Source: Flectonema sp. DT1601
Taxonomy: Eukaryota
Length of the DNA stretch: 64,000 nucleotides
Assembly (NCBI GenBank): GCA_964019425.1
Contig: OZ025782.1
Span: forward strand, 930,001-994,000
Direction: 5' to 3'
Under the pieces are notes generated by a model. It saw nothing but the letters and a program-made list of their open reading frames with translations. It made no database searches and was not told the origin of the DNA. Position numbers and translations under genes: made by a program. Position 1 is the first letter of the stretch; each line of letters starts with the position of its first letter. Below, one piece after another: positions 1-64,000 of this stretch.

Positions 1-1800
1 AATCGGGCCTGTACGGTTATGGCCGTGGAGAAGATGCGCTACTCGGTCCGAGAGGAAATTACCAATCCACCTTACATAAGGGACTGGGATGAGTGTTGTA
101 AGCCTACTCATTAGAATATGGTGATCCACATTATCAAACGCACCCGAGATATCGAAGAAAATCATCGTTGCACATTTCTCATAATTGTTTTTAACTTCAG
201 CTGCAGCTTCGATCATAACGGCTATATTTTCCTCCGCTGACCTACCAGGAACAAACCCAGATTGTTTAGGGTCTAGTTTAGAAATCAGCAGATGTTCTAA
301 TCTAAAATGGACAAGGGATTCAATGAATTTAGCAACTACTGAGGTCAATGAGATAGGACGATAGGAGGCGGCATCAGTCGGGTCCTTTTTGCTACCTTTT
401 AGAATAGGGAGAACATGTGCTACTTTCAAACATTTCGGGAAGGTTCCTCTCTGGAAAGACCAGTTTGCAATACGTAGGAGAACTTCCTTAGCCATATCTC
501 CAAAATGATAAATCATGTTGTTACTTATAGAATCCGGACCGGAGCCGTCAGACTTTTTCAAAGAATTAAAAACTGCTTGGGCCTCTGCCATTGTAAAAGG
601 AGAGCAACTGGGTTCTGAAAAATCCACCTTTGAAGTATGCGGAATAAGCAAGGGACGATTGTCAGAAGAATCAGGGAAAAAGCGACGTTTGAGCGCTCCG
701 ACGTTCACCTGCGGGGTCTCAATAACCGTTGACTCTCCTTTCAGTTCTCGTAATTTCTTATAAGTCCAGCTAAAGCCCTTCTTACAACCGTCGATTAGAA
801 TAAGTTCAGGGTCCAAATGGCGATGTTTGCGTTTAACCCGGAAAGATTCTTTGTGCCACTTATTTGGAAGAGTATCAATCGCAACAGATTCTATTGTTCG
901 AACAAAACTGTCACAGAGTTTATTTAAAGATCGTATCCTTTTAAGTCTAAAACAATGGGAGTCAAGTTGTGCGGAGAAGGAGGACCAATGAGATTCCGTA
1001 AAACTGTTTTTGAACCATATACGATGAGCCGGAATAGCTACCGGTACAGTGAGGGGAGTCACATTAAAATCTGCAACAATTGGGGTATGATCGGAATTAA
1101 CTTGCCCAGCATCAATCTGCAGCGAACGCAGACACTTGAACTGCGGCGAGTGCAATAATAAATCGGGCGTTGTACCATGAGCAGGAATAGAAGGAGCCAG
1201 AGGTTCAATAGCTAATCCATTATTTATAATCCATTCATTTACTATCCTTCCTGAAGAGACGCACCCCTTAGGAATTCGACGCGACCAAGATTCATGATGT
1301 GCATTGAAATCACCTACTGCTAGATCCCCCAAAAACATAGAAGAGGGCAGCTGGCACACCTTCGGTGGGATGTAAATATTAAAAGTTCTAAATATGCCCA
1401 TGGAAGTCGAGAAACTGCAATGGATAACCTCAACAGCGGATGGATGCTTACCTACTTCTAATTGGACCGTACCAAGAGACTTTTTGAAATAAGAAAGAAG
1501 TCCACCGCCTCCCATTTTAGAAGAGTCGCACCTATCACGGCGGAATAATGAATATCCTGTAATACCAAGTTGATCATCGGTTACGTCTGCTTTCAACCAA
1601 GTTTCCTGGAGGTGGATAATATCAGGGTCGTGAGCTTCGATAATAGCATCGAGATGTGAACGCGATGTTTTATAAGCTCTCATATTCCATGAGAGTACCC
1701 TAAGAGGCCCAGGATTAGGGTGGATCCCTGAGCGTAAGAGGTTAATACGGGCTGTTACTGTTTCATGAAATATGTTGTCAGGAATGGGAGCGATTGATTG
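1..1800 (-). CDS. Retrotransposon ORF2 (partial): 2A-like linker, apurinic endonuclease, N-terminal half of reverse transcriptase. Absent from the supplied ORF track, presumably because no stop lies inside the window.
   Basis: Manual translation gives 600 stop-free codons. APE motifs: LRVLSWNM, IIHLQETW, NIYIPP, VGDFNAHH, TPDL, SDH. RT motifs: GPDSI, SYRPISLTSVVAKFIE, QSGFVPGRS, FFDISGAFDNVDH. Confidence 0.95.
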
Positions 1801-1806
1801 CTACTG
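1705..1806 (-). promoter_or_regulatory. Putative translational recoding cassette: CAG-UAG-CAA-UCA readthrough signal (1795-1806) plus 2A-like LLRSGIHPNPG/P (1705-1740)
   Basis: Read directly from the minus strand. The stop context matches UAG-CAR-YYA, and NPGP sits immediately before the first APE strand. Confidence 0.7.
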
Positions 1807-3510
1807 GGCTGACTGGTTGTGCTTCAGTTGAGCCGCCATATCAGCGTGAGAGTTGGCCCGAGGGCGCTGGTCGGTGGAATCTCTACCGCTGCGGCGTTCG
1901 CGATCTTTGTTGGATTTACCCAGTTTATCTCTAAGTTTCTGATTTGCTTCTTTCTCCGCGGCCAGTTCCCTTCGTAATCCATCTATGGTAAGGTTGAGCG
2001 TCTGCAGTTGCTGCATGATCTCAGCATTGGAAGGCTCAGAGGGCTGACTAGGGAGTTGTAAAGGGGTTCCAATCGGCGTGTCAATAGGTGTTTTGTAACA
2101 CTGGCTGTTATTATCCATTGCCACATCCCCATCCGACTTTCCCAAGGCCGGGAAATCTTTCTGCGTTGGAAGTGTTGAAGACACCGCATTCACTGTGATG
2201 AAGAAGTCATCAGCCCACAGGACCGAGCTGGGAGGCGACGTCCGTGCCACTACTATACAATGACTAGACCTCATGTTCGTCTTCGAATTTTTCCTGCTGA
2301 AGTGGGTACAGGTCGAAATTTCCCAACCATGGCTATTACAGATTTGCCATAGTTGGCTCCGAGAAAGGCGGCCCACATGATCACCAGAGATTCTGTATTT
2401 ATCTCCTACCGGTGGAGCAGGACATGCAAGCTCTCCAAGCGATGAACGTGTTTGGTCAGTCATTGATGCCGAACAGATTATTCCTAGTTTGTTTGTACCA
2501 CGTAAGAAAGTCACCGGAGAGTTGAGGGACTTCCCGATGTTTTTCGCCTGCTGAAGATCGTTTGTCTGTAGCATGATGATGCTTAATTTTGCATCTATAC
2601 TGTCCTGGGTAAATTTCGGCAATGTGACAAAATACCCGTCTGGGCCGTTGACTGTGACCTCCAACGACAGCTTGTGAACGCGCGTACACGGAATTCGCAT
2701 GTTCACCGTTCTAATTTTATTAGAGGTTTCCCTCTGTTTTGATGGCCACACCAGGTGACTGTCGATCTCTTCGCCGAACGCACTGAGGTATGCTGCTCGT
2801 GCGCGTGTCATCAGAAAGTCCGGAGTGACTTCCACCTTCTCAGCAAAATAAGATTTATGCGCGTGAAATAACACTACGCAATTTTTAACGTTTCTCTCAG
2901 ACTTCTGTTGGGTTCTGAGAGGGGCTTTCGTGCTGCCGTAGGACGAGATCCAACCAGTACGCGACGACGTTTTTCCGTTGATGATTATTGGAAAAGTCAG
3001 CCGAGTGCTACCTTCCAACTGTTTGTGAGTGATGACTGAAAAGTCACCTTGTTTGCGAGACGCCAGGACTGCGTCTGCTGGGTTACAAATAAAAATACCA
3101 GAGGTATTGCTAATACTTGAGAAGGCTGTCGTAGCAGTGACAACCGGTAAAACCCAGTCTTCTGGTCGTAAAGTGATGTTCTGCCATGAAGGTGGCAGAG
3201 TTTTTAACGGAGGTGTCTTAATCAGCGGGGTCTTAATCTGCTGGGTCGACTTCGTATCAGGCTTCTTCGCCATATTCAGTAAGGCGCCATAGTATCCGTC
3301 CTTCTTACCCGGAGCAATGGCTGTTCTCTTCGCTGAGCTTTCTATTTTTTGCGGACCTCTAACTTTTTGCCACTTGGCTTCTGTTTTTTCCGCCTCTCCC
3401 TTCTTCTTCTTCGTTCTCTTCTTCTCAACACTCAGTTCCTCACTCAGGAATTTCCTGAAGAGGGACAACAATCGGGCCTCATCAAGAGACCCGACCGGCT
3501 GTACTTTCAT
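1801..3510 (-). CDS. Retrotransposon ORF1 (569 aa; basic N-terminus, C-terminal coiled coil)
   Basis: Long ATG-initiated ORF directly upstream of APE-RT. Heptad segment EIMQQLQTLNLTIDGLRRELAAEKEANQKLRDKL. Confidence 0.85.
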   Translation of the reverse strand: MKVQPVGSLDEARLLSLFRKFLSEELSVEKKRTKKKKGEAEKTEAKWQKVRGPQKIESSAKRTAIAPGKKDGYYGALLNMAKKPDTKSTQQIKTPLIKTPPLKTLPPSWQNITLRPEDWVLPVVTATTAFSSISNTSGIFICNPADAVLASRKQGDFSVITHKQLEGSTRLTFPIIINGKTSSRTGWISSYGSTKAPLRTQQKSERNVKNCVVLFHAHKSYFAEKVEVTPDFLMTRARAAYLSAFGEEIDSHLVWPSKQRETSNKIRTVNMRIPCTRVHKLSLEVTVNGPDGYFVTLPKFTQDSIDAKLSIIMLQTNDLQQAKNIGKSLNSPVTFLRGTNKLGIICSASMTDQTRSSLGELACPAPPVGDKYRISGDHVGRLSRSQLWQICNSHGWEISTCTHFSRKNSKTNMRSSHCIVVARTSPPSSVLWADDFFITVNAVSSTLPTQKDFPALGKSDGDVAMDNNSQCYKTPIDTPIGTPLQLPSQPSEPSNAEIMQQLQTLNLTIDGLRRELAAEKEANQKLRDKLGKSNKDRERRSGRDSTDQRPRANSHADMAAQLKHNQSAQ

Positions 3511-4456
3511 TTTAGGGGTTGTGTTGGGAAATCAATAAAAGTTGGGGTTCAAGATACAACAAGGGTCAAAAAAAACACATCGTCCTGCTGCTCTATTTAG
3601 CACTGTGGAGTACGTAGTTTCAGGCTTTAATCTTATCCTGCTTTGTCTCCCTTGTCCCTTACGAATAAGTTCCGGAGGAATTCACTCTTCAGTTAATATT
3701 ATTTATTTTATTAGTTAGAGACTCTTCAAACTTGAGGATCTCTAATTCTGCAGAACTTAATTCCAAGAAGACTATTTTATTAGTTTCCACACTGGGCATT
3801 CCAGATCAACAGATCTGTAACCTCAATGATTCCACCGTCATCGGATTACTAACAGGAAACAAAAACAAAAGTAAAAGATTGACGGAAAGTTTGATACGAT
3901 ACGAAAAGATGACGGGAAGAGGGATTTATTTGCACACCAAAAATAACGACACAATTATGAATTAAAAAAAGCGTAATCGCGGCGGGCAAAGATCATCGAA
4001 ATGTGAGAAAACTCAAACCATGCCAACAGAAAAAGAATCATAACAATATTTGTGAAGTTTTTTTATATACGAGGGGAAACAAAACAAAGAAAAATAAAAA
4101 AAATCAAAGAAATACCAACATAACAGAAGCCAGCTACGAGACAGTACTTCAGTACTACTTCAACAGAAGCACTTCTCAAATAGTTGGTATTAGTCTTAAA
4201 GAAAGTTATCAAATAAATAATAGATATTTAGGCCAGCAAATTCCATCAAATATATGACAGCGGAAACACGGAGGGAACAAAAAAATGGCACGCTGGCCAC
4301 AAGAGCAACAGTTGCTTGCTCGTCAACATGGAGAAGCTATTAACAATAAAAAGAAAACGTTCGTTGTTTGCAAGGATTGCTTCAGTCACAGACGGAAACT
4401 AATTCAAACAGAATAATTAAAAATGAACAACGTGTTGCAAACTACTATCTGCTCAA

Positions 4457-7400
4457 CTATTTCTTAATTAACTTGTCAATAACATCAGTAGCCTTGTCTT
4501 GGATAGCTTTCTTCACATCATCAAGAAAGATCTTTCCGCGGTACGATAGGACCAACCGATCGCCAACCACAGTGATGTCAGCTTTTATCGATGCCTCCAC
4601 TGATCCTCTGCTGAGAGCTGTTGAGAAGTCAATCCTGTTGATGACTATTAAGTTCTTACCAAACTGGATGATCATATTTTTTAAATCATTCAACTTGTCT
4701 CCGATCTTCTTTAAAGTATCAATTGCTTTGTCTAACTCTCTCTTTGCGTCATTTACTAACTTTTTAGCCGAATCTATAAGTTTCTTGGCTTCATTTTCAA
4801 GTTTAGATAAAGTGTTCTTCGCCCCCTCCCAAGCCTTCTTAGCTGTTTTAACGATATTACAACCGAGGGACTTAAAACAGCCGGTGAAGGATTTACACTT
4901 CGGGCACTTAGCATCGTTCTTTTCCTTCTCCTTCTTCTGGAGATCTTTCTTGGCGGAGTCTATCTTCTTATCGGACGCTGCCTTCTTATTCTTGTATTCC
5001 GTTTCCTCGTCATCGTATTTCCTTTGCTTCGAATTCTTGTCCTTTTGAGCCTTCGTGTGTTCGCGTGTGTAAGATGCAGACAAGTCAGAATCGGTTGCTG
5101 ATGCCGAGTCGTCAGCCAGTTGACTGTTGATATCATTACCAAAACTTCCAATAATTACACTTTTATGATTAGAAGATGAAGGTTTGCCTGTAACTTCAAG
5201 TGATGCCACCACAGCAAACTTATTGATGTTGAATGAGAAACTTCCTCTCGTCATCTTCTCACTCAATAACATGTTCATGCTTGCAGAGAATCCCAGGACT
5301 TGGACTTGTCCTGAAACTTCTAAAATCCTATCAGAAGTCGTGAGCTTCAAAAGAAAACTCGGTCCTTTATTTGGGTTACCCGCTGCAGTGATATCTAACG
5401 GACCCCAAGTAACTGGTTGTAACTCAAGGGAGGTTTCCAGACCCCGAGCGTCTAACTTAAACGTTGCTTCTGCTACTGTCAAGGCCCCCATAATTTTCAT
5501 ATTCGTAATGTTAACGATAGTGCCTGGGGGGATGGTTTCAGAAACAGCTCCAATTTGGATGTCAACCTCGTTGATAGGGTCGGGGTTAAAACTTGCGGAC
5601 ATGAAATCAACTGAGCTGTCAGTTAGTACCTCACCAGGTCCTTCGACACACTTTTTGCATCCGCAGACTTCTTCAATCAGGTTGCGAACGTTTAGATTCT
5701 TAACTTCTCCTTTGAAAGCACTTTTTCTGAAATCCGTAATATCAGCTCCAACTACAACAGTTCCAGTAGCAGTACCGACTTGAATTCCCCCGATGAGAGA
5801 AAATCCCGTCAGTGCGATTGGGATAGCTGGGACAGCCGACATTTGGATACCAATGGGAAATAATATTTTTGTTCCCGAGATGCCAAACGGCTCATCCCAA
5901 GGCTTGTTGCTGTCTACCAAAAGATCAACTGTCAACGCTCCAGTTGTATCCATCGAAATAAAACCTCCAGCTTGAAATACCTGAGGATTCGTACCCCCGA
6001 GAGTGAAGTCAAGCTTGACTAGAAATCCAATACTCATAACTGCTGATATCTTAAAGCACAAAGCAACCTCACGAAGAACAACATCTCTTCCAAGAGGAAC
6101 GTTACCCGCTAGCATTACAAAAACGTCAACATCGCTGATGGACAAGATATCAGCGACGACAATGAGACCTCCCGAGTGGGGATCTTTCGAATCGCTGATC
6201 TGCTGCGTCAAGTCTTGTGGTGCAACTGCCATAACGTCTTCAACAGCTTTCGAGTTGAATCCCAAAACTGTTCGAATACTAATGCCGCTGCGGAATGAAA
6301 TCATCCGCCCCGTCCGGATGTCCTTTACTTCGAATCCTTGCTTGCAGATGCTGAAGGAAAGTAAACGCAGTTTCAACGTGTTGATAATAGTCTCAATTAC
6401 TGGAGGTGTTCCAGAACGTGATGAAAGGTCTCTTGCGGTGATCATAAAACCAAATCCCCACTTGTTATTAGAACCAGCACCTGCAGCTATTAGTAACTCA
6501 ACTGGCATACCGAAAAACGAAGCATCAGCAGATATGTAGGCATACTTCTCAGTAAAGTCAACAACGAGAACAACATTACTAAATATAACAGAATTCATTG
6601 CTGAGTTGATGTCAGGATGACCTATCCCAGCTGAGGCGCCTATTGGAGACACAAACTCCTTTGAAATTGAACCTAAGTTGACTACACTTCCCGGGTTGGG
6701 CTGGGCTTCGAGACTGAAATTGCGAAACGGCTGCAGCTGAAATGACATTACAGCGTTAAAACCCAACATCTCTCCGGTTATGCGGACACTTTTCTGATCA
6801 GCGTTGTCATTTACTACCTCAACGTCTAGCGATTTGATCGTCAGTCGCTTGCCAGGCCCAAATGGAATAACGAGGTTTCTTCCGAAACCAACTAAGTTCC
6901 ACGCCTTTTCGTTGCATGCTGGCCTCGAAAAATTAACCCCGACCTCAAAGGGAGGTATGTTTCCAGGTAAATTTCTAACAGTGAGTGTTCCCTGTCCTTC
7001 GCAGCCATCCAGCGCTACGGCAATCGAAACGTAACCAGCTGGATCATTCCAGATAATTACTGCAGAAGCATTCATGTTAGTAGTGTCTAGAAGGTATTGT
7101 TGTGATACACCCTGTTTTTGAAGTTATCGTTTGCAGTTTCCTCTCGTAGCAACAGGCTAGTAAAAAGCAACAGTAATAGAGAAAATACATACCCCGCCAG
7201 CAGGGTGGGCGGTAATCACGCCGGTCCATTTTCTAGTGCTAAGGCTCGCCATGGGATTTCCTCCATGTGAGGAAGAAGTAAGATTAACTTCCAGCCATTG
7301 AAAGATCTTCCTATCTTGTGCAGTCCAAGGGTTCATGTACCTGCCGTACATTTTTACAACACCACTGCAGGAGTTGTGTTCAACCGGCCCTCTAAACGCA

Positions 7401-10400
7401 AAGGCTTCGAGACCTGCGATACGAACTGTAGCACCTCCAGTTCCCGGAGACGGAGTATTGCAGTCGTTGATGTGTTCGAATTGCAAGTCTCCACTAATTA
7501 ATCCATTCAATGTCGTAAAGAAGGTTCCTATTCTTATTTCTTGAAGGGTGCTTCGGATAACCTGTTTGATAATGTTTATGATAAGACACGGAAAAAGGAT
7601 AAAATAAAAGAAAAAGAATTATCGGGATTCTGACAGATCCATCGACCTCCACCCCCCCCCCCCCCCCCCCCCCTAGGGTACAAGCTGTCGATAAAGTACT
7701 TTTTCCGAATTTTGGTAAATATAACCTTCCCGGGGGCAAAAAATACCCAGGACCCCATCAGAACCCCCAAAAATGTGATTTCGGGGCCGAAAAAACCTCG
7801 ATTTGGCTGATTTCGGCAAAGGAATGAAAAATCTCAAAAAGTGTGGACCGTGTGGTACCTGGGGGTCCAATTTTGAGGCCTGTGACATGCACCTTCAAAT
7901 AATTTTTTTTTACAATGAGAAGAGGTGACCTTAGTGTGTCCCTGTGCACGCAGTGTGCTAATATACCATTTCCGTATCAGTTTCCGCTTCAAGAACACGC
8001 CACGAAAAAGAGCAGCGCTCTCGCTCGGCCATGCTTGAGGCCACGAGGCTCACGGGCAGGATAACACAGCGGAAAACGACGTTCTGCAGGGCAGCTCACA
8101 AAGTCATTTTGCGGAGGAGAGCATTGATCCCAGAGTGCATGAAAACACCTCCCGAGGCATCCCTGAAGTCACTCAACAGCACTTGGACAGTCAGAAGCAA
8201 GATACGCGTGAGAAAGGGGTCCAAAAACGTCCAGTATCTGAATCGTGATCACAGAAGGCTCACAGAATAGACAAAGCGCCACGTCAGTACCCCAAACAGG
8301 GATAAGCCTGAAGACAGCTGTAGTGGTAGTGCATCAAATAGCAGTGCCATAGATAGCAACAGCGACATAGGGCAACATGCCCCGTCCAAAAAGCAGTTCA
8401 AGGCATCACTCAAGACCCAACCATACTCACCAGCAGGGCATACAAGACACTCCAGTACATGCGGCATACGAAGAAGTACGGAAGACACATCCGCTTGCAA
8501 CTGTACCCAAACGAGGGGGATATACTCCCGGAGTCTTGGAGTCGTAACTACACTGCAGATATTGCGGCAAGAAGGGATCGGCGCAGAGAGATCTAACTAA
8601 GTCCTGAGTGAGTGACGTAGTTGAAGCTGATTGCAGGAAACGATCCACAGTTTGAAACTCGTCTTTTTACCTCAACCTGTGAGGTTACAGGGGAATTTGT
8701 ATCCTGTAGACTTGTTGCAATTCCTAAGTTTGAGACGTCTCCCGGTGTTGTTATTGTGGATATGTCTCTTCCGGGATTCCCGTATGTGTTTTGTTTTTTT
8801 TGTCTTATTTGCGTGCGATGTGTCTTATCTTTATATGGCCGCACTACGCTAATTGTTAAATATCGCAGGTGCACAGACAGAAGGGAAGCGGGTCGAAGTC
8901 ACCAACTATATCTCGAAGGACAGTCCGACTTGTTGATGGATTGGACAGGTGATCTGTCGGTGACCTGACTTCTTGAAGCAGCAGCTTCCTCCTCACCCTC
9001 CGTCAAATTGCTGCAGCATGATACTTCCTCTGGTACCGTCGTGCTCGTGGGATGAAGCTAACAACCGTGGCGTTCGTTGTCATCCTGCACCCTTCAAGGG
9101 ATGGGGAGGTTATTCAGTGTTGTTGATAGTTCTTGGTCAACTGATGGAACCAGTGGCGTGAATGCTACTCTACTGATAACGTACAACATATTCCAGAGGT
9201 ACACGGACTTCCAAAGGCTACCACATCAACGCAGGACCACCGACCCTCTTCAGATTGGCAAGAACAAGCACAACAGGAGGCGCTACAGGGGCTGAACGTA
9301 CCACCCCGTCCTCACAGGGAAGACCTCTAGACAGCAAGGTCTAATACTAATCTGCCATCTGTATCCAAGGATTGGTCCTCCGTCTATCTTGTACAGAAAG
9401 AAGCACAGCTTCGAGCCGAATTTTAAAAGCTGAGCACATGGGATGCTCAAGAGAAGGCCAGTAGCCTAAACATCGGACATGGGGGAATTAACAAGCCCGG
9501 TCTGGTGGAGCATATTATTAAGGTTCAAATCAGGTCGATAAAAATAAAACTTGGGTTCCCATTTCATTCCCCACTCAACTCAGACGGAAACCCTGGTTAT
9601 GGATTGCTCAATGCACGGAATTACTTGTAATTTTTGTGAGCCCTCCTAACACACCCCTTGTTTTCACCCCCCCTCAGGTACCACACGGTCCACACTTTTT
9701 GAGATTTTTCAAAGACTTGCTCTAAAGTGCCGAAGAACTGTTTCTTTGGATCGCAATCCCCATTTTTGGGGTATATGTTGCAGTTTTCATAATTTGGGTG
9801 CCCAAAAAACTTGTTCTCCGGAAAAAAACCGAAAGTGCCCAAAATCTCCGTAAAATCGATGCTTGTACCCCCCCCTACCCCCCCCCCCCCCCCCTCTCAG
9901 GTTCTTTTAGAAAGTTCACAAGTATCCTTCCAAAACCATTTTGGGTATTTCCAAGCAAAGGTGACAAACATACCGGAATCTCAGCCAGGGCAGAGTTACC
10001 AAACATCATCGCTGATGATGTCAGTTTCCCTTCGAATTGAGTTGGCTCAGCTACTGTTGACATCAACTCTCCAGTGATCGCATCGTTGAATGTAATTCCG
10101 TTATACGGTACCTGAAGTACGGCGTTCGCATTGATTTCATAAAGAGTTTCCGTAGGTCGTGTCAGACAACGAAAGTACTGCAGCTCGCCGACGAATGTGG
10201 TATTCAGTTTACTGAAAGTAACATCTCCCATTGCTTCAAATGCCTTGCACGGTTCATCTTCATTATCAGTACTGACCTCGGCAGTTCCAATAAACTCAAA
10301 CCCTCCCGAGGAAATAGTCATCGGGACGGAAAGTGGAGTCAGCATCTCGTCCTTCGTTATGTTGGCTGACACCGACAGGTCGGCTCCATTCATAAATGAA

Positions 10401-13400
10401 CCTGTTTTGTTGTTTCTCATTAAATTGAATAAATGTCAACAATACGAAGACAGCCAATCCCAAAGTGACAAGAAGACCTCGCGACAAGAACATGACGCAA
10501 CAGTAGTACTCTCTCGAAGAAATAAAAATAACGTCACAATTGACAAACCTTTTCCGCTGAGCTCACCTTCCCACGAAGTGGTGTTTTGAGAAATGCTTCC
10601 ATTAATGTTCACAGTTGCAGTCTGAACCTCAACTCCGTAAACAGTTAGTGAAGCAGAGCTACCAGCGACTGTCCACAGAGGCAAGTGAGTGTTTTGTTTA
10701 GTGTAAGTAGCCACGTGGGTGATAGTCGAAGCAATGCCTCTTAGTTGAGAATTCTTTAAAGAAATCACAAGGTCACCAGTTCCAGATAAAGTCTTACTAG
10801 TGTTGTCAAAAGACAGATCCATCGTACCCGACACAGGTCCGATTGTTGCAGACCCACTGAGATCAAGTGAAGCTACAGTCATCTCGAGGTTATCAAACAG
10901 AACGTTAGCAACAATATTACTGCTCTCTCCAATTGAAACCCTTCCCTCCACGCTTCCTGACCAATTGGTTTCAAACTTTCCAGAATTAGGATTCTTTTCA
11001 ATAACCGAAGAAATACTCACATTCGCATCTGAAACCTTTACATCCCACAACATTGCCTTGCTGCCGGACACCGCAACCTCCCAAAGCGGGTCGCCATTTA
11101 CCCCGCAAGTGGTTTTCTGTTTTATGATTCCTTGTCCTTCGAATCCAGAGGTAGTGGATTTGTAATCCACAATTCCGTTGTTGGCACCGCTGCAGCTGTC
11201 GTCGTCCATTTGAATGAGAGTACTGAACTCGTATTGAGGTGTTACAATATCACACGATACGCTGGTATTCTGAACTTCCCAGTTCGTTCCAATTAAAAGC
11301 TCCGCTTCACAGCCCGTTTCGAACATCGTTGTCTCGGCTTTTACCATTCCCCGCCAATCACTTCCGTTCGAAATTAGCTCCACTTCGATGCTCGTGATGT
11401 CGAGGTTTTTAACGTCAAGCGGTGTTGGGGTGCTTGCGAGGAATGTCATGGCTGTGGATGTTTGTTTGTTTGTTTGTTTGTTTGTTTTTATTCCCAAGGA
11501 CAGTTCCTTGTGTTATCCAAGCGAGTATCAGTTAACCGAAATTCACCAAAGTAACACAGCAGAAGGCATCCCTCACAACACAGCAGCGGTAGAAAGACCA
11601 TCTTGAAAAGATTACTTGTTTGTTAGTTTCAAAAAAGAAGAATAAAAGAACAAACCTGAACTACAAAGATTAATATTCCACTCACTTACAATATACGATA
11701 CGAGATCCCCTGGCTTAGCAAAGAACGCAGCGACCTGATCAGTTAATTGATCGTGTCCGAGCATCTTGTAAGGACAATTATCACCAAATCCTTCTTCCTT
11801 CATGTAGGTGATCAGAGACACCAGTCCTGTTTCCGTGAAGGAAATATCTGGAATCGGAAAGTCAAATTGTGTTCCACCAGCCAAGAATGAAATAACTGTC
11901 GACTCACTCACAGTTACAACAGATGGCAGTGATGGTACCATTGCCTTCGCTACACCAACCGAATTGTTGTTAAGATGTTCGAACTCAAGTGAAAGCAAAG
12001 CACTCTCCTTCAGAGATGGAAATCTAACCGGAAGTTGCATGTTTGCAATTCCAATCTCTTTGAGCGAACTCAGCAGAGGAGCAGTGTTGAATACCAAGCT
12101 AGACCGTTCATCGATAATCATTATTGGATTACTTTCGTCATTGCTCGTCTCAAATCCAAAACTCAAAGTGATGTTCGAGTTCCTAATCGGGAACGTCAAG
12201 TCCGAAGTTTCAGCCGCAGAGAACGCGATGTTGGTGTTGTAATCAACCGCCGTTAGCTTACCTTCGAGTTTCATATTAGGAACCATAATATACATCTGAG
12301 GCCTTCCAGCAGTTCTAGATTTCAGTAAAGGAGATATCGCCATTCCGACCTTCACGCTGATCCCTAAACGAGCTCCGAATTCCCCGTCGATATCTGGCAT
12401 GATGTCGGAGACTACAGACATGAGTCGATTCTTCATAAGATCCTCAAGACCAGTTCCATCTAGAGCTCTATTCAAGACTGGTTCGGAGACCTTTTCAATA
12501 TTTCCAAGCAGATCGATATCAAACGCCAGCCATAAATCCAATGTCAGATATCTGTCTCCCTTTATCGTTTTCACCGCACCAATAAAATTAGTTCCCCCAC
12601 CGGATGTATATTCAAAAATGTTTTTAAGAAAACTCAGAAAACCTCCAACTGTAGGACTTGAACCAAATATCACATTGAGCTCGCGTTCGTATCGAAGATC
12701 AACGCGGAGGATGTTGCCGACCTCCGGAAGGTAATCCCGCCAGTCGAAAATGGAGCCGGTGCTTGGGTTTGTAAGATTCGACTGGAAACCTCCAAACAAA
12801 GCCGGGTAACTATTATTCAACTCCACTAGCATTTCATATTGAAACCGTGGATTAACTCCATAAGTTGGAGGAACTGTTGCAAGGAACTTACCCAGAGCCA
12901 TTAAAGTTGCATTCTCTGCTGTAGTTTTAATCCCAAGGCTGGTAAACAACTCCGGTAGGTAGTCCTCCGGAGAGAATTCAATACCGTTTGATTTATTGCG
13001 AGGGATTTCAAAATCTTTGTCAAATTGAGAAGAGATGTTTTTAGGAAGCAAGTCGATCATTGCCAGAGCGTTCTTTCTGCTCAACTTATAATTACTTTTC
13101 AATGATAGCATCCAAGAGAGATGTTCGATTCCGTACTCCGACCCACTAGCAGCTCCTGGAATCTCAAAGATGAATTCGAGGATCTCACCAATGTAGTTTA
13201 TCGGTTCGAACTTCTCACCACTCGACGTGTCAACACCTGAATCTGAAAATCGTCCAAAAATCGCCGGATGGGTTCCCTGAAGCTTGGCTAGAGTATCTCT
13301 TTGGAACAACACCGACTTTGAGATTTCCTGACGGCTTCGATACTCGTCTAACTTTAACTCGTAAGGAAGTCCAATACCCAGCTGTCGGTACGACTCATGC

Positions 13401-16400
13401 ATTGCTAGATACCTGTCTAATACCTCATCAAAGTCCATCGTGCCGTTGATTCCTGTGGTAGTTTCCCTTTCTTCGTCATTTGCATTTCCAAACGCAGAAA
13501 CAGAACAGACACTTGATAAGAAACATAACAACACACCTGATAAGAAGTACTCCAAGTTATCGCTGTACACGGAACCTGGAAAAGGTTTGTGAGCTGAAAC
13601 TTCTTCAACCAGCTGATTGAGTGAGCTGGTCACGAAGCTGAGATGGTTAATCGATGTCCCTTTTTCTTGGACTCTGAGGAAGGAGAGATCCAGATCGACA
13701 GTCATTTCAGCTGTTTTGCCGTTGAGGATGTCGAGATCGTGAATGGCAACAATCGGAATGAATCTCTCAGAGTCCGTGTGGAGTGGAAGAACTACATCCA
13801 GCTTGCCATACGGTTGTGGTTTCATTCTCTGTGTTTTGATTTATTTTTGTTTTCTCAAAAATAATTCATTCCTTTTATTGTAATCAAGTCAGCCTTTAAG
13901 AAAATAAAATAAAACTATCGCCATACCGAGTAGATCAAACTCATCAAGTCAGTCGAGTCGTCAACAACTGAAGCTGTTGCAGTAGCAAATGCTTTGCTCT
14001 TGACTCCAAATACAAGAGAAATTATGCCGTCAGCCACACTTAGGAGACCGTCCCCGATGACCATGTCAACGGGATCAACAAGTATTTGCACCTCAGCGCG
14101 GTATTTTTTTACAGTGATGCTGTTTTTTTTTTTTTTTGTACCAAGAAACAATTCAGATTGAAGCCAGTGTTACTTCAAAGAAGTGACGGGGGGAGGCTGG
14201 ATGGCAGGAGATGGAAGATGCGCCTACTGATGGCGCACTTTGTGGCGCCATCAGTACAACCTTTTCTACGATGACGGGGCTGAGTCCGGGCGATTTGCTG
14301 CTGGATGCTTTTACCGAAAGGTGGTGGCTGTTCTGAGACGAGAGGGGAAGGACCTATTGTGACAATCGAAACACTGCATTACTGCCGGAGGTAGTGGGTC
14401 CGGAATCGATACGCCAGCTCTCCAGATACTCGTCGTTTGATGCGGCGAGGTACCTTCCGATCGGGAAGACACAAATAGCGCAGCAGTCAGCTGAAACATA
14501 ATGGAAGCTGGGAATCGAATTGTAGTGTCGTTTTGTCCCGCGTTTCCTGCTCAGCGAATGGCTCTGCCGAACTGCATATGAAGTACAAACTGCCGGTTCT
14601 CCGCCACCTCCACCAAGGGCGAGGAGTTTCAGGAGGGGTCCGGCGCACCTGACGTGATGCTGACGGAAGTGGCGACTGTTGGAGCTGTTGGAAGCCGTCA
14701 CATCCTGACAGGAGGCAGGTGCGACAGGATTTTGTCTGCGTTCGACAAAAATATAAGGAAGGCTAATCTGAATGGTTTTTATTGACTCCTTCTGTAAAAG
14801 TAGTCGGGCATCACATGTAATCTTTTCATAGCTCACAGTCCAACCGCGGATTACAGTTTCCTTCACAAACAACAACACTATATTCTCACAGAGACTCAAC
14901 TATGAATTTATAAAAGCTTCAAGAGTCAGTTTTATCTTTCCCTCGGCAGTTCAATCTCTCAGATCATCCTTTATCAAGAGCTTTCCTACTTTAGAACTTA
15001 AAAAAAACACAAGTTGAAAAACAAACCTAACTTCCTTCGATTTCGTAATACTGATCTCGATTTCAACGGTTGCCGCAGCTTCATAATAAATATTGAAGTC
15101 AGGAATCGTAACATCACTCGCAGGTGGAGCATTTCTGTCAAGAAGCTCCCAAAGTTCTCGCAGTTCACTGATAGGTAAAAAGAGTTCCTTAAGTGCCGCC
15201 TGCATTGAGTAAACAGGAACTAAAGATAAGGCAGAAAGTTGAATGTTTATCGACACTTTGTCATCAACTGTTTCATGACTACATTGAAAGGTGTTCACAC
15301 GAACAGAAGTTTCAGAGTGGGGAGCTGGAACATTGTGAGACATAACATTTACAAGCCCATCGAGAGTTGTCAAGTGGCTGTCGTCTGTGTCGTATAACTC
15401 AAAGTAGTTCGCAACAGACGATCTAATGTCCAACAACGCACCAACCCCGTGAACCATATGTGACGGTTCTGGCATTCCTGTCAGATCTAACTTATTGAGA
15501 TTCGACTCGTTCATGTTTACATCTATTCCTTTTATCTGTTTTTGTGTGTTAAATTGAGGAAAATATGCAAAATCGAAAGATAAATAAATAAATTATTTGA
15601 AGAATAAATAACAAACCTTATCGAGAGCCTGTAAAAGAGGTTCAATCATCCAGTGGATATCGTTTTCATCATTAGAAGGCTTCATCACTTTTGGAATAAA
15701 TGGATCGATAGCCTTTCGAAGAACAGAAAGTTTGACGACAACGAACTCACCTCCCTGAGTAACTGCGTAAATAAAATCATCTTCTACGACGAACCCGTGA
15801 GTACCATCGAGTTCTGGGATGCGTTTTAATTTCTTAGGTGTGTCGCTGTTCTCTTCGTACGACACAACCCAAACCTGACCTCTGGAAGCAGAAATTGTGA
15901 TCTGTCCATAAACTGCAATGTGCGTGTTGAAAACAACGTTCTCCGATTCCAACGTTTGGGCAGAACGTTGCTCTAATTGAGTTGCTGCAGCAATCTCCCG
16001 ACCTTTTTCATCTACTTCGACCTCAACAGGGTTTTGGTCATCAGAGACGTTAATGATGTAAATACCTCCCTCCTTATCATTCAAGTAAGCTCTTTGATTA
16101 CTAACATCGATACTCGCAATTAATGTGAATATTTCAATTTTAGAAACCACCAAAGGGTTAATGTGATCATCAACTCTCACGATAGCCATCTTATCCCGAA
16201 GTATAACATAAGCTAAGTCTTCATGGATTTTAATGTTCGTAGGATGCTCATCATGAAGTATAACAGAAAGGTACTTCGGATTCTTGGGATCCTTGACATT
16301 TAAAAGATGAAGACCAGAAGACTCATCAAGGATAAATATGACATCTTGTTGTTTTCCAGATGTTGGTCGATAAACTAAAAACTCACTTGAGGGATTGGAA

Positions 16401-17137
16401 GAGTTTCGGGAAGTGACCTTAAACTGACTTAAGTACTTTGGAAGGGGACTTGAAACATCGTAAATAAGAATATTTCCCGTCTGCGCATCAGCTATTGCCA
16501 ACGTTTTCTTATGAACGCAGAGTGAACGCGCAACTTTAAAGTTTTCATTCGGTTGTAAAAGCGCTACTTCTACCGGACTTGGGGGACTGGTAATGTCTAA
16601 GGCCCGAACACCAGCAGTTTCATCAGCTAAGTAAGCGATGTTACCAGAGATGGCTAATCTTTTTGTTAATCCAACAGGGACCCTTCCAGTAACAGCCGCG
16701 CTGTGGTAGTCGATGACAACACTTTCTTTGCCATCTGACTCCTGGTCATCAGTTGTGGAGACGAGGAAGTAGATTGCGACTGCTGCGATTATCATTGTGA
16801 TGATGCAAACAGCTGCGAGGATCTTCTTCCTTGTCGCTGATGTTTGTTCTTGCTTAGCGATTTCATCAAATGCAACAATTGATTCGCTGTCGCTACCAAC
16901 ATCAATCAATTTCGTCATGTCTAACGCTTCTGGTGAAGACAACAAACCCAGCGGTGGTGGTGTTGATAAACTCATCCTACCGGACGCACTCGCCCCTCCA
17001 CTTGGCACTACGCTTGGTGGTTTTGAAGCTAACGGATCGACTGCTTCCAGAGGTTCATAGGCAGCCAACGGATTACCAGCCTCCTCATAATCTTCAATAT
17101 TCATTTCCTTATTAAATTCAACATATTTTCTCAACAT
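4457..17137 (-). CDS. Giant (~2,916 aa) type II membrane protein, copy 1. Eight exons: 15617-17137, 15027-15535, 13927-14119, 11656-13828, 10549-11451, 9974-10401, 7193-7561, 4457-7111. N-terminal TM helix, LVIVD-like repeat propeller, long beta-rich body, C-terminal Cys-containing coiled coil.
   Basis: Seven GT-AG introns join the ORF-track fragments with consistent phases, and the exon sum is 8751 nt = 2917 codons. TM segment ILAAVCIITMIIAAVAIYFLV. Repeats such as AYLADETAGVRALDITSP and GIYIINVSDDQNP. Confidence 0.85.
7676..9870. mobile_element. Non-autonomous TIR DNA transposon (~2.2 kb) inside intron 6 of the giant gene
   Basis: Termini GGGTACAAGC (7676-7685) and GCTTGTACCC (9861-9870). 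Perfect 37-bp subterminal inverted repeat at 7825-7861 / 9675-9711. CCCCCTA flanks both sides. Absent from copy 2. No intact transposase ORF. Confidence 0.85.
11460..11487 (+). repeat. (GTTT)~7 microsatellite near the 3' end of intron 4, copy 1
   Basis: Direct inspection. Confidence 0.9.
14123..14747 (-). mobile_element. Poly(A)-tailed, GC-richer insertion in intron 2 of copy 1; probably a 5'-truncated degenerate retroposon
   Basis: Absent from copy 2. Ends on the minus strand in A15 (T-run 14123-14137). A stop-interrupted frame contains CFDCHNRSF (CxxC). Confidence 0.55.
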
Positions 17138-18533
17138 TGTTTATTGTTTTCCAGAATAGCTGCCTTTAACCTGTTCACAGAAGAAGATAATATAATTTTC
17201 AGAATCGATTTAGCAACGCAGTTTTTTAAGGAAAGGTGAGGACAAAAAAAAGGGAGATGTGGATTTTGTACTTACTTAGGAGGGTATGGATTAAATTAAG
17301 GAATCATACAGTAACCCTCTGTGGAACTGATGGACTACTACATGAATACCAACCACCCGATGAAGGTGATGTTTTGAACGTTATTTTATTGAATTTAAAA
17401 CGAATTCGTTGGTAAATAGAAAAGGATTTTCTTTATCATGGAAACCCTGTTCGAATTTTAAATTAATAACACACAAGACGTTGATCTTAAAGTTCCAAAA
17501 CGTCTCGTAAAAAGTGGATTTCGCACCCGGAAAGAAGAAATTTGATGAAAAAATACAAAAAAAGGAACGGGAAAAGAAAGAACAAATTTGTTTTTAATTA
17601 TTTTTACTACGGTTGATGACGATTCATGGTCAGCAAAATTCTCAAAGACACCAGAGTATTCCATTTTCAAGAACAACTTAAAGCTTCAGAAATCGGAAGC
17701 ATTAAGTTGATTCAAGCGCAAGAAGACGTTATCACTTCTTATTTACGGAAAATTGGGCTAAAAAAGATGGCAAACTTCTCTCTCCATTAGTTTGACAGAA
17801 ATACTTTTGGTGTTGTTTTTGAATACACGTGTGTCAGGTTTCGTAATCAAAGTCGGAAGGAAAAAGAATCTTTTTGAAGGGGCAGGACCAACCGCTAAAG
17901 GTGGTTAAAAAAGAGTTGAAAGCAGAGCTGACCTTCGCCGAACACCAGACAAGGACACCAAGGTGAACACTGACAATCTCGTGAGCCACACTAAGGTAAG
18001 AATTGCTCTCTAAACGTAAGCCGTTAAACAAAGCTTAACAAGAGTACGTAATCCCTTTGTCAGATGCAAAAAGTAAACAAAACAAACAAACAAACAAATA
18101 ACAGAAACTAAATTCCTACGCAAGGCTGTACTTCGGGTGTCTTAATTGCAAGCAAGAAATAAAAATAATTTTCTTTTTTACCAACAACAATTCCTTCATA
18201 TCGCAAACAAGCTTCAGCAATGTATCCACATCGACTTCGAAGTAAGCTTGTTGAGGACAAGGTCATCTGTGGGCGCAAGGAACTACCAGACATGACAAAC
18301 CAACGCAAGTGTATTGTGGCTTCAAGTAGCTGCATATGGTCTCCGTCAACTCAAAGCTGAGGCAATCATTGCTATAAAGTAGTGACACAGCCAGAGTTAA
18401 CGCAATTCGACCAACATCTCCAGAGTAGCATACTTGTGCTCCATCCATCAAGTAACAAGGATATAATGGGTAGATAAGAATCTACTTTTATTTTCCTTCG
18501 TCATAAAATGATGAAAACTAAAATTATAAATGT

Positions 18534-18583
18534 ATATGAGGATGTGCAGAAACCCCCCGGGGGGTTTCTGCACCGCCTCATAT
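18534..18583. repeat. 50-bp palindrome with a perfect 30-bp core (GTGCAGAAACCCCCC/GGGGGGTTTCTGCAC); possible collapsed TIR element
   Basis: ATATGAGG-at-[18544-18573 perfect palindrome]-cg-CCTCATAT. Confidence 0.85.
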
Positions 18584-20474
18584 TCAAAATAGAAAAAAAA
18601 TCTGAATAAGAGAGCCAAAAATAGAAATGATTAAAAGAAAGAACAAGTGCTGACTTTCCGGTGGTCAATCCGATATTTCGGACTCAGTAGAGACATTTGT
18701 GTACGAACCACTTAAAATAGAAAGTCAACAGTTGTCTAACACGAAATAATAAACGAATTGCAGTTCAATTCTTCAGCACATGTTTCTAAACTGAGCTGAC
18801 ACACACGCAGTCCTCAAACTGAACATGTGTGAGAAGGATAGCTTCCAGAATGCTGTTTGCATTTTCATTATTACATAGTTCTTACTTAACCACATAAGTG
18901 ATTACTTTTCTTAATTGTGACGGGGGAAGGGGGAAGGTATGGAGTTCTTTGTTTTTGATTGATGGAAAGGTGAGAAACTCACCTCCATTTCACAACAGTT
19001 ATCGAATGGTTCAAGCTTCTTGCTTCACCAGGAACTTCTACTTCATAAGTAAATGAAGCGATTTGAATGTAATAAAGGGAAGAGACGAATTGCAATAATG
19101 TTACTATTATGAAAGTTAAAAAATAAACTCAAAAAAAAATAAGTTTATTTGTTTTCCTTCTTTTTCTGACGTACGCACTATTCTGTGGAGCTAGTAGCCA
19201 ATACTGAGGTATTAGCAGGAGTTTTCACAAAAGCAAATATTCAAATCAACAAATAAATCGGACAAATAATGATTTGGTTTCAGACATGAATCTCTGTGTG
19301 GAGTTAGGGTGTTAGTTTTAAAAAAATGGTGAGCCGTTTAGCCACAGTTAGTATCATTAATTTTAGTTAGCTATTTTAGCAGTGAATTATCACATGTAAA
19401 AAAAATAAACACATCAACTAACCGTTTAGCTATATTGTTGGTATTAACAATTATCACCCAATCAAAATAATCAAATGTAAAAATTAGCCGAACAACAAAC
19501 AAATAATGGGTTGGGGATAATGGTTTCGGGCTAAAATTAAAAAGGTTTTCCTCGGACCATTAGTAGCTATATTAGCAGTGAGTTATCACAAGAAAAAAAG
19601 AAGAAGAAAACACATCGTCCTGCTGCTCTATTTAGCACTGTGGAGTACGTAATTTCAGGCTTTAATCTTATCCTGCTTTGTCTCCCTTGTCCCTTACGAA
19701 TAAGTTCCGGAGGAATTCACTCTTCAGTTAATATTATTTATTTTATTAGTTAGAGACTCTTCAAACTTGAGGGTCTCTAATTCTGCAGAACTTAATTCCA
19801 AGAAGACTATTTTATTAGTTTCCACACTGGGCATTCCAGATCAACAGATCTGTAACCTCAATGATTCCACCGTCATCGGATTACTAACAGGAAACAAAAA
19901 CAAAAGTAAAAGATTGACGGAAAGTTTGATACGATACGAAAAGATGACGGGAAGAGGGATTTATTTGCACACCAAAAATAACGACACAATTATGAATTAA
20001 AAAAAATCGTAATCGAGGGCAAAGATCATTCGAAATGTGCCAACAGAAAAAGAATCATAATAATACCTGCGACGTTTTTTTAGACGAGAGGAAACAGAAT
20101 TAAAAAAATATTAAAAAAATCAAAGAAATACCAACATAACAGAAGCCAGCTACGAGACAGTACTTCAGTACTACTTCAACAGAAGCACTTCTCAAATAGT
20201 TGGTATTAGTCTTAAAGAAAGTTATCAAATAAATAATAGATATTTAGGCCAGCAAATTCCATCAAATATATGACAGCGGAAACACGGAGGGAACAAAAAA
20301 ATGGCACGCTGGACGTTGAAGAGCAGCAGTTGCTTGCTCGTCAACATGGAGAAGCTATTAACAATAAAAAGAATACGTTCGTTGTTTGCAAGGATTGCTT
20401 CAGTCACAGACGGAAACTAATTCAAACAGAATAATTAAAAATGAACAACGTGTTGCAAACTACTATTTGCTCAA

Positions 20475-23400
20475 CTATTTCTTAATTAACTTGTTAATAA
20501 CATCAATAGCCTTGTCTTGGATAGCTTTCTTCACATCACCAAGAAAGATCTTTCCGCGGTACGATAGGACCAACCGATTGCCAGCCACAGTGATGTCAGC
20601 TTTTATCGATGCCTCCACTGATCCTCTGCTGAGAGCTGTTGAGAAGTCAATCCTGTTGATGACTATTAAGTTCTTACCAAACTGGATGATCATATTTTTT
20701 AAATCTTTCAACTTGTCTCCGATCTTCTTTAAAGTATCAATTGCTTTGTCTAACACTCTCTTTGCGTCATTTACTAACTTTTTAGCCGAATCTATAAGTT
20801 TCTTGCCTTCACTTTCAAGTTTAGATAAAATGTTCTTCGCCCCCTCCCAAGCCTTCTTAGCTGCTTCAATAATTTTACAACCGAGGAACTTAAAACAGCT
20901 GATGAAGGATTTACACGCGCACTTGGCATCGTTCTTTTCCTTCTCCTTAATCTGGAGATCTTTCCTGGCGGAGTCTATCTTCTTATCGGACGCTGCTTTC
21001 TTATTCTTGTATTCCGTTTCCTCGTCATCGTATTTCCTTTGCTTCGAATTCTTGTCCTTTTGAGCCTTCGTGTGTTCGCGTGTGTAAGATGCAGACAAGT
21101 CAGAATCGGTTGCTGATGCCGAGTCGTCAGCCAGTTGACTGTTGATATCATTACCAAAACTTCCAATAATTACACTTTTATGATTAGAAGATGAAGGTTT
21201 GCCTGTAACTTCAAGTGATGCCACCACAGCAAACTTATTGATGTTGAATGAGAAACTTCCTCTCGTCATCTTCTCACTCAATAACATGTTTATGCTTGCA
21301 GAGAATCCCAGGACTTGGACTTGTCCTGAAACTTCTAAAATCCTATCAGAAGTCGTGAGCTTCAAAAGAAAACTCGGTCCTTTATTTGGGTTACCCGCTG
21401 CAGTGATATCTAACGGACCCCAAGTAACTGGTTGTAACTCAAGGGAGGTTTCCAGACCCTCAGCGTCTAACTTAAACGTTGCTTCTGCTACTGTCAAGGC
21501 CCCCATAATTTTCATATTCTTAATGTCGACGATAGTGCCTGGGGGGATGGTTTCAAAAACAGCTCCAATTTGGATGTCAACCTCGTCGATAGGGTCGGGG
21601 TTAAAACTTGCGGACATGAAATCAACTGAGCTGTCAGTTAGTACCTCACCAGGTCCTTCGACACACTTTTTGCATCCGCAGACTTCTTCAATCAGATTGC
21701 GAACGTTTAGATTCTTAACTTCTGCCTTGAAAGCACTTTTTCTGAAATCCGTAATATCAGCTCCAACTACAACAGTTCCAGTAGCAGCCCCGACTTGAAT
21801 TCCCCCGATGACAGAAAATCCTGACAGTGCGATTGGGGAAGCTGGGACAACCGACATTTGGATACCAACGGGAAATAATATTTTTGTTCCCGAGATGCCA
21901 AACGGCTCATCCCAAGGCTTGTTGCTGTCTAACGAAAGACCAACTGTCAACGCTCCAGTTGTATCCATCGAAATAAAACCTCCAGCTTGAAATACCTGAG
22001 GATTCGTACCCCCGAGAGTGAAGTCAAGCTTGACTAGAAATCCAATACTCATAACTGCTGATATCTTAAAGCACAAAGCAACCTCACGAAGAACAACATC
22101 TCTTCCAAGAGGAACGTTACCCGCTAGTATTACAAAAACGTCAACTTCGCTGATGGACAAGATATCAGCGACGACAATGAGACCTCCCGAGTGGGGATCT
22201 TTCGAATCGCTGATCTGCTGCGTCAAGTCTTGTGGTGCAACTGCCATAACGTCTTCAACAGCTTTCGAGTTGAATCCCAAAACTGTTCGAATACTAATGC
22301 CGCTGCGGAATGAAATCATCCGCCCCGTCCGGATGTCCTTTACTTCGAATCCTTGCTTGCAGATGCTGAAGGAAAGTAAACGCAGTTTCAACGTGTTGAT
22401 AATAGTCTCAATTACTGGAGGTGTTCCAGAACGTGATGAAAGGTCTCTTGCGGTGATCATAAAACCAAATCCCCACTTGTTATTAGAACCAGCACCTGCA
22501 GCTATTAGTAACTCAACTGGCATACCGAAAAACGAAGCATCAGCAGATATGTAGGCATACTTCTCAGTAAAGTCAACAACGAGAACAACATTACTAAATA
22601 TAACAGAATTCATTGCTGAGTTGATGTCAGGATGACCTATCCCAGCTGAGGCGCCTATTGGAGACACAAACTCCTTTGAAATTGAACCTAAGTTGACTAC
22701 ACTTCCCGGGTTGGGCTGGGCCACGAGACTGAAATCGCTAAACGGCTGCAGCTGAAATGACATTACAGCGTTAAAACCCAACATCTCTCCGGTTATGCGG
22801 ACACTTTTCTGATCAGCGTTGTCATTTACTAACTCAACGGCTAGCGATTTGATCGTCAGTCGCTTGCCAGGCCCAAATGGAATAACGAGGTTTCTTCCGA
22901 AACCAACTAAGTTCCACGCCTTTTCGCTGCATGCTGGCCTCGAAAAATTAACCCCGACCTCAAAGGGAGGTATGTTTCCAGGTAAATTTCTAACAGCGAG
23001 TGTTCCCTGTCCTTCGCAGCCATCCAGCGCTACGGCAATCGAAACATAACCAGCTGGATCATTCCAGATAATTACTGCAGAAGCATTCATGTTAGTAGTG
23101 TCTAGAAGGTATTGTTGTGATACACCCTGTTTTTGAAGTTATCGTTTGCAGTTTCCTCTCGTAGCAACAGGCTAGTAAAAAGCAACAGTAATAGGGAAAA
23201 AACATACCCCGCCAACAGGGTGGGCGGTAATCACGCCGGTCCATTTTCTAGTGTTAAGGCTCGCCATGGGATTTCCTCCATGTGAGGAAGAAGTAAGATT
23301 AACTTCCAGCCATTGAAAAGTCTTCCTATCTTGTGCAGTCCAAGGGTTCATGTACCTGCCGTACATTTTTACAACACCACTGCAGGAGTTGTGTTCAACC

Positions 23401-26400
23401 GGCCCTCTAAACGCAAAGGCTTCGAGACCTGCGATACGAACTGTAGCACCTCCAGTTCCCGGAGACGGAGTATTGCAGTCGTTGATGTGTTCGAATTGCA
23501 AGTCTCCACTAATTAATCCATTCAATGTCGTAAAGAAGGTTCCTATTCTTATTTCTTGAAGGGTGCTTCGGATAACCTGTTTGATAATGTTTATGATAAG
23601 ACACGGAAAAAGGATAAAATAAAATAAATAGAATTATCGGGATTCTGACAGATCCATCGACCTCCACCCCCCCCCCCCCCCCAACATACCGGAATCTCAG
23701 CCAGGGCAGAGTTACCAAACATCATCGCTGATGATGTCAGTTTCCCTTCGAATTGAGTTGGCTCAGCTACTGTTGACATCAACTCTCCAGTGATCGCATC
23801 GTTGAATGTAATTCCGTTATACGGTACCTGAAGTACGGCGTTCGCATTGATTTCATAAAGAGTTTCCGTAGGTCGTGTCAGACAACGAAAGTACTGCAGC
23901 TCGCCGACGAATGTGGTATTCAGTTTACTGAAAGTAACATCTCCCATTGCTTCAAATGCCTTGCACGGTTCATCTTCATTATCAGTACTGACCTCGGCAG
24001 TTCCAATAAACTCAAACCCTCCCGAGGAAATAGTCATCGGGACGGAAAGTGGAGTCAGCATCTCGTCCTTCGTTATGTTGGCTGACACCGACAGGTCGGC
24101 TCCATTCATAAATGAACCTGTTTTGTTGTTTCTCATTAAATTGAATAAATGTCAACAATACGAAGACAGCCAATCCCAAAGTGACAAGAAGACCTCGCGA
24201 CAAGAACATGACGCAACAGTAGTACTCTCTCGAAGAAATAAAAATAACGTCACAATTGACAAACCTTTTCCGCTGAGCTCACCTTCCCACGAAGTGGTGT
24301 TTTGAGAAATGCTTCCATTAATGTTCACAGTTGCAGTCTGAACCTCAACTCCGTAAACAGTTAGTGAAGCAGAGCTACCAGCGACTGTCCACAGAGGCAA
24401 GTGAGTGTTTTGTTTAGTGTAAGTAGCCACGTGGGTGATAGTCGAAGCAATGCCTCTTAGCTGAGAATTCTTTAAAGAAATCACAAGGTCACCAGTTCCA
24501 GATAAAGTCTTACTAGTGTTGTCAAAAGACAGATCCATCGTACCCGACACAGGTCCGATTGTTGCAGACCCACTGAGATCAAGTGAAGCTACAGTCATCT
24601 CGAGGTTATCAAACAGAGCGTTAGCAACAATATTACTGCTCTCTCCAATTGAAACCCTTCCCTCCACGCTTCCTGACCAATTGGTTTCAAACTTTCCAGA
24701 ATTAGGATTCTTTTCAATAACCGAAGAAATACTCACATTCGCATCTGAAACCTTTACATCCCACAACATTGCCTTGCTGCCGGACACCGCAACCTCCCAA
24801 AGCGGGTCGCCATTTACTCCGCAAGTGGTTTTCTGTTTTATGATTCCTTGTCCTTCGAATCCAGAGGTAGTGGATTTGTAATCCACAATTCCGTTGTTGG
24901 CACCGCTGCAGCTGTCGTCGTCCATTTGAATGAGAGTACTGAACTCGTATTGAGGTGTTACAATATCACACGATACGCTGGTATTCTGAACTTCCCAGTT
25001 CGTTCCAATTAAAAGCTCCGCTTCACAGCCCGTTTCGAACATCGTTGTCTCGGCTTTTACCATTCCCCGCCAATCACTTCCGTTCGAAATTAGCTCCACT
25101 TCGATGCTCGTGATGTCGAGGTTTTTAACGTCAAGCGGTGTTGGGGTGCTTGCGAGGAATGTCATGGCTGTGGATGTTTGTTTGTTTGTTTGTTTGTTTG
25201 TTTGTTTGTTTGTTTGTTTGTTTGTTTGTTTGTTTGTTTGTTTGTTTGTTTGTTTGTTTGTTTGTTTGTTTGTTTGTTTGTTTTTATTTCCCAAGGACAG
25301 TTCCTTGTGTTATCCAAGCGAGTATCAGTTAACCGAAATTCACCAAAGTAACACAGCAGAAGGCATCCCTCACAACACAGCAGCGGTAGAAAGACCATCT
25401 TGAAAAGATTACTTGTTTGTTAGTTTCAAAAAAGAAGAATAAAAGAACAAACCTGAACTACAAAGATTAATATTCCACTCACTTACAATATACGATACGA
25501 GATCCCCTGGCTTAGCAAAGAACGCAGCGACCTGATCAGTTAATTGATCGTGTCCGAGCATCTTGTAAGGACAATTATCACCAAATCCTTCTTCCTTCAT
25601 GTAGGTGATCAGAGACACCAGTCCTGTTTCCGTGAAGGAAATATCTGGAATCGGAAAGTCAAATTGTGTTCCACCAGCCAAGAATGAAATAACTGTCGAC
25701 TCACTCACAGTTACAACAGATGGCAGTGATGGTACCATTGCCTTCGCTACACCAACCGAATTGTTGTTAAGATGTTCGAACTCAAGTGAAAGCAAAGCAC
25801 TCTCCTTCAGAGATGGAAATCTAACCGGAAGTTGCATGTTTGCAATTCCAATCTCTTTGAGCGAACTCAGCAGAGGAGCAGTGTTGAATACCAAGCTAGA
25901 CCGTTCATCGATAATCATTATTGGATTACTTTCGTCATTGCTCGTCTCAAATCCAAAACTCAAAGTGATGTTCGAGTTCCTAATCGGGAACGTCAAGTCC
26001 GAAGTTTCAGCCGCAGAGAACGCGATGTTGGTGTTGTAATCAACCGCCGTTAGCTTACCTTCGAGTTTCATATTAGGAACCATAATATACATCTGAGGCC
26101 TTCCAGCAGTTCTAGATTTCAGTAAAGGAGATATCGCCATTCCGACCTTCACGCTGATCCCTAAACGAGCTCCGAATTCCCCGTCGATATCTGGCATGAT
26201 GTCGGAGACTACAGACATGAGTCGATTCTTCATAAGATCCTCAAGACCAGTTCCATCTAGAGCTCTATTCAAGACTGGTTCGGAGACCTTTTCAATATTT
26301 CCAAGCAGATCGATATCAAACGCCAGCCATAAATCCAATGTCAGATATCTGTCTCCCTTTATCGTTTTCACCGCACCAATAAAATTAGTTCCCCCACCGG

Positions 26401-29400
26401 ATGTATATTCAAAATGGTTTTTAAGAAAACTCAGAAAACCTCCAACTGTAGGACTCGAACCAAATATCAAATTGAGCTCGCGTTCGTATCGAAGATCAAC
26501 GCGGAGGATGTTGCCGACCTCCGGAAGGTAATCCCGCCAGTCGAAAATGGAGCCGGTGCTTGGGTTTGTAAGATTCGACTGGAAACCTCCAAACAAAGCC
26601 GGGTAACTATTATTCAACTCCACTAGCATTTCATATTGAAACCGTGGATTAACTCCATAAGTTGGAGGAACTGTTGCAAGGAACTTACCCAGAGCCATTA
26701 AAGTTGCATTCTCTGCTGTAGTTTTAATCCCAAGGCTGGTAAACAACTCCGGTAGGTAGTCCTCTGGAGAGAATTCAATACCGTTTGATTTACTGCGAGG
26801 GATTTCAAAATCTTTGTCAAATTGAGAAGAGATGTTTTTAGGAAGCAAGTCGATCATTGCCAGAGCGTTCTTTCTGCTCAACTTATAATTACTTTTCAAT
26901 GATAGCATCCAAGAGAGATGTTCGATTCCGTACTCCGACCCACTAGCAGCTCCTGGAATCTCAAAGATGAATTCGAGGATCTCACCAATGTAGTTTATCG
27001 GTTCGAACTTCTCACCACTCGACGGGTCAACACCTCCTGAATCTGAAAATCGTCCAAAAATCGCCGGATGGATTCCCTGAAGCTTGGCTAGAGTATCTCT
27101 TTGGAACAACACCGACTTTGAGATTTCCTGACGGCTTCGATACTCGTCTAACTTTAACTCGTAAGGAAGTCCAATACCCAGCTGTCGGTACGACTCATGC
27201 ATTGCTAGATACCTGTCTAATACCTCATCAAAGTCCATCGTGCCGTTGATTCCTGTGGTAGTTTCCCTTTCTTCGTCATTTGCATTTCCAAACGCAGAAA
27301 CAGAACAGACACTTGATAAGAAACATAACAACACACCTGATAAGAAGTACTCCAAGTTATCGCTGTACACGGAACCTGGAAAAGGTTTGTGAGCTGAAAC
27401 TTCTTCAACCAGCTGATTGAGTGAGCTGGTCACGAAGCTGAGATGGTTAATCGATGTCCCTTTTTCTTGGACTCTGAGGAAGGAGAGATCCAGATCGACA
27501 GTCATTTCAGCTGTTTTGCCGTTGAGGATGTCGAGATCGTGAATGGCAACAATCGGAATGAATCTCTCAGAGTCCGTGTGGAGTGGAAGAATTACATCCA
27601 GCTTGCCATACGGTTGTGGTTTCATTCTCTGTGTTTTGATTTATTTTTATTTTCTCAAAAATGATTCATTCCTTTTATTGTAATCAAGTCAGCCTTTAAG
27701 AAAATAAAATAAAACTATCGCCATACCGAGTAGATCAAACTCATCAAGTCAGTCGAGTCGTCAACAACTGAAGCTGTTGCAGTAGCAAATGCTTTGCTCT
27801 TGACTCCAAATACAAGAGAAATTATGCCGTCAGCCACACTTAGGAGACCGTCCCCGATGACCATGTCAACGGGATCAACAAGTATTTGCACCTCAGCGTG
27901 GTATTTTCTTACAGTGATGCTGTTTTTATTATTATTATTATTATTATTATATTTTCTTTTACTGATTCTTTCTGTAAAAGTAGTCGGGAAATATAAGGAA
28001 GGCTAATCTGAATGGTTTTTATTGACTCCTTCTGTAAAAGTAGTCGGGCATCACATGTAATCTTTTCATAGCTCACAGTCCAACCGCGGATTACAGTTTC
28101 CTTCACAAACAACAACACTATATTCTCACAGAGACTCAACTATGAATTTATAAAAGCTTCAAGAGTCAGTTTTATCTTTCCCTCGGCAGTTCAATCTCTC
28201 AGATCATCCTTCATCAAGAGCTTTCCTACTTTACAACTTAAAGAAAACACAAGTTGAAAAACAAACCTAACTTCCTTCGATTTCGTAATACTGATCTCGA
28301 TTTCAACGGTTGCCGCAGCTTCATAATAAATATTGAAGTCAGGAATCGTAACATCACTCGCAGGTGGAGCATTTCTGTCAAGAAGCTCCCAAAGTTCTCG
28401 CAGTTCACTGATAGGTAAAAAGAGTTCTTTAAGTGCCGCCTGCATTGAGTAAACAGGAACTAAAGATAAGGCAGAAAGTTGAATGTTTATCGACACTTTG
28501 TCATCAACTGTTTCATGACTACATTGAAAGGTGTTCACACGAACAGAAGTTTCAGAGTGGGGAGCTGGAACATTGTGAGACATAACATTTACAAGCCCAT
28601 CGAGAGTTGTCAAGTGGCTGTCGTCTGTGTCGTATAACTCAAAGTAGTTCGCAACAGACGATCTAATGTCCAACAACGCACCAACCCCGTGAACCATATG
28701 TGACGGTTCTGGCATTCCTGTCAGATCTAACTTATTGAGATTCGACTCGTTCATGTTTACATCTATTCCTTTTATCTGTTTTTGTGTGTTAAATTGAGGA
28801 AAATATGCAAAATCGAAAGATAAATAAATAAATTATTTGAAGAATAAATAACAAACCTTATCGAGAGCCTGTAAAAGAGGTTCAATCATCCAGTGGATAT
28901 CGTTTTCATCATTAGAAGGCTTCATCACTTTTGGAATAAATGGATCGATAGCCTTTCGAAGAACAGAAAGTTTGACGACAACGAACTCACCTCCCTGAGT
29001 AACTGCGTAAATAAAATCATCTTCTACGACGAACCCGTGAGTACCATCGAGTTCTGGGATGCGTTTTAATTTCTTAGGTGTGTCGCTGTTCTCTTCGTAC
29101 GACACAACCCAAACCTGACCTCTGGAAGCAGAAATTGTGATCTGTCCGTAAGCTGCAATGTGCGTGTTGAAAACAACGTTCTCCGATTCCAACGTTTGGG
29201 CAAAACGTTGCTCTAATTGAGCTGCTGCAGCAATCTCCTGACCTTTTTCATCTACTTCGACCTCAACAGGGTTTTGTTCATCAGAGACGTTAATGATGTA
29301 AATACCTCCCTCCTTATCATTCAAGTAAGCTCTTTGATTACTAACATCGATACTCGCAATTAATGTGAATATTTCAATTTTAGAAACCACCAAAGGGTTA

Positions 29401-30371
29401 ATGTGATCATCAACTCTCACGATAGCCATCTTATCCCGAAGTATAACATAAGCTAAGTCTTCATGGATTTTAATGTTCGTAGGATGCTCATCATGAAGTA
29501 TAACAGAAAGGTACTTCGGATTCTTGGGATCCTTGACATTTAAAAGATGAAGACCAGAAGACTCATCAAGGATAAATATGACATCTTGTTGTTTTCCAGA
29601 TGTTGGTCGATAAACTAAAAACTCACTTGAGGGATTGGAAGAGTTTCGGGAAGTGACCTTAAACTGACTTATGTACTTTGGAAGGGGACTTGAAACATCG
29701 TAAATAAGAATATTTCCCGTCTGCGCATCAGCTATTGCCAACGTTTTCTTATGAACGCAGAGTGAACGCGCAACTTTAAAGTTTTCATTCGGTTGTAAAA
29801 GCGCTACTTCTACCGGACTTGGGGGACTGGTAATGTCTAAGGCCCGAACACCAGCAGTTTCATCAGCTAAGTAAGCGATGTTACCAGAGATGGCTAATCT
29901 TTTTGTTAATCCAACAGGGACCCTTCCAGTAACAGCCGCGCTGTGGTAGTCGATGACAACATTTTCTTTGCCATCTGACTCCTGGTCATCAGTTGTGGAG
30001 ACGAGGAAGTAGATTGCGACTGCTGCGATTATCATTGTGATGATGCAAACAGCTGCGAGGATCTTCTTCCTTGTCGCTGATGTTTGTTCTTGCTTAGCGA
30101 TTTCATCAAATGCAACAATTGATTCGCTGTCGCTACCAACATCAATCAATTTCGTCATGTCTAACGCTTCTGGTGAAGACAACAAACCCAGCGGTGGTGA
30201 TGTTGAGAAACTCACCCTACCCGACGAACTCGACCCTCCACTTGGCACTACGCTCGGTGGTTGTGTTGGAGCTAACGGATCGACTGCTTCCAGAGGTTCA
30301 TAGGCAGCCAACGGATTACCCGAATCCTCATAATCTTCAATATTATTAAATTCAACAAAGTTTCCCAACAT
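20475..30371 (-). CDS. Giant (~2,914 aa) type II membrane protein, copy 2. Exons: 28857-30371, 28267-28775, 27727-27919, 25453-27628, 24265-25167, 23690-24117, 23208-23576, 20475-23126.
   Basis: Same splice sites as copy 1. Exon sum is 8745 nt = 2915 codons, and all coding indels between the copies are multiples of 3. Confidence 0.85.
25176..25283 (+). repeat. (GTTT)~27 microsatellite near the 3' end of intron 4, copy 2
   Basis: Direct inspection; expanded relative to copy 1. Confidence 0.9.
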
Positions 30372-31075
30372 TGTTTATTGTTTTCCAGAATAGCTGCCTT
30401 TAACCTGTTCACAGAAGAAGATAATATACTTTTCATAATCGATTTATCAAAGCAGTTTTTTAATGAAAGGTGTAAGGACAAACAAAAGGGTATTAAGTTC
30501 TTTTCGAATCGTTAAATATGGCATCGTAGGAAAACAAAAAAAATAAACAAGTAGCTAATATTTTTGGGCAACGATTTTCGAATAACTAATCATCAGTTCT
30601 AGGAGATTCCTATATTTGTATGACAATGAATAGACCAGTACCGAAAAAGTAATAATATTAAGTTCTAGTTTGTCGAACACATGATAGGCGAAAAAACTAT
30701 TGTTGACAAAACTACTTAATATTTCAGTGATTTCTGTTGGGGGATTCTTCAAACGTCTACTAAATAGAAGAAATCTTAAAATTGAGAAACCAAAACTAAG
30801 CGAAAAGAAAAAAACGGAAAAAGTAAATTATGACAAAAATATTATAAAATCATTAAACAGAACCAAATGACAACATATTGTCGTGTAAATAGAACCCAAA
30901 CTGAGCATCGTCACATTAGACACTTTCAACAACTCAAACAGGAGCAATAATGATATCTTCCATAACGTTAGTTTTCACACCCCATGATACATCCCTCTAA
31001 GTAAACAGCTGATAGTGGATAGCGCTATTTATTTTATCTTTTCGAAGTAGAGCTGCAGAACTTTTATTTTTGTTG

Positions 31076-32002
31076 TCAGTCACCAAATATTTGATGTCTC
31101 GAAGATATCTCAACGTTGACACTCGTTTCGACTGCCTGCAGTAGAGTTTTCATCTTTTTGAGGGAAGTGACAGTCATCGTAGACAAGTCGCAATTTAATA
31201 ATTCCGACAGCTGACATGTTTGTCTTCTTAAATCAGTTTCCCTCCTGTGTTCTGTCATCAACTTATCGAAATGAAGTCGCTCGAGTTCCTCTTGTTTTTG
31301 TACTGCCTGCTCATGGAGGGCGCGATCTGCTTCCTCGCGTTGCTTCTCTACTTCCATTCGAAGGAGTTCTCGTTCCCATTCTTCGCGAGTTTCTTGCTCT
31401 AGATTTTTCATTCGAGATTCTTTCTCAAAAAATATTTTATTCTTTTCTTCGTCTTCGTGTTCTCTGCGTTTCCTCGCCTTTTCCTGACATTTCTGATTTT
31501 CTTCTTCGTTTCGTAGGTAATTGTTGTGAGCCATCGTTCGAATGTTGTAGCTACTTTCTGCCGCCCCGGTTTCTCTGGTAGTTTGCTTTCGACGTTGGGC
31601 AGACTCAGCATCTCGTTGTCGCTGCTCATCAAAAAGTTCTTTTTCTTTACCAACAAACAAATATGCTGAGATGGGTTCTCGACGCCGTTTGCGCTCCTCA
31701 TCTTCTCGGGTGCGAGTTTCTAACACTTCAGACGATGGCTCGTCCAGGTTACGTCTTCGGGTAGCCGCAGCACAGTGAAGTTTGTCATTCAGCTCATTGT
31801 CGTACTGCTGTTTACTTTCTTCATTTCCCAACACATCGTAAGCAGCGCTAACTTCTTTAAATAAAACCTCTCCTTCCGAATTCCTGTCAGGGTGGTACAT
31901 CTTAGCTAGTCGTTTGTAAGCTACACGAACCTCCTGCTCGGAGGCAAATCTCGTAACACCCAAAACATTGTAGAGATCGGAATGACCATCAGCTGCGGTC
32001 AT
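31076..32002 (-). CDS. DnaJ (J-domain, class C) protein with charged coiled-coil C-terminus
   Basis: DLYNVLGV...AYKRLAKMYHPDRN...FKEVSAAYDVL...YD (HPD motif). Confidence 0.92.
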   Translation of the reverse strand: MTAADGHSDLYNVLGVTRFASEQEVRVAYKRLAKMYHPDRNSEGEVLFKEVSAAYDVLGNEESKQQYDNELNDKLHCAAATRRRNLDEPSSEVLETRTREDEERKRRREPISAYLFVGKEKELFDEQRQRDAESAQRRKQTTRETGAAESSYNIRTMAHNNYLRNEEENQKCQEKARKRREHEDEEKNKIFFEKESRMKNLEQETREEWERELLRMEVEKQREEADRALHEQAVQKQEELERLHFDKLMTEHRRETDLRRQTCQLSELLNCDLSTMTVTSLKKMKTLLQAVETSVNVEISSRHQIFGD

Positions 32003-35000
32003 ATTAAAATACTGTCAAGGTGGAGAATAAGTTTAGAATTTCACAAAAAGATATTTTGTTAACAACGAAATACACCAATGAGACGACATGCTGTGATGCT
32101 GAAAAGTAGAAACTAAAGTAATAAGAACTTCCTTCTCTCGATGATGATCACAGAATTGATCAAACATAAGGATGCTGAATTTCTTTTTTTCTTTTTCCTA
32201 TTAGTTGACAACTCAGAAAGGAAGTGTCACATACCAAATTGAGGAAACAAGAAACAGATCGGTAGAAAGGGGACTTGAAGTAACACGAGTAGGGAAGGTG
32301 TTGGATGTTTTATTAAAATTAAAGTCGGCAAGTGAATACCGTCAAGGAGCTACCGTGGCTTTCGTTGATATTGACGAGCCGAATGCAGCATTTTTCCTGA
32401 AGATTTTCTTATGCACAACCTTCTTTGAAATAGTTCTGTCGAAAAGACGTGCTGGCTGTTAATTCCACTTGTTAGTTGTTCATCAGTGATACAGCAATCT
32501 TCATCGTATTTCATTATCTTTTAGTGTTTTCTATTTATTCTTTTTTTTTTTTTAAATATTATTATTCCAGTTTATTTCGATATGCCGAAGTTCGTTCCAT
32601 CAAATTTATACTACAAATGATGAATATGTGATTCAGGAAAGACACCAACCTTAAGCATTGAGAAACAAAAACATCACAGCTAAGATTAAAACAACAGAAG
32701 GGGAAAGGTAAAAAAAAAAACATATGTAACATAACGGAATGGTGTGCAATCAAAAGGAAGATTAGAAACCCGTCGTTCAATTAGCAAAATAGTTTTAATT
32801 GTTATAAAAAAACTGTTCTACTCATTTTGAATGTTATTTCCCAGAAAATAAAGAACACGTGGCCTTGAGTTCAATGATTTCATTCTTTTAGCTTTCGAAA
32901 AGAATGAAGCTCTGGTATGGGTAATTCTCACCAAAACTATTCACAGAAAATAGTATTAAGTTAACACACAACACTCTCAAGACAAGCAGCAGGGACTAAC
33001 CAGCTGTTGCTTTCACAAAAAAAAATAATAGTTTCAACTGATTGGCTATGATTGCTGTTGAGATTCTTTCTTTTTATTTTTATTTTATCTAAAAGTTCGG
33101 CAACTTATTGTCAGATGACAAAGAACGCAAAAGGCAGCAAAAGTAAATGTAAAAAAAAAAAATAATAATAAGGAGCCCGTATTAAATCGCCCTCCCTAAA
33201 CACTAACCAAACTAATGCTTTCCTTTTTACTTTCACTCTGTTTTGAACAGAACAAAGTAACAGTTGGTATTTAGGACTTTTTTTTTTTGTTGAGATTCAC
33301 TCTTCTCATTTGATTCTTTCTACAAGAAGAACCAACTATATGCGACAGTTTGTTTTCAGATGAAGAAAAATTGCCTATCGACTTCGCAAAACGCAAGTAT
33401 ATCTCAAAAAAAAAAAAAAGATCAAGATATTTCATACAATAAAACAACAGAGATTGAAAGCTTCTTTCGTTCTCAGTCAAAGCAGAACTAATCGAAATGA
33501 CAATTCCAAATCAAACCATTACTGCTATAAACGTATATTCCTGATATCTCTGATATTTGAATGCCTAACAGTAGTATGGATAACACGCAAAGAAACAAAA
33601 CTTCGTAAATTCTTTTAAAGGGAACAACGAACAAAAAACGAGTAAAACACGCTTAAGAATTACTACGAACTAATGCACTTTACGAATATATTGCAAAACT
33701 CCTGTTCAGAGGAATTCAAATTTAAGAATTGAGAAAACACGACTGAGGGAGAGGCTTTCAAAATAAGAAATACGAAATCACAAGACGACGTAATTTGTTA
33801 AAATATCAACCGAAGCCTCTATGGAAAGCTGTAATTAATATTTTTTGACAAACAGCACACGATATGCGTAAATAGATAAAATTTATTGTGTTTATTCCTC
33901 AGAAGTAGTTTAATCAATTAGGTTGACTCACACCAATGTTAAAAAAGACCAATTCATACAATGCAGTCTTTGAAATAATCAAAAGAGATTGCAGACAAGG
34001 AGAAAAAAACACCCAACTTTTACATCTCTTAAACTAAAGAGAATGAAGTTCAACATCGTATTTCTTTAACTAAAGAATTACAAGTCTGTTGGATGCGTAG
34101 CACTACTTCATAAAAAAAAAAAAAAAAAAATTCCAAAAAAAATTTCCCCTCTTACAAGAAAAACAAACCAGAAATAATAACAAAAAGTAACGCGAACCAC
34201 ATGGAACAAGAAACGCGTAACATACTTATAAAGTGTTACAGCAAGAATAAAAGGTCTTTGCTTCCATAGTATTTCACTGCGGTTGTTTACCCTCATCCTT
34301 ACATTTGTATAACACAGCGATCGGTCGACATGTTGATCGAACCATAGAATCGGCTGCTGGTATCTTTTTGTGAATTATTATATTTTTGGTTTTCAACGAA
34401 ACGAAAACTGTGATCTACCGATGTGCTGCGATTGGTACCGATGCAAAAAATAAAAGGGACAGGAAAAGGAAAGAAAGAATGGAACAGAACTAAATAAATA
34501 ATAAAAACCTTCCCATATGACAGGCATACAGGGAACTGCAACATTACACGAAACAATTGTAACGCTGAAGTCAGTCACGCCACAAGCGCTATTACAAAAG
34601 ACCCGCAAACAAAATGCCATACGGACCTGGAACACGAATTCCTTTCTTTGTTCACGTGATTCATTATTTTGTTGCCTGGTGTAGTTTTCTCTATCGGGGT
34701 GTGGGTACCCAAAAGCCAACACAAGACAGAACTGTCACTCACCTGAAGAATTTGAGAACTGAACCAGTGTGGATAGAAGTGAATTGCCAATAAATATAAA
34801 AACACAAATTACCAATTGTCAATCACTTTAGTTTTTTTTTTATCATTCCCCGCAGGAAAGAATTAGAGAAACATTATGTTTGAATTTATTTAGCATTTGT
34901 TGTCCATCCACACCTATATAACAATTTGATTTGTTTGATTAAAAAGACGGGAATCTCAAGTTCTTTGAAGCAAAAATGGAAAACCCAAAACGGAGGAAAT

Positions 35001-35344
35001 AAAAACATTTGACCCCACAGTATCACGTAAAAAAAAAAAAAAAAAGTACAAACGACGCTGTTAAATACTGTGGCCTTCAAGGTTTTTTTCCGCTCCTCAG
35101 ATTTCTAGAATGCCGCTTCGACAAATCAAAAAAAAAAAAAAAAAAAGAAAAAAAAGAAAACAGAACAAGAATGCCCACGGATACTACCACTGCTGAGCAT
35201 CAATCGCTAACCTCACTTTTTCCTTCTTGCTTCCGGAGGACAAAAAAGGATGAGGCTACCTTGTGCCAGAAAAAAAAAAGGGGGGGAAATACGATTGCTT
35301 GTTATTTCACTCGTAAACACATCTTCAAAAGAAGAAGCAAACTG

Positions 35345-35573
35345 CTGTTTTTTACTAATAGTCATCCTTATAATGAGTGCTATGAAGAGCTGTTTTCTAC
35401 TAATAGTTTTTTTTTTTTGTTTCCGAGGAAACAAAAAAAAAAAAAAACCAGAGTCATCCTTATAATGAGTGCTATGAAGAGCTGTTTTCTACTAATAGTT
35501 TTTTTTTTTTGTTTCCGAGGAAACAAAAAAAAAAAAAACCAGAGTCATCCTTATAATGAGTGCTATGAAGAGC
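35345..35573. repeat. ~92-bp tandem repeat (about 2.4 copies), each full unit containing a T-run-GTTTCC-GA-GGAAAC-A-run hairpin
   Basis: GTCATCCTTATAATGAGTGCTATGAAGAGC starts at 35361, 35453 and 35544. Confidence 0.9.
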
Positions 35574-36327
35574 CGAAAAAAAAAAGAAAGCAGATACTCG
35601 TTTGTTGGGCTCAGCTAATTTCTTAATTAAATGTAATAAAACAGATTCTTGTACTGGGAACGGATGAGAGCGACTGCGCCTGGGTTCGATCAAGTCGGGG
35701 CGAGGCACTAAAAGGGTCGCTTACATTCAAAAGGTAAGATATGATAAAGATATTCTCCTCAGGTGAGTCGCATTAGAATTGTTTTTGTTTGGAGTTGCTA
35801 TTTCAGTCCCAAAAAAGATACGAAAAAAAAAAGAAAGAAAAAAAAAAACGAAGAAGAAATTAACAGGCGGGAAGTGACGAAAAAAACTGCCTCACAAAAA
35901 GACAACGAAACTCACGAAAATTCGATCGTGCGAATAGAACAAACCTGAGTAGCCTGATGTGATAAGAATGGGGTGGGGAAGTTACGTTGTCTTTTACAAC
36001 TATGTGACTAGGATAGTACACCACGATAGGAGATATCTTCGCTCAGAGAATAGCGAAAGATTCATCTCCGTTCACGTGGTGGCCGATCCTACGCAGAACA
36101 CGCGTTTCCGGTACTTGAAAACAGGCAGGTATTCTTCGTATTGTTGATGTGTGAGGAAATTTATCCCAACTCGAAAGAAAAGTACAGAAAAAAAAGTTCT
36201 TTCGAATCTGAAATAAATTAAACTCACACTGCTTAGAAAAAAGAAAAAAAGAAATACAGAAGCAGAACTGTGCGTGTTTTTAAAGTAACAGCTTTAATGT
36301 GTTAGATTAAATATTCATTAAGAGAGC

Positions 36328-39300
36328 TTATGAACTAATCGGATTTGAAGGGAACGACATCGTATTTGACATCATCGGTGAGCCAACCTTTGATGATGTT
36401 GGAGAGGACAACATACTAAAGGTAGAACCTCTTCTTGACGGTTCTATTTCCATTTCCACCAGTTGAACAGTCAGCCGTCTTCTTCTTGCCACCGGCTCTA
36501 TCATTTCTTGTTCAAAAAGAGAAGTATCATCCTCAATAACTTTCTTCTTCTTTTTAGGAATCTTAGAACAAGGTGCGTCAAGTAAATAATAAATATAAAT
36601 CAACAAGACGACAATACAACCGATTGATAATAAATAGGCCAGCAATGTTTCTGCCCATCCGGGAGTGTCATTCACAAAGAACAAACAAGAAATGTTCATC
36701 AACAAGGTGGTGAATCCGACAGCAATAAGTTCCAACTTATTATGGATCGGACTCTCAAAGGGGCTGAAGTAGTATTGCAACACAAGAGCGACGTCAATAA
36801 CCCACATTGCTATATAGTGTTGTAAGTATTCATATTCAAAATCAGTGACGTAAAGTGCTGATGAAACGAACCCGATTTGCCTAATTAGTAGAAAGAGCCA
36901 CCAGTAGCTGAACTTAAACCCTCCCGTAGCGTAGATAAGATACAACGTACCTTTAAGAAACTTCTTATAACAAACTAATATTGCAAGTGGTGTTATGACT
37001 CCCAGGATGTAGACGAAAGCTGCAGATGCTTTCTTTCGACGTTGGTATTCGTCACCTTCGCAATCGATTGACATGTCGACCCAAAGTCGGTGAATTGGAC
37101 CATTTCTGGTATTAAAAGTATCGCACTTCTGATATGCGAGCAGATGAGTTAACAACGTTGAGTAACACAAAAAGAAAGAAGTCACTAACGACGTTGCCAA
37201 GATAACCTTGAAGCTATACCCACTCCTTCCAGCACATCTCAAAGCCAAAAACGTAAAGAACGACATAATACTTCCGATGACTGGCCACAAGACGTATATT
37301 TCAAGCATCGGAAAGTAAGAAGTAATAATACAATTAAAAGGTTGGAATAGAGAGAGATCAAATAATGAAATTCGACTGAAGAAGTAAAGGATGCTAAACA
37401 AAGGCTCCGGGAGGGGTGTTCGAAACTCACCAAACTTTCCAAGTACTTGAAGGAATATTATTGCTGACCTCACAATAACAATTCGAGACCCAACTGTTCC
37501 TGTTGTAGATGCCGTGTGAACTGTTGCTATCACTAGCCCAACAGCGAATAGTAACATAGTCGCAGGGACTAGAATAGCTGTTAACAAGTTCATTGTTTTA
37601 TCACATTTCTCACATGGTTTACGAGATCCACGAGCTCGAGCCCACCCTGTTTCACATCCTTGACAAAGTGCACCACCACTTCCCTCGACACATTGTTCGT
37701 TTCCAGCTGCGGAAAGGTGAGCTTCGTCTTCAAGACAAACACTATCAGAAATACAATTATAGAACTCTGCTGACTCTGGATCAGCTCTCCAATAGCCAGG
37801 TTTTCTTAACACAATTTCAGATCCATTGCAAATACCTCCAATAGAACATTCTTTACATTCAGTTGTTCCTATCAACTGATAATGATGTGAATCACAAAGA
37901 GGTGCAGAGATATTATGAGACACCACTAACTGGATATTCATGTCGTGGTGTTGGAATAGTAGTTGGGACTCAACTCCGAATGCTGTCAGCACCAGAACTG
38001 ATTGAAACTTTGCAACCCCCTCTTTCAATGTCGCAGTAAAGTCTTTAGCACCAGCTCGAAAAGGTTCAACTGTGGCAGTTACAAAGTCTGAGTCGCTGAC
38101 AACACGATTTCCTTCAATATCGAGAAGTTCAACAATCGGTTGGATTTCAAGAGGACCATTTCTGGTAGCAATGTCAGAAGGTTGTACGATAATAGCAAGT
38201 TTAGCACCGTCACCATGTCTGATAATCAGATGCGTTACTGAACTCCATCCCGTGTACTTTTCTGTAAAAGTATAAAACCTATGAACTGCACCAGTCTCTG
38301 AGGTTTCTGTAACATTAACCTCATGAGATAAGAACCCATCAGTCATTAAAGATGTTTCTTGAACAAGACAAGATGACTTACTGTCAACTGCTTCACAAAC
38401 AACAATCAACCGATCGCTAGTATCGGAATCTCGAAGTGGGAACATTGCGTTGTCAACTACAACTGTTTCGAGATCTGGAAAGGCGTTCCCAACTTTGTAT
38501 TCAACTAACGGTTCGCTGTAAAGATCTGAAGCCTCTCCGATAACTGCAAAGGCGATTGGCTTTCCCGTGTACACTTGTCCATCCATTGCAATATCAAGGA
38601 ATCGTGATCCTTTTTGTTGTAAGATTGGTTGTCTACACTTAACTACATTATTCTCAAGTGTCCCTCTAACGTGATAAACTTCAGCTGATGAAGGAGCAAT
38701 ACAATTAGAAGGATCATCTACCTTACAAGTTGGTATGAAGATCTGATCAGCTTGCTCCGGGACAAAGCGAGCACGCAATTTCGGAACGATTGAAGTGTTC
38801 GAATAGAATGCACACGTGACGTGTGAATCTAATTTAAAGCTGCTGATATTAATCGAGACAACTGATGAAAAGGAAGCAGACACTCGCTTTGGCTCAACAG
38901 AAGCAATAAGTGGAGGGATGTAACGCTTTAATTTATCGAGTACTTGAACGTGATGTGTTGAGTCGAAGGAAATATCAACAGTCCCGCCATCACATTTAGG
39001 ATGAGAAACAGGATAAGTTAAACAACTCATTAGTTCCCCGTTGGTCACAACAGCATCTCGAATCATGTCGTTCGGTTCCTCAAATTTGCATGTCGCTGTT
39101 GAAGTATAAAAACCTCTTCCCAAAATCTGAACTTCGGTACCACCTCTTTCATCTGCCAAAGGCGGGTCGAGTTCATTCGCCTCATAAAGTAAAAAGATGA
39201 GAAGTCCATTTGCTCTGTTGGGAGCTCCATACAATATTTTCCTCTCAGCATCAATTGTTGATTTCGATACCACTTCAGGGAAGGTACCTCCAGCAGATCC

Positions 39301-42300
39301 CGCAACTGCCTTCAGTTTCAGCTCTCCGTAGATTCCAAACCGCAGGAGTACTTTGTAGGCAACGCTACGTTGTCCTTTTGTCACCTGCACAAATACATAA
39401 CAAACGGGACCATCTGGGTCTACTGACATAGTAGCTGTCTCAGGAGCGTACTGCATTACAAGTGTTTCTTCATCAATGTGTTTAGTTAGAGACAGCTCGT
39501 GAAGCATCAAACTGTCAGATTTTGAGAGGACTACGGCGTGTTCGTTATTCATTCCAACCTTTAAAAGTGTTCCTCTTGCGGTGTAAACTCGATTTGGTAA
39601 GACACAAGCATAGTCAGTTGAGACTAGTTGACCACAAACTGTGTAAGTTTCGTTATTGCATGCTAAGTGAGAGCAGCTTGGAATTGGAATCGTAATCTCC
39701 TTCGCAACTTTAAAAGAGTTAGACATTACAGAGAGTTTACACGTCTTTGAAAGCAAAAGAAGACTGTCGCCACTCACACAGGTGTCGACTATGTCGTGAG
39801 TGACATCAGCTACCTTTGTCGCTACTGCGCCAACTTTAAATACGTCACTCCCTCTCGTTATTACAAAAGAATCTTTAAATACGATACCACTTTCTGCATT
39901 AATCGCAACGTCAGAAGCTGCCACAGGTGGTAACGAAGTCGCATTGTATCTCTTAACACCACCAGTTAATGTGGCAACGTAAACAAAGTTATTAACAGCT
40001 CCAACAGCTATCGGAGTAGATACTTCTTCTGTTAGCCTTTGTTGAACTCTAATTAGAGGACTTCTCTTTTGTGTACATTGAAGTCCAATATAACCATCAA
40101 GACATGATTGGCATTGTGCACCATCCCAGAATCCTTCTTTCCTGGTGCGGTAGCAGGTGCAGGTGCTTGTACCTGAGCAGGTTCCATGACCACTGCAGTC
40201 GCATGCAATAGAACAGTCGACTCCCCAATAGTGAGGATGGCAATCACTACAATCGTTACCTGAGTAGTGTCCAAAGTTATTATCCTGACACTCGCAACCT
40301 CCATCAACACCACACTGAGGGTTTGCCATGCCCTGCTTTCTGCAGTTGTCAAGAGTGCATTTCACATCGCACGCTGCGCCATACCAACCATCCTCACAAG
40401 AACAATAGCTTTCAGGTAATCCAGTTCCAAAAACGCAGACGCCTCTGCCGCTGCAAATCTTTCCCATCTTTAAAGGACACGTACTGTTGCATTGCACTCC
40501 CGAATATAAATTATCACACTCGCAAGTCTGTTTGTTTGTAATTCCGTTTACACAACGGATGTCACAGTTTGGTCCACTCATACCAGGTCTACATATGGTG
40601 CATTTACCGTTAGTGTCTTTAATAAAGTTACCAGCACAAATACAACTTTGGTCTAATGGCCCTCCACATCTTCCGTTACCACAGTCACACGGAAAGGTAC
40701 AGTTCGCTGCACCCCATCCGATGTCACATGTGCACGTCGGTGGGGTTCCGCCACAAGCACCTCTTCCGCTACAAAAGTCGAGGCAAGTCTCCATGCAGTT
40801 TGGTCCACCCCATCCATTATTACAGCTACAGGTACCGTCATTTTGACACTTTCCTCTAACAGGTCCACCACATGGAAGACCATCAGTAAGTGGGCATTTT
40901 AATTGACAAGAATCTCCAACCCATCCAACAGCACACAAACAAGTTCCTGTGACGGTACTGCAGGCACCGTTTACGCAGGATTTGCAATTAGATTTGCATT
41001 TTTTTCCAAAAGTTCCAACAGGACATGGTGGGTCGCAATAAGTGAGGGAGCAGTCGTCTCCACAGTAGTCGGCGTTGCAGACACATTCACCGCTCGGGTG
41101 GCAGACTCCGTTTGCACCACAGCCGGCACCAGAATTGCATGTTGAACTACAAGTCGATCCATACCAAGGTTTTTCACATCTGTCACAATCATCGCCTGTC
41201 CACATGCCGAGAGCTATATTAGAATTGCATGTGCACTTTCCTAATTTACATTTTCCATTACCCGAACAAACAGTCATCAGACCTGGACACTTCATACTAC
41301 AATCAGGACCACTCCACCATTCATTACATGAACAAGTACCATGGATATCACACGGACCATGATCTGAGCAGTCACACTTGTTTTCGCAATCAACACCCCA
41401 AAAACCTTCTATGCACTTTTCGCAAATTGTTCCTTCGAATGTCGGCGGGCATGTGCAAATACCAGTTGAGGAGCAATTTCCGCCATTCATACACAAGCAA
41501 GGACTCGCACAGTCATTTCCCCAGAAAGATGGTTGGCAGGTGCAAGTAGCATCCCTGTTGCAAACACCATTTCCACTGCAAGGTTCTGATGTTGTTGATG
41601 GGCACTCTGTAATGCATTTAGATCCTTCCTTTTTAAAAAGCGGGAGGCAAGTCTTGCAATCAGTAGCCGGATTCTCACCCTCATCACAAATACAAGTAGC
41701 ATTCACCTGATTACAAAGAGCGCAATCTGGACACTTTATATCACACTTATGACCCCCCCATCCAGGAAGACAGGAATCACACTTCACACCACTCCAGTAT
41801 CCGTTTGCGCTATCTGTATGACATGTGCACAGTCCAGTTCCTGAAATGCCGTCGTCACACTTTCCGTTGCTGCTGCATGGGTTACAGATTCCTGTGGGGC
41901 ATATTAATTTACACTCCGATCCGTAATAGCCGGGTTGACAGTCTTCACAAAATTCTCCTTGCCAGAATCCTGATTGGGGATCACTGTGACATTTACACTT
42001 CCAAGGGCAACAGCTGTCTTCTATACAACTTCCGTGAACACATGGACACAGTGGTAATGTCATTGTTTCCGTCATCGTAGTCTCTCTGCATGTCGGAAGC
42101 GATAATATAACACCTTTTGAACAAACACTTTTTATAACATCTCTACAAGTGTATCCATAATCAGTTGTCCAATCAATTCCTTGACCAGAAGGAATCATAT
42201 CACCCACTCTAAAGGAACCAGTCAAACCTACTACAGCTGGTGTGACGCACGGCTTTGGTGTGCATGTTGGAAACGTCAAGCCACCCGAATTGCAAGTTGC

Positions 42301-44234
42301 AGTTCCCACGTTTATACAATCGTAACCTGCATCAGGAATCCATTTACAAATAGTCGAATGGATTGCGAGACCGCCTTCTGTGCAATTAACATGCGCACCC
42401 GTCACAGTTGGTACCGCACACGCTGGTGGTGGCGGCGGCGGCGGTGGTGGCGGCGGTGACGGAGGTGGCGGCGGAGGTGGTGGTGGAGGTGGTGAAGGTG
42501 GTGGCGGTGGAGGTGGTGGCGAAGGCGGAGGTGGTGATGGTGGCGGCGGAGGTGGTGAAGGTGGTGGCGGTGGTGGCGGTGGAGGTGGTGGCGAAGGCGG
42601 AGGCGGTGATGGCGGCGGTGGTGGCGGAGGTGGCGGCGGCGGTGGTGGAGGCGCACAACAAGCGCTGTCATCACACGAAGCCTGTTTGGTGTTTTTGTAT
42701 AATTTAGACATTACATTAAGAAAGATCGCGTACTTTTTATATTAATTTAAAAGTTACAACAGGAGCAGATTTCTCAATTCCCATTTCAATATTTCGCAGT
42801 ACAAACGAAATTAAACAGACATACCAATTCTATTCCCGCACACGGGACGCTGTAAGGATCTGGCCAGTTCCATCCGAGTGTGCATCCGCCGACGTACAAT
42901 CCACAACTCGGTTTGCAAGTGTGCGAAGCGTGCGCACCTGTGCAGCCTGCAGTACAGACGTAATTTTGTGCACAAGAACAGGCCCAACTTGACGGGTCAG
43001 GTCCAAGCATGATGCAAATACCTCCAACTTTATCACAACTATGAGCTCCACTATCACACTCATGAGGTGCAGGAGTTGGTGGCGCAGGCGTCGGCGGCGC
43101 TGGAGTCGGCACAAGAGTTGGCGGTGCCGGTGTTGGTGGTGCAGGCGTTGGAGGGGCCGGAGTCGGTACAAGGGTTGGCGGAGCCGGTGTCGGTGGCGCA
43201 GGCGTTGGAGGTGCTGGTGTTGGTACCAGAGTTGGAGGTGCTGGTGTGGGCGGCGCAGGCGTCGGCGGCACTGGAGTCGGCACAAGAGTTGGTGGTGCCG
43301 GTGTTGGTGGTGCAGGCGTTGGAGGGGCCGGAGTCGGTACAAGGGTTGGCGGAGCCGGTGTCGGTGGCGCAGGCGTCGGAGGTGCTGGTGTTGGTACCAG
43401 AGTTGGAGGTGCTGGTGTGGGCGGCGCAGGCGTCGGCGGCACTGGAGTCGGCACAAGGGTTGGAGGTGCCGGTGTAGGTGGCACTGTAACTGTTATAGTG
43501 TTACACGTCAACTCGTTCGGGGCATACTGCGAGAGGGCAGCTCCATTCTTGGAGTAGCAAAGATTACCAGTTCCAGCAATACTAATTTGAATAGTAACTG
43601 TTCTAGTACCAGTAGATCCACCACTCCAAGTAGGAAGACCACTAGTTGTCATAACACCGGGTCCTGACCAAGAAGGAACGACAAGTAAATCACTATTATC
43701 AACAGACCCAGCACCTGACGGCACTTGGAATCTTACTTGAAAGTTTTGACCAGCTTCAATTGTTGATGGTGGACCCTGAGTCTTCTTTAATTGTAAGAGA
43801 CATCTATTACTACCTCCCTTCCCAATATTTGTGTCTCGCGCACATCCCCAGTTGAATTCAAGTCCCCAATCTATGCCACACAATCTGTTTTGGTTTCTAA
43901 TATAAATCTGCCAATTACTTACTGGAGTTGTACAAGTAATTTCAAGAACTCTCTTGCAGCGAGAGTTGCTATCAGCGGTTGGGTTGCACACAACCCGATC
44001 CGACCAGCCCGTTTCCTTTCCACATCCTTTCAGTTTTATTTCAAACTTGTGATCTCTTCCAAAACAATAATTTGTACCTTTATAACGGACTTCCGCTCGC
44101 ATGCTACGCGACGTTCCTGAAATCGATCTTGTTGTCGAATCGCCCCTTCCTAAACCTCCGGAAGCCTGAAAATCCCATGCCGTTACTTGCACTACCAGTA
44201 AGCACAAAGTAAAGACACCAACGAGATTACTCAT
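36328..44234 (-). CDS. ~2,587-aa surface protein in two exons (42825-44234 and 36328-42681): signal peptide, PPTPA repeats, EGF module, SPPPP poly-proline, many EGF/laminin-EGF repeats, IPT-like region, Cys-rich module, multi-pass TM C-terminus
   Basis: A 143-nt GTATGT...AAACAG intron (42682-42824) joins the 482-aa and 2127-aa ORFs in phase ([15 protein letters not shown]). Repeated CxCxxGWxGxxC motifs, several hydrophobic C-terminal helices, N-terminal [19 protein letters not shown]. Confidence 0.85.
42422..42650 (-). repeat. Coding poly-proline / Ser-Pro(n) extensin-like tract
   Basis: GGT/GGC/GGA triplet run on the plus strand. Confidence 0.95.
43065..43482 (-). repeat. Coding tandem repeat: 19-aa unit ([19 protein letters not shown]) with a 171-nt higher-order period
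   Basis: GGCGCAGGCGTCGGCGGC recurs at 43081, 43252 and 43423. Confidence 0.9.
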
Positions 44235-45436
44235 TGATGAGCTCCCGGGTTAGTTTTCATATAAGTTATGTTCTGAATTAAGAATTTATAAAAACAACTT
44301 GTCCGATCACATCCTAATCTTTGTCATGGCAACTACCTTCTTCAACCCAACTGAGGTGTTGTTCACAACATAATTTATATTTAAATAGAAATAGTTTATT
44401 ATCAAATACCCCGCTACCAAAATTAATTAAGACAACGCAAACAGATGTGCCATTTGAAGACTATTTGGCAACCAAATTCTTAAAAGGGAGGAATTAGTTA
44501 TGTTCATAATATCTAATTGGACTTCCTTTTCGGCGCTCGTAGCGGAGAGCTGCAGCGAAATAGGAAAGATGGGAGACTCTCAATTAGTTTCTATTATGAG
44601 AGTTGTCGTCGGTGCGACTACCTGAACTTTTCACACGACTTTGGATCAATTTATCGTTTTTTTTTCAGTCGCAGTTTATGTTTCCCTCACTACACAAGTG
44701 ACGGGTCTAAAGAGAACACATCTTTAGACTAACTGAACTGAGTTTTCAACCGCTACAAAGCAAAAATTGACAAAAAGAATGTACCACACCCCGAGGCAGG
44801 GAAAAGGCTTTAGCGACGATCATCCAACGTGTCGATATTTACAAAATAAAAGAAATGTTGTGTTCGGATAACTTTTTGTTTGTGCAAGCAATAATTCAAC
44901 AAATATAGAAACAGATGAAGTCACAAGTTCAGAGACTGGCTTGTCTTTTTTTTATTAAATGCAACACTAACTTGTTTATTACAAATTGGGTATGGGGAGT
45001 ACTTCGTTCGTTCTATCGTTAAGTAGAATCATCAAAGCTGCCAATGCGTCACCAGCGCGCGACAGAGAACCCGGTCATTCATATTTCCCTGGGATCCCAG
45101 ACGCGTCTCTGGGGAGCGCGGCGTCACTTCAAAAAAAAAAAAAAAAAAAGATACACATGACAACACATGCAGGAAAGACTGTAGCGACAACTGCTTGACT
45201 CGGATTGCACAAAATAATAATAACCACCTGCGTCAGTTCAGAGACTTTAATTAAATCATACATCTTCCCTCAGTCTGGTTGGGAATTATTACAGCAGTCG
45301 GATCAACAATTTATAAAGAGACCCACTTTGGTTGGCTCACTGCTAAGGGTTTAGACGACTGTATTAATGTCTCCCTTTCAGTGCAACTCAAGGGTCGAAC
45401 TTACCGCTGCCAACATGCATTCAGACAACAGTAAGA

Positions 45437-46480
45437 TCACACAATGTGAGGAAGTACCTTGACGAGGGTAACAATCTTGTGATGAAGAGATGCAAAAGTG
45501 GAAGGTCTCAGCAAGAAGACTAACAGAGATTTCTGGGCGTGGAGTCTGTTTTCCGCCTGTTCAAAAACAATAGACTGCGGTCCGTCAATTACTTCAGCAG
45601 TTTGTTCCATACCACGAGCGGCAGGGAGGCAGTTCATGAAAATCGCGTTTTTGTTTGTCAGCTTCATGAGTTCTTCAGTGACTTGATATTTCATAAAGAC
45701 TTTGATGCGAGCTTCCTCTTCCTCTTTTGGAATTCCGTAGCTCATCCAACTGTCACAATAAACGACATCAACACCTTTGATGGCCTCAGCTGCGGTATCA
45801 AATCGCTTTGATATCACGTTATTGGTCTTCGCAATCTGTGCAACCTCATCGAGAACTTCTTGTTCAATCTCACCAACACCAGCCATGTGGAAGTTCATTC
45901 CCATAATGGCACAGAGACGCATTAAATCGTATGTAACATTGTTTTCTACATCACCAAAGTAAGCCATAGTTAAACCTTGCCACTTATGAAAGTGTTCATA
46001 GACTGTCATGATATCCGCAAGCATTTGCATCGGATGAGCGAAGTCATCCAGAGCGTTGATCACTGGAATTGAAGCGACTTCTGCTAATCCCCTGACACTA
46101 GTCCTGCAGTTAACTCGTCCAGTAATTCCCTGAACCATACGAGATAGAACCTTACCAGTGTCAGCTACGGTTTCCTTTTTTCCCAAAGGTGAGTTGTCGA
46201 TTGAATAGAAGATTGCGTGTCCACCCATTTGATGCATTCCCGTCTCGAGACTCACTCGTGTTCTTAAACTTGGCTTCTCAAACAACATCAGAAGAGTGTC
46301 TCCCTTTAGAGCTTCGTTGTATTTATCACGGTCAGCCTTCATTGCTACTGCCAGTCGAAGTATGTCTTCAATCTCTGCCCTGTTCAGATCAGAGATCTTC
46401 AGCACATGGCGAGGCTGCGTTGGAACTTCAGCAGGCATTTTGTTTTCTTGTTTGTTAAAAGCGGAGAGTATTCCTGACAT
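45437..46480 (-). CDS. OTC: Ornithine carbamoyltransferase
   Basis: FEKPSLRTR (carbamoyl-phosphate binding), HPMQ, DSWMSY, FMNCLPA, EQAENRLHAQK. Confidence 0.95.
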   Translation of the reverse strand: MSGILSAFNKQENKMPAEVPTQPRHVLKISDLNRAEIEDILRLAVAMKADRDKYNEALKGDTLLMLFEKPSLRTRVSLETGMHQMGGHAIFYSIDNSPLGKKETVADTGKVLSRMVQGITGRVNCRTSVRGLAEVASIPVINALDDFAHPMQMLADIMTVYEHFHKWQGLTMAYFGDVENNVTYDLMRLCAIMGMNFHMAGVGEIEQEVLDEVAQIAKTNNVISKRFDTAAEAIKGVDVVYCDSWMSYGIPKEEEEARIKVFMKYQVTEELMKLTNKNAIFMNCLPAARGMEQTAEVIDGPQSIVFEQAENRLHAQKSLLVFLLRPSTFASLHHKIVTLVKVLPHIV

Positions 46481-46835
46481 AAGTATTAGTTAAACCAAAA
46501 AAAAAAAAAAGTACAAGAGAAGAATCAAAATAACCAAACACCACTACCAATAATAAGAGAGCATTAAATATTACCCGGAAAGCAAAAGGGAATTAAATAA
46601 TCCTTTCATCTTTTGTTCTAAACGACATTTCTGACTACCGAATCAGAATGTACAAATAGATACGAGTAAGACACCTGCGGGTAAAAAACATCAATTTCTA
46701 ACTAATGAATGTGAAGCCTCGCAGTATCTGAGCAGTTAGAAGTTTACTTGACGTTATTCGTAAGTAAAGTAAAGTACTAATTAAAGTACAACAAGTCTTC
46801 ACTAATGTTGATCAGCCACCAGACTGTCCGAGTAA

Positions 46836-47444
46836 TTAACTGCTCAGCATATCATCAGGAACTCCTAACATTCCATGAATAAGGTGACCTACAAAGAACG
46901 AAGTTGCTGCAGTAAGACCACCAGCAAGAACCATACCAAGACCAGACTTCGAAGGATTGCTGCAAGAAGTCACCTGTGCCTTAACGTACCCGAGAAGAAA
47001 AAGAGAAACTGCACAAGTCAGGCAGAGTAGATACTTACGAGCGGCTGCCGAAGGGGGTGAGGGAACTGGAGCCAATGACAACAGAGGAAGGCCACCAAAT
47101 AATAAAAACGATAAGAACATCACCACCGCACTCTTGATGCTGATTTCAGGAGAGGCACCAGTTATTTTTGTTTCTGTAAGCGCTCCAAAATAATCTCCCA
47201 TTCCCATACTACATCCTTTAGCTACTAAGTTAGCCATTCCTAAGGTCAGTAACATATCTGTTGTAACTGTGTCTCCTAAGGCGGCGCTGCTCCATACCAA
47301 TGCAAGTGTTGCTGACAACCCATCGACTCCACCAAATACGAGACTTCGAACTAACTTACTCCGCTCTCGCTTGCGATCGCGTTCTGCATTTTCCTCCGGC
47401 TGTACTACTTCTGTGGTGGAGAAGCTCAGTCGTTTCTCAGTCAT
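46836..47444 (-). CDS. VIT1/CCC1-family Fe2+/Mn2+ transporter
   Basis: RSLVFGGVDGL, ANLVAKGCSMGMGDY, FLSFLLFGGLPLL, LFLLGYVK; about 5 TM helices; first ATG at 47444. Confidence 0.9.
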   Translation of the reverse strand: MTEKRLSFSTTEVVQPEENAERDRKRERSKLVRSLVFGGVDGLSATLALVWSSAALGDTVTTDMLLTLGMANLVAKGCSMGMGDYFGALTETKITGASPEISIKSAVVMFLSFLLFGGLPLLSLAPVPSPPSAAARKYLLCLTCAVSLFLLGYVKAQVTSCSNPSKSGLGMVLAGGLTAATSFFVGHLIHGMLGVPDDMLSS

Positions 47445-47735
47445 CGTTGTCGCTGAGTCCAACTGCTGTTCAAAAGAAATAGTTGTAATGGACTAGAAAG
47501 GTAACCGACGGATCAATCAGTACCTTCACTTTCCAACGTAAACTCCGCAATCGTGAAAATATGTTATTAAGCCTGCTGTGAGTAGAAAGCAGAAAGTAAG
47601 CACGATACGTTTCTTCACTATCGATCGTTCATTGTAAACAACTTGGAAAAGTAGTTCCGCAGAACGAAGAAGGTTCAGATCCCATTCAAGTAATCTGAGG
47701 GTCAGCAGATGTGCGACAATTAATCAGCTGAAGGA

Positions 47736-48500
47736 TCACAGTACTGGTCGGATCCCAAGGAAGGAAGCATCAGGGTTCCAGCATCGGTTGTTGTTGTTGT
47801 ACCGCTGCACTGTTTCTCTCAATTTCTCACCTGCTTTGCGCCTGTCCTCGTCAATACATTCCCAGCGAAGGAGATCGATGGCTTCTAATGTGTTTTGGAA
47901 TTCAGTCATCAGAGCAGCCGACAGCTTCGCTCTTGAGAACCGCTCCCTTCTGAACATGTGAGAGATCTGTTTTGGATTTATAAGATCTCGATATGAGATG
48001 TGACTCCAGTGACGAAAACTTCTTCGGCACCGACTTTCGAGAACAGCAATCTGCCGTCTGACATCACGTTCTTGTTCTTCTGCTGATTGGAGGGCGGTGT
48101 GGAAGATTGTACAGCTCCTGACGTACTCCCATCTCATTTTTGTATTCACGGAGGGAATTGTGATCAACTCCATCGAAATCGGTTTCAGTAAAACAATCGC
48201 TTCGAGGTACTCACCAATTGAGATTCGCTGTCGGATTTGTTGTTTTCGTTCTCTGAGTTCCTCATCTTCAATTTGTTTTCGAAACATCACTTGCTGATGT
48301 ACGAATCGTAAGAATATCACCCGTCCATTCTTCGACATACTCGGACTGGGTAGACCCGGCATCAAGTCCAACTCATCAGCTGCTACACTGGGCCGCTTTC
48401 TATTTCTCTTTAACCAAAACGAGCCGCCCTGTTTCTGACTCACTCCCTTGTGAACATCAGCAGTTAACTTTCCCTTGTGATGCTTCTTCTTTGAAGGCAT
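47736..48500 (-). CDS. Hypothetical protein (basic N-terminus, E..R coiled-coil segments)
   Basis: ATG-initiated ORF of ~254 aa on the cluster strand; no recognised domain. Confidence 0.6.
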   Translation of the reverse strand: MPSKKKHHKGKLTADVHKGVSQKQGGSFWLKRNRKRPSVAADELDLMPGLPSPSMSKNGRVIFLRFVHQQVMFRKQIEDEELRERKQQIRQRISIGEYLEAIVLLKPISMELITIPSVNTKMRWEYVRSCTIFHTALQSAEEQERDVRRQIAVLESRCRRSFRHWSHISYRDLINPKQISHMFRRERFSRAKLSAALMTEFQNTLEAIDLLRWECIDEDRRKAGEKLRETVQRYNNNNRCWNPDASFLGIRPVL

Positions 48501-49353
48501 CTCACTCGAGTCATATTGTGTGCATTCTGAAGTACAACAAAAGTACAAAACATCCAACAATCAGTTCTATTCTATAGTGAAATATCCATCTTGTGATAAA
48601 AGGGTCTCATTTTAGTAACATTCACTGACTTCAAAAAAAAAAGAACCAAAAGTATTTCAAAAAAAATGTTCGGATTGACGAAGACAAAAAAAAATTTGTT
48701 TTTTAAAAAAAAAAAAGTTTGATTTCTCTTCTTTTACGCGTCTCAATAACTCTAATTGGTTGGATGGCATTCAAATGCCCTGCGGAGACCGGCGGCAGAA
48801 ATTAGTAACCGCCATAATAAAACAGAAGAACAAAACCTGAAAATTAAAACGACATAAACCAACCAGTAATTCGATTAAGTGTTCGGAGGAAAAAGTTATT
48901 CTTCTCTCGTGGAATATTTCAGGACTTCCTCAGCGAGCTATTTTCTAAAATATATAAAAGGAAGCCGAAGGGAAATGAAAATAAATTTGTTCAAAATCTA
49001 CATTTCTTTTTCCTTCTTCATTCTCCTTGCCTTGCTCCCTCTGCTTTATTGTCAACAGAGGGAATGCAAAGACTCAACAAACGAAGTACCGAATACCTAA
49101 AAAAATTAACCCCCGGTAGGTATTAAATTATTCTAAGTCAATACGTTGTGAAGGTGATTAGTCATCAGTGTGCACTATGTTATTTACTTCCTGAAATACG
49201 ACCATCTGAAGACAAACAAAAAAAAAAAAAAAAACATATTGATTAATATCTCTGTAACGAGTTTCAATTTGTTTGCGAGCAGCCAAACAGTCGGAAGTAC
49301 TTTTTTAGAGATCGCATGGCAGGGAATACCAATAGATAAATATAATTTATTAA

Positions 49354-52227
49354 TTAAACCTTTAATGGTGATAATCGCTTTACACTGCACCTTCGTCGGT
49401 TTCTAAATAACAAATAACGAATGAATACACCCACTGGGATACTTCCACAGCTGAGAGTTAAGCACTTGCACCACATTGACCAAGGAAGTGGAACTACCCC
49501 AAAGAAGATACCTCCGTAGTTTATTATCATTACCTGTTGGTGGTGTTGTTTTGAATGAGGAAGTTAAAATAAAACAATCTCCTGTTTGAATAAAGAACAC
49601 ACCTGAGAAGCAGCTATTACAAATGCGATAATCACGAGGATGTGAGAGTGGTGCAGGTCAGTAAAAATATTGAGATCTACTCCCAGAATACGAGCGTTAA
49701 AAAAGTTAAAGACCTGCATCAACACAAACGTATTAAATACAACAGTGAGATGGATATCAGAAAAGTACTCCGCCTGTAACCAAGAGTGTCCTCTGAGTAG
49801 CAAGAACAGACAAACATGAAGCTGATAGCTACCGTGTCCAATAATAAATCCCCACATATTACGAGAGATTATCGGTGAGTCCTTCGGTACAGGAGGTTCT
49901 TTAATTAACTTTGGTGACGGCAGTTCCGTAGCCAGACCAAGAGCAGCAAGACTGTCCATAATTAAGTTAAGCCACAGAAGTTGAACTGGTTTCAAAGGAG
50001 AAAGGTTTGACTCACTGAAGAAGGCACCAGCTACAGCGATGGCACACGCAGCTCCATTAACAGTCAGTTGGAATTGAATGAACTTCTTAATGTTGCTGTT
50101 GACGTTTCTACCCCACAGGATTGCCTTAGCGACTCCAACGAAATTATCATCCGTCAGAATGATGTCGGAGGCTGCTTTGGCTACTTCAGTACCAGAGTTC
50201 ATTGCAAAACCGACATCTGCGCACTTCAGTGCTGGGCCATCATTGGTTCCATCACCAGTAACAGCAACAACTTGTAAGGGATCGTATTTCAGAGTCTCAA
50301 CAAGTATTTTCTTATCTAAAGGTGTAGCTCTCGCTAGTACTACGAGTGATGATAAAATATCTCGTCGACACTCATCCGTCATTGCTCGGAATTCTCGTCC
50401 ATCCATTGCCATTCCAATGCCGTGTTCATAAATTCCACACTTGGTAGCCACAGCTGTGGCACTAATCTTATTATCACCAGTGACCATCATAACTTTAACA
50501 CCTGCTTCTTTACATTGTTCAATAGCTCCGCGTACTTCTGGTCGAATTGGTTCTTCGATTCCAACAAGAGCTAAGAAAGTAGACTCGTCAACGTTAAAGT
50601 CTTCCTCGTTGTAGGAAGATGATTTACTCATAGCAACAGAGATAGTACGAAGACCATTCTCAGCGTATCCATTCAAAGCTCTTTCAATTTGTTTACGAAC
50701 TTCATCTGAAATTCTTTCAACACTTCCATTTGATGTCATCCAGTGAGAACACTTTTCTAAAACCATTTCTGATGCCCCTTTTGTGTATAATGTCGATCCT
50801 AAGTTAGATCTTGATGTGTGTTTCCCAAGTACTCTGTCAGCTATTCTTGTACAGGACATTTTACGAGCTGATGTGAACTGCAATCGAGAGTACTCATTTT
50901 GGATATCACTCCACTCGACGAAGTGTCCCAAACATTTTGTCATATTTACGAGAGTGATGGCCGTCTTATTAAATTCTTCGATACTTGAGAAACAGATCGC
51001 CCTGCAGATTTCAGAAAGATGATGTTCTGCGATGTGACCTTTGATGTTACCACTTTGTCTGATGTCCAAATGATTACCAGCGACCCATATTTGTGTTGCA
51101 TTCATATCATTTGTTGTTAAAGTACCAGTCTTGTCACTACAAATACACGTCGCTCCTCCCATTGTCTCACACGCTGATAAGTGACGTACGAGATTCTTGT
51201 CTTCCAACATCTGATGCATTGAGTACGCTAATGAGATTGTTACCGACAGCGGTAATCCTTCTGGAACAGCAACTACGACAATAGCAACCGCAGTAGTTAA
51301 CATCTCCCAATATTTCATAAATGAAAACTTCTGTCCATCAATCGCAAATAGAAAATAAGTCTCCTTGACGGCCAATATAATAAATGTCAGCGTCGCAGCG
51401 ACAATACCGAACTTCCCAATTGTGTCCGCAAGGTCTTCAAGTTTTTCCTGCAAAGGAGTTGGTTTCTTCTTCGCACGAGTAGCGATAGCGATGGATCCCG
51501 AGAAGGATAAAACACCAACAGCGACTACGAGAGCAATTCCATTTCCTTCTATTTGAGAGGTTCCACTAATAAGAAATGGGTCGCTGTGACCTTTTGAAAT
51601 CTCATCCGGCTCACCCGTTATGTCTGACTCGTCGAATACAACTCCAGTGCCGCGGACTAGAACGCAGTCAGCGGAACAGCGATCACCCGGATTTATATGG
51701 AGAAGGTCTCCTACAACTATTTCAGAACTGTGAATAGTTTCCCTTCCACCTGATCTAGTAACTGTTATATGTTTATCATATTCTGTATTAGTGTGAAGTT
51801 CAGCAAACTTTTCTTGTTTTTTGAAATCATTTATCGCCGTTACAAAAATAACAATTCCGACACTAACTAAGATGGCAGCTCCCTCAACCCAACCAGTCGC
51901 GTACTCAACGACACCTGTCCGTGGGTCTGGTGTAGTCATTCCCAAGACGAGTGATAGAATGGCTGCTCCGATTAATATTAACATCGTTTTGTCATTTGCT
52001 GCATCCTTCATAAACTCATAGAGAGTCATCCTCTCTGGTGGTGGTAATTCATTTATTCCATACCTCATCCTTCTCATGTCAGTTTGTTCTCCAGCACTAA
52101 TTCCTTCTTCTAGAGATGATCCTAATGCACTCGCAATCCCTTCTGGTCCTCCTAACTTTTCAAGGACTTCGTATTCCTTGTTTCCTACCATGTCTCGAAG
52201 GGTCTCCCCATCAATATAAAAAGTCAT
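49354..52227 (-). CDS. P2B (PMCA-type) Ca2+-transporting P-type ATPase, two exons (49603-52227 and 49354-49533), ~934 aa
   Basis: VVAVPEGLPL, CSDKTGTLT, MVTGDN, VAVTGDGTNDGPALK, QLLWLNLIMDS. A 69-nt GTGTGT...AACAG intron restores the final TM region (Q|VMIINYGGIFFGVVPLPWSMW). Confidence 0.95.
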
Positions 52228-52950
52228 CTTTTCGATGAGGGGAGAGTAGCTGTTGGTAGAACAGAAGATTATTTTTCAATGAGATCACACCACTACACTA
52301 CTCGTAATGTCTCCTGATGTAAGAAAGTTAAGAATATTTATTACTAATTAACTACTTCATCAACTCGATGCACAAAATGGGAGAAATCTTTTCTTCAATC
52401 GAATATCTTACAAAACACAAGAACACCAGAGGGAGGGGAAAAGTGGTTAATTAATTTATTCGACGTAAAATATATATATTGGACCATTGCCAGCAGTTGA
52501 CATCTTATTAATGAAATAGTAACAACAATGAGTGTTTACTCCTTTTTGAGGTAACTACTGGTCTTCCAGAGTATACTCATCAGATACTACTCATCAGTAT
52601 TCCGTAGAATTAAAGTAGTCTTCGTTGTTGGTACTCATTCAGGAGGATGGGGGAAGGAAGAGAGCAAAATATGAAGCCTCGGCGAGAAAAGTTCTTCCAA
52701 CCGATGAAGATAACAAAACATAAAATAATCTTTATTAAAAACAAAATCAATACATTTCCAACAACGAAGAACTTCGTTTATTTTTGTGCTTTCAATTAAA
52801 CACACGAACTATCCGACGCAAGTCTGATTGCCATCCGTCGACAAAACTTAATGAAGATGGGAAACACTCATGACTTGTACTCTGATGAGCATCAGTTGAG
52901 GTCTATGAAGTCGCAGACGTATCAAATAATACGACACTCGCAATCATCTT

Positions 52951-53961
52951 CTAATCATCAGCACTCGGTTGTAACGACACTTCAACAAAAGAATTATCAG
53001 TCGGAGGCTTCTCTGACATCCCAACAGGAGGAGGTGAATATGTACTCTCAAGTTGATTAGATTTGTCAGGTATTGCAACAGGACCATCATCACTGAGTTC
53101 ATGTTCTAATGATGCTCGTCTAGTCATCTCTGTTGGAGGAGGATCAACTGTTGTCTCAGAGTATGATTTACATTTCATCCATGAGGCTAGTCGAGGATAC
53201 AGTGCTTGCATAGGATCAGTTCCGTAAACAATCGCATTAAACAACCCGAGTGACCTTCCGAATATAATATGAAGAACTTCAAAAGCAAACACATCTTCAC
53301 CAGCAGCCTGAACAATTCGATTTACAGTTCCAGGAAGCCAGGCTAATATTAACACAGCTGGGTATAAATGAAGACGATGAAGACGAGAAGAGGTGCTATT
53401 TACAGGACCGTGATGTTGTACTACAACTTTCTTATATTCATGAATTATTAATGCATACACGATTGCATTGAAAACTACAACAAACCAAAGAGGAAGATAG
53501 AAATAAAGTAATCTCTGTCCCTCATCTTTTACCCAACAGAGTCCAGATCCGGCATCTCCGTAGTCATTTTTAAACGCTCCGATTATGGCAGTGAGGAGGG
53601 GTAGTCCCCAACTGAAAACAAAATAACTCGGGAAATATGCATCGCCTTTCTTACCGAATTTGTATGACAGGAATATAGTTATAGACAACGAAACAGATAT
53701 ACATGCTGACCAGAATATGGGAACTAAGTCCACCCAAGTCGTTAAGAATCCAATTACTTTACATCCAACAGTGTCTCCAACTGGGACTGCTAGGCTGACT
53801 AAACTAACAATGTCAGATACGATATCAGCAATCGACAACCATATTAATAATTTAATATTTCCTCCAAATCTCAAATATGAAAACAATATCAGGGCTGAAC
53901 CAGCAAGCGAAGCAGTAGCACTGACAGCCAACACCGACTTTAAAACATACGTTTCCGACAT
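52951..53961 (-). CDS. 7-TM receptor of the cAMP-receptor (CAR)/GCR1-like GPCR type
   Basis: Seven hydrophobic helices; LIWLSIAD, CKVIGFL, FWSACIS, WGLP, CWV, YLPLW, RLHLYPAVLILAWLPGTVNR, GLFNAIVYG; likely start ATG at 53961. Confidence 0.85.
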   Translation of the reverse strand: MSETYVLKSVLAVSATASLAGSALILFSYLRFGGNIKLLIWLSIADIVSDIVSLVSLAVPVGDTVGCKVIGFLTTWVDLVPIFWSACISVSLSITIFLSYKFGKKGDAYFPSYFVFSWGLPLLTAIIGAFKNDYGDAGSGLCWVKDEGQRLLYFYLPLWFVVVFNAIVYALIIHEYKKVVVQHHGPVNSTSSRLHRLHLYPAVLILAWLPGTVNRIVQAAGEDVFAFEVLHIIFGRSLGLFNAIVYGTDPMQALYPRLASWMKCKSYSETTVDPPPTEMTRRASLEHELSDDGPVAIPDKSNQLESTYSPPPVGMSEKPPTDNSFVEVSLQPSADD

Positions 53962-54142
53962 CTTTCTATTTTTACCTTTTTTTTTTTTTTTTGAATAATA
54001 TTTTAAACAAAAGTAAGAAAGTACCATCCAACTAAATATTTTAAATTATAAATATCGTTAATTACTTTTAGCAAGCTGAGAGGTAAACGTAGAAACGAAT
54101 AGAACAGCAGCTGATCTAATATAAATATTTCTACTCCAACTC

Positions 54143-55537
54143 TCAACTTAGAAATTCATTTGAAGGAAAATAACAAAAGTTATTCAACGGATCCAACGGG
54201 AGTGTGTGTGAGGTCGTAAAACCAACAGCTGGTGGTAATCCGAGAGTTGATCGAGAAATAGTATTGGAATCTCTAATGAGTGTCTCACTCACATAAACAG
54301 AACAAAGATACGGATTCTGAAGTAACAACACCCGAAGAGAATTAACAACATTCGGAATATCAATTATCGGATTGTGAGACAGACTCAGACAAGTTAAGCT
54401 ACGAGTTGCATTCTTACCCGACAGCAATTCTAATATTGACACTAAGGCGTTATTATGAATACATAAATCATCTAAAACTAGAGTCTGAAGTCTTTTGTAT
54501 TCTCTAAGTGAATATACTACTTCAACAACACCCGACTCAGACAAACCAGTTCCAGCTAATGATAAATACTTTAAAGGAATCTCACAAGATCTCATAAACG
54601 TATCTGACAGCGTCGTACTATCTAAACAACAATTGTTATCAAGAGAAAGGAATCCCAACGAGTGATTGTTTTGAATGAAATCACAGACAGCCTGACAGCT
54701 GTCAATTGTAAGACCAGTCTCAGCGACATTTAAATAAATAAACCTTTCACTGATTGTAAAGATCTCTGCCATGGCATCTCCAACAACATTGTGACTGACA
54801 TTTAATGAGATCAGAGGTAAGTTTTGACTTCTGCAGCTGTTACACAACACCGACACATCAGCTGCAGAGATATTGCAATTTGATAAATTTAGTTCAGTTA
54901 GTGACTTCGAATACAATAACTTCCCAACCAACTCATGTGGATTTGCGAACGGGTTTCCTGACACAACAAGAATACTCAAAGCTTCACAATTTAGAATTAT
55001 CTCTCCAACTTCTTTTGAATTATCACATCTGCTATTCGATAAATTAATACATCTCAAAGATGAGTGTTTTGATAAACTGAGAAGTAATGACTTACACCAT
55101 CCCGTATTAGTATTAGATAAATCAACACTAGTGAGTGTGTTATTTCTGTATAAATATCTTGATATTGATTCAGCTGTTTGAGAAAGGTCGTTACCACTGA
55201 GGTCTAGTTCTTTAAGGTAATTATTACCTCCGATAAACATCGCAACTTGACCTTCGTAGTCAGTTATTCCACAGCTAGCTATTGATAACTTTCTGATTAT
55301 TGGATTGATTCTCATCGCTTGAAATAGTAATCTCTGAGCTGTCCCTCCGAGTTTTGTTTCTTTCAGTGACAGCTCTCTCAGCTTCGAATCTCTCTTTAAC
55401 AGTATTCTCGCTAGATTATTCGCTGCTGCATCGCTCAGTTGACAATTTCCTAAATTCAGTATTTCTATTTCAGAGTGTGCCACGTTCTCCAGTTGAAGAG
55501 GTGTTATTTCAACATCTCTGAAAGTTATTTCACTCAT
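54143..55537 (-). CDS. Leucine-rich repeat protein (ribonuclease-inhibitor-like)
   Basis: Repeated LxxLxLxxN/C units of ~27-28 aa (e.g. LKELDLSGNDL, LTELNLSNCNI). Confidence 0.9.
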   Translation of the reverse strand: MSEITFRDVEITPLQLENVAHSEIEILNLGNCQLSDAAANNLARILLKRDSKLRELSLKETKLGGTAQRLLFQAMRINPIIRKLSIASCGITDYEGQVAMFIGGNNYLKELDLSGNDLSQTAESISRYLYRNNTLTSVDLSNTNTGWCKSLLLSLSKHSSLRCINLSNSRCDNSKEVGEIILNCEALSILVVSGNPFANPHELVGKLLYSKSLTELNLSNCNISAADVSVLCNSCRSQNLPLISLNVSHNVVGDAMAEIFTISERFIYLNVAETGLTIDSCQAVCDFIQNNHSLGFLSLDNNCCLDSTTLSDTFMRSCEIPLKYLSLAGTGLSESGVVEVVYSLREYKRLQTLVLDDLCIHNNALVSILELLSGKNATRSLTCLSLSHNPIIDIPNVVNSLRVLLLQNPYLCSVYVSETLIRDSNTISRSTLGLPPAVGFTTSHTLPLDPLNNFCYFPSNEFLS

Positions 55538-55826
55538 CGACTATCTCACTTACCATTCTGTAGGTCGTTATTAATGTTTTGCTGTTGAAGAACAAATTAA
55601 AACTGTTTGTTTCTAAACTAACTAAAACTTTAAACGAGACGAACGCAATGTCAGTCTCAAAGCAGAAAGAGGATAGTAACCTGCCAGAGTGAGTGCTTCA
55701 TCGTAATCTAACTTACGAATCAAAAAAGCTACTCGGGGAAAGACTTCTTCAGCGAATGGATAGAACTGTGAAGTTAAATAAAATCTCAGCAGACACCTCA
55801 TTATAGTGCTGTACCCCATCAACAGT

Positions 55827-57113
55827 TCAGTGACTGTGGTTGTTACAGCTCCCACAACTCGGTGCCTCTTGTTTGAAATTCGGGTATTCCTTGGAGCGGG
55901 GAGGACACCAACCACGTCCTTGCGATTGCACATTTCGTTTCGTGTATTTTTTAAAGATACCAAAATCTCTGTCATGTGTGAATGACAAACAAACTTCATC
56001 AGGTGGGGAAGACTCAGCTTCATAAGGAGGTGATGTGTATTGTTCTGAGAGTCTGAATTCTGTTGAACGCATCCAAATAATTAGATTCTGTCGCTCACCA
56101 GAAGTGATGTCATCAGCTCCGTGACGAAGTCTTCCCAAATGAATTAGACATCTCCCAACTCTGTGGTGGATTCTATTTGACGACTTGCGGTGATCAGAGT
56201 GTCCCATAAATCCACAGAACTGTAATCCTGAACCTTCAAAATGTTTACCTAAACATACATTAATAGTAATGTCACTGTCATCTGTGTGCATGTCAAGACC
56301 TAAATCTAGTCCTTCGCGATATTTTATTGTAAAGACATGAGAAGCGTCAACAGTATCAGCGATCTCACCAAATAATTGTCGAACAACAGGAACCAAGTAA
56401 CCCTCAACAAAATGATTAAGTGCAGGACCCAGACCTATAAGTCCCAACACGACTCCATAGTTGTTCATTGTGTTAGGTCTTGTTACGTTAATATTTGAGG
56501 AGTCGATGTTTTCAAGTTCTTCAAGTAGGATATCACAAAAATCTTTTTTCAGTAAAGGACAACTCCAAACCTTACCAGGAATCTCTTCTCTAATTATTGA
56601 TTTAATATTATTATCTTTCATTGCAGCGACTAACTCACTGTCTAAACAATTAGAACTGAAACCATTAGTGTCACCAGGGACATATAACTGTTTATGTTTT
56701 CTTAAAGATTCATACTCGTTTCCTTGTGACATCACTGCTAGGTGTGTGTTTGCTTGTGGGTTGTTACTTCTTTTAGTAACGGTTCTGACACCAACTTGTA
56801 TAAGTGAAATAATTGTTTTAAACTGACCAGGAATAATTCCGTCGTCATCCAGATCGCTGTGAATGATTGGAGTGACAAAGGCTCCTCTAATCGCTTCGTT
56901 ATTTGTTATCTTTGCGTTAAGTGTGTGAATTCCAGCATACGCTCCTTCTCCTTTAATGTGGACTCTTATCATGTAAGATGATTCTTCGTCGATAACCTTT
57001 TCATATATGCCTCTGTCATTCGTCGCGTAGCTTATCTTCCTCGGAGGGTCAATGCCAATCACTCCAGAAATTCGACCAATCTCTGGAAGTTGTCTTTTTA
57101 TTAATGAGAGCAT
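55827..57113 (-). CDS. 2-oxoglutarate/Fe(II)-dependent oxygenase (OGFOD2-like)
   Basis: RPNTMNNYG, LDMHTDDSDITINVCLG (HxD), HLGRLRHGA (distal H), GERQNLIIW (R). Confidence 0.9.
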   Translation of the reverse strand: MLSLIKRQLPEIGRISGVIGIDPPRKISYATNDRGIYEKVIDEESSYMIRVHIKGEGAYAGIHTLNAKITNNEAIRGAFVTPIIHSDLDDDGIIPGQFKTIISLIQVGVRTVTKRSNNPQANTHLAVMSQGNEYESLRKHKQLYVPGDTNGFSSNCLDSELVAAMKDNNIKSIIREEIPGKVWSCPLLKKDFCDILLEELENIDSSNINVTRPNTMNNYGVVLGLIGLGPALNHFVEGYLVPVVRQLFGEIADTVDASHVFTIKYREGLDLGLDMHTDDSDITINVCLGKHFEGSGLQFCGFMGHSDHRKSSNRIHHRVGRCLIHLGRLRHGADDITSGERQNLIIWMRSTEFRLSEQYTSPPYEAESSPPDEVCLSFTHDRDFGIFKKYTKRNVQSQGRGWCPPRSKEYPNFKQEAPSCGSCNNHSH

Positions 57114-58179
57114 GTTTATAAAATCTGAATTAAATAAAATAAAAAAAGTAAAATAAAAAATATAAAATAAAAAAAACTAAATATTCATCATTTCATTGAG
57201 ATAGTTGTGTGTGTTGCTTTGTAATACCTACAAAGAGTGAAGTAATCTTCTTTTCAAAAAAAACACAATTAAGATTAACACAAAAAAAATGAAATATCTG
57301 ACAAAGACAAGACTAAGTCCTCGCAAAAAGGTTCGTTGTAGGTGTTCGTTTATCTTGTTGAGAACACGACTGATACGGAACTAGATCACGTGGGGTCTTG
57401 AAGACGAGAATTGCAACTCGTTCAGGTTCGAGGCACACAAAGCTGGATTTGTTTATTATAGTGACCTCTGAACAGTAGAAGTTACTGAAGAAGGTGTTTT
57501 TGTTTTTTTTTATTTAAAAAAAAAGGGTTGCCAAGGACATGACATAAATCTTAATATTTCCTTTGCACATTATTGACATGTAGGGGTCAAAAGTAAATAC
57601 CAAAATCTGAGAGGAAAACGGAATCGAAAATGTATTTAAAAAAAAAAAAAAATAAAGAATAAGGTAAGAGTGCAAAAGAAAGTTTTAAAAACCTTATTGA
57701 GAGATTTGGTGCTGCAAGCAGAATAAAAGAAATAACAGTGAAAAGTATTAATAATTGTTGGATAAAAAGCAACTTTGGTATGAAACAAGTGCTCCAAATA
57801 AAACGAATACAAAAAAGAAAATCTTCCCAAAACACATACGTTGTTCTGCCCGTTCCATTTACCTTATACCGTCCCTCATCAGGAAGTGGGGACTTCGTTA
57901 CAGTTAATTTTAATAAGACAGATTTAACAACGATTCTATTTTTAAAAGAAAGGAAAAAAAAAATTAGTTAGTTTTGTTTTATAAAACACTCCAAAGAGGT
58001 CAATTCGCAGTATTAAAAGAAACACATCCATAGCCGAAGACTTATCAGTACAGGTTTGATTATATAGCTTCAAGGCTTAAAAAAAAAGGGACGTAATTTA
58101 ATTTTTAAAAAAAAGTTTTTATGGGGAATAGGCAATTTTTCAGCTTTTCCATCTGATATAATTTATAAATAAATATTTC

Positions 58180-58221
<42 letters not shown>

Positions 58222-58439
58222 TCACCAACATAATGCACAACAAAAAAAAAAAATGAAATAAATAAATAAAAATTAGTCAGCTGTTCCACTTTTACAGTAG
58301 AACGAAGCTTTCTTAATCTTTAGCAAGTCAGGTTTATCAACGGTTCTATTTTCTTAATGTCCCTCTGATAGGTGTTGCTCATATTTATTTTATTTTTTTG
58401 AGATGGTTTTTTAGTTAGTCATAGGGTAGGGTTATCAAA

Positions 58440-58910
58440 TAAATAAATAATGCTTGGGTTTCGGGCTAAAAAAATGAAAAAAAAAATCTTTCTTCCGATA
58501 AAGTGGTCGCTACGACGCAACAGTAACGGAAGTACTTAACTCGTACCTTAAGACACGACTGATGAAGTAGAGTTAGAATATGAGTTTGTTCCGTATAACC
58601 CCATTAGAATACGTAGTTTCAGGAGCCTTAATCTTATACTACTTGTCCCTCTTTAGGTCAATCAGTAAGTTCCGGGACTTTCGGTCCCCAGTTTATTTAT
58701 AAACGGATTAATCAATAGTCTATTTCAAAAGAATTGATTTTCTGATGTCCATCGGAGACGGGCTATCATATATTTGCTTTTGATAGTTAGCAATAATGGT
58801 CAAAAGAAGAGGAGAGGGCGGGAAAATTCAATCGAATGCAAAAGTTCGTAGGACAACAAACAAATAATGGTTGGTTTCGGGCTAAAATTAAAAAAATCTT
58901 TCTTCAGACC
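58440..58910 (+). repeat. Diverged copies of a dispersed repeat also present at ~19490-19770 and ~3610-3730
   Basis: GGTTTCGGGCTAAAA at ~58457, ~58873 and ~19522. TACGTA(G/A)TTTCAGG..TTAATCTTAT..TAAGTTCCGG at ~58610, ~19646 and ~3611. Confidence 0.65.
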
Positions 58911-60307
58911 GTTCTCCTTACCCAGCCCTCTTCAGCGAAGAAAGTAAGGGGGACATAGTTAGTAGTTAGTTCATAGTATTAAAAAAAAAATTGAAAAAAA
59001 AAAAAAAAAAAACCGGCATACTTCACTTTTTACTTTCGTACTCACACTTTTGTTTGTTTGTGCGCAACTGGTACAAAATCCTAATAAAGGAATAGGTTAG
59101 TTACGCTGCCATTCTACCGAACAACGGTTTGTAGGTACAAAAAAAAAAAAAAAAAACGAATGGCAAAGGAGAATGGGAGAAAATAAAATAAAAAATATGA
59201 TCATCACATTGAAGACTTCAAAACTCGGTCGGAAATATTTTATTCCCAATTGAATTTGCAAATGAGAACTTTGAAGGCTTTCTGTATAAGACTTTAGACA
59301 CAAAAAAAGACTAGTGATAGCCTGGCTTTTCTTTTTTAAAAATGTTTTCTTCTGACTTAATTTCATTCCCAAAGGAAATATCACTGCCCCTGGGAAAAGG
59401 CGCGAAAAAAGTAGATAACTTTGTTCTTTATAAAGATTAGCGAAACAATTCTCCCAAGAACTGATATCTCCTGCTGAGAGATTGTTGTTTGACTTCATTT
59501 GGTGCAGTGACCAAAACGATAAAAAAAAAAAAATCACAATTATTTACAATAAAACACAACACAAAAAAAAGTACAAGATTTCGAGGTCAGCATGTACATT
59601 GATCAGGGGACTTGGCGACCCGTTTATTTTATTTGAAAGGGAGGGGAGAGCTACAGGAAAAGCTCACGGGGAATCCGGTGAGACTCTCAGCAGTGAGAAG
59701 AGACGTACTCCTTAAGCAACAGATGGTCACCAAGAATACACATACAGAACGAAGAGGTTAGAATGGGCAGAGAAATCAGAAAAAACTAAATAAACGTGAG
59801 AATTCGTTTTTTTTCTGAGCAGAAGTTATCATTTTGTGACCTCGAAAATATGATTCATCATTTCTAATTAATTAAAAAAAAAAACAAACAAAAAAAAAAA
59901 AAAAAAAAACGATCACGCCTAAAAATATAAAACTAAAAAAAAATAAAAACCAAACAAAATCAGATTAATACAACAACAGTACCCATGCGGTAAATAGGAC
60001 TCGGCGCGTAAACATCACCAGAAGTCCTAACACAATTATACTTTGTTGTTGAAGCTCTGTACCTGAAAAGGCGATTCCAATAAATCACAAAAAAAAAAAA
60101 AAAAAAAAGAACTTTCCACTTCCGATAAAAGTAGAAGAAGAAGTAAAAATATTAGTAATAATTACTAATTAGAAAAAAAGAAATTGATTCTATAAACTAA
60201 GATGATATCATTAATGGTTTTTTGTATCCCATGAAAACCGTTTCAGGCTCACATGTTGCCAACCATTCTTTTTCTCTACTTTATTGAAGATAATAACAAA
60301 AAATAAT

Positions 60308-60342
<35 letters not shown>

Positions 60343-60775
60343 AATTCTCTCCCCTTCCGGGTGATGAGATCACGTGCACGAGAGAAGTTTCAACAAAAAA
60401 AAAGAAACAAAAAAAAAAAAAAAAATGCAAAAAAAATTACTTACGAGGACTCGAATGATCACTTGATTGAAAGAATGTGCTTTTGGGTTTCCGTCTAAAG
60501 CGACGTATATAAGAAAGACAACAACAACAATATCGTTTTGGTACTAGCTAACCCAAGTCTTCGTTTACAAACAATTCGAACATTCGAAAATAAGAAAACT
60601 CAAATATAAAATAAAGTAAAGTAAGTAAAACACAAATCACCATTCGGTGAAAGAAATATCTTTATCAAAGTTATAAAATAATATAAACCAACGCAACACA
60701 ATACACTCAACATTATCTGACAGTTACTAATATTAATATTGGTATACAGATCGTAATCACATTCAGTTATTTTGA

Positions 60776-61603
60776 TTATCCGCACACTGCTGACTCAGCA
60801 GCTGCTTCCTTCTCTCTGTCTACTTTACGTTGTTTTCGGAGGTGAATATGAAGTTTTTTACATCCACTAGCTTCAGTACAGGAATCTTTAGTGAAAGGCA
60901 TACAACGATCAACGTCTGAAGCTCTAAGACGCCACTGCGAAGTGCAAACTCTGCATCGGAGAAGGGACCACTTTCGCTTAACACGAACAGAGTCCCAATT
61001 ATTATGAGAACAGGGTCGAGTTAAAGTTGGTACTGGAAGAGGTACTTCATCGTATCCGTCAGGAATACAATCTCTGCATTCGATAAGTTCAGGATCCATT
61101 TCTTCTTCTTTACTAACTGGTTTCATAACCATTCCTGAGATCTTAAAGTCACCTGAGTACTCATCGAGTACGAGTGTTGTGTAATGGAGTCTGTTTGATG
61201 ATGTATGAGTTCCATCTTTATTACAAGTCTGTCTCTGATCGACAACATATTTTATGCAGACAGGTGATGCTCCAGTTTCTGAAACAATATCCAAGTCACT
61301 TGGTATCCAACTAATTGTTGAATCCATTCCCCACACCTTTTCAATCACATTGTTGTAGTAAACTTGCATTGCTTCTCTTCCAACACAACTCCTGTCTTCT
61401 GATCGGTCATCAATCATTCCGCAAACAGTCATTTTGAATGATTGAGTCAAATTCTCATCTGACCATTTAGTAACCCAACCCTCATGCATTGCTTTAAAAA
61501 ACACCGACAGTTCTTCCATCAAGAATGCCAGTGCTCCTGCGTGATTTCCATTAGCTAAAGAAGATACTGACCCTGACTCGAATGAATCTGACAGGCTAGT
61601 CAT
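60776..61603 (-). CDS. Uncharacterised protein with a C-terminal Cys/His-rich putative zinc-binding module
   Basis: PCSHNNWDSVRVKRKWSLLRCRVCTSQWRL...RCMPF...C...CKKLHIH. Confidence 0.8.
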   Translation of the reverse strand: MTSLSDSFESGSVSSLANGNHAGALAFLMEELSVFFKAMHEGWVTKWSDENLTQSFKMTVCGMIDDRSEDRSCVGREAMQVYYNNVIEKVWGMDSTISWIPSDLDIVSETGASPVCIKYVVDQRQTCNKDGTHTSSNRLHYTTLVLDEYSGDFKISGMVMKPVSKEEEMDPELIECRDCIPDGYDEVPLPVPTLTRPCSHNNWDSVRVKRKWSLLRCRVCTSQWRLRASDVDRCMPFTKDSCTEASGCKKLHIHLRKQRKVDREKEAAAESAVCG

Positions 61604-61791
61604 GTGGTGTATTGTAGCTGTGGGGGGATTAACAAAGTCTACTCTTGTGGATGTAAGAAGTCATAATTTGAACTCGAATTCTACGTAACGTACATGTGTG
61701 TGTTTATAATTAAAAAACAGCTCATGGACACACATCGTCTGATTGTTGTATTACAACAAAACTATTCTTGTTCACTGAGTTCATTAGTTCT

Positions 61792-63177
61792 TCAATACAA
61801 TATTTCAATTGCTTTCATAAAAAGGATGAAAACAAACAGACATATCACAGCTTTGAGTCGACTGCTACCAGAAGTAGGAAGTTCTTTAACTTTAAGAGTA
61901 CCTTCGTGATCAATAGCTACGAGTTTTACTGTTTTAGAATTGCCGAGAGGAGATGAAACAGAAAAGGAAGTTATCGGAGAATTGAATAATTGAACGTCCC
62001 ACACCACTACGGTGATGTCATCTGCACGGCGGATGCACACTCTGCCGCAGGTGTGAGCGATTCCAACCAACTTTCCGTTTTTAGAACAAGTCATCGCTGT
62101 GTGGACACCTCCAGTATACACCTCAACCTTCTGACGAATTGTTATAATCGGTGATCCAACTTCTTTAGCCCAACTCTTAACGTCTTCATCATCACTGCTG
62201 AAAGGGTCGTCTGCTTCAGTACGACGATCACCAGTAACTTTTATTGAATAGACTTTTATAGTTTTCAAGGTTGTGGTAAACAACACTCTTCGATTCGGAT
62301 GAAACACCAAATCCACGAAACTGCTGTTGGTAAGCCTCAGCTTAAAAACAACAGCTGTAGACTTACTCGTACTTTCCATTAATTTATTTCTTCTGGCACC
62401 TGATGCATGAATATCATACGCCCTGTAAATGAACAGAGATCCCTGCGGTGTAATTGTAGCGACCAGAATTGGACAAGCTTGACGAGCTGATAGCTGATCA
62501 GGATTATTTGTGTACGCATCACAGTTATGTAAAGGTGGAATAGAAACATCTATCGATCGGAAAATGTTGGAGGCCAACTGTTTACCTCCTTCAGGAAGTT
62601 GCTGCTGAGGGGGGCTTGCCCAAAACTGACCACAACTATCTTTAGTAACGTAAAGGTCACCCGTTGGTGATATCATTACATTCGCACTTGGGGATATAGC
62701 ACACATTGAATATAAAGGAAAACCTCCCTGAGGTAAGGAATCAACGATACCTCTAGCTAATACAATAATACCATCGCTCTTTGATCCTCCAGATATCTGA
62801 AGGGACCACAGAAGGAATAGATTTGGTTTGTGGAGAGACACAATATAGATTTCATTTTTTGTAGTGTTACGAGTGTGCTTGCTTGCTGACACCAAGTCAC
62901 CAACATCATTTGGGATTGTGGCCACTGCGACAGCAATTAGATCCAACACCTTAGTCAGAGATCTACGTCTTCGCTTTGACTCAAATATTCCGATAAATCT
63001 TTTCCCGCACATCAACACCTCTTCCCTCCCTTCTAACCACTCGCATGACTGAATGCCACCTTCGACTACAAAAGTTGTCCCTTCAGTCCCCCCCGACCTC
63101 CCACACTGTGAGATATTAAAACGAATTGCCTGCTCATTTCTTGAGGTCAGGGGATCTTTTGAGCGCTTTTTTCTCAT
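61792..63177 (-). CDS. Hypothetical beta-rich (WD40-like) protein; 3' end may be spliced
   Basis: Long ORF with beta-propeller-like segments (FVDLVFHPNRRVLF, TAMTCSKNGKLVGIA, ITSFSVS); first ATG at 63177. Confidence 0.6.
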   Translation of the reverse strand: MRKKRSKDPLTSRNEQAIRFNISQCGRSGGTEGTTFVVEGGIQSCEWLEGREEVLMCGKRFIGIFESKRRRRSLTKVLDLIAVAVATIPNDVGDLVSASKHTRNTTKNEIYIVSLHKPNLFLLWSLQISGGSKSDGIIVLARGIVDSLPQGGFPLYSMCAISPSANVMISPTGDLYVTKDSCGQFWASPPQQQLPEGGKQLASNIFRSIDVSIPPLHNCDAYTNNPDQLSARQACPILVATITPQGSLFIYRAYDIHASGARRNKLMESTSKSTAVVFKLRLTNSSFVDLVFHPNRRVLFTTTLKTIKVYSIKVTGDRRTEADDPFSSDDEDVKSWAKEVGSPIITIRQKVEVYTGGVHTAMTCSKNGKLVGIAHTCGRVCIRRADDITVVVWDVQLFNSPITSFSVSSPLGNSKTVKLVAIDHEGTLKVKELPTSGSSRLKAVICLFVFILFMKAIEILY

Positions 63178-63400
63178 CGTGTATTCCTCAGACACAACAA
63201 TACATTATTGGATTGTTGTCATTCTATTCAAGAGTTGAATTAATTATGAAGATCATCAGGTAATCAAATTAATAACAAAAATAATAAAAGAATTGAATTC
63301 GATATCACCATCATTGTTAAAGATGGTTCACATCGTGTAAATGAGAGTAATCACAAAAAGTATAAAAAGCAACTAGCTAAGCAGTAAAGAGAAAGTTAAC

Positions 63401-64000
63401 TTAATATCCTTCCGATGCATCACTACCTATTGAAAATGATTTATCTGTAAAACTATTATCATCAGTTGTCGATGAGTAAGATGATGACATTCGACTACCA
63501 GATGACAGCGATCGCAATGCGGAAGGAGATGGTGAAGGTGATTCTGAATTCTCATCTCCTTTATCTCCGATAGCGCAGTTCCTTCCCTTCGCAGTTGATT
63601 CAGACGGGGGTTCTCTTGTGTTTCTTACTTGTAAGATTGCAACAGTCGGTTCTCGTTGGGAGAAAGAACCTACACTCTGATTCTCTCCAACATGAGAACT
63701 ACAAGAAGTCTGCACAGCAGCATCAGAAAGAATCTGAGCAGATGGATGTTGTTTTTGTTCTGTAACTTTATCGTTCGGTACTTTCTTTACTTTTACTTTC
63801 CTCTTCTTTGATGTCGTAGTAGTTGTCGTCGTTTTCTTCAATTGCTGATGTCCAAATACGCATCTCGCAATCTTCTCCAGAGCTGCATTTGGCCGTCGGT
63901 AGCCCGATTGCTGTGCGCATTTCGGTGGTCTTTCCCGCAAAACACGCTTCTTTGGTGCTTTTTTCACCTTTGCTATTCCGGGGCAGGGCGCAAAATTGCG
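63401..64000 (-). CDS. 3' end of a low-complexity Ser/Lys-rich hypothetical protein, probably starting beyond the window
   Basis: ORF near the right edge on the cluster strand, with no true ATG start in view. Confidence 0.5.
   Translation of the reverse strand, partial: RNFAPCPGIAKVKKAPKKRVLRERPPKCAQQSGYRRPNAALEKIARCVFGHQQLKKTTTTTTTSKKRKVKVKKVPNDKVTEQKQHPSAQILSDAAVQTSCSSHVGENQSVGSFSQREPTVAILQVRNTREPPSESTAKGRNCAIGDKGDENSESPSPSPSALRSLSSGSRMSSSYSSTTDDNSFTDKSFSIGSDASEGY

What the first reader, a model, noticed from the sequence alone, without database searches (positions are those of the whole stretch)
1681..1810. LINE with stacked recoding signals: leaky UAG readthrough followed by a 2A-like StopGo peptide between ORF1 and ORF2
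Seen: ORF1 ends ...CAG UAG and the same frame continues CAA UCA AUC... for 600 stop-free codons, reading QSIAPIPDNIFHETVTARINLLRSGIHPNPG|PLRVLSWNM... The first AUG of ORF2 (1683) lies inside the first conserved APE motif, so AUG initiation would truncate the endonuclease. Established: UAG-CAR-YYA is the tobacco mosaic virus-type readthrough signal, and 2A-like NPGP peptides precede the APE domain in L1Tc/ingi-related and other APE-type non-LTR elements. Inference: readthrough sets a low ORF2:ORF1 ratio and the 2A then frees APE-RT from ORF1, giving three products from one AUG (ORF1, ORF1+31 aa, Pro-APE-RT). I do not know of this combination having been described.
Basis: partly seen in the sequence, partly recalled or inferred. 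Interest (0 to 1): 0.92.

Follow-up and report, generated by a model that had tools for sequence, protein, structure and literature searches.

The report
Jumping gene with stacked ribosome recoding
A young, multi-copy retrotransposon in what is likely a marine protist has no usable start codon for its enzyme gene; ribosomes likely reach it by leaking through a virus-style stop signal, and a conserved 'skip' peptide 31 codons later is predicted to free the enzyme, a pairing not found in the papers searched.

Summary
A LINE has ORF1 (569 aa, RRM-like fold), then CAG UAG CAA UCA, then in the same frame a 2A-like GIHPNPG|P directly before an APE-RT-RNaseH ORF2. The first AUG of ORF2 lies inside the first endonuclease motif. 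The stop is not private: every full-length ORF1 call of the family (4 sequences, 7 contigs) ends at the same residue, and no fused form was found. The host uses UAG as a stop. The 2A segment is 20/21 identical in a sister family that is 61% identical overall, so it is very likely translated. UAG-CARYYA is the tobacco-mosaic-virus readthrough consensus (about 1 in 400 by chance). Best reading (0.55): leaky readthrough followed by StopGo. Main rival (0.25): termination-reinitiation at an AUC three codons after the stop, where the sister family has a Met. DNA of other copies could not be obtained, so conservation of the UAG and hexamer is untested, and no activity was measured. Each part is known separately; the pairing in a LINE was not found in ten literature searches. 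New variant of a known kind.

The parts
3511..3571 (-). Probable 5' end and about 58-nt 5' UTR of the element, inserted in a T-rich tract (boundary 3567-3571)
   Evidence: A 97%-identical duplicate of the flanking host block (3569-7667 vs 19604-23682) lacks the element and diverges here. The target-site duplication cannot be seen because the 3' end is outside the window.
1804..3510 (-). ORF1, 569 aa: RRM-like domain(s) and a C-terminal predicted coiled coil
   Evidence: No Pfam hit. AlphaFold2 model, mean pLDDT 60.5; residues 367-455 match RRMs (best Z 8.3, rmsd 2.8, 78 aligned, near the background level for this search), with a weaker similar fold at 207-303; long helix 495-543. Relatives at 27-41% identity.
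1795..1806 (-). CAG UAG CAA UCA: ORF1 stop with a type I (TMV-like) readthrough hexamer
   Evidence: Sequence; consensus UAG-CAR-YYA from PMC3542737; stop position shared by 4 of 4 full-length ORF1 sequences on 7 contigs. Readthrough itself is inferred.
1771..1794 (-). Near-cognate in-frame codons AUC (+3), AUU (+6), AUA (+10): candidate reinitiation sites of the rival model
   Evidence: AUC aligns without gaps to the first Met of sister-family ORF2 calls.
1705..1767 (-). 2A-like StopGo peptide (21 residues ending GIHPNPG|P); predicted skip between 1708 and 1707
   Evidence: 20 of 21 residues identical in the sister family against 61% overall; activity inferred.
1..1707 (-). 5' part of ORF2: APE endonuclease then reverse transcriptase (RNase H lies beyond the window edge); predicted product of 1,343 aa starting with Pro
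   Evidence: Pfam PF03372 profile positions 1-225 from frame residue 36, PF00078 from residue 471; full-length copy P0001 has RNase H; residue 34 aligns to residue 2 of exonuclease III.
1681..1683 (-). First in-frame AUG of ORF2, inside APE motif I (after SWN)
   Evidence: A protein started here matches PF03372 only from profile position 18.

Best explanation
This is an intact, recently copied LINE (RRM-type ORF1; APE-RT-RNaseH ORF2) whose ORF2 is likely made by leaky readthrough of UAG-CAA-UCA, after which a conserved 2A-like peptide is predicted to release a Pro-started enzyme free of ORF1. Most ribosomes would stop at the UAG and give ORF1p (569 aa). A few percent would insert a residue and translate 31 more codons, about the length a 2A needs in the exit tunnel. 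They would skip the Gly-Pro bond and continue, giving a 601-aa extended ORF1p and a 1,343-aa enzyme whose N-terminus falls one residue before the natural start of the exonuclease-III fold. Shown: anatomy, shared stop, standard host use of UAG, conserved 2A, lack of a usable AUG. Inferred: readthrough, skipping, product ratio. The 2A is probably the older feature (Diplonema relatives and most hits carry it); it would make any N-terminal extension harmless and so let the route into ORF2 drift between AUG start and readthrough.
For: (1) Exact type I consensus UAG-CAR-YYA (PMC3542737) at the one in-frame ORF1/ORF2 stop; background 1 in 412. (2) Stop shared: 4 of 4 full-length ORF1 sequences (7 contigs) end at the same residue, including a copy with 4 amino-acid differences; the other 2 of 6 members are partial or chimeric. 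(3) 4 full-length ORF2 calls (7 contigs; the other 11 of 15 members are shorter) all start at the internal Met; no fused form among proteins of 1,051-3,000 aa. (4) The segment between stop and AUG is under selection: residues 12-40 are 28/29 identical to the sister family against 60.8% overall, and only one other 21-residue window (in RT) reaches 20/21. (5) An AUG start would lose the first APE strand. (6) A third family (54% identical) also has gene calls starting inside the endonuclease, in 5 of the 15 members listed of 18, so lack of a usable start is not unique to this family. (7) G at p12 with H at p14 is a documented over-represented StopGo variant, and the natural H-p14 example tested gave about 90% activity (PMC12846837 section 9); E14H is the one tolerated substitution in P2A (bioRxiv 2026.09.24.754024). 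(8) 16 long host ORFs (9,226 codons) hold no TAG, and 2 of them end in it.
Against: No DNA of other copies or families could be read, so the identity of the stop and the hexamer rest on one copy. The sister family's ORF2 calls (4 sequences) start at a Met aligned to the AUC three codons after this stop, which is the geometry of termination-reinitiation. That route is reported for LINEs and is AUG-independent in human L1. A 1-in-400 motif will occur by chance somewhere in a scan of many elements. The upstream codon is CAG, not the A-ending one of TMV. Pattern scans found no second example: 10 of 11 loci were out of frame (one duplicates another) and the in-frame one lies antisense to a bacterial ORF. 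This exact peptide is untested; only 7.4% of retroelement 2A candidates were highly active in one screen, and most tested in another lowered protein output. In Tca2, an in-frame gag-stop-pol junction alone did not direct readthrough in yeast reporters (abstract).
Confidence: 0.55

Rival explanations
1. Termination-reinitiation plus StopGo. Ribosomes stop at UAG and restart at the near-cognate AUC three codons on (or AUU/AUA at +6/+10). The 2A then trims the 29-residue leader. The CARYYA match is chance or secondary.
For: Sister-family Met aligns without gaps to this AUC, and in P0002 the second Met must be a true ATG. Three near-cognate codons lie in the first ten codons. Reinitiation is reported for SART1 and proposed for L1, where it is AUG-independent.
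Against: It does not explain the same frame or the exact hexamer (1 in 412). Start contexts are weak (U at -3 for the AUC). Two of three families would have had to lose the AUG.
Confidence: 0.25
2. Readthrough occurs, but the 2A-like peptide skips poorly or mainly causes drop-off, so ORF2 is made as a 1,944-aa ORF1-ORF2 fusion or is damped further.
For: The core has H instead of E, so it fails the strict motif. Most retrotransposon 2A-like peptides tested were mid-activity or of the 'reduction' class.
Against: Near-perfect conservation of the whole 21-residue peptide; H-p14 variants are active in other sequences; the break point falls at the domain start.
Confidence: 0.1
3. ORF2 is not reached from the ORF1 message. 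Either a separate RNA is made (spliced-leader trans-splicing, cis-splicing into the CAG/UAG acceptor, or an internal promoter), or this family recently lost its ORF2 AUG and is copied in trans by a sister family.
For: Euglenozoa trans-splice, and Diplonema has GT-AG introns. CAG-UAG offers two AG dinucleotides. Tca2 has a minor junction promoter. The sister family keeps a start codon.
Against: The 30 nt before the stop have 47% pyrimidines and 10% T, with no acceptor-like tract. A leader joined there would meet two out-of-frame AUGs and then the truncating one. ORF2 is open over its full length in 7 copies, and the most diverged copy (11 differences) is also called from the internal Met.
Confidence: 0.08
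4. Artefact: a private nonsense mutation or sequencing error in a single long ORF, or a host that reads UAG as an amino acid.
For: A single ORF1-2A-ORF2 frame without a stop exists in other animals' elements (two cases in Cordylochernes).
Against: The stop position is shared by 7 contigs, and relatives at 27-41% identity end ORF1 at a comparable place. Host ORFs of up to 2,137 codons hold no TAG, and frames close 3-15 codons after TAG-ended ORFs.
Confidence: 0.02

Closest known systems
L1Tc / Ingi elements of trypanosomes (Heras 2006 as cited; Odon 2013, PMC3708506)
   Same: APE-RT-RNaseH ORF with a 2A-like peptide directly before the APE domain; euglenozoan host group.
   Different: Ingi-clade elements are reported to have no ORF1; this one has a 569-aa ORF1 in frame, a stop, and no AUG ahead of the 2A.
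CR1-26_BF, CR1-53_BF, CR1-1_LG (ORF1 plus a 2A in ORF2) and the Cordylochernes ORF1-2A-ORF2 fusions
   Same: ORF1 and a 2A-like peptide in one element.
   Different: No readthrough stop is described in the passages read; different clades; the Cordylochernes cases are single annotated proteins.
Tobamovirus-type (type I) readthrough; Providence virus UAG-CAA-CUA
   Same: Same stop and hexamer consensus ahead of a polymerase.
   Different: RNA viruses; the product stays fused. That Providence virus also has 2A-like sites elsewhere in its genome is recalled, not checked.
LTR retroelements with an in-frame stop: MuLV gag-pol, SIRE1 pol-env, Tca2
   Same: A retroelement sets its protein ratio by bypassing a single in-frame stop.
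   Different: LTR elements, with fusions cut by a protease (recalled); no StopGo. MuLV uses a pseudoknot.
Cardiovirus StopGo followed by -1 frameshift
   Same: Two recoding events in close succession.
   Different: Reverse order, frameshift rather than readthrough, and a virus.
SART1 (UAAUG stop-start) and human L1 ORF2 translation
   Same: Bicistronic LINE message with low ORF2 output.
   Different: Reinitiation rather than readthrough; no 2A. This is the main rival mechanism here.

Membership tests
APE-type non-LTR retrotransposon (LINE) | ORF2 with APE endonuclease then reverse transcriptase | tested here: met
   PF03372 and PF00078 above curated cut-offs; RNase H in full-length P0001.
APE-type non-LTR retrotransposon (LINE) | Upstream nucleic-acid-binding ORF1 | tested here: met
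   RRM-like fold at 367-455 (Z 8.3, nearly all top rows RRMs) in a moderate-confidence model; no Pfam hit.
APE-type non-LTR retrotransposon (LINE) | Dispersed copies and insertion into an empty site | tested here: met
   7 contigs with full-length ORFs; duplicate host block lacks the element.
APE-type non-LTR retrotransposon (LINE) | 3' poly(A)/repeat tail and target-site duplication | not testable with these tools
   The 3' end lies beyond the window edge and no genome is held.
Ingi/L1Tc clade | APE-RT-RNaseH with 2A before APE | tested here: met
Ingi/L1Tc clade | Single ORF, no ORF1 | tested here: not met
   569-aa ORF1 present and conserved in relatives. Not filed as Ingi.
Ingi/L1Tc clade | Pr77 hallmark / HDV-like ribozyme at the 5' end | tested here: inconclusive
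   No Rfam match at E up to 1 in 1-4400; no direct comparison with Pr77 was made.
Ingi/L1Tc clade | RT groups with Ingi/L1Tc references | not tested
   No named Ingi reference among the hits; the quick tree of 60 of 120 hits groups the three families with two Diplonema RTs (SH-aLRT 98).
Type I (TMV-like) stop-codon readthrough | UAG followed by CAR-YYA, with the downstream ORF in frame | tested here: met
   UAG CAA UCA, frame open for 600 codons.
Type I (TMV-like) stop-codon readthrough | Hexamer conserved among copies and relatives | not testable with these tools
   Only protein calls of other copies were available.
Type I (TMV-like) stop-codon readthrough | Measured readthrough product | not testable with these tools
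   Needs reporter, profiling or proteomics.
2A / StopGo peptide | Strict core (D/G/C/N)(V/I)ExNPGP | tested here: not met
   GIHPNPGP has H for E. It matches the rarer H-p14 variant that PMC12846837 reports as over-represented and active, so it is called 2A-like.
2A / StopGo peptide | Conserved upstream tract of about 20-30 residues, Leu-rich ending in SG | tested here: met
   LLRSG tract; 20/21 identity with the sister family; LLLLSG-like class in PMC12846837.
2A / StopGo peptide | Co-translational separation at G|P | not testable with these tools
   Needs a dual-reporter assay.

The most novel reading that the evidence does not exclude
A diplonemid LINE lineage uses programmed UAG-CARYYA readthrough to dose ORF2 and an immediately following StopGo to detach it: a two-step recoding cassette that yields three proteins from one AUG without a protease or a second initiation, and the first readthrough-expressed ORF2 in a non-LTR element. 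The Gln that ends ORF1 in 3 of 4 distant families hints that the cassette is lineage-wide.
Probability: 0.55. Interest if true: 0.85.

Novelty: new variant of a known kind. Interest (0 to 1): 0.72.

Why it matters
How LINEs translate ORF2 from a two-gene message is still described as an open question (PMC3894237, PMC11485995). This element would add a third solution, beside stop-start overlap and AUG-independent reinitiation, encoded in about 100 nt that can be dropped into a reporter. It would give the 2A peptides of LINEs a concrete job: freeing the enzyme from whatever precedes it. Sister families with and without a start codon at the same spot allow a natural comparison. A compact 'low-dose but unfused' cassette would also be a useful expression tool, and it would be evidence for CARYYA-type readthrough in Euglenozoa.

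Tried and rejected
No genome is held for the window. No sequencing run was listed, which is no evidence on expression. The search for related loci in metagenomes gave 87 pattern matches and no confirmed relative. So no junction DNA from other copies was obtained. ORF1 word-index searches found only the family's own cluster and a fragment; the full HMMER search found 6 proteins. Combined-pattern scans (UAG-CARYYA, gap, 2A core; UAG only; gap 51-81 nt in all three collections, also 21-50 and 82-112 in viral contigs) gave 6 metagenome, 3 viral and 2 prokaryote-genome loci; none is a second example. The window match beating 100 of 100 shuffles is not counted as evidence, because the pattern was drawn from this site. 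A stem starting 26 nt after the stop and enclosing the 2A codons folds at z = -2.06, but 3 of 49 windows along the element reach z of -2 or lower, and the sister family's residues would break part of it; not accepted as a stimulator. A reassigned UAG was rejected (caveat: those ORFs were picked stop-to-stop, so the argument rests on their length). Rfam: nothing. Atlas search of ORF1: leads under 0.9 only; Foldseek: no match at E of 0.001 or better. The careful RT tree did not finish; the quick tree is quoted. Three look-ups of earlier scan findings returned nothing. Alisch 2006 and Havecker and Voytas 2003 are not held and are cited second-hand.
Full report
OBSERVATION. The feature is on the minus strand and is as described. 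ORF1 runs from ATG 3510 to 1804 (569 aa) and ends CAG TAG (1803-1801). The same frame continues CAA TCA ATC and stays open for 600 codons to the window edge. The octapeptide GIHPNPGP lies at 1728-1705 and the first in-frame ATG at 1683. CARYYA occurs at 1 in 412 positions of the window and after 2 of 1,205 TAG triplets, one being this site; as an in-frame codon pair it occurs 4 times in 1,168, again including this site. NPGP occurs once in the six frames of the window.

WHAT THE ELEMENT IS. The downstream frame matches Pfam APE and RT models, and the database's full-length version (P0001, 1,335 aa from the internal Met) adds RNase H. ORF1 has no Pfam hit. An AlphaFold2 model (mean pLDDT 60.5) gives RRM matches for residues 367-455 (best Z 8.3, rmsd 2.8, 78 aligned) and a long C-terminal helix. 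That Z is near background for this search, but nearly all top rows are RRMs. A 97%-identical duplicate of the upstream host block lacks the element and diverges at 3567-3571, which places the 5' end about 58 nt before the ORF1 AUG in a T-rich tract. In a quick RT tree of 60 of the 120 listed hits, this family and two sister families group with two Diplonema RTs (SH-aLRT 98). The closest ORF1 relative is from a Flectonema neradi transcriptome (39% identity). The host is therefore probably a diplonemid (inference).

IS THE STOP REAL? Yes. Of 6 members of the ORF1 cluster, 4 are full length (7 contigs, presumably including the window's own) and all 4 end at the same residue; 2 are partial or chimeric. 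Of 15 members of the ORF2 cluster, 4 are full length (7 contigs) and all start at the internal Met; 11 are shorter. Three contig lengths are shared between the two lists. The most diverged copy has 4 and 11 amino-acid differences and the same ends. No fused protein appeared among lengths 1,051-3,000 (weak evidence by the tool's own note). Sixteen long host ORFs total 9,226 codons without TAG, while the rarest sense codon occurs 25 times; two end in TAG and their frames close 3 and 15 codons later. These are protein calls: they show a stop at this position, not which stop or what follows it. No DNA of other copies could be had.

IS THE LINKER TRANSLATED? Very likely. Against sister-family member P0135 (60.8% identical over the 600 residues), residues 12-40 are 28/29 identical and the 2A part is 20/21; only one other 21-residue window, in the RT, reaches 20. 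After the predicted break, residue 34 aligns with residue 2 of exonuclease III and of another AP lyase, so the released protein would begin where the fold begins. An AUG-1683 product matches the Pfam APE model only from position 18 and lacks the motif-I Asn (its active-site role is recalled from L1 and APE1). A 2A-like site before APE is common in this group: 80 of 120 listed hits have NPGP in their first 400 residues, 19 with D..H and 3 with G..H cores, and a Diplonema ambulator element has three such motifs. The strict core needs Glu where this has His. PMC12846837 (section 9) finds H at that position over-represented also with G at p12 and measures about 90% activity for the rare variants tested; a mutational scan found E14H the only tolerated change there in P2A. 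Against this, only 43 of 580 retroelement candidates were highly active in one screen, and most retrotransposon peptides tested in another reduced protein output.

HOW DO RIBOSOMES ENTER? This is the open step. UAG-CAR-YYA is the type I readthrough consensus (PMC3542737), and it sits at the only stop between two in-frame ORFs where no usable AUG exists. A third family (54% identical) has calls starting inside the endonuclease, at about frame residue 80, in 5 of the 15 members listed of 18; this suggests a stop and no start upstream there too, though gene callers do not always pick the first start. ORF1 ends in Gln in 3 of 4 families that are 27-53% identical, a soft hint of constraint next to the stop. 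But the second family's four full-length ORF2 calls begin at a Met that aligns without gaps to the AUC three codons after our stop. The caller also writes Met for TTG, yet the second Met of P0002 must be ATG. That fits termination-reinitiation, reported for SART1 and proposed, AUG-independently, for L1. It also fits a conserved six-base signal between stop and Met. Because the 2A removes the leader, both routes give the same enzyme. I weigh readthrough higher because reinitiation explains neither the frame nor the exact hexamer, but I allow for chance in a large scan and for the single copy seen. Splicing into the CAG/UAG is unlikely: the 30 nt upstream are 10% T and the next two AUGs are out of frame. 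A stem 26 nt after the stop is not exceptional. Pattern scans of viral, metagenome and prokaryote collections gave 11 loci and no second example.

MECHANISM (0.55). One AUG gives ORF1p (569 aa) from most ribosomes. A minority would read through UAG, pass 31 codons, skip the Gly-Pro bond and yield a 601-aa ORF1 form plus a 1,343-aa Pro-started APE-RT-RNaseH; failure to skip would give a 1,944-aa fusion (sizes). Anatomy, shared stop, host code and peptide conservation are shown; readthrough, skipping and ratios are inferred. Rivals: reinitiation plus StopGo 0.25; readthrough with weak skipping 0.10; separate RNA or trans-mobilisation 0.08; artefact 0.02.

COMPARISON AND NOVELTY. 2A before APE is established for Ingi/L1Tc and five other clades, mostly in elements without ORF1; three CR1 elements have both, and two ORF1-2A-ORF2 proteins are noted in a pseudoscorpion. 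Stop bypass is known in LTR elements (MuLV, SIRE1, Tca2), and StopGo next to a frameshift in cardioviruses. The element works like Ingi at the 2A-APE boundary but is not filed as Ingi, since it has an ORF1. Ten full-text searches showed no report of readthrough plus 2A in a LINE; three of them returned no paper at all. The library lacks most subscription papers and Repbase notes, and I read no supplements: the Odon 2013 and PNAS datasets were not opened and the two bioRxiv supplements are closed, and any of them could list such an element or this peptide's activity.

WHAT I READ. Section plus passages: PMC12846837, bioRxiv 2026.06.17.732966, bioRxiv 2026.09.24.754024. Two of three parts: PMC3894237. 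Abstract plus passages: PMC3708506. Passages only: PMC12338488, PMC5972666, PMC5009743, PMC3542737, PMC2829016, PMC10161547, PMC12278014, PMC11485995. Abstract only: PMC2194720. Not seen: Alisch 2006, Kojima 2005, Heras 2006, Havecker and Voytas 2003 (second-hand).

VERDICT. A real, family-wide junction with two recognisable recoding signals in a sensible order. It is a new variant of known kinds and is directly testable with six reporter constructs. Interest 0.72.

Noticed in passing
window 3420-3580 (minus): Strong predicted RNA fold over the element's 5' end and ORF1 start (z -4.74, 0 of 200 shuffles), with two tight hairpins just after the ORF1 AUG; no Rfam match. Could be a translation or packaging signal.
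   Followed up: partly
P0162, P0167, P0169, P0171 C-termini: ORF1 ends in Gln in 3 of 4 families with otherwise poorly alignable tails; the fourth ends in Lys.
   Followed up: partly
P0167 (named Flectonema neradi transcript, suffix .p2): The suffix usually marks a second ORF on one assembled transcript (naming convention recalled), which would mean ORF1 and a longer ORF share one RNA in a relative. The partner ORF was not retrieved.
   Followed up: no
P0005 residues 1-125: A Diplonema ambulator LINE protein carries three 2A-like motifs around a partly duplicated endonuclease start.
   Followed up: no
window 3569-17254 vs 19604-30490: Recent segmental duplication (four blocks, 97-99.8% identical) of a group of large genes; the LINE sits at the edge of one copy only.
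   Followed up: partly
window 1684-1774 (minus): A predicted long stem pairs the regions holding the three AUGs after the stop (1766, 1690, 1683); z about -2, not exceptional.
   Followed up: yes
window 4457-7123 and 20475-23138 (minus): Duplicated 888-codon host ORF with a long beta-rich region and a C-terminal coiled coil; no Pfam family above cut-off.
   Followed up: no
L006 1496-1595: A metagenome contig encodes what looks like a class B 2A peptide (WIKDLTEEGIEPNPGP) in a long ORF; unrelated to this finding.
   Followed up: no
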